NCBI GenBank assembly: GCA_030167145.1
Contig: CP126532.1
Span: 3,060,001 to 3,092,000 of the forward strand
Length of the DNA: 32,000 nt
Direction: 5' to 3'
Origin: Ktedonobacterales bacterium
GTDB lineage: Bacteria > Chloroflexota > Ktedonobacteria > Ktedonobacterales > JADMIN01
Numbering within the stretch: the first letter of the stretch is position 1; each line of letters starts with the position of its first letter. Under the pieces are notes generated by a model. That model saw only the letters and a program-made list of their open reading frames with translations, did not search any database and was not told the origin of the DNA. Positions 1 through 32,000 of this stretch are shown in pieces. The position numbers and the translations under genes are program-made.

Positions 1-650
1 CGCCCTGTATCACGAGTTATGGCATCCATTATTATGGCGTAACGTCCTGGTGTGGAACGAATCAGGGAGCATTGGCGGAAATTGAAACAGTCCACCTTTA
101 CTCCTCATATGGTAACCATATCTCAAATGAGCTGTGGGATATAGACACTACCCACGATTGCTCGGGCTATGGTATTAGCTGGATGGAGTCCGGAGAAGCC
201 GTAGAGTACCAGCAAACGGGGAATTGGTACTTTTATGCGCTATGCCCTCCTGGCGGCAGCTTTACTTCCAACTTCTTGCAGCAACCTCCCAGCAGTGAGG
301 TGTACCAATTTCCCACATATGTCATCGCGCACAGTGGCTACCAGCAGTACACCATCACTGAGGATCATCCAAATGGCAGTACAAACTGGAGTTACACGTT
401 CGGTGGCATGGGGTCGTTCACACCGTCGGAAATCGAGATCGGCTTGGAGACGACCGCGAACGACTATAACGACGCCCACTCCGACACTGCGTACTTTGAA
501 TACAATGAATACTACTCGACGAACGGCAACTGGTATTTTCAACCGGTTACGGGAGTAATATTTGACAACAAGCCGCCCTATTTCGCTTGGTACCAGGCTC
601 CCAACGGGTCGGGGAATCATGGCGGAACCGCATACACAACGTGTTGTTAA
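1..650 (+). CDS. Hypothetical protein, probably 5'-truncated by the window edge (Tyr/Asn/Trp-rich, ends ...TAYTTCC)
   Basis: ORF track gives 72..650 with a TTG start. The same frame stays open from nt 3 (PCITSYGIHYYGVTSWCGTNQGA...), so the gene may begin left of the window. No family recognised. Spot G+C is about 45-50%, versus about 70% in the core. Confidence 0.5.
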   Translation, partial: PCITSYGIHYYGVTSWCGTNQGALAEIETVHLYSSYGNHISNELWDIDTTHDCSGYGISWMESGEAVEYQQTGNWYFYALCPPGGSFTSNFLQQPPSSEVYQFPTYVIAHSGYQQYTITEDHPNGSTNWSYTFGGMGSFTPSEIEIGLETTANDYNDAHSDTAYFEYNEYYSTNGNWYFQPVTGVIFDNKPPYFAWYQAPNGSGNHGGTAYTTCC

Positions 651-712
651 CAACAATCTGGCTTCAGCAGCCAGGACCCCCACAAATTGACGACGAGAAG
701 GAGAAGATCCGC

Positions 713-1291
713 ATGCGTCTACTACCATCAATGCGACAAGCGACGCACCCACAGGGAGAACGCTCTAAGTTGCCGCTGCGAGCTTTGTTTGGGGGATGCA
801 TCGCCATTGCTGCAACGCTGCTGCTTGGCTATGCGGTCGCCCAGGCGAATGGCTCGCCATCATCGCGGAATGCGAATGTAGCACCCAATCCACTCGCTGC
901 CCAGCATGGTAAGCCGGATCATCAGACGCCGCAGGGGATGCCAGCCATCCATGTACAAGCTGCCCTTGTCACCTCCACCGGCCCGCACTTCACGGAGGCT
1001 GATGTGGTCCAATACATCGCCACGACTCCCATCCCGTATGCTGTGCGTAGCGCACCGGCTCCCCAGGTGGTGAGCGTCCAATTCCTGACGATGCAGCAGT
1101 TGAGCGGGCAATTACCACAATACAATCCCGCATCTACCGGGATTTCCGCAAATACATTGCTTTGTTTAGTTAGGGTATCGGGCACGTTCAGCGCCGATCC
1201 GCCTCTCGGCGCAAAGGCCGCCTATGCCTACGGCGCGTACCTCCTCTTCGATGCCCATACCGGCAATTTGCTGAGCATCACATTCAAGTGA
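713..1291 (+). CDS. Hypothetical membrane-anchored/secreted protein
   Basis: ATG at 713 is preceded by GAGAAGGAGAAG. A basic N-terminus is followed by a hydrophobic helix (LFGGCIAIAATLLLGYAVAQA). The C-terminal ending ...YLLFDAHTGNLLSITFK is weakly PepSY-like. The 587 start in the ORF track overlaps gene 1 and lacks an SD. Confidence 0.55.
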   Translation: MRLLPSMRQATHPQGERSKLPLRALFGGCIAIAATLLLGYAVAQANGSPSSRNANVAPNPLAAQHGKPDHQTPQGMPAIHVQAALVTSTGPHFTEADVVQYIATTPIPYAVRSAPAPQVVSVQFLTMQQLSGQLPQYNPASTGISANTLLCLVRVSGTFSADPPLGAKAAYAYGAYLLFDAHTGNLLSITFK

Positions 1292-1615
1292 TGTTCGTTC
1301 CATCAGGGAATCTGTTGGTTCCTTGATGCGCCGAGACCAGTGAGATGAAGATGCCCAAGTCGAGCTTTGCTCTGTTCGGGCATCTTCGCTGCCTACACCC
1401 ATATCCGCTCTACTCTGCTGGCTTGCGCCATTCCCCACGTAACACCATAGCCAATTCCGCGCGTCACAGCCACATCGCACCCGCACGTGTGAGCGCACCG
1501 TGAGCGTGCGCGGCACATCTGTGACACGGACGGGACGATCATGGCCTACATTCTTGAGCGAACGGATTGACTCATAACGCCAGCGGACCGCCGCTGTAGA
1601 GATAGGGGGGATCCT

Positions 1616-1894
1616 ATGATGTGGGGCTATTACAATCCTGGAGGGATGTGGCTGTGGATGACCATCTCTGCGCTGGTCGGTTTGGCGGTGATCGTCGCCA
1701 TCGTCGCGTGGGCGCTCGCCCGCTCACGGCGCGCGTCCGATAGCGATGCCACTTCCGCCACGCCATCCGCGCGCGAGATTCTCGATCAGCGGTACGCGCG
1801 TGGCGAACTGGACGACGCCACGTATCAGCGCATGCGCGAAGCACTAGACGCCCCCGCCAGTGAGCATGCGCGGCTGCCGGTGCGCGCCCCCTAG
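1616..1894 (+). CDS. SHOCT-domain membrane protein
   Basis: ATGATG start follows GGGGGGA. One TM helix (MWLWMTISALVGLAVIVAIVAWAL) is followed by AREILDQRYARGELDDATYQRMREAL, which is typical of the short C-terminal SHOCT domain. Confidence 0.7.
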   Translation: MMWGYYNPGGMWLWMTISALVGLAVIVAIVAWALARSRRASDSDATSATPSAREILDQRYARGELDDATYQRMREALDAPASEHARLPVRAP

Positions 1895-1933
1895 CGGGGA
1901 TACTGGCCCACAAGGGAAAGGAGGCGCGTGCCG

Positions 1934-2521
1934 ATGACCACCTGTTCTGCGCTCCAATCGGAAGGAGCCGCCACATCGGCGGAGCGGCGGCGCATGGAAG
2001 CGCCGCTGATGCTGGTCGGTGGCAGGGTGATAGAGGTGCGCGCCATTCGCCCGGATGATAGCGAGAGGCTGCGCGCCCTCTTCAGACGCCTCTCCCCCGA
2101 AACCGTGATCTTTCGCTTCTTCCGCTTCCTACCCGATCTCCCCGAAGCCGATGCTCTCGCCTTCGCGCACGTGGATTATGAGAACACCATGGCGCTGGTC
2201 GCCACCACCGGCGCGGGCGCGGATGAACAGATACGCGCCGTCGTCCGCTACGCGCGCACCGACCTGGAAACCGCCGAGGTCGCCTTCGTCGTCGAGGATC
2301 CCTGGCAGGGGCATGGCATCGCCACGGCACTGCTCCACCGTCTCGCCGCTTATGCTCGCGCGCGGCGCTTCGCCACCTTTACCGCGCTGACGATGGGCGA
2401 CAACACACGCATGCTCGATGTCCTGCTCCACGCGCGCTTCCCCTACACGCTGACCTATATGAACGGCGAGATCGAAGCCCATCTCGACATTTCCGCGCCA
2501 GAGCAAGTTCGTCCACGCTAA
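1934..2521 (+). CDS. GNAT family N-acetyltransferase (resembles the GNAT module of Pat-type protein acetyltransferases)
   Basis: IRPDDSERLRALF..., VVEDPWQGHGIATALLHRLAAYA (acetyl-CoA-binding Q/RxxGxG/A motif). GGAGG lies at 1920-1924, 9 nt before ATG 1934. The GTG at 1928 in the ORF track is too close to the SD. Confidence 0.8.
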   Translation: MTTCSALQSEGAATSAERRRMEAPLMLVGGRVIEVRAIRPDDSERLRALFRRLSPETVIFRFFRFLPDLPEADALAFAHVDYENTMALVATTGAGADEQIRAVVRYARTDLETAEVAFVVEDPWQGHGIATALLHRLAAYARARRFATFTALTMGDNTRMLDVLLHARFPYTLTYMNGEIEAHLDISAPEQVRPR

Positions 2522-2551
2522 GCGGGGCAACGGCACGATTTCTATGATACG

Positions 2552-2571
2552 ATGAGCGCATATGAGCGCAT
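2552..2571. repeat. Perfect tandem direct repeat, 2 x ATGAGCGCAT; candidate operator of the TA-like operon
   Basis: ATGAGCGCAT occurs at 2552-2561 and again at 2562-2571. It sits just downstream of a TATGAT -10-like hexamer (2543-2548) and 23 nt upstream of the DUF433 start. Confidence 0.6.
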
Positions 2572-2593
2572 GGACACGAAACGAGGGTGGCGA

Positions 2594-2875
2594 ATGATGC
2601 GCATGACCGAGCACTGCTACGTGGCGACCGACGACCAGATACTGAGCGGCGAGCCAGTCATCGCTGGTACACGCACACCCGTGCGCGCCATCGTCGAACT
2701 ATGGCGTCAGGGCATGGCGCCAGAGACGATTCCCAGCCACCTACCGCACCTGACACTCGCGCAGGTATTCGATGCGCTCAGCTACTTCAGCGATCATCAG
2801 GACGAGATCCAGCAATACATCACACGCAACCGTATTCCAGACGAACTGATAGACCCTTTGGTGAGCGGACGATAA
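2594..2875 (+). CDS. DUF433 domain protein (antitoxin-like partner)
   Basis: ILSGEPVIAGTRTPVRAIVELWRQGMAPETI...LTLAQVFDALSYF is the DUF433 signature. GAGG at 2583-2586 lies 7 nt before ATG 2594. Alternative starts are 2552 and 2603. Confidence 0.8.
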   Translation: MMRMTEHCYVATDDQILSGEPVIAGTRTPVRAIVELWRQGMAPETIPSHLPHLTLAQVFDALSYFSDHQDEIQQYITRNRIPDELIDPLVSGR

Positions 2876-3219
2876 TGGGTCTCTTCATCGAACTGTATCT
2901 GGATGAGGATGTAGATGTGCTGGTGGCAGAATTATTGAAAGCGCGTGGCTTCGCTGTAGTCACCACGCGAGAAGCTGGCCAATTAGGCCAATCTGATGTG
3001 TCGCAACTAGCGTATGCCGTGGCAAACTCCAACACACTGCTGACCCATAATCGCGCGGATTTTGAGGCGCTGGCACGGAGCTATTTTGAGCGAGGGCAAG
3101 AACACGCAGGGATTATCATCGCTGTGCGCCATTCACCACACGAGATCGCAAGACGATTGCTGCTCATTCTGAATGCTGTCACTGCGGATGAGATGCGCAA
3201 CATCGTGCGATATATCTGA
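2875..3219 (+). CDS. DUF5615 (PIN/Mut7-C-like) protein (toxin-like partner)
   Basis: MGLFIELYLDEDVDVLVAELLKARGF...LLTHNRADFEAL. The ATG overlaps the DUF433 stop in TAATG (1-nt overlap). The longer 2587 ORF in the track is the out-of-frame shadow of the DUF433 gene. Confidence 0.8.
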   Translation: MGLFIELYLDEDVDVLVAELLKARGFAVVTTREAGQLGQSDVSQLAYAVANSNTLLTHNRADFEALARSYFERGQEHAGIIIAVRHSPHEIARRLLLILNAVTADEMRNIVRYI

Positions 3220-3221
3220 AC

Positions 3222-3263
3222 ACTGATGCGCGCTCCCCGCCGCAACGAGAAGCGCGTATCAGT
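3222..3263. terminator. 13-bp inverted repeat between convergent genes (possible bidirectional terminator)
   Basis: ACTGATGCGCGCT (3222-3234) pairs with AGCGCGTATCAGT (3251-3263) with one G-U pair and a 16-nt loop. There is no clear U-tract on either side. Confidence 0.35.
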
Positions 3264-3296
3264 ATATGTCTGTATGCCGTTCCTAACTAGCGTGCG

Positions 3297-4979
3297 CTAG
3301 TTTGCCGCCACCTGGATCACCCGCGTGCCCCAATTGCGCAAGCCATTCTTCGTCTGGCTGGCCTTCGGCGGAATATACTCCGTCGCCATCCAGAAGCTGC
3401 CGCCCGACGGATCGAGCGTCGCCCACGAATAGTCGCCCCAGCGGCCCGCGTCTGGGTCATACGGACCCGTCCCGCTGGCGGCAATCTGGATCACCCCGAA
3501 CGACGATTGACGCGCTCCCATCACGGTGTAGGCCGCGCTGGCGAACGAGTTCGCCCCAGAGAACGTCAGCACCATCGCCGCCACGCCGCCGTGGCTCACC
3601 TGAATCGCCGGATACAGCAGATAGTTGCCCATCGCCGCCACATAGCCTTGCCCCACCAGATTCGCGCTCCCGATCACGTTGCCTTGCAGCTTCGGCACGA
3701 CCCTGAACCATGCCGCGCCCGACCGCGCCGCCGTGTCGTTGGGGATCGTCACCGCCGTGTCCAGCGCCCCCCACAGCGTCCCATCAATGAACTGCACCTG
3801 CTGCATGCGGTCATCGCCGGTATTCAGCAGGCTCGTCGAACCCTGCTGCTCCGCGTTCGGCGGCACGCCATACGGCTCCGAAGTGATGACCACGCTGGTC
3901 AGCGTGGGGATGCCGCCCTGCGATACCACCTGCCGGTTGGTCATCGCCCAGACACCCAGCCGGTTATCGAACGTGCCGAACGGGTCCAGCGAGTTCAAGA
4001 AGTATTCCGCCGCTGGTGAGCCATTGGTGATCGCGGGCTGCACCGAGGCCGCCACCGCGCCGCCGATGCTCAAATTATCGAAATGCACGAAATGCACATG
4101 CTGCGCCAGCGCCACCAACTCGGCCTTCGGCAGCGCGTAGATCTGCGCGCCGTTGAACTCCGGCCCCAGAATCGAGAACTCGTTGGTGCTGATATACAGG
4201 TTCACTGCGTCAATGCCCAGCAGCGGCTGATCGCCCAGGCACGGGCAGCCGGGATGGCTCGGCGTGCCGTTGCTGCCGTCGTCGGTCGCATCGAGATGGT
4301 AGACCGTCCACGGCGTCGTCGGGTCCCCAGAGGGATTCACCGCGATATCCGTGCGCGCCCGCGTGAACGGCGCATTGATGAACAGGATGATCGCGAACCA
4401 CGTATTCGTCGCTTTGTCGAAGTAGCAGCGCGGATCGCTGGTGAACTGCCGGAACCCTTCGTCGAAGAGTTTGTTCACATTAAATGGTCCCGCCACCACC
4501 GAGCCATCGGTGCGATAGATCGTATACGCCGAGTTCACCGGCTCCAGAACAAAGCCGTTGCCCACGCATAGCCCCTGGTCCGGCGGCTCGAACTCCGCGC
4601 CGAAGTTGGTCTTCGCGCTGTCGCGGCTGCCCACGCCGTCGAAGTTCGTCAGCAGCGCCCCCGCCCGCGCCGGACTCACCGCCGTGGACGCAGCGCTGGG
4701 GATATGCCCAGCCTCCCGCGCCAGCGCGGTCGCCTTGCTTGCTGTGCGCAGTGGCCGCGCGCCTCTGGCGAGTGACGCGCCAGCGGCATCGTTGGTCAGC
4801 GTGCGCGGGTCCACGCGCGCCACCGGCGTCAGCACGCCTTTGCTCGCACCAGCATGCGCCACCGCAGCCGCGCCATGCGCCAGCGCTGGCCCCGTGCTCG
4901 CCAGCAACGCAATCAAGAGGACGGCGCTCAGCGGGAGCGCGATACCAACAGAACGTCCACCACGTGTCTTCCCAAGCAT
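3297..4979 (-). CDS. Secreted hypothetical protein (560 aa)
   Basis: GGAGG lies 4 nt before ATG 4979. Signal peptide: MLGKTRGGRSVGIALPLSAVLLIALLASTGPALAHG. The long Gly/Thr/Asn-rich body looks beta-rich. No catalytic motif recognised. Confidence 0.75.
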   Translation of the reverse strand: MLGKTRGGRSVGIALPLSAVLLIALLASTGPALAHGAAAVAHAGASKGVLTPVARVDPRTLTNDAAGASLARGARPLRTASKATALAREAGHIPSAASTAVSPARAGALLTNFDGVGSRDSAKTNFGAEFEPPDQGLCVGNGFVLEPVNSAYTIYRTDGSVVAGPFNVNKLFDEGFRQFTSDPRCYFDKATNTWFAIILFINAPFTRARTDIAVNPSGDPTTPWTVYHLDATDDGSNGTPSHPGCPCLGDQPLLGIDAVNLYISTNEFSILGPEFNGAQIYALPKAELVALAQHVHFVHFDNLSIGGAVAASVQPAITNGSPAAEYFLNSLDPFGTFDNRLGVWAMTNRQVVSQGGIPTLTSVVITSEPYGVPPNAEQQGSTSLLNTGDDRMQQVQFIDGTLWGALDTAVTIPNDTAARSGAAWFRVVPKLQGNVIGSANLVGQGYVAAMGNYLLYPAIQVSHGGVAAMVLTFSGANSFASAAYTVMGARQSSFGVIQIAASGTGPYDPDAGRWGDYSWATLDPSGGSFWMATEYIPPKASQTKNGLRNWGTRVIQVAAN

Positions 4980-5462
4980 GGGAACCTCCCCATCCCGCCC
5001 GCTCGCGCGGGCATCTCCTCAACTCACGTTCCATCTCATGCGCTAGTGGGCGCCAGGAGAGCGCCCATCGCCACCACCCGTGGCCTGCCGCTAGGGCGCA
5101 CATGCCGCACACCCGCCCGGCCGCCACATATCCCGATTTCATGCCACACAACAACATCATCCACACATATCATCACTACGTACTACGGGTACATTGCCAC
5201 CACCGCCACACCTTCCAGCCGCACGCGCCCACCACCCTTGCCAACCACACCGCCGCTGGCGCTGCCGCCCGCGACCATAGCGACCACGCAACACAAAGCG
5301 TGCCAGTTTGCTCACTTTGCCAACGAATTTCCTACAAACTTGCGCCCAATCGTCCACTCTCACCCTCGCCACCCACCTGATACACCAATCCGGCCATACG
5401 CTTTCCGCTTTTTTCGTGTTGCGCCGTATCTCCTATCACGTTGGGATAAATAGAGGGCCTCC

Positions 5463-8165
5463 ATGCCGGAACCTCTAGCAGACACGCGGAATGTCGCCGT
5501 GAAGAAGAAAGAATGCGCCATCATGTCACTCGTGCCACTCGACGCCTATTTCGCCACACATGGCTGGGAAGCCGTCAGCACGCAAGCGTTGCCCCCCCGC
5601 GAGCCGCGGCTCTTCGGCGTGGATGACCTGCCGCTCTCGCCCGCCGCCAGGCGCTTTCTCAGCGGCGCGGTTCCCGGCCTCTACCAGCATCAGCAGCGCG
5701 CCATCGCCTGCGCGCTCGCTGGCGAGCATGTCTGCCTCACCACCAGCACCGCCTCTGGCAAGAGCCTGGCCTTCTACGTCGCCGGTATCGAACGCCTGGC
5801 AGCCGACCGCAACGCGCGTATCCTCGCCATCTATCCGCTCAAGGCGCTGGGCCGCGAGCAGGAAGAACGCTGGCGCATGGCCCTCCGTGCCGCTGGATTG
5901 CCAGTGACCGTCGCACGCATTGACGGCCAGGTACCCACCAGCGAGCGCCTGGCGCTGCTGCGCGAGGCCCGCGTGCTCATCGCCACCCCCGATATCCTGC
6001 ACGCCTGGCTGCTCGCCAACCTCAACGAAAAATCAGTGCGCGCCTTCCTCCAGCAGCTCGCGCTGCTCATCGTAGACGAAGCGCACAACTATACCGGCGT
6101 CTTCGGCTCCAATGCCTGTTTCCTCTTTCGCCGCTTTCGCCACGCCCTCGCGCTGCTCGGTGCGGACCCGCGCTATATCTGCGCCTCCGCCACTATCGCC
6201 GATCCCGCTGAGCACCTGCGCAAGTTGTTCGGCCTTCACTTCACGCTCATCGGCCCCGACCTCGATACCTCACCCAAGCACCCCATCAGCATCCATCTGG
6301 TCAACCCACCCACCGAGACCGATCTGCTCACCAGCGTCACCATGCTCCTCCAGCATCTGGCCAGCGGCGCCGCATCGCGCTTTATCACCTTCGTAGATAG
6401 CCGCAAGCAGGTAGAACTTATCTCATCCATTCTGGCGCGCCCCCAGGACAAGACGCCCGATGACGACGGCGATGGCGACCCCGAAGCCTCCACTGCTCGC
6501 TGGGACGACCTGCAACGCCTCAACGTGCTGCCCTTCCGCGCCGGCTACGAGACTCGCGACCGCGACGCCATTCAAGACCGCCTCACCTCCGGCACATTGC
6601 GCGGCATCGTCAGCACCAGCGCACTCGAACTCGGCATGGACATCCCCGCACTGGAGATGGCCGTGCTGCTGGGCGTGCCCGATTCCGCCACCAGCCTCTT
6701 TCAGCGCATGGGCCGCATCGGACGCCACGGCCCCGGCACGGTGGTCATCATCAACAGCGGCGATGTCCTCGACGCCTCCGTCTTCGCCAACCCCCAAAAC
6801 CTACTCACCCGTCCCCTCGCCGAAGGCGCGCTATATCTGGAGAACGCCCGCATCCAGTACATTCACGCGCTCTGCCTCGCCCGCCAGGGTGGCGAGCACG
6901 ATACCATCCACACGGCGCTGCGCAAGACCACTGACAGCGATTTTGCCAGCGCCATCCACTGGCCAGACGGCTTTCTCGAACTCTGTGAGCAGGAGCGGCT
7001 CGGCACAATCCCCGTTGATCTGCAACCGATGAAAGCCGAATCCGGCGACGACCCCAACCACACCTTTCCCCTGCGCGATGTCGAAAGCTCATTCAAAGTG
7101 GAATTGAAGCAGGGGCCAGAGCATCGCGACCTCGGCTCGCTCTCCTATGGGCAGGTCATGCGCGAGGCCTACCCCGGCGCACTCTACTACTACATTACCC
7201 ACCCCTATCGCGTCACCAACATCTTCGTGAACACCAAGTCCGTTCTGGTGCGTCGCGACCGCCGCTACACTACCCGCCCGCAAGTCTTGCCGACGCAGGT
7301 CTTCCCCAACCTCAGCGCGAGCAGTGTCTATCGCGCCGTGCGCCACGGCGACCTGATCGCGGCGGAGTGCGGCGTGCAGGTGCGCGAGGCGGTGACCGGC
7401 TTCAAGGAGCGGCGCGGCCCCAATGAATTCCTCTCCTCCTATCCGCTCGACTTCATGAAAACCGGCCTGAACTTCAAGCTGCCGCGTTTCACCCGCAACT
7501 ATTTCACCAGCGGCGTAGTGCTCACGCATCCGGCGCTCAGCGCCGAGAACGTCAAAGGCGATAAACTCGCCTCCCTGCTCTACGAGGCATTTCTGATGCT
7601 CGTCCCCTTCGAGCGCCAAGACATCTCATCCACCGCCGACCGCCATCGCACCCGCCAGGGAGCCATCGCCGAGGGCAGCGCCTTTCTCGCCATCTTCGAC
7701 CAGACCTACGGCAGCCTGCGCCTCTCCGGTCGCCTCCTCGAAGGCCCAACCCTCCGCGATACCTGCGCCCGCGCCCTCGAACTCTGCGATCAGCAGCCAG
7801 ATGTCCTGCCCACCCCTGAGACCCTCGCGGCGATGCGCGCCCTGGCCGCCAGCGCCTGCGAGCCAGCCGTCGCGCTCTCCTTCGCCGCCGACACCACGGC
7901 CAACACACTGCCCGGCGACGGCGTGCGCGTGATTCTCCCTGGCAGCAAGGGACTCGACGTGAACCGGCACAACGAAGAGTTCATGGTCGAAGGCGTCTTC
8001 TTTCGCCCAGATATGGGCGGCCTCGCCTATAAGGGCCGTCGCGCCAGCAACCTGGATCCCGCCGCCAAGGATTACGTCGCCATCGCCGCGGTCGTCGAGA
8101 TCCCTGGCGAGAGCGCGATGGGCGTCTACAGCTACGAAACCGGCGAGATCGAGCCGGAGGAGTAG
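5463..8165 (+). CDS. Superfamily-2 DExH-box helicase (Lhr/SftH/YprA-like core) with an unassigned ~400-aa C-terminal region
   Basis: Motif I TSTASGKSLAF, motif II LIVDEAHNY, motif III CASAT, motif VI QRMGRIGRHG. AGAGGG lies 5 nt before ATG 5463. An alternative start is at 5523. Confidence 0.85.
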   Translation: MPEPLADTRNVAVKKKECAIMSLVPLDAYFATHGWEAVSTQALPPREPRLFGVDDLPLSPAARRFLSGAVPGLYQHQQRAIACALAGEHVCLTTSTASGKSLAFYVAGIERLAADRNARILAIYPLKALGREQEERWRMALRAAGLPVTVARIDGQVPTSERLALLREARVLIATPDILHAWLLANLNEKSVRAFLQQLALLIVDEAHNYTGVFGSNACFLFRRFRHALALLGADPRYICASATIADPAEHLRKLFGLHFTLIGPDLDTSPKHPISIHLVNPPTETDLLTSVTMLLQHLASGAASRFITFVDSRKQVELISSILARPQDKTPDDDGDGDPEASTARWDDLQRLNVLPFRAGYETRDRDAIQDRLTSGTLRGIVSTSALELGMDIPALEMAVLLGVPDSATSLFQRMGRIGRHGPGTVVIINSGDVLDASVFANPQNLLTRPLAEGALYLENARIQYIHALCLARQGGEHDTIHTALRKTTDSDFASAIHWPDGFLELCEQERLGTIPVDLQPMKAESGDDPNHTFPLRDVESSFKVELKQGPEHRDLGSLSYGQVMREAYPGALYYYITHPYRVTNIFVNTKSVLVRRDRRYTTRPQVLPTQVFPNLSASSVYRAVRHGDLIAAECGVQVREAVTGFKERRGPNEFLSSYPLDFMKTGLNFKLPRFTRNYFTSGVVLTHPALSAENVKGDKLASLLYEAFLMLVPFERQDISSTADRHRTRQGAIAEGSAFLAIFDQTYGSLRLSGRLLEGPTLRDTCARALELCDQQPDVLPTPETLAAMRALAASACEPAVALSFAADTTANTLPGDGVRVILPGSKGLDVNRHNEEFMVEGVFFRPDMGGLAYKGRRASNLDPAAKDYVAIAAVVEIPGESAMGVYSYETGEIEPEE

Positions 8166-10657
8166 GGCAACGTGAACCACATCGTTGTTCCGCGCCCCAC
8201 CACGCTTTTCACGTGAATCCGCCCCCCGTGCAACTCTATCAATTTGCGGCTGATGTACAATCCAAGGCCCAGGCTCACGTCAGCGGTCTGCTGCGCCGTG
8301 ATACCTGGAACGCGGTAGAATCGGTCGAACAGGTGCGGGATCGCTTCGGCGGGGATGCCAGGTCCTTGATCCTGGATACTCACACGAATCTCCTGCACAG
8401 CCTTCGCGCGCGCGCCGTGCTGTCGCGTGCCATTGCGCTTCATCACACGACGCACCTCCACCTGAACGGGTCGCTCGGCGGGAGAATACTTGAGGGCATT
8501 GGAAAGCAAATTTGCCACCACCTGCGTAATGCGGACCGCATCAGCCTCGGTTTCAAGCGGTCTACCAGGAAGCTTTGCCACAATGGTACGTCCTGTCGCA
8601 GTCGCCTGACCGTCAATTACCCGCTGACAGAGCGCAACCACATCACACGGCTGCTTATCAAGAGTCAGTGTTTCGGATTCCATCTTCGCGGCGTCGAGCA
8701 GGTCATTCACCAGGATGTTGATCCGTTCGATATCCTGTTCGATAGGCGCGAACGCCTCAAATATGACCGCTTTGCCCCGCGCGAGACCGATACGCAGCAT
8801 CTGCACGCGTGCTTTCATACTCGTGAGCGGCTGCCGCAGCTCATGCGCGACAACCTGGAGCATGTCCGAGCGTTCGCGTTCCATCTGCCGCTCGTCGGTC
8901 ACATCGCGGAACACGCACACCGCGCCAGTAATGCGATCTGCCGCGTCGCGGATAGGCGCCCCACTGATACTCACGCCAATGTCGCGCCCATCCAGAGTCC
9001 GCAGGGTGAGATCCAGCCGGTTGGAGCCAGTCAGCACCTCGCCACGCAGCGCACGATGTACAGCCCACTGCTCCTGCGAAATCAGCTTTCCCTGCATATC
9101 ACGAGCTGGCATCAAAGGCACCCGCTCTGAAAGCGATCTCGCCGTGAAATCTGGCTCGGCATCCATGGCAAGCAGAGTACGCACTGTCGGATTCATGCGT
9201 GTCACTCGGCCCTCAGCATCATATGCGGCGATACCGTCGGCCACCGCCTCAAAGATGGCCTCCAGCTCACTTGCCCGCGCTCGTGCCGCTCGCTCCAACT
9301 GCCGCCGTTCAGTCACCTCATGGCACACGATCACCGCGCCCTCAATCCGCCCGTCCGCTGCTCGTAGTGGCGCTGCGCTTACCAGTACACTATGCTCCTT
9401 GCCCCGCAGGTCAAAGAACCGCTCTTCCATCGCTTTGCTATCACCCAGCGATTGACCACGCAGCGCATAGGACGTTGCCCAATGCTCCGGCGGTATGAGC
9501 TGCCCCGCGACATCGTATACGTCGAGCTGCCCTACTGCTTTGTTGGCCTCATCATCCGCTATGTCACGCGTGGTATCGAATCCCAACATACGTCGCATCG
9601 CGCCGTTGGTTCGCACCACCGTGCGGTCAGGCGCATAGACCACGACGCCATCAGTGATCGCCTCGAATATCGTCGTAAGCTCATGCGCGGTCGCCACTGC
9701 ACTCCGTTGCAGTTGCCGCCGTTCGGTAATTTCGAGGAAGGCGACGACACCGCCTATGATGGCTCCGCTCGCGTCGCGCATCGGCGCCGCATTGTTCAGT
9801 ATCGCCTTACGCTTGCCCGCGAACGACTCTATCTCTATTTCTTCGCCAATCACCACCTCACCATGTTGCAGTGCGCGCGCAAGCCCCCAATCTTCCGCCG
9901 CTATGCGGCGTCCATCCGGCCACCATCCACGAAGCTCAGCATAACGTTCGATGCGATCTGGCAGAGACGCATCTTCGCCCCACAACTCTGTAAAGACCGG
10001 ATTGAGCATGGTGGCGCGCCCCTGAGCGTCCGCGATTGCCACTCCAACCGGGAGCACATCCAGGAGTTGCTGGAGATGTACGTTATCCGCTTGCTCTGCG
10101 GTCGGCGTTTGCTGACGTTCCGCCTCAACGCGATCAGGATGATCAATGTGCGCACCCACCCAGGCGCGAATCACCCCGTCATCTGTGCGCACCGGCACGC
10201 CATGAACGAGAAACGTGCGATATACACCATCGTGACGCCGCAGACGATGCTCCGAGGAAAAGGTGCGCTCCTCGCGGACGGCGGTAGCCCACTCCCGCCA
10301 CACGCGGGCGCGGTCATCGGGATGGATCACCGTCCAGAAGCCCTGTTGACGCAGCTCCTCAGCACTCTGACCCGTATAGGCGCGCCAGCTTGGGCTGTCT
10401 TGCTGCGCCAGCCCTTCGCCGTTCACCGTCCAGGTGATCTGCGCCAATGCCTCGACCAGCGCACGGTAATGACCGTCGCTCTGGGCATCGTGAGGTGCTG
10501 GCAACATCATACCGGAATGAATCTGAGGGTGTGAATCATGAGACCCAGCGGAGGCTTCCCCAGATGGCGTGGGTCCGAGACCTTGGGCAGAAGGCTCCGG
10601 CTGGTTATACCCCATGTCATATCCGCACTTTCTTGGCAACTGCGAACACACATACAT
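8132..10657 (-). CDS. Multi-PAS sensor histidine kinase
   Basis: Four PAS-like modules (…AQITWTVNGEG, LLDVLPVGVAIADAQGR, IFEAITDGVVVYAPDRT, IFEAVADGIAAYDAEGR). HisKA H-box VVAHELRQPLTSM. HATPase_c region DQGPGIP...GLGLYISRKLIELHGGRI. The start is uncertain (10657, 10615 or 10510); none has a good SD. Confidence 0.85.
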   Translation of the reverse strand: MYVCSQLPRKCGYDMGYNQPEPSAQGLGPTPSGEASAGSHDSHPQIHSGMMLPAPHDAQSDGHYRALVEALAQITWTVNGEGLAQQDSPSWRAYTGQSAEELRQQGFWTVIHPDDRARVWREWATAVREERTFSSEHRLRRHDGVYRTFLVHGVPVRTDDGVIRAWVGAHIDHPDRVEAERQQTPTAEQADNVHLQQLLDVLPVGVAIADAQGRATMLNPVFTELWGEDASLPDRIERYAELRGWWPDGRRIAAEDWGLARALQHGEVVIGEEIEIESFAGKRKAILNNAAPMRDASGAIIGGVVAFLEITERRQLQRSAVATAHELTTIFEAITDGVVVYAPDRTVVRTNGAMRRMLGFDTTRDIADDEANKAVGQLDVYDVAGQLIPPEHWATSYALRGQSLGDSKAMEERFFDLRGKEHSVLVSAAPLRAADGRIEGAVIVCHEVTERRQLERAARARASELEAIFEAVADGIAAYDAEGRVTRMNPTVRTLLAMDAEPDFTARSLSERVPLMPARDMQGKLISQEQWAVHRALRGEVLTGSNRLDLTLRTLDGRDIGVSISGAPIRDAADRITGAVCVFRDVTDERQMERERSDMLQVVAHELRQPLTSMKARVQMLRIGLARGKAVIFEAFAPIEQDIERINILVNDLLDAAKMESETLTLDKQPCDVVALCQRVIDGQATATGRTIVAKLPGRPLETEADAVRITQVVANLLSNALKYSPAERPVQVEVRRVMKRNGTRQHGARAKAVQEIRVSIQDQGPGIPAEAIPHLFDRFYRVPGITAQQTADVSLGLGLYISRKLIELHGGRIHVKSVVGRGTTMWFTLPYSSGSISPVS

Positions 10658-10779
10658 CCAAATCTGGCATCATAGTGCGAAGGAGAGCAGTACAGAACCG
10701 ACACAGCATTGTGTGTGGCTTCTGCGCGCCGTACCGATCATACGCTGTTGATTTCGCGTATGACGTTCAGGGCATGTGG

Positions 10780-10807
10780 AAAAGGCCCCGCGAGTACGGA
10801 GCCTTTT
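10780..10807 (-). terminator. Rho-independent terminator candidate downstream of the thiolase gene
   Basis: Minus strand reads AAAA-GGCTCCG-TACTCG-CGGGGCC-TTTTCC. This is a 7-bp stem with one G-U pair, a 6-nt loop and a T4 tail, about 90 nt after the stop. Confidence 0.5.
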
Positions 10808-10895
10808 GACTACCAGCAAATTAGATGCCGATGCAATCGCTGTGCGCATCACTCCTTCCCGCAGCAAGGAAAGGGGATTCTACGAGGCAAATGCG

Positions 10896-12038
10896 CTATA
10901 TCCGCTCGATGATCGTCGCCGTGCCCAGCCCGCCGCCGCAGCACATCGTCTCCAGCCCGTAGCGCCCCCCGCGCCGCTCCAGCTCGTGCAGCAGCGTCAC
11001 CGCCAGCCGCGCGCCCGAACACCCCAGCGGATGCCCCAGCGCGATAGCGCCACCGTTCACGTTCACGCGCGCCATATCCGGGTGTAGCTCGCGCTCCCAC
11101 GCCAGCACCACCGACGCGAACGCCTCGTTGATCTCGATCAGGTCCATCTGCTCCAGCGTCAGCTCCGCTTTCGCCAGGATCGCCTTCGTCGCCGGAATCG
11201 GCCCCGTCAGCATCGTCACTGGGTCCACGCCCACCACCTTCTGCGCCACAATCCGCGCGCGTGGCCGCAGTCCGAGCGCCGCCGCTTTCTCCGGCGTCAT
11301 CAACAGCAGCGCCGCCGCGCCATCGCTCACCTGGCTGCTACTCCCCGCCGTAATCTTGCCGTCAGCCTTGAATGGTGGTTGCAACGTCGCTAGCCGTTCC
11401 ATCGTCGTATCCCGGCGGATACCCTCATCCTTCGTGAACACCGTCCCATCTTCTAGCGCCACCGGCATGAGCTCGCGGTCGAAGTAGCCCGCATCCTGCG
11501 CCGCCGCCGCCAATTGGTGACTCCGCAGCCCAAAGGCGTCCAGTTCCTCACGGCTGATGTTCCACTGGTCGGCGATCATCTCCGCCGAGACGCCCTGATG
11601 CACCATCGGGTAGAGTTCCATCAGCGACGGCGGGAACGGATTGCCACCCGTCGCAATAGACGACCCAATCGGCAGCCTCGTCATGCTCTCCACGCCGCCC
11701 GCAATTGTCACATCGCAGACCCCCGCCTGGATCAGATTCGCCGCGAAGTGCAGCGCCTGCTGTCCCGAACCGCACTGGCGATCCACCGTCGTCGCGGGCA
11801 CCTCCATCGGAAACCCCGCCTGTAGCACTGCGTTGCGCGCGATATTCAAGCCCTGCTCGCCCACCTGGCTCACGCAGCCAAACACCACATCCTCGACTAT
11901 CGCCGCCTCAATCCCCGCGCGCCGCACCAGTTCGCGCAGCGCCATCGCTCCCAGCACCACCGGATGCGTATCCTTCAGCGCGCCGTTGCGCCGCCCAATC
12001 GGCGTCCGCACGGCCTCGACGATCACCACGTCACGCAT
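10896..12038 (-). CDS. Acetyl-CoA C-acetyltransferase (thiolase II)
   Basis: MRDVVIVEAVRTPIGRRNG..., active-site VDRQCGSGQQA, NVNGGAIALGHPLGCSG, CCGGGLGTA. GGAGG precedes ATG 12038. The 12149 start in the track adds 37 non-conserved residues. Confidence 0.9.
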   Translation of the reverse strand: MRDVVIVEAVRTPIGRRNGALKDTHPVVLGAMALRELVRRAGIEAAIVEDVVFGCVSQVGEQGLNIARNAVLQAGFPMEVPATTVDRQCGSGQQALHFAANLIQAGVCDVTIAGGVESMTRLPIGSSIATGGNPFPPSLMELYPMVHQGVSAEMIADQWNISREELDAFGLRSHQLAAAAQDAGYFDRELMPVALEDGTVFTKDEGIRRDTTMERLATLQPPFKADGKITAGSSSQVSDGAAALLLMTPEKAAALGLRPRARIVAQKVVGVDPVTMLTGPIPATKAILAKAELTLEQMDLIEINEAFASVVLAWERELHPDMARVNVNGGAIALGHPLGCSGARLAVTLLHELERRGGRYGLETMCCGGGLGTATIIERI

Positions 12039-12117
12039 AGCTCGCACCTCCGCTCTCGTATTCGTCTCGTACTCGTTTCTCGTATTTGCTCGCATGCCTG
12101 CGCACATCGTGTGCTCT

Positions 12118-12960
12118 TCAAGGTACATTATATGCCGCACATCGCTCATTCACCCTGGCTCGCCTCGCGTACCGACGCGCCTCGTTCAGCATATAGCGCA
12201 CGAACTCCAATGTCGCGGCGAAGTCTGCCAGATCAGCGCGCTCGCGCACAGCAACCGCTGGATTCGGACGTCCCGCCCACGTGCGATCAATCAGCCCCAC
12301 CCACGCAGCATCCAGATGCGCCTTCGCCCATTCGGCCCCCGCCCGCTTCGAGCCAGGGTAGCCGGTATGCAGATCGTGCAGCATCCGGCAATATTGCAAA
12401 ACAACATAGCTTTGATAGAATCGGTTATTGTATTCATCGGGATGCGCCAGAATCTCATCCCCCCACTTCCGCATCTTTGCCAGGATTTCCCCACGCAGCG
12501 CCACCACCGGCATCGCGTCAACCAGCGTCACGGGCGCAGGCCCAGCCAGCGTCACGCCATGCTCGCGCAGCACCCACCGCACCACGATGGTATTGCAGTG
12601 CGCCGACTGAATCAGTTCGCTGCTCCCGTGATCCAGAAACCAGAGCCAGGCATCGCGCTCCGCATGCTGCCGCAAGGCGCGCTGGGGATAGTACGACCCC
12701 TCCAAATGCTGTGCCCACGCGCTGTCGCGACCATACACCCGCTCATGCATGCCATGTAAAGCCGCGACCTCGCCCTCCGCCAACTCCTCTTTCACCACGA
12801 CAATGAAATCCACGTCGCTATGCGCATCGAAATCACCCACCGCGAACGACCCTTGCAGATACGCCCCCACGAAATTGCCGCCAAGAATCGTCCGCACACT
12901 CTGCGCCAGATCCGCCAGCACGCTATTGAGTTCGGCATAGGGCGTCGGAAGTTTCTCCAC
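12118..12960 (-). CDS. Nucleotidyltransferase of the aminoglycoside adenylyltransferase (ANT/AadA-like, NTase + DUF4111) type
   Basis: NTase motif YLQGSFAVGDFDAHSDVDFIVVV, with an AadA-like helical C-terminal half. GAGGAGG lies 7 nt before GTG 12960. Confidence 0.75.
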   Translation of the reverse strand: MEKLPTPYAELNSVLADLAQSVRTILGGNFVGAYLQGSFAVGDFDAHSDVDFIVVVKEELAEGEVAALHGMHERVYGRDSAWAQHLEGSYYPQRALRQHAERDAWLWFLDHGSSELIQSAHCNTIVVRWVLREHGVTLAGPAPVTLVDAMPVVALRGEILAKMRKWGDEILAHPDEYNNRFYQSYVVLQYCRMLHDLHTGYPGSKRAGAEWAKAHLDAAWVGLIDRTWAGRPNPAVAVRERADLADFAATLEFVRYMLNEARRYARRARVNERCAAYNVP

Positions 12961-13196
12961 CTCGTCACCTCCTCACCAAAGCGAAACAACCCACGCCAAC
13001 ACCATATCCCTGCCAGACGCCCTCCACCTCTCAGATTTTTGCCCATCCTTCCACGCGCCATCACATCACCTGAAGCACTCCACCTCCTTGCCCGCTCCTC
13101 ATCCATGTCCCCACCTGTCCCCATTCGACCACATCTGTCTCCGTATACCCCTCCCCCGCATGCTACACTACCCACCAGCGCCGTCCACCACCGCGC

Positions 13197-13264
13197 AAGG
13201 AGCAACGCGCATGCAACAAAAAATCGGCCAAAGGAGCAACGCGCATGCAACAAAAAATCGGCCA
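13197..13264 (+). repeat. Perfect 34-bp tandem duplication (2 units)
   Basis: AAGGAGCAACGCGCATGCAACAAAAAATCGGCCA occurs at 13197-13230 and identically at 13231-13264. Confidence 0.95.
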
Positions 13265-13283
13265 CTGGCACTTCACAAAATAC

Positions 13284-13493
13284 AAAAATCGGCAGAATCG
13301 GCAGAATCGGCAACTCCGGTGGGGGCGGACATTCGTGTCTGCCGGGCAAATATCGGCCATATCGGCAACTCATATCTGCGGCGAAAACGGCGAAAATCCC
13401 CCAGACATCTCCGGACGATTCCCGTCATTCACCCCCATGCAACCGCAAAAATCGGCAGAATCGGCAACTCACACAATCGGCCATATCGGCCAC
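13284..13493 (+). repeat. Array of 9-nt-periodic micro-repeats (ATCGGCNNN and CGGCGAAAA units)
   Basis: ATCGGCAGA x2 plus ATCGGCAAC (13288-13314). ATCGGCCAT-ATCGGCAAC (13352-13369). CGGCGAAAA x2 (13379-13396). ATCGGCAGA-ATCGGCAAC (13451-13468). ATCGGCCAT-ATCGGCCAC (13476-13493). Confidence 0.9.
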
Positions 13494-13745
13494 CGCCTCT
13501 GCGCGCCCCTCTCCCCGTGGGGCGAGCAACGCGAAGCCCCGCCGAGCGCGTAGCCCCTCCGAGCCGTTCCGAGGAGGGGCCGGGGGAGAGGTTCTTACCC
13601 CACCCGCTTGCCCTCGCGCTGCCAATGCACTACCATATGCACGCGCACCATGCACGCGAACACGCAACCTGACCGCAACATCATCTCGTCCATATACCCC
13701 CGCCATTCGTGAGCGGAAACGTCATCATACAAGGAGCAACCCATC

Positions 13746-15065
13746 ATGGCGGATATTCGACCCTTCCCCGGCATACGCTACGCCCAGAGCGACAACCTCG
13801 CCGCCCTCGTCACTCCCCCCTACGACGTCATCTCGCCCGACGCCCAGCAGCGCTACTACGAACGCGACCCCCACAACATCATCCGCCTGGAGCTTGGCCG
13901 CGAAACGCCCAGCGATGACGAACTCGATAACCGCTACACCCGCGCCGCCCGCGACTTCGCCGAATGGCGGCTCCACGGCATCCTCGCCCAGGACGCCCCC
14001 GCGCTCTACCTCTACGAACAGCGCTTCACCGTCACTGGCGCGCAGCATCGCCGCCTCGGCCTGCTCGCCCGTGTGCGCCTGGAGCCGTGGGAGGCGGGCG
14101 TCATTCTGCCACACGAGTACACCCTCAGCAAGCCCAAAGACGACCGCCTCAAGCTATTTCGCGCCTGTGCCGCCAACCTCAGCCCGCTCATGACGCTCTA
14201 CGACGACCCCACCGGCGAACTCGCCCGCGACCTCGAAACCATCACCCAGACCGCACCCCTAGCGGACTTCGCCGACGAAACCGGCGAACAACACCGCCTC
14301 TGGTCGCTCACCGATCCCGCCGCCACAGCGCGCGTCGCCGCCTTCTTCGCGGATCGCCAACTGTATATCGCCGACGGCCACCATCGCTACGAAACCTCGC
14401 TCACCTATCGCGACGAACAGGCGACGCTCCGCAAAGAACCGCTCGCACCCGACGACCCCGCCAACTTCGTCCTCATGTCGCTCTCCGCCATCGAAGACCC
14501 CGGCCTCGTCGTGCTGCCCACCCATCGCGTCCTGCGCGGCCTTGATCTCACCCGCCTTGCCGACCTGGATGCCGCGCTTCAGCCATCCTTCGCGCTGGAG
14601 CCGCTGCCCACCCTCGATGACGCCACCGCTGTGCTGGCCCGCGCCCAGGCGGCAGGCGACACCGCCTTTGTCCTCGTCCGCCCCGAAGGCGACCCGCTGC
14701 TCCTGCGCCTCACCGACGCTGGCCGCGACGCGATGGCCCAGCTTACCGGCGAGCAGGCCAGCGCCTCCGCCGCCTGGCGTCGCCTCGACCTCGCCGTCCT
14801 GCATGAGCTAGTCCTCAACCGCGCCCTCGGTATCACGCCCGATATGGTGCGCGCTGGCGAGCACGTCACCTATACCCGCGACGCCGACGCCGCCATCCGC
14901 GACGTGCGCGACCATCGCGACGGCGCGGCGCTGGCCGTGCTGGTCAATCCCACGCCGCCCGCCGCCATCCGCGACGTAGCCCGCACCGGCGACCGCATGC
15001 CCCAGAAGTCCACCTACTTCTATCCCAAACTCATCACCGGCCTGGTCATCAACCCGCTCTGGTGA
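13746..15065 (+). CDS. DUF1015 family protein
   Basis: MADIRPFPGIRY...PPYDVISPD...YIADGHHRYETSL...MPQKSTYFYPKLITGLVINPL, characteristic of DUF1015. AAGGAG lies 9 nt before the ATG. Confidence 0.85.
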   Translation: MADIRPFPGIRYAQSDNLAALVTPPYDVISPDAQQRYYERDPHNIIRLELGRETPSDDELDNRYTRAARDFAEWRLHGILAQDAPALYLYEQRFTVTGAQHRRLGLLARVRLEPWEAGVILPHEYTLSKPKDDRLKLFRACAANLSPLMTLYDDPTGELARDLETITQTAPLADFADETGEQHRLWSLTDPAATARVAAFFADRQLYIADGHHRYETSLTYRDEQATLRKEPLAPDDPANFVLMSLSAIEDPGLVVLPTHRVLRGLDLTRLADLDAALQPSFALEPLPTLDDATAVLARAQAAGDTAFVLVRPEGDPLLLRLTDAGRDAMAQLTGEQASASAAWRRLDLAVLHELVLNRALGITPDMVRAGEHVTYTRDADAAIRDVRDHRDGAALAVLVNPTPPAAIRDVARTGDRMPQKSTYFYPKLITGLVINPLW

Positions 15066-15222
15066 ACTATATCGGAGGTTTCTCCATGTCGCTCGATTCC
15101 CAAGTCCGCCTGCGCGGACTTCGCGGCCAACGGCCATCCAGGCGCGGTTTCAACCGCCAGTCCGCTGTGATACCATGTTGGCAGACAGTAATGTAGCGTA
15201 GAAAGACGGAGACGCAAAAGCG

Positions 15223-16524
15223 ATGATGATACTCGTCGTCGGCGCCGGACTCGCCGGCCTCACCTGCGCCAAAGCGCTCGTCGAAGCCGGACACGATGTG
15301 CGTGTGCTCGAAGCCGCCGATCATGTCGGTGGCCGCGTGCGCACCGACGCCAGCGCCGACGGCTTCCTGCTGGATCGTGGCTTCCAGGTGCTCTTCACCG
15401 CGTACCCCGCCGTCCAGCGTCATCTCGATCTGCCCGCGCTCAAGCCGCATGCCTTCCTCCCCGGCGCGGTGCTGATCCGCGACGGCAAGTGGCATGAACT
15501 GGGCGACTATCACCAGCGGCTCACCATGCTCGGCCCCACCCTCGCCAATCCGCTGCTGCCCTTCGGCGACAAGCGGCGAACGCTGCGCCTGCGCCGCTAT
15601 GTCCGCCGCCGCTCGCTCGACGCGCTCTTTCACAAGCCGCTCAAAAGCCGCAAGAGCAGCGGCGACCTCTCCGCCTATGATGAGCTGCGCCGCCGTCACT
15701 TCAGCGATAGCGGCTTCATAGATAGCTTCGCCCGCCCGTTCTTTGGCGGCATCTTCCTCGACCGCGAGCTAACTACCAGCGCCCGCGCCTTCCTCGCCAC
15801 CTTCAAGATGCTTGCCAGCGGCAAAACCGTCATCCCCGAACTCGGCATGGGAGCGATCGCCGATCAACTCGCCGCCAAACTTCCCGCCAGCGCCATCCGC
15901 CTGGAGACCCGCGTCGAGAGCATCGTCGAAGCCGATGGCCGCGCCGTCGGCGTCACCCTCACCGGCGGCGAAGAGATGCAAGGCGACGCCGTCGTCATCG
16001 CCACCGACGCCCAGACCGCCGAACGCCTGACCAAACGCGACCTCCCCAGCGACCCCGTTCCGGTCACCTGCGTCTACTTCGGCACCACCGAGAGCCTCTA
16101 CTCCGGCCCCAAACTGCTGCTCAACGCCAACCCCGATGCCTTCGTCAACAACGCCGTGCAGCTTTCCAACCTCTCGCCGGCCTATGCGCCCACAGGACAG
16201 CATCTGCTCTCCGTCACCGTGCTGGGCATGCCAGAGCTGACCGATACCGAGCTAGCGAGCCGTTGCCGCGACGATATGGCCTCCTGGTTCCCTGGCAAGG
16301 ACCTCACCAGACTGCGCCACCTCGCCACCTATCGCATCCGCTTCGCGCAGTTCCGCCAGCCCCCTGGCATCTTCGAAGGCCTGCCCGCCAACGCCACCTC
16401 GGTCGAGGGACTCTTCGTTGCCGGTGAATACACCGAAGCCAGCAGCATCAACGGCGCGATGACCAGCGGCGAGAAGGCTGCCCAGGCCGTCCTTGCCTCC
16501 TTCGAGGCCGCCAGCGAAGAATAG
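15223..16524 (+). CDS. FAD/NAD(P)-binding amine-oxidase/phytoene-desaturase-like oxidoreductase
   Basis: N-terminal Rossmann motif ILVVGAGLAGLTCAKALVEAGHDVRVLEAADHVGGRVRT. C-terminal FVAGEYT...SINGAMTSGEKAA. Confidence 0.85.
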   Translation: MMILVVGAGLAGLTCAKALVEAGHDVRVLEAADHVGGRVRTDASADGFLLDRGFQVLFTAYPAVQRHLDLPALKPHAFLPGAVLIRDGKWHELGDYHQRLTMLGPTLANPLLPFGDKRRTLRLRRYVRRRSLDALFHKPLKSRKSSGDLSAYDELRRRHFSDSGFIDSFARPFFGGIFLDRELTTSARAFLATFKMLASGKTVIPELGMGAIADQLAAKLPASAIRLETRVESIVEADGRAVGVTLTGGEEMQGDAVVIATDAQTAERLTKRDLPSDPVPVTCVYFGTTESLYSGPKLLLNANPDAFVNNAVQLSNLSPAYAPTGQHLLSVTVLGMPELTDTELASRCRDDMASWFPGKDLTRLRHLATYRIRFAQFRQPPGIFEGLPANATSVEGLFVAGEYTEASSINGAMTSGEKAAQAVLASFEAASEE

Positions 16525-16538
16525 GAGTGTGCGTTCAG

Positions 16539-17267
16539 TCAATCAATGAAGTCTTCGGTGAGCCACACCTGCCCATTGATGTAGATGATGCCCAGGCCCA
16601 CCTGCGTAAACGCGGCATGGATGATGTTCCAGTGATGCTCATATGGCGTGAGTGGCTCGGCCATCATCCCGTCGTCAATCTGCGTGATGCCGCCATCCAC
16701 GCCCAACCCGCGTGCGATGCCGATATTCTCAGCCCAATAGACGAACGAGACGCCAGTCGCTTTCAGGCGCTGCAATGGCGCCGTGCCATCGCTGCTCATA
16801 TGGGTCATCTTCTGATGCTGGTACATATCGCACGAATGCTGGCGCGAAGCGACGGCCAGTTTCGTGTTGAGCTTGAGCGGCCCTACGCCCGCTGCCGCGC
16901 GATGCTTGTTGAGCAGCCCCAGTAAGAACTGCTCGGCTGCGACATCGGTCGAAGTGATCGTGCAGCCGTTGCCAGTGGTGGCCGCTGTGGGCGTGGGATG
17001 AACCGCCGTGGCGCTGGGGATGGGGGTCGCGCTGGATGCCTGCGCCACGAGTCCAGCGAGCGCGCCCTGCCCGCCCTGCGCGTGTGGCGTTGGTTGGGGT
17101 TGCCCTGCGCCGAAAGCCCGCGCCAGCCCCAGTGTGCCCAGCGCGATCACCGCCACCAGCACCACCACTGTCCCCGCCAGCGCCAGCAGCCGGGGCCAGC
17201 GTTCGCGGCTCAGCACGAACGAGAGGCCCAGCGCGGTGTACTCCGCGAACCGTGGCGGCAGCCGCAT
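16539..17267 (-). CDS. Membrane-anchored CAP (SCP/PR-1, YkwD-like) domain protein
   Basis: N-terminal TM helix (LLALAGTVVVLVAVIALGTLGL), a low-complexity linker, then LLNKHRAAAGVGPLKLNTKLAVASRQHSCDM...YWAENIG...HWNIIH. Confidence 0.8.
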   Translation of the reverse strand: MRLPPRFAEYTALGLSFVLSRERWPRLLALAGTVVVLVAVIALGTLGLARAFGAGQPQPTPHAQGGQGALAGLVAQASSATPIPSATAVHPTPTAATTGNGCTITSTDVAAEQFLLGLLNKHRAAAGVGPLKLNTKLAVASRQHSCDMYQHQKMTHMSSDGTAPLQRLKATGVSFVYWAENIGIARGLGVDGGITQIDDGMMAEPLTPYEHHWNIIHAAFTQVGLGIIYINGQVWLTEDFID

Positions 17268-17408
17268 CGCTCCATCCCCTTCCCCACATGTGCTTCCGTT
17301 GCTTCGGTGCGCTTGTGCTAAGGCAATGGTACACGCCTGCCCGTGTTTCGCTCCACCCTTCCCTTACCAATGGCCCACTCTACACCCGCCACCCACCCAG
17401 CAATGCCG

Positions 17409-18221
17409 TCACTTCGTCGCGCGCAGCGAGAAGAGCATCGGCAGCGTGGCGCGCGCATCGGGCCAGCGCCAATAGCCCCTCTCGCCTCGCGCCAGCGCGA
17501 GAAAGCGCTGGTAGTGCGCCAGCGGAAACTCATGGACGTATTCCAGCCGCAGCCCTGCCGCGATCAGCGCAGTGATGACCTCACCCAGCCCGTAGCTCCA
17601 GGCGAAGACCGTCCCATGCTCAGGGTCGCCAGTGGTGGCGCGCACATCCTCCGCGACCGGCTCCATGTTGTGGAAATAGGGATAGCGCGCCGCGAAGCGC
17701 TCCGCATCCGTGTTCGTGCCGTCGTCAGCGGCGGCAAGCATGTTGGCGAACGGGTGCATCTCGACCATGTAGAACACGCCGCCGGGCCGCACATAGCGCG
17801 CGACGACCTCGGCCCAGCGTGTGAGGTCGGACATCCAGCAGACCGCGCCATACGACGTGAAGACGATGTCGAACTGTTCGTTCAGCGCCGCTGGCAGCGC
17901 ATACAGATCCGAGCAGATGAATCGTGCATCGAGGCCTGTCTCAGCCGCCAGCTCCCGCGCCCGCGCAATGGCCGCATCCGCGATGTCCACGCCGGTCACG
18001 TGCGCGCCCAGCCGCGCCCACGAAAGGGTGTCGCTGCCCATGTTGCATTGCAGATGCAGTAGCGACTTGCCCGCCACATTCCCCAACTCGTCGCGCTCGA
18101 TGCCGCGCAAGCTGGAGCCGCTTGCCCGAAAAGTGGCTACATCCGCGTGATGATCAGACGCGGTGTGGTGATCCGTCCAGGCATTCCAGACGCCACGGTT
18201 GGCCTGCGTGTAGTCGCGCAT
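17409..18221 (-). CDS. Class I SAM-dependent methyltransferase
   Basis: Motif I LLHLQCNMGSDTLSWARLGAHVTGVDI. The post-I acidic residue and FDIVFTSYGA are also present. AAGGAG lies 8 nt before ATG 18221. The 18254 start in the track abuts the upstream terminator. Confidence 0.8.
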   Translation of the reverse strand: MRDYTQANRGVWNAWTDHHTASDHHADVATFRASGSSLRGIERDELGNVAGKSLLHLQCNMGSDTLSWARLGAHVTGVDIADAAIARARELAAETGLDARFICSDLYALPAALNEQFDIVFTSYGAVCWMSDLTRWAEVVARYVRPGGVFYMVEMHPFANMLAAADDGTNTDAERFAARYPYFHNMEPVAEDVRATTGDPEHGTVFAWSYGLGEVITALIAAGLRLEYVHEFPLAHYQRFLALARGERGYWRWPDARATLPMLFSLRATK

Positions 18222-18254
18222 CGTTCCTGCTCCTTGCTGCGCCATAGCGCACAT

Positions 18255-18287
18255 AATAAAACGAAAGGGGCATAATTGCCCCTTTCG
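18255..18287 (-). terminator. Classical rho-independent terminator of the aldehyde dehydrogenase gene
   Basis: Minus strand reads CGAAAGGGGC-AATTAT-GCCCCTTTCG, a perfect 10-bp stem, followed by TTTTATTAT. The hairpin lies 38 nt after the stop at 18326. Confidence 0.85.
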
Positions 18288-18325
18288 CCCTTCTTAGATC
18301 ACGTCGCACGAATTCGGCTATCGCC

Positions 18326-19813
18326 TCAGGCGTCTATCTGCGCGCGCTGGAGCTTGCCGCTGTAGTCTACGTACACCGCCTTCCACTCGGTGAAGAACTC
18401 CAGCGCGCCCAGGCCCGCTTCGCGATGGCCGTTGCCGGTGCCGCGCGTGCCCCCGAAGGGCAACTGGATCTCCGCGCCGATGGTGCCCGCGTTAATGTAG
18501 ACGATGCCAGTGGCAAGCTCGCGCATGGCGGTCTGTGCCGCGTTCACGTCGCGAGTAAAGATGCTGCTGGACAAACCGTACTTGGTGCCATTATTGACGG
18601 CGATGGCCTCATCCAGCGTGCCCACTTCGATCATCGAAAGCACCGGCCCAAAGATCTCTTCCTGCGCCACGCGCATGTTCGGCGTCACCCCACCGAGCAG
18701 CGTGGGCTTGTAGAAGCTGCCGCCAGCCAGCGCGCCATCGCTGGCCGGTTCGCCACCGCAGAGGATGCGTGCGCCATCCTGCCGGGCAACCTCCATGTAG
18801 CTATGCACATTCTTCTGCTGCCCCGCATTGATCAGCGGCCCGACATCGGTGGTGGATTCCAGTCCGTGGCCCAGCCGCAGGCTGGCGATGCGGTCGAGCA
18901 GCCGCCCCTCCAGATCACGCGCGACGCCGCGCTGCACGATCAAGCGGCTGCACGCGGTGCAACGCTGGCCGGTGGTGCCGAAGGCGCTCCACAGGATGCC
19001 ATCCACCGCGAGATCCAGGTCCGCGTCGTCCATGACGATGATCGCATTCTTGCCGCCAAGCTCCAGCGTCACCCGCTTCAGATTGCGCGCCGCCTCCACA
19101 TTCACCTCGCGGCCCACCTCGTTCGAGCCGGTGAAGGAGATTGCCGCCACGTCGGGGTGCCGCACCAGCGGCATGCCCACTTCGGAGCCGCTGCCCATCA
19201 CCAGATTCAGCACCCCCGCCGGAATCCCCGCATCGGCGAAGACCTCCACATACTTCAGCGCCGAGAGCGGCGTGTCGGTCGCGGGCTTCAGCACGACGGT
19301 ATTGCCGGCGATCAGCGCGGCCATCGTCTTCCAGCTTGGGATGGCGACAGGGAAGTTCCACGGCGTGACGCAGGCGACGACGCCCATCGGCTCGCGCATG
19401 CCATATGCCGCCTTGTTGGGCAGCTCGGCGGGCACGATCACACCGAAGAGCCGCCGCCCCTCGCCGGCCATGTAATACGCCATGTCTATGGCTTCCTGCA
19501 CATCTCCGCGCGCCTCCACCAGCACCTTGCCCATTTCGCGGGTGAGTGACCGGGCGATGTCTTCTTTGCGCTCTTCCAGCAGCCGCCCCACGCGATAGAG
19601 GATCTCGCCGCGTTTGGGCGCGGGTGTGCGCCGCCAGCCATCATACGCGGCCTTCGCGGCGGCCACCGCGCGATCCACGTCAGCCTGCGCCGAGCGCGGA
19701 AACAGGCCAATCAGGTCGCCATTGGCCGGATCGTGATTCTCGCTGGTGCGCCCGTCGTCGGCGGCGACCCATTCGCCAGCGATGTAGTTGCGATAGGTGG
19801 GGGTCTCGCTCAT
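18326..19813 (-). CDS. NAD(P)+-dependent aldehyde dehydrogenase
   Basis: ALDH glutamate-site motif LELGGKNA, catalytic Cys motif FGTTGQRCTA, full-length 495 aa. Confidence 0.9.
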   Translation of the reverse strand: MSETPTYRNYIAGEWVAADDGRTSENHDPANGDLIGLFPRSAQADVDRAVAAAKAAYDGWRRTPAPKRGEILYRVGRLLEERKEDIARSLTREMGKVLVEARGDVQEAIDMAYYMAGEGRRLFGVIVPAELPNKAAYGMREPMGVVACVTPWNFPVAIPSWKTMAALIAGNTVVLKPATDTPLSALKYVEVFADAGIPAGVLNLVMGSGSEVGMPLVRHPDVAAISFTGSNEVGREVNVEAARNLKRVTLELGGKNAIIVMDDADLDLAVDGILWSAFGTTGQRCTACSRLIVQRGVARDLEGRLLDRIASLRLGHGLESTTDVGPLINAGQQKNVHSYMEVARQDGARILCGGEPASDGALAGGSFYKPTLLGGVTPNMRVAQEEIFGPVLSMIEVGTLDEAIAVNNGTKYGLSSSIFTRDVNAAQTAMRELATGIVYINAGTIGAEIQLPFGGTRGTGNGHREAGLGALEFFTEWKAVYVDYSGKLQRAQIDA

Positions 19814-20011
19814 ATGATGTGTCTCTTTCTCCGTGGTTTGATGTGTAGGATGCTGTCCAAAGTCGTTCGTGCTCTGATTGTAGCATGAGCGAGGTCAAGC
19901 GAGACGGTTGACGCGGTCTACTACCAGCGTCCGCGCTGTACGTACATGGTAGGATGGGAGATAGGGCTGTCTGGCCCGCGCTTCTGACTGGCATCATCTC
20001 TCGCTACATCA

Positions 20012-21973
20012 GTGTGGAGCATCCATATGATTATCATCTGGCTGGCGGCTCTCGGCGCAACCATCGTAGTCGCGCTGCTCGTCGCGCTCGCGTTTCTCAC
20101 GGCTCGCGGTAAGCCGCTCGACACCCGCGCCATGGTGCGCTGGGCCGCTGGCCTGTGGGTCTTCAACTTCCTGCTCGACCTGGCGCTCCTCTATGTCGCC
20201 ATGCCCGCGCTCACCGGCCCCTACTGGGGTATGCAGTGGCTGCTGTGGCCGCTGCTGCTGACGGGCGTGCTGGCGCTCTTCGGAGGCAGTGTGGCCCAGG
20301 CGCGCGCCACACTCAATAGCTTTTCGCAGCAGGTCAATAGTGGCCGCGTGTTCAGCATCAGTGGCAGCCCGTTCGGTTCGTCTCGTCGCTCTGGCCGCGT
20401 CGTGGATGACCACCCCACGCAACGCGACCGCTCCGCGCCGCCACGCACCAGCGGCCTCGCCGGTGGGGCGGCTATCGTGCTGGTCTTCGTCATCGCCATC
20501 GCCGTCAACGGCGTGATTACCGTCAGCACCACGTGGTTCGATGGCAACGCCAAGGCGCTCGCTGCGATCCCGAAGATCCAGAGCGAACCGAAATCCGCCA
20601 CGCTGCCACCGACCGACGTGAACCATATCGTGCTGGTCTCGCGCGGGGTCGCCTCGTATCTGGGACAGCAGGTGCTCGCTTCCAGCGGCCAGAATCTCGG
20701 TTCCATCTATCACACAGACCGCACCGAATATACCCTGCAATCTATCAAAAACCACCTCTACTGGATCGCCCCGCTGGTCTACAACAACGTCTGGGCTAAC
20801 ATCGGCCACTGGGAAAGTCCTGGCTATGTCGTCGTGGACGCCGAAGACCCCAATGCCACGCCGCAGTTGCGCACTGGCTATCACCTGCGCTACCTGCCTG
20901 ATGCCATCCTGAACCAGGATCTGTTGCGTCACGTGTATCTCAGTGGCTACACCAATGGCGATTTGGTTGACCCCACGCTCGAAGTGGACGATAGCTGGAA
21001 CCCCTACTTCACCATTTCGCTGATGCAGCCAACGCGCGGCTTCACCGGTCAGGTGGTGCAGCGGGTGTTGCTGGTGGACCCACAATCCGGCGCAATCCAG
21101 AACCTTGCCCCCAACGCCGTCCCCGCATGGGTAGACCGCATCATCCCCGGCGATACCGTCGCCGACTATCTGACGTGGTGGGGTAAGTATGCGCATGCGC
21201 CCTGGTTCAATCCCTCTGGTAACGGCCAGCAGGCGCCGGACCTCGGCGACACCGGCCTGCCAGAACTGGTCTACAACTCGGTAGATAAACCCGTCTGGCT
21301 GGTGCCGATGACCTCTAGCGCCGCCAGCGACAACTCCAGCACCGGCGTCGTGCTTTTTGATACGCGCGACAACACCGGGCGCTTCTATCCGATTACCGGC
21401 ATCGGCGTGACCGCCAACGCGACGAACACCTTCAAGACCAACCCCGCCAACATCCGCAACTATGATGTCAGCAACGTCCAGCTCTACTCGATCTACGGCG
21501 AGCCGACGTGGGTCTGCACCTTCGTGCAAGAGAACGACTACGGGCAGAGCTTCCAGGCGGTGGGTATGGTGGATGCGCGGCATCTGAACGGCGCGGATGT
21601 CATCATGCAGCCGAACAAGACCGCCGCGCTGGCTGCCTACGCGCAGTGGCTTGCAGACCATAACGTCGCCGCTCCCGGCGTGACGCCAACGGGCAATAGT
21701 GTGACCCTGACCGGCAAGGTCGCGCGTGTCAACGCCGCCACGCAGAACGGCACGACGGTCTATTATCTCTATCTGGAAGGCCAGACGCGCATCTTCACCG
21801 CGGGCATCGCCCTCAGCCAGGAATTGCCGCTGGTTCAGCCGGGCGATACGGTGACGGTGACGTTCCTCGACACCGGCCAGAGCGTGGTGACGCTGACTGC
21901 CTTCGACGACCAGACGATTCAGGTCGCCGCTCCGACGGCGACCCCTGGCGCGACGGGCACACCCGCACCATAG
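20012..21973 (+). CDS. Polytopic membrane protein with a large extracytoplasmic domain, unknown function
   Basis: Three to four N-terminal TM helices, a Ser/Arg linker and a further TM (AAIVLVFVIAIAVNGVITV), then a ~470-aa soluble domain. No family recognised. Start is GTG 20012 or ATG 20027. Confidence 0.7.
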   Translation: MWSIHMIIIWLAALGATIVVALLVALAFLTARGKPLDTRAMVRWAAGLWVFNFLLDLALLYVAMPALTGPYWGMQWLLWPLLLTGVLALFGGSVAQARATLNSFSQQVNSGRVFSISGSPFGSSRRSGRVVDDHPTQRDRSAPPRTSGLAGGAAIVLVFVIAIAVNGVITVSTTWFDGNAKALAAIPKIQSEPKSATLPPTDVNHIVLVSRGVASYLGQQVLASSGQNLGSIYHTDRTEYTLQSIKNHLYWIAPLVYNNVWANIGHWESPGYVVVDAEDPNATPQLRTGYHLRYLPDAILNQDLLRHVYLSGYTNGDLVDPTLEVDDSWNPYFTISLMQPTRGFTGQVVQRVLLVDPQSGAIQNLAPNAVPAWVDRIIPGDTVADYLTWWGKYAHAPWFNPSGNGQQAPDLGDTGLPELVYNSVDKPVWLVPMTSSAASDNSSTGVVLFDTRDNTGRFYPITGIGVTANATNTFKTNPANIRNYDVSNVQLYSIYGEPTWVCTFVQENDYGQSFQAVGMVDARHLNGADVIMQPNKTAALAAYAQWLADHNVAAPGVTPTGNSVTLTGKVARVNAATQNGTTVYYLYLEGQTRIFTAGIALSQELPLVQPGDTVTVTFLDTGQSVVTLTAFDDQTIQVAAPTATPGATGTPAP

Positions 21974-21979
21974 CTGGCG

Positions 21980-23287
21980 CTACCGGCGTGGGGCGCGGCG
22001 GGCGTTGGCGACGTTGCTGGGGCGGTAGTCAGTGCCTTTGATGTCGGCGATACGCACCAGGCTCGCGTCGGAGAGGCGCGAGCGGATGCGCTCGTCCATC
22101 TGCGAGTGTAACCGCTGGTTGGTGGTGATGACGGTCGGCAGACGGTAGTTGTAGCGGTAATTGATCAGTTGAAAGAGCTTTTCCGTAGCCCACGCGGTGT
22201 TGTTCTCGGCTCCCAGGTCATCCAGCACCAGCAATTCGACTTCGCGGATGCGGTCGAACATCTCGTCGTAGGAAAGCTCGCTATTCGGGGCGAACGCGGC
22301 GCGCAGATGATCGAGTAGTTCGGGCACGATGGCGAAGTAGACCGATGATCCGCGTTCGAGCCGGTAATGGGCAATCGCTGCCGCTAGATGGGTTTTGCCG
22401 GTGCCATAGCTGCCCATCAGCACCAACCATTGCCAGCCGGGAGTCGCGCCGTTGGCGAGTTGCCACGCCGCCAGACGCGCATCTTTGATGCTGGCGGTGA
22501 TGCGCGTGTTCTCAGTATCGAATGTCTCAAATGTCTTGTTGCTGAAGGGCTTGAGGCTGAAGAAGCGATCTAGCTCGCTGAGGCGGATCTCTTCTTCGCG
22601 CTGTCGCCGCTCCTCGAACTCGCGTTCTTTGCAGCTACACGGCACCGGCTGCCCAAACGAAGGATGCCCCATCGGCACATTCACCCGCACGTAGCCCGCG
22701 CCGCCGCAATGCGGGCAAACTGGCGCCGGTGGGATTGGCTGCATCTCATTCTCGGCGTCGTGTTCGCGCGCATGGGTGCGTTGCTTGCGCCGCGCGGCGA
22801 GGTGCACTAGATAGCCTTCCATCGCCGCGCCTATTGGCTCGATGCCGCTTGGCCGGGCGAGCTGTACGCGCCCACGTGCGGCGCGCGATGGAGATGGTGG
22901 CACATCCAGCGCGTCTGCGTCGGATTCCTGGCGCGCGGACCTGCCGCGACTTCGCCCGCTGCCCGTGTGGGGCGCGTCCCCGGGCTGCCCACTGTCACGG
23001 CTAGACCAGACGAGGATCTTCTCGGATGCTGCCACGGGTTCTGCACTATCCGAGCTATCGGGCACGTTGCCAGCGCCATTGCTGAGAGCGGCGGTGGGCG
23101 CTTGTCCGGTGGCCAGGGCATCAGCTTCGATGGGGGGAAGAAACTGGCGCACGCGGCGAGTTCGCGCGGTGGCGCCGGGGGCGGTCCATGCGCCAGGGCG
23201 TCTGACCGAGGGACCGCGTTGCCGCGCTGGCGGCGCGGGATCGGGTTGTTTCGAGCGTCTATCGGGAGTATCGTTCGTAGGGGCCAT
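21980..23287 (-). CDS. DnaC/DnaI-like AAA+ helicase-loader ATPase with Zn-ribbon and a long disordered N-terminus
   Basis: Walker A LVLMGSYGTGKTHLA, Walker B ELLVLDDLG, sensor TTN. Zn-ribbon upstream: CPHCGGAGY...PVPCSC. GGGGGAG lies 7-8 nt before ATG 23287. The 23602 start in the track would overlap the upstream gene by 340 nt. Confidence 0.8.
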   Translation of the reverse strand: MAPTNDTPDRRSKQPDPAPPARQRGPSVRRPGAWTAPGATARTRRVRQFLPPIEADALATGQAPTAALSNGAGNVPDSSDSAEPVAASEKILVWSSRDSGQPGDAPHTGSGRSRGRSARQESDADALDVPPSPSRAARGRVQLARPSGIEPIGAAMEGYLVHLAARRKQRTHAREHDAENEMQPIPPAPVCPHCGGAGYVRVNVPMGHPSFGQPVPCSCKEREFEERRQREEEIRLSELDRFFSLKPFSNKTFETFDTENTRITASIKDARLAAWQLANGATPGWQWLVLMGSYGTGKTHLAAAIAHYRLERGSSVYFAIVPELLDHLRAAFAPNSELSYDEMFDRIREVELLVLDDLGAENNTAWATEKLFQLINYRYNYRLPTVITTNQRLHSQMDERIRSRLSDASLVRIADIKGTDYRPSNVANARRAPRR

Positions 23288-23966
23288 ACGCTTGCTCCCC
23301 CTTTCCATCACTATGCCAGCGCTTGAGTATCGCGCGAATGTAGCTCCACCGGCGTTTGTTCTGCTGCACCGCCAGCCGGAACGCCTCTTCAATCCATTCT
23401 GGCGGATAGGTTTCCGCTGCCTCGCGCAGTTCTTCGGCCAGCAGCGGCGGCAGCATACCAATATTCTGCTCGTAGAGTGCGAAGATGTTGGGACGCTCGG
23501 CTTCGAGGACGACGAGCCGCTGCCCGGCGAATGCGCTCGCGGCGGGGCCTTCGAGATCGAGCAGCAGATCCGGGGTCTGCTCGCCGCTTTGCAGTTGCGC
23601 AATGGCTCGGCGGCTGCGCTCCGTATGAAAGAAATACCACGTGACCAGTTCGTCGTCTACCTGCACCCGCAGCCGCAGGAGTGTCCCGCGCGCCAGCGCC
23701 GCGTCGAGCGCCGCGCGGAGCCGTTCTTCCAGCGGGCGGGGGTCGCCCGTGCGCTGGAGCGTGCGCCGCAGCACGGGGTCGGCGAGCATCTCGCGGTCGC
23801 TGGCGCAGCGCGGGCTGCCATACTTGCGATAGAGCAGCCAGAAGAGATAGAGCGTCACCTTGAGTTCGTTAAGGTCTTCGATCTCTGGCAGGATGGCGGT
23901 GAAGAATTGCTCCGGCAGCGGGATGAACGGACTCGCGCCGGAAGGGAATCCGGTGAAGGTGGGCAT
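23259..23966 (-). CDS. DnaD-domain (DnaB_2-type) replication initiation/helicase-loading protein
   Basis: C-terminal NIFALYEQNIGMLPPLLAEELREAAETYPPEWIEEAFRLAVQQNKRRWSYIRAILKRW is the DnaD C-terminal signature. GGAGAGGAG precedes the ATG. Only 20 nt separate it from the dnaB stop. Confidence 0.8.
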   Translation of the reverse strand: MPTFTGFPSGASPFIPLPEQFFTAILPEIEDLNELKVTLYLFWLLYRKYGSPRCASDREMLADPVLRRTLQRTGDPRPLEERLRAALDAALARGTLLRLRVQVDDELVTWYFFHTERSRRAIAQLQSGEQTPDLLLDLEGPAASAFAGQRLVVLEAERPNIFALYEQNIGMLPPLLAEELREAAETYPPEWIEEAFRLAVQQNKRRWSYIRAILKRWHSDGKGEQAYGPYERYSR

Positions 23967-23986
23967 AGGCTGCTGCTCCTCTCCGG

Positions 23987-26611
23987 CTAGTAGTCCGGCG
24001 TGCGCAGATCGAGATCGCGGTAGCGGGTCTGCGCGGCCTGGAAGAATAAGCTCACCTGCCCTACGGGGCCGTTGCGGTGCTTGGCGACGATGATGTCGGC
24101 GATGTTCTTGCGGTCGGTGTCGGGATTGTAGACCTCGTCGCGGTAGATGAACATGACAATATCGGCGTCTTGCTCGATGCTATTATGTAAGGTCACATCT
24201 CCCGCGACGAAGTTGTGCAGACCGTCCACTGTCAGGTCGTACACGTCATCCTCGCCGTCCGGTTCAATCGAGATGATCTCATCCCAATAGACATCGCTCG
24301 CAGCTAGGCGCGCAACTTCTGCCGAACCCACAACCGCCGCGAGGCGCGCCGCACGCTCGCGTCCGACATTTTGGCGATAGAGACTCGTGCCACAATAGGC
24401 GTTGCCCAACGCGGCCTGCATCTGTCTGTCTGTGATTCCGGCCACCTTTCGGGCTGGTAACGCATGCAGTTGCCAGATCTCACGCGGCACAACATCGCGA
24501 TTGGTGTTCTCGACCCGTTGCGTGAGGTGGTCTTTCATAGACGCCGCGTGTACCACTTTTAACTCGCCTAGTGGTCCGACCTCTGTAAGGAATCGCAGAA
24601 TATCTGACTTGCCGCTAACGGTCACATGAAATTGGTCGCGGCCTTTCCCTGGTTGCGGGTGTTGCGATAAGGTTCCATTGATACCGAGCCGCAACAGCAG
24701 AGATTGCACATTGCGCGCCAATTCAAGACTGCTCGACGCATAATACACATTTGCATAATGCGCTTTTCCCCGGCTCAGGTGGATGCACCCATCGGTAGAC
24801 CAGAGGTGGCGCAAGAAGCGTGCGATGCCTGTCGCTGGCTGCGCGAACACCTTGTCTGGCACGCGCTTCTCATACGAGCGCAGGCCGAAGACGCCCAATT
24901 CATCCAGCCATGCCGCGATGGGGTTGCGCTTGTTGTGGGTCAACCGCTCGCTTGCGGTCAGGTACACCTGATACCAGGAGCGTTCCTGTGAGATGCGTGG
25001 CGTAACCGCATCGCTGAAGACTGCTACGGCGAGATTCGCCACGGTCTCAGCCAGTGTGGCCTCACGTGTGGTGTACTGCATGACATGGTTTGGCAATGTG
25101 CAGCCATCGCCGATCAAATGGCCGAGCAGCGCCAATTCCTCGTCGCGCATCGTCGCCTGCTCAGGGCTGGGCAGCGTGCGAGGCAGCGCCAGCCGCACGC
25201 CTGGGGAGACTTCATCCAGCCGCCGCCAGCCTTCGATGGTCAGGAACTTGTGATTTGCTGTCGCGCGCACACTGCGGCCAAGTCGGGTGGTCAAGCGGTA
25301 GACTGGCTTGTGTCCGGTCGCGAAGGCACGGCTGACAGTAGCTGGCTCCAACTTCCACGTCTCGGTGTTCAGCGCGAGCACACGGAAGCCCGACTGCCCC
25401 ACCAGTTCACGGATCGGGCGATACGTGCCGGAATCGGGCAGATAGACGGGCGATTCCCCGGTAATACACCCAGATTCGCGGAGGTCGCTGAGTTGCGGGC
25501 GCTTATCGGTGCGGCTCTCGACGGCGCGCGAGAGCTGTGAGAGCGCCAGCACTGGCACGTTCAACTCGCGGGCCAGCACCTTCAGCCCGCGGCTGATGTG
25601 CGAGATTTCTTGCACGCGATTCTCGTGCCCTGGTCCACCGCCAGTTCCCTGCATCAGTTGCAGATAGTCCACGATGAGCAGGTCGTAGGGATGCTCCATC
25701 ATCAGGCGGCGGGCTTTGCTGCGCATCTCGCTGAGCGTGATGCCTGCGGTGTCTTCGATGTAGATCGGCTTATCGGAGAGCCGCGCCACCGATTCGCTGA
25801 TGCGCTCCCACTCGTCGTCGTCGAGATAGCCGGTGCGCAGCCGCTGCTGGTCTATCATCGCATCCATCGAGAGCAGGCGCCCGACGAGTTGTTCTTTGCT
25901 CATCTCCAGGCTGAAGATGGCCACGCCATAGCCTTTGTTGGCGGAATTGTGCGCCAGCGAGAGCGATAGCGCGGTTTTGCCCACGCTCGGCCGGGCGGCG
26001 AGAATCACCAGATCGGATTTTTGCAGGCCGCTGGTCATCTTGTCGAGGTCGGCGAAGCCGGTGGCCACGCCCACGACCGTGCCGCGCTGCTCTTGCAGGT
26101 GGTCCAGCGTATCCAGGTAATCGCGCAGGATGACGCCGATGGAGTCGAACTCCGTGCGGCTGGAGCGCTGACTCACCTCGAAGAGATATTGCTCCGCCTG
26201 CTCGATAGCGGTATCCGCGTCGGGTTCGTTGTAGGCGACGCCCGCGATCTGCCCCGCCGCGTGAATCAAGCGCCGCAGCACCGAGGTGCGTTCGACGATC
26301 TGCGCGTAGTGCTTCACGTGGCGGCTGGTGGGCACCTGGTTGGCGAGCGAGCTGACGTAGCTGATGCCGCCGACTTCTTCTAGCTTGTCGCGGCGGGCCA
26401 GTTCGTCGGTCAGGGTAATTAGGTCTGCTGGCTCGCGTGTCTCGAAGAGGTCGAGCGCGGCCTGATAGATCGTGCGATGCGCCTCGCGGTAGAAGTCTTC
26501 AGGGCGCAGGAAATCGGCAATCTGGACAATGGCTTCGGGGTCAATCAGCAGGCTTCCCAATACCGAGGCCTCTGCCTCCACATTCTGCGGCAGCAGTTTC
26601 TCCACAGCCAT
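23987..26611 (-). CDS. dnaB: Replicative DNA helicase DnaB, interrupted in frame by an intein
   Basis: N-terminal LPQNVEAEASVLGSLLIDPEAI, Walker A ARPSVGKTALSL, Walker B LLIVDYLQLM, C-terminal SIEQDADIVMFIYRDEVY...AKHRNGPVG. ATG 26611 has GGAGG 11 nt upstream. The ORF is also open from GTG 26680. Confidence 0.9.
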   Translation of the reverse strand: MAVEKLLPQNVEAEASVLGSLLIDPEAIVQIADFLRPEDFYREAHRTIYQAALDLFETREPADLITLTDELARRDKLEEVGGISYVSSLANQVPTSRHVKHYAQIVERTSVLRRLIHAAGQIAGVAYNEPDADTAIEQAEQYLFEVSQRSSRTEFDSIGVILRDYLDTLDHLQEQRGTVVGVATGFADLDKMTSGLQKSDLVILAARPSVGKTALSLSLAHNSANKGYGVAIFSLEMSKEQLVGRLLSMDAMIDQQRLRTGYLDDDEWERISESVARLSDKPIYIEDTAGITLSEMRSKARRLMMEHPYDLLIVDYLQLMQGTGGGPGHENRVQEISHISRGLKVLARELNVPVLALSQLSRAVESRTDKRPQLSDLRESGCITGESPVYLPDSGTYRPIRELVGQSGFRVLALNTETWKLEPATVSRAFATGHKPVYRLTTRLGRSVRATANHKFLTIEGWRRLDEVSPGVRLALPRTLPSPEQATMRDEELALLGHLIGDGCTLPNHVMQYTTREATLAETVANLAVAVFSDAVTPRISQERSWYQVYLTASERLTHNKRNPIAAWLDELGVFGLRSYEKRVPDKVFAQPATGIARFLRHLWSTDGCIHLSRGKAHYANVYYASSSLELARNVQSLLLRLGINGTLSQHPQPGKGRDQFHVTVSGKSDILRFLTEVGPLGELKVVHAASMKDHLTQRVENTNRDVVPREIWQLHALPARKVAGITDRQMQAALGNAYCGTSLYRQNVGRERAARLAAVVGSAEVARLAASDVYWDEIISIEPDGEDDVYDLTVDGLHNFVAGDVTLHNSIEQDADIVMFIYRDEVYNPDTDRKNIADIIVAKHRNGPVGQVSLFFQAAQTRYRDLDLRTPDY
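24182..25468 (-). mobile_element. DnaB intein (429 aa) with LAGLIDADG homing-endonuclease domain
   Basis: The N-extein ends ...DLRESG and the intein starts at Cys (CITGESPVYL; TGT at 25468-25466). Block B is ATANHKF. LAGLIDADG motifs are LLGHLIGDGC and FLRHLWSTDGCI. The intein ends ...FVAGDVTLHN (AAT at 24184-24182) and is followed by +1 Ser (SIEQDAD). Confidence 0.9.
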
Positions 26612-26708
26612 AGCAATATGACCCTCCGTGCCCGTGGGAATGCCAGCGCGCACGTCTACACGCGCCACTGGCGGACACACCCTACCGCTAGAACGCCTAT
26701 TCTAAACC

Positions 26709-26717
26709 ATTATAGCA
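26709..26717 (-). promoter_or_regulatory. Extended -10 promoter element (TGcTATAAT) reading toward dnaB
   Basis: Plus-strand ATTATAGCA is TGCTATAAT on the minus strand, 29 nt upstream of GTG 26680. The -35 is poor (GGCACA at 17-nt spacing). Confidence 0.3.
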
Positions 26718-26817
26718 TCGGAGCCGTGCGTTGTGCCCCACTCAGTGAAAACGAAGGGGCAAAGGTGAGAGTACCTGAGCGGGCGTAATTACGCAAATCG
26801 GTAGGCGATGCACCACA

Positions 26818-26947
26818 TGTGGAAAGCTGTGGATATGTGGATATGTGTGGGGCGTGGGGGATGATCTGGGCGGGGTTTCTGGCGGTTATCCCATGTTATC
26901 CACAACAGATGCGACAAAATCTGCGGTTATCCACGACTTTATCCACG
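26818..26947. promoter_or_regulatory. DnaA-box cluster
   Basis: TTATCCACA 26896-26904 (perfect). TTATCCACG 26927-26935 and 26939-26947. Inverted TGTGGATAT 26828-26836 and 26836-26844. Weaker TGTGGAAAG 26818-26826 and TTATCCCAT 26886-26894. Confidence 0.65.
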
Positions 26948-27039
26948 CGATATACACGACTGCTTGGGCTAGGACGTGTGGGGCGAATCGGGTCTAAGCG
27001 GTGGTGAGAGGGAAGAGGCACGGGAGCGTGACAGGTGCG

Positions 27040-27080
27040 AGACAACACGAAAGACGCGGCTGCCCGTGGGCATCGCGTCT
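27040..27080 (-). terminator. Terminator candidate downstream of acpP
   Basis: Minus strand reads AGACGCG-ATGCCCACGGGCAGC-CGCGTCT, a 7-bp outer stem plus inner GCCC/GGGC pairing, followed by TTCGTGTTGTC. The hairpin starts 38 nt after the stop. Confidence 0.45.
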
Positions 27081-27118
27081 CGCGTTGCGTGCAATCTGAA
27101 GCTGTGGAAAAGAATAGC

Positions 27119-27367
27119 CTACGGCTGATGCTCGTAGATGTACTCGACGGCCTCGCCAACAGAGGTGATCTTTTCGGCATCTTCGTCGCTGATTTGCAGC
27201 TTGAACTGCTCTTCGAGCGACATAATCATCTCCACCAGATCAAGCGAATCGGCGTTGAGATCCTCGGTGAACGAGGCTTCCTCTTTGACATCCGCCTCGT
27301 CAACGCCAAGCTGCTCGGCGATAATCGGCTTGAGCTTGACCAGGATATCTTCTTTGGACATGGACAT
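27119..27367 (-). CDS. acpP: Acyl carrier protein
   Basis: 82 aa, acidic. The phosphopantetheine site is [14 protein letters not shown]. Confidence 0.92.
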
Positions 27368-27374
27368 GGTTTAC

Positions 27375-27818
27375 CTACACCTCACTACCGGTGTTGAACG
27401 CGGACGTTCCTGAGTACCGGTGAAATACTGTGCCGAGGACGCCGTTCACAAACCGGCTTGAGGGATCACTGCCGAACTCTTTGGCGAGTTCAACAGCCTC
27501 ATTGATGGCGGCCTTCGCTGGCACTGAATTATTGAACAACATCTCGAAGATTGCAAGCCTGAGGACATTTTTGTCTATCGCGGCCATTTGGTCAAGAGGC
27601 CATTCGTGAGCGGCCTCCTGAATCGCCTCGTCAATCTGGCTCAGATGGGTGAGCACCCCCTGCACCAGTTCTTCCGCATACGTGATGACACGATCCGGCA
27701 GCGCCTCATCCTCGGCGTGGCGCTGGATGATCGCGGACACCTCGTGATGTGCCACGTCATATTCGTAGAGCGTTTGCAGCGCGAGAACACGCGCGCGCCT
27801 GCGGGTACCGGTTGGCAT
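27375..27818 (-). CDS. nusB: Transcription antitermination factor NusB
   Basis: RRRARVLALQTLYEYD...DKNVLRLAIFEML...AINEAVELAKEFG...FVNGVLG. Confidence 0.9.
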   Translation of the reverse strand: MPTGTRRRARVLALQTLYEYDVAHHEVSAIIQRHAEDEALPDRVITYAEELVQGVLTHLSQIDEAIQEAAHEWPLDQMAAIDKNVLRLAIFEMLFNNSVPAKAAINEAVELAKEFGSDPSSRFVNGVLGTVFHRYSGTSAFNTGSEV

Positions 27819-27820
27819 AG

Positions 27821-28243
27821 CTATGCGACATCCTGAATAAATACGTTCACGTCACCGGCGCTCATCCCCAGAATATGCTCCACAGCCGCGGCTACGGCCT
27901 CTTGCACGGCAGCGCCTACCGTCACCATGTTAGCGCCGGGGCGAATAACCACATAGAGATCAATCGTGACCACATCGCCGCGCAGGGCGAGTCCGACACC
28001 ATGCTGCGGCAGTGGACGGCCCAGCATGCGTGGCCAGTCGTCGCGCAGCGTCGTCATGCGCGCGACGCCATCCACGTGCAGCGCCGCCTGCTCCACCACC
28101 GTCCGCAGCACCCGGCGCGCAATCCGCACCGTGCCAAGCTGCTCGGCTACGGCCTCGCGTTCCAGATCATCGCTGGTCCTGGTTGCGTAGAAGGAACGCG
28201 GTGGCGCCGCAAGATCGCTCGCGCCGTTCGCGCCTGTCGCCAT
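27821..28243 (-). CDS. Asp23/Gls24 family envelope-stress protein
   Basis: GTVRIARRVLRTVVEQAALHVDGVARM...VTIDLYVVIRPGANMVTVGAAVQEAV...VNVFIQDV. GGAGG lies 8 nt before the ATG. It is 2 nt upstream of nusB. Confidence 0.85.
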   Translation of the reverse strand: MATGANGASDLAAPPRSFYATRTSDDLEREAVAEQLGTVRIARRVLRTVVEQAALHVDGVARMTTLRDDWPRMLGRPLPQHGVGLALRGDVVTIDLYVVIRPGANMVTVGAAVQEAVAAAVEHILGMSAGDVNVFIQDVA

Positions 28244-28315
28244 AGTGCATACCTCCAGCCTCTCCCGCGCGCTGGCGAGTCTGCCAGTTCATCCTCTCCT
28301 GCGTGCTGCGCGACA

Positions 28316-29374
28316 CTACGCCGGGCCGCCCAGTCGCTCGCGCAGTTGCGCGGCAATCGGGGCCACATCAGCGGCGGAGCCAACGGCAAGGGTGGTCGTG
28401 CCCTTCGCAATGCGCTTGATGAGTCCCGCTAACACCTGCCCCACGCCGATCTCGACAAACGTGGTGACGCCCTGACTTACCAGATATTCTATCGAACGAG
28501 TCCAGAGAACTGGCGCCTCGATCTGGTGCGCCAACTCGGAGCGCAGATCGCCTGCCATCACCAGCGGCTCCGCCGTCATATTGGCGACGAGCGGCACGGC
28601 GGCGTTCTGGATGGGCGCCGCATCCACGGCCTTCGCTAGGCCCAGCGCGGCGGGCGCCATGACTGGCGAGTGAAATGCGCCGCTTACGGCGAGCGGCACG
28701 ACCCGTTTCGCGCCGCGCTCGCGGGCAAGCTCCATGGCAAGATCGAGCGCACGCCGCGCGCCAGAGATAACGATCTGCCCCGGCGCGTTATCGTTGGCTA
28801 GCACGACGACCCCCGCGCCAGGGTGCGCGTCCGCGCCAAGCTGTCCGGCGGCGCGCAGGTCATCGCGCGTACGTTCGGTCGCCTCGGCGCAGACCGCCTG
28901 GAGCGCCTGGGCATCCAGCCCTAGCACCGCCGCCATGCCGCTGTCGCAGGCTTGCCCTTCCTGATGCATCAGCCGCCCGCGCTCGCGCACCAATCGTAGT
29001 GTTTCGCTGATGCCCAGCGCGCCAGAGGCCGCCAGCGCGGCGTACTCGCCGACGCTATGCCCAGCCACATAGGCGGGCCGCAGTGGCGCGGACAACGCCG
29101 GATCGCCGCCGGACGTAAATGGCGTTCCGGCGGCTTCTTGCAGCGCCGCCAGCAACGCCAGGCTGGTGGCGACGAGAGCAGGCTGGGTGTTGATCGTCTC
29201 GCGCAGGGCAGCCTCTGGCCCACTGAAGCAGAGTTGCGCCAGCGGAAAGCCGACGGCGGCGTCGGCGAGGTCAAACACAGCATGGGCGGCCGGAGAGGCG
29301 CTAAAGACATCCGCGCCCATTCCGACCGCCTGGCTGCCCTGACCGGGAAACACGAAGGCGATCTGCTCGCTCAT
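28316..29374 (-). CDS. fabD: Malonyl-CoA:ACP transacylase
   Basis: FVFPGQGSQAVGMG, active-site AGHSVGEYAAL, and GAFHSP. GGAGG precedes ATG 29374. The 29530 start in the track overlaps rpmF. Confidence 0.9.
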   Translation of the reverse strand: MSEQIAFVFPGQGSQAVGMGADVFSASPAAHAVFDLADAAVGFPLAQLCFSGPEAALRETINTQPALVATSLALLAALQEAAGTPFTSGGDPALSAPLRPAYVAGHSVGEYAALAASGALGISETLRLVRERGRLMHQEGQACDSGMAAVLGLDAQALQAVCAEATERTRDDLRAAGQLGADAHPGAGVVVLANDNAPGQIVISGARRALDLAMELARERGAKRVVPLAVSGAFHSPVMAPAALGLAKAVDAAPIQNAAVPLVANMTAEPLVMAGDLRSELAHQIEAPVLWTRSIEYLVSQGVTTFVEIGVGQVLAGLIKRIAKGTTTLAVGSAADVAPIAAQLRERLGGPA

Positions 29375-29427
29375 GGTTCCTCCGTCACAGGCGTGAGAAC
29401 ACCGTTGGTTCGCTCGCGGCTCTACTG

Positions 29428-29628
29428 CTACTCCGCCGCGGGCTTCTTCTGGCCGACTTCGATCACCTGTCGCCCGCGATAGGTGCCGCAGTTCGGGCAA
29501 GCATGGTGCGAGAGGCGCAACTGGTGGCACTGCGGGCAGGCGGTCAGTTGCGGAATCTTCACCTTCATGTGCGCCCGCCGGTTGCCCTGGCGGCTATTGG
29601 AGCGACGTTTCTTCGGTAATGCGCCCAC
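29428..29628 (-). CDS. rpmF: 50S ribosomal protein L32
   Basis: (M)GALPKKRRSNSRQGNRRAH...CPQCHQLRLSHHACPNCG. AGGAG lies 7 nt before GTG 29628. Confidence 0.85.
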   Translation of the reverse strand: MGALPKKRRSNSRQGNRRAHMKVKIPQLTACPQCHQLRLSHHACPNCGTYRGRQVIEVGQKKPAAE

Positions 29629-29854
29629 AACACAACTCCTCAACGACGAAATTCGTCGGCATCCTGAGCAGGGGCCACGAGACAGCATTCCCGCAACCCA
29701 CGAGGCTTCGATGGAAAAGAGCACACTGGCTCTGGCATCGAATATCAGTATTCAGCGCGCCCCATCGCGTACAGACAATCCGTGACACAGGCGCGCGAGG
29801 TCAAGCCCGCCTATTGTATCACAGATTGCGGCGTCCGCACATCCCCAGGTCTGG

Positions 29855-30775
29855 CTATAGCCGTTTTTGTCTGCGCACCATCGGCAGCCGCGCCGCGCCG
29901 AGCGCGTGCCCGCAGCCAGCGCAGACATAATAGCCTTCGCTCTCGCGGTATTCGAGTTGCGCGAGGGGAAAGTGCAGATAGCAGATGCCGCAGCGGGTGG
30001 CGTTGCCCTGGCTGGCCGTCGCGCGGTCGCCCTGGAAGAGCGTGCGCAGCGAATCAATCAGTGGTCCGACCTCACCACGCACGTCGCGCCGCACATCCAG
30101 CGTATCTGCTCGTTCCACGTCATCGAGTGGCGAACGTTCTCCGGACGCGTTGCGTTCCCTGAAGCCGCCAGCGGCTCCGTTGTGCCCATTCAGATTGCCA
30201 TTCATCCGCGCTCCCATCTCCGGCCTGGGAAACTCACGCTCTGGCGCGCGGCGGCGTTCGGATGGCGAGAACGGCGTCAGCCCTGGATGCGAGCTGGCGT
30301 CTCGCGCACGACCACCGTGGCCGTTGCGTCCACTGCTATATCCATTATGCATGTGTTCATGAGTGTCTGAAGTATCCGGCATGGACGATGGTGTAGGGGC
30401 AGGCGCTAGAGGTTCGGCCTGGTCGGGAGTATCCGCGGCGGCAAGACCTACCGGCTCCGGATCCGCTGGCACAGATGGCGCGGCTGGTGGCGCTTCCGCA
30501 ATCGCCAGGGGCGCGGCTGGCGCGGCTTCGGTGAGCGTAACCTCAGTTGGCGCGGCTGCTGCTGGCGCGACAGGCGTTTCGCTGGCGCGCCTGGCCTGGC
30601 CATGCGCTACCGGCTGGCTATTCTGGCTCCGTTCGCCAGGGGAACGCTGCGGTCCATTGCGGCCCCGGCGGGCATTGCCGCGCTTATCACGATTCTTATG
30701 TGCATTACCCACGTTGGTCATCCTCTCAGTTTTGACGGCCGATACGCTCGTTGCAATGTCCACATCCGCCCCCAC
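29855..30775 (-). CDS. Hypothetical low-complexity (Ala/Pro/Arg/Gly-rich) protein with C-terminal CxxC...CxxC zinc ribbon
   Basis: The C-terminus reads RCGICYLHFPLAQLEYRESEGYYVCAGCGHAL. The start is uncertain: GTG 30775, ATG 30721 (SD abuts it), or GTG 30712 (GAGAGG 9 nt upstream). Confidence 0.55.
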   Translation of the reverse strand: MGADVDIATSVSAVKTERMTNVGNAHKNRDKRGNARRGRNGPQRSPGERSQNSQPVAHGQARRASETPVAPAAAAPTEVTLTEAAPAAPLAIAEAPPAAPSVPADPEPVGLAAADTPDQAEPLAPAPTPSSMPDTSDTHEHMHNGYSSGRNGHGGRARDASSHPGLTPFSPSERRRAPEREFPRPEMGARMNGNLNGHNGAAGGFRERNASGERSPLDDVERADTLDVRRDVRGEVGPLIDSLRTLFQGDRATASQGNATRCGICYLHFPLAQLEYRESEGYYVCAGCGHALGAARLPMVRRQKRL

Positions 30776-31008
30776 ATGCGCGCGTCTCGTCCCTGCGCCA
30801 GTATACCCAGGCGACCGGCCTACCTATCACATCCCAGCGCAGCGGACGAAAGAGAGCTTCTCCCGTCCACCGCGCCGATCAGCGCCTATGCGCGTCAATG
30901 TCTCATTATATCTCTCGGACGAGTCGTCAGTATGCGAGGTACCGTCATTTGCGCATCATTTCTTTCTATAGGTGTGATGCCCATGGGTGGAGCGTTGTCC
31001 GGCGAACA

Positions 31009-31100
31009 ATTTTCGCCGTTTTCGCCGCAATTTTGAGCTGTGGCAGTTGCCGGAGTTGCTGGTTCTTTGAGTTTGCATTCTCTTTGCCGTTTTCGCCGCA
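31009..31100 (-). repeat. Inverted copies of the 13.3-kb nonamer-repeat family
   Basis: 31009-31029 ATTTTCGCCGTTTTCGCCGCA is the exact reverse complement of 13377-13397. 31086-31100 repeats the 15-nt core. 31046-31063 is GTTGCCGGA-GTTGCTGGT; the wider stretch around it (31044-31061) is the reverse complement of CAGCAACTCCGGCAACTG, which contains GCAACTCCGG as at 13310-13319. Confidence 0.9.
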
Positions 31101-31431
31101 GCCTCGGCTGTATTGCGGATCTACAAAAATAGGACGGACATAGCGCGAGCGAGCGGTTCATACCGCGCCTGAATGGCGTGTCGCCGCGAAACCCGCCTGC
31201 GCGGGTTGGGAAGAGAGTGGTGTCCGCACCAATGAGTAAAAGTGCATCGTGGCCGAGCGCGCGTCTACCGGTTTCATGCCATATGCCTCCCCTGGTAGCC
31301 ATCCCTTTGCCTGGTCTGCTACACTAATCGCGCGCAGGCCTTTATGGATCGTGGTATCAAGTAGAATCACGTTCGCTTTCTAGCTCATCGCAGTCACCAG
31401 CAAGATAGATACACTCGAAAGGAGAAGCTGA

Positions 31432-32000
31432 ATGACTGACATCAAGCTCTTCCGCATTGGACAAAATCAAGTCTGCGAACTCGCAGGCCAATCGGTTGCC
31501 ATTGAGAAAACGCTTCAGGAGATTATGGAGCGCCATCTTGATGCACTGCTAGGCGTCCGCTTTCTCGCCTCCGAGTATAGCACTGGCAAAGTGCATGGGG
31601 GGCGTATAGATACCCTTGGTATTGACGAAAATGGCAGCCCTGTTATAGTTGAATACAAGCGTGCATCGAACCAGAACGTGATCAATCAAGGCCTATTCTA
31701 TCTCGACTGGCTTTTGGATCACCACAAAGACTTCGAAATGTTAGTGTTGAAGCGCTTCGGACCTACAGCCGAAGAAGGCGTTGATTGGCGCTATCCGCGC
31801 CTGCTCTGTATCGCGGGCGATTTCACCAAATACGATGAGAAGGCAGTCCAGCAGATTCCGCGAAATATCGAGTTGATCCGCTACAAACGCTATGGCAATG
31901 ACCTTCTTCTGCTCGATCTGGTGAATTCCATCACCGAGCAGCCTCTCGAAGAACGCAATGTCCAGAACGGCGCCCTTAAATCGAAGCACCTCTCTAGCGA
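31432..32000 (+). CDS. NucS/DUF91-like PD-(D/E)XK nuclease-domain protein, 3'-truncated by the window
   Basis: My own translation (not in the ORF track because no stop is reached): MTDIKLFRIGQNQV...KVHGGRIDTLGIDENGSPVIVEYKRASNQNVINQGLFYLDWL. It shows the D...E-x-K nuclease core. GGAG lies 7 nt before the ATG. G+C is about 50%. Confidence 0.7.
   Translation, partial: MTDIKLFRIGQNQVCELAGQSVAIEKTLQEIMERHLDALLGVRFLASEYSTGKVHGGRIDTLGIDENGSPVIVEYKRASNQNVINQGLFYLDWLLDHHKDFEMLVLKRFGPTAEEGVDWRYPRLLCIAGDFTKYDEKAVQQIPRNIELIRYKRYGNDLLLLDLVNSITEQPLEERNVQNGALKSKHLSS

Follow-up and report, generated by a model that had tools for sequence, protein, structure and literature searches.

A conserved DnaA-box cluster upstream of the dnaB operon in Ktedonobacterales, a probable DnaA-binding regulatory region outside the replication origin

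The replicative helicase gene dnaB of a Ktedonobacterales bacterium (Chloroflexota; source chromosome of 5.07 Mb) is preceded by a dense cluster of DnaA boxes, and this cluster is a real, conserved element that is found at a density far beyond chance. It lies in the 507-bp non-coding gap at positions 26612-27118 of the window (the whole 32-kb stretch of DNA that was analyzed), which has the 3′ end of acpP on its right and the start of dnaB on its left. We favor, with moderate confidence, the reading that the array is a DnaA-binding regulatory region outside the origin, situated in the promoter region of an operon of dnaB, a dnaD-like gene, and a dnaC-like gene. It is best grouped with the DnaA-box clusters and DnaA-regulated promoters already known from outside the origin, the proposed target here being the replicative helicase operon. 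Strong boxes occur at high density in the intergenic region and include a pair with a 3-bp gap, and in the alignment described below the association between boxes and gene is conserved among relatives, a feature by which the class of regulatory clusters is recognized.

The closest DnaB sequences assign the window to the order Ktedonobacterales, and an exact protein match links it to a contig of 5,069,600 bp (JGI 3300045419 Ga0494333_323); the NCBI version of this genome is a metagenome-assembled genome of 5,069,607 bp with OJF49_ locus tags, in which the window spans 3,060,001-3,092,000. For the comparison, the window was aligned with the dnaB loci L001, L002, L004, L005, and L006 (alignment A1), whose DnaB proteins are 66 to 80% identical and whose GC content ranges from 50 to 67%. 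Within the 130 bp at 26819-26947 of the window, five 9-mers lie within one mismatch of TTATCCACA, accompanied by two or three weaker ones. The boxes are arranged in two opposed arrays. In the distal array, two plus-strand TTATCCACG boxes with one mismatch each lie in tandem, 3 bp apart and in a 12-nt phase, and make up a double box; the GTGGA core of the distal member (26939-26947) is invariant in all six Ktedonobacterales sequences of A1, as is GTGGATA in the second member (26927-26935). The perfect TTATCCACA box (26896-26904, plus strand) is located 31 nt from the double box, and a box is also present at this +31-nt position in L001, L004, L005, and L006. A weak box with two mismatches (TTATCCCAT, 26886-26894, plus strand) is conserved only in part. 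The promoter-proximal array, opposed to the distal boxes, consists of two minus-strand ATATCCACA boxes with one mismatch each, at 26836-26844 and at 26828-26836, which overlap by one base; read on the plus strand, the pair appears as two copies of TGTGGATAT having one T in common. The TTATCCACATATCCAC core of the former is kept in 6/6 loci. Next to this pair is a weak box with two mismatches at 26819-26827 (minus strand, CTTTCCACA; TGTGGAAAG on the plus strand), which is not conserved in the relatives. Thus, all five boxes within one mismatch that the preliminary description had reported in 130 bp, including the perfect one, were recovered; as for its weak boxes, the one at 26886-26894 was found as reported, whereas the other, placed at 26818-26826, was one base out of register.

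The frequency of boxes was then compared with chance expectation. The whole window contains 10 boxes with at most one mismatch versus 2.84 ± 1.52 in shuffled sequences, and none of 100 dinucleotide-preserving shuffles reached 10. In first-order Markov simulations (n = 300), the densest 130-bp segment never held more than two boxes, and the Poisson probability of at least five boxes in 130 bp is about 3 × 10−11. Furthermore, a box scan that covered 71.7 kb of the source contig (−16.1 kb to +55.6 kb, counted in window coordinates) yielded no cluster besides that at 26819-26947. These data indicated that the earlier judgment of a cluster unlikely to arise by chance was correct.

The box-bearing gap is bordered on the right by acpP (27119-27367, minus strand), and rpmF, fabD, asp23, nusB, and acpP all lie on the upstream side of the cluster on the same strand as dnaB. 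A putative acpP terminator hairpin (27042-27088, minus strand; −33.5 kcal/mol, z = −3.1) is found 3′ of acpP, and it is probably a terminator that insulates the dnaB promoters. On the other side of the gap, dnaB (23987-26611, minus strand) encodes a replicative helicase, interrupted by a LAGLIDADG intein, that was identified with Pfam and with the NCBIfam model NF005852 (1215.8 bits versus a cut-off of 780). Its start is the ATG at 26611, where the JGI gene call is 874 amino acids (aa) long, and a Shine-Dalgarno sequence, GGAGGG (26622-26627, minus strand), is located 10 nt 5′ of this codon. The homing-endonuclease intein that splits the gene is about 450 aa in size and is inserted after an ...LRESG motif.

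Downstream of dnaB are the genes for a 235-aa DnaD-domain protein (23259-23966, minus strand; DnaB_2/TIGR01446 by Pfam and NCBIfam; WIG60204.1, OJF49_002952) and for a DnaC/DnaI/IstB-like AAA+ ATPase, a putative helicase loader (21980-22822, minus strand; Pfam IstB_IS21; JGI call of 280 aa). Since the ATPase scores below every curated NCBIfam cut-off, for the DnaC, DnaI, and IstB models alike, "dnaC" can serve only as an approximate name. The "dnaC" open reading frame (ORF) can also be extended to 540 aa from an upstream TTG, and its product may represent a distinct loader subfamily that is paired with the DnaD-domain protein. As for RNA elements, no Rfam family reached the gathering threshold (a search at E ≤ 1 gave a single match at chance level), no tRNA was found in the tRNA search, and the fold of the dnaB 5′ untranslated region was not significant (z = −1.5).

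The box cluster was present 200 to 460 bp upstream of dnaB in every Ktedonobacterales locus with enough upstream sequence, and each relative carries at least one copy of the perfect TTATCCACA. A further locus, L082, was left out of this argument because it derives from the same organism as the window (100% identity across the intergenic region) and adds nothing on conservation. In the dnaB sense, the layout shared in A1 starts with two or three GTGGATAA boxes in a 12-nt phase (3-bp gaps) and a further box 31 nt on from them, followed by a spacer between the arrays of about 40 to 150 nt that varies in both sequence and length. Then come the inverted TTATCCACATATCCAC box pair, the TTGCnn −35 element of a predicted promoter, P1, 22 to 31 nt past the inverted TTATCCACATATCCAC, and the extended −10 element of a second predicted promoter, P2, about 50 to 60 nt beyond P1, after which the leader and the Shine-Dalgarno sequence follow. 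About 29 of the 41 invariant non-coding columns in A1 fall within DnaA boxes, and the remaining ones mostly belong to the P1 and P2 hexamers.

The gene upstream of the cluster is acpP in the window and other genes in the relatives; this neighbor is co-directional in two loci (the window and L001) and divergent in two others (L004 and L006). Since the upstream neighbor changes between loci, the cluster travels with dnaB. Among 74 other dnaB loci, from other Chloroflexota, Negativicutes, and further groups, none had as many as three boxes within 700 bp upstream of the gene. It had been proposed that absence of the boxes from close relatives would speak against the element; the cluster was kept in L001, L002, L004, L005, and L006. 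Thus, a non-chance DnaA-box cluster tied to the dnaB operon, the premise common to all three readings offered in the preliminary description, is strongly supported.

Two promoter-like elements are located between the boxes and dnaB. P1 (26768-26796, minus strand) consists of a −35 element, TTGCGT (26796-26791), a 17-nt spacer, and a −10 element, TACTCT (26773-26768), and TTGCnn and TAC(T/G/A)CT are found exactly 17 nt apart in 6/6 loci of A1, with a spacer of variable sequence. Transcription from P1 is predicted to start near 26761. P2 is an extended −10 element, TGCTATAAT (26710-26718, minus strand), at the most AT-rich spot of the intergenic region, which reads TGnTATAAT or TGGTATACT in 5/6 loci and TATACT in the sixth. 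A generic consensus promoter scan called neither P1 nor P2, and at the level of a consensus-based prediction we regard both as conserved sigma-70-type promoter elements that point into dnaB. All boxes lie upstream of the P1 −35, with centers at −62 to −182 from the predicted start; the proximal boxes are 20 to 40 bp upstream of the −35 and are centered at about −62 to −79.

Two further features of the preliminary description, a G-rich run and a 12-bp palindrome, GCGTAATTACGC (26783-26794), are in place, as is the extended −10 (26718-26710 on the minus strand). The palindrome overlaps the −35/spacer region of P1; neither it nor the G-rich run is conserved in the relatives in A1, and both are probably incidental. 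Directly after the P2 −10 is an inverted repeat, TAGAA-N6-TTCTA (26689-26704, minus strand), which is shared by the window, L001, L002, and L004, the four loci of high GC, and is absent from L005 and L006; in L002, both arms differ (TGGAA/TTCCA). The repeat holds GAAT-N4-GTTC, a 7/8 match to GAAC-N4-GTTC, the LexA (Cheo) box that has been reported in Gram-positives and in Dehalococcoides. One possibility is an operator on the helicase promoter, for the SOS response or another system, and another is a hairpin at the 5′ end of the mRNA.

Among the three readings first offered, regulation of the operon has gained from the two conserved promoters directly downstream of the boxes, whereas the origin has lost ground, with its hallmarks missing. 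That DnaA binds the array, that the promoters are active, and which way regulation would act are inferences. In the regulatory reading, DnaA dimers would occupy the conserved double box, with its two 9-mers and 3-bp gap, together with the perfect box 31 nt away, and the oppositely oriented pair 20 to 40 bp upstream of the P1 −35 would serve as a second DnaA array. The two arrays would probably cooperate via DnaA oligomerization across the variable spacer. Occupancy would follow the abundance of DnaA-ATP and thereby set transcription from P1, and perhaps from P2, into the helicase/loader operon, such that the supply of helicase would be coupled to the status of the initiator; any titration of DnaA by the array would be a side effect.

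As to the sign of regulation, we lean towards activation, albeit with low confidence, because all boxes are located upstream of the −35, like the five boxes upstream of sda in Bacillus subtilis, where they are required for expression (PMC2533591). The box geometry resembles that of sda more than that of a roadblock repressor, and repression is equally compatible with the sequence. Two caveats apply to the regulatory reading: the boxes are 60 to 185 bp upstream of the P1 start, i.e., beyond the typical distance for simple repression, and the two opposed arrays also recall the left and right halves of the Escherichia coli oriC. The words "outside the origin" rest on the 72 kb of context and on a statement about related genomes (PMC13289182).

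An unlikely explanation is that the array serves chiefly to buffer DnaA, as do datA, DARS, or the DnaA-box clusters (DBCs) of B. subtilis; it would titrate DnaA or shift its nucleotide state and thus time initiation, its adjacency to dnaB being incidental to transcription. Dense, strong boxes are indeed the stated requirement for stable DnaA binding at the B. subtilis DBCs (PMC2533591), and deletion of those clusters leads to over-initiation (PMC3245932). Box pairs in the exact 12-nt phase are also common away from dnaA in metagenomes, among the matches listed. A scan for TTATCCAC-N4-TTATCCAC returned at least 120 metagenome loci (L085-L204), and 16 of the 120 matches listed lie within 3 kb of dnaA/dnaN; of the 21 listed loci that have 2.5 kb or more on each side, 5 are linked to these genes. 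In the tandem pairs among the matches listed, the gap mostly reads A-N-(A/G)-G, i.e., TTATCCACA followed by a 3-bp gap. With about one quarter of the listed pairs adjoining dnaA/dnaN, the scan suggests that metagenomes hold many unrecognized DnaA regulon or titration sites. Against a pure titration site stands the placement of the array, whose position and orientation are fixed with respect to the two conserved promoters and dnaB while the other flank changes; titration needs no such fixed placement, and we therefore disfavor it. Titration and regulation are nevertheless compatible, as several B. subtilis DBCs do both.

We consider it quite improbable that the cluster is the chromosomal replication origin or an origin module that has moved from dnaA to the helicase/loader operon. 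In this case, the two opposed arrays would be the assembly site from which DnaA opens the DNA nearby, and, if this were true, an origin beside the operon would allow the helicase to be made and loaded at one locus. Several features are in keeping with such a role: five to eight boxes in two opposed arrays are packed into 130 bp inside the 507-bp intergenic region, the cluster is conserved across Ktedonobacterales, it adjoins replication genes, and no other box cluster occurs in 71.7 kb. Among the listed metagenome clusters of at least five boxes, about two thirds have no dnaA nearby (many of the contigs being short), which means that an origin cannot be diagnosed from strong clustering.

The sequence hallmarks of an origin were then searched for. 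DnaA-trio modules were scanned for by permissive published rules (PMC8287927), namely, a box with at most two mismatches, a spacer of at most 16 nt, and three or more trios that keep the conserved middle base. The scan recovered the B. subtilis incC with nine trios as a positive control, and it gave candidates in 13/13 of the dnaA-linked metagenome clusters among the matches listed, including one convincing candidate at 63% GC. By the same rules, no module of a box and DnaA-trios was found at any box in the window, L001, L002, or L004, and the trio hits in L005 and L006 were minimal and none was conserved. An AT-rich unwinding element is lacking as well. The preliminary description had called the AT-rich stretch short for such an element, and we agree: only about 25 bp of the window reach 70% AT, and these coincide with the −10 of P2. 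The richest 40-mer (53 to 72% AT) is at P2 in each relative, and P2 ranks joint second among the 40-mers of the window (57% AT).

Strand composition and gene order were also considered. The raw skew on the left of the cluster reflects a local block and is thus weak evidence, for which reason we relied on an orientation-corrected fit, in which the skew at third codon positions is the sum of a strand term and a gene-orientation term. The strand term was negative on both sides, at −0.06 (17 to 27 kb) and −0.15 (27 to 44 kb), and the cumulative skew over 72 kb has no minimum at the cluster, although local skew is a mosaic and the test has low power at this scale, a point that counts in favor of the origin. 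The rpoBC and ribosomal-protein genes 20 kb away are on the plus strand, loosely divergent from the dnaB/acpP block on the minus strand, as would suit an origin; against it, the operons on both flanks share one strand, and a count of transcription units shows no orientation switch (7:7 to the left versus 5:3 to the right). Two candidate signals were tried and rejected. A gene-orientation switch counted by bases (about 62% minus on the left, about 75 to 85% plus on the right) was lost upon counting by transcription units and is not meaningful, and the strongly negative skew on the left of the cluster, once considered replichore-wide, was confined to a block between −2 and 17 kb when a longer stretch was examined.

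The absence of dnaA and dnaN from the window, previously noted, was borne out and extended to 72 kb: Pfam gene lists contain no dnaA, dnaN, parA, or parB from −43 to +29 kb of the cluster, and tblastn with E. coli DnaA gave no match in the window or among 84 loci. A study of Ktedonobacteria from 2026, in which the distance to dnaB is not given, described chromosomes with contiguous dnaA, dnaN, parA, and parB and with Ori-Finder origins that coincide with the main skew extremum (PMC13289182), a report that also argues against an origin at dnaB. Taken together, these results disfavor the origin reading for this cluster. The broader claim that Ktedonobacterales fire from, or also from, a dnaA-distal cluster devoid of trios or an obvious AT-rich element seems to us quite improbable as well.

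Finally, it is very improbable that some protein other than DnaA binds the 9-mers or that these are non-functional look-alikes of DnaA boxes: every relative has at least one perfect TTATCCACA, conservation peaks exactly over the 9-mers, the spacing obeys the DnaA double-box rule (PMC11317965), and no Rfam match or conserved ORF was found in the region.

Other features of the window were recorded on their own account. On the plus strand, third-codon C strongly exceeds G independently of gene orientation over approximately 1-17000 of the window, in a block that begins about 2 kb before it; the fitted term is about −0.32, against about −0.06 to −0.15 in the flanks, and strand composition is thus a mosaic. 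At the other end, a low-GC island (GC of 0.52 versus about 0.63) covers 31000-32000 and, in the source contig, extends past the window as far as about 35000 (L081, L083). It carries a DUF5655/NucS-like gene and two genes without a Pfam match, together with an isolated perfect DnaA box at 33484, and it was possibly acquired horizontally. An ORF at 29855-30775 (minus strand) has no Pfam match and bears a C-terminal zinc-ribbon-like CxxC...CxxC motif; only its last 116 aa are called by JGI, and a non-coding gap of about 1.2 kb (30206-31431) follows.

In a few model bacteria, DnaA is already known to act in transcription as well. Our analysis suggests that, in a large-genome, mycelial order of Chloroflexota, the initiator may be wired directly to an operon for the helicase and its putative loaders, and such wiring would provide a simple feedback between the initiation decision and helicase supply. 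The conserved fragment of about 370 bp is starting material with which DnaA binding and promoters could first be studied in Ktedonobacteria. For origin prediction, the locus gives reason for caution, as a strong box cluster beside a replication gene does not by itself make an origin.

We then compared the array with known systems. It shares its clustered, opposed, intergenic boxes with bacterial oriC regions, such as the opposed arrays of E. coli and the box plus DnaA-trio arrangement of B. subtilis; unlike these, it has no DnaA-trios, no AT-rich unwinding element, and no linkage to dnaA/dnaN in 72 kb, and over this distance the orientation-corrected strand term has the same sign on both sides of the array, low as the power of local skew is. 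Box clusters outside the origin are also known from datA and DARS1/2 of E. coli, which bind several DnaA molecules and, unlike the array here, are not tied to a conserved downstream promoter. Both datA and DARS are defined by their dependence on IHF or Fis and by their activities in ATP hydrolysis and ADP release, properties that cannot be read from sequence, and no sequence criterion for them carries over to Chloroflexota.

In Pseudomonas aeruginosa, transcription from the gidA promoter is regulated by DnaA boxes that precede it, and the array resembles this oriCII/gidA system in that an origin-like box cluster lies before a promoter; the role of the cluster there is to control the transcription of a cell-cycle operon (PMC13438810). 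The difference is one of location, since oriCII is within the oriC region beside gidA/parAB, whereas the array is at least 29 to 43 kb from any dnaA, dnaN, or parAB. In E. coli, DnaA binds as a dimer to two boxes 2 to 3 bp apart at almost all regulon sites (PMC11317965), and the regulon ties initiation to genes for replication and nucleotide synthesis. The conserved core of the array, a double box with a 3-bp gap, agrees with this arrangement; most E. coli regulon sites have fewer boxes than the Ktedonobacterales cluster, and E. coli dnaB is not named among the DnaA targets in the passages considered of that article.

In B. subtilis, six intergenic DnaA clusters are located outside oriC, several of which regulate the neighboring gene, and DnaA at promoters represses ywlC, yydA, and dnaB, the last being a loader gene in that organism (PMC2533591). 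Like these clusters, the array has dense boxes of the high-affinity type that are intergenic, lie beside promoters, and are conserved among relatives (PMC2533591, PMC3245932). It differs from them in its two opposed arrays, in its occurrence in Chloroflexota, and in its proposed target, a single operon that encodes the replicative helicase itself along with a DnaD-domain protein and a DnaC/DnaI-like ATPase.
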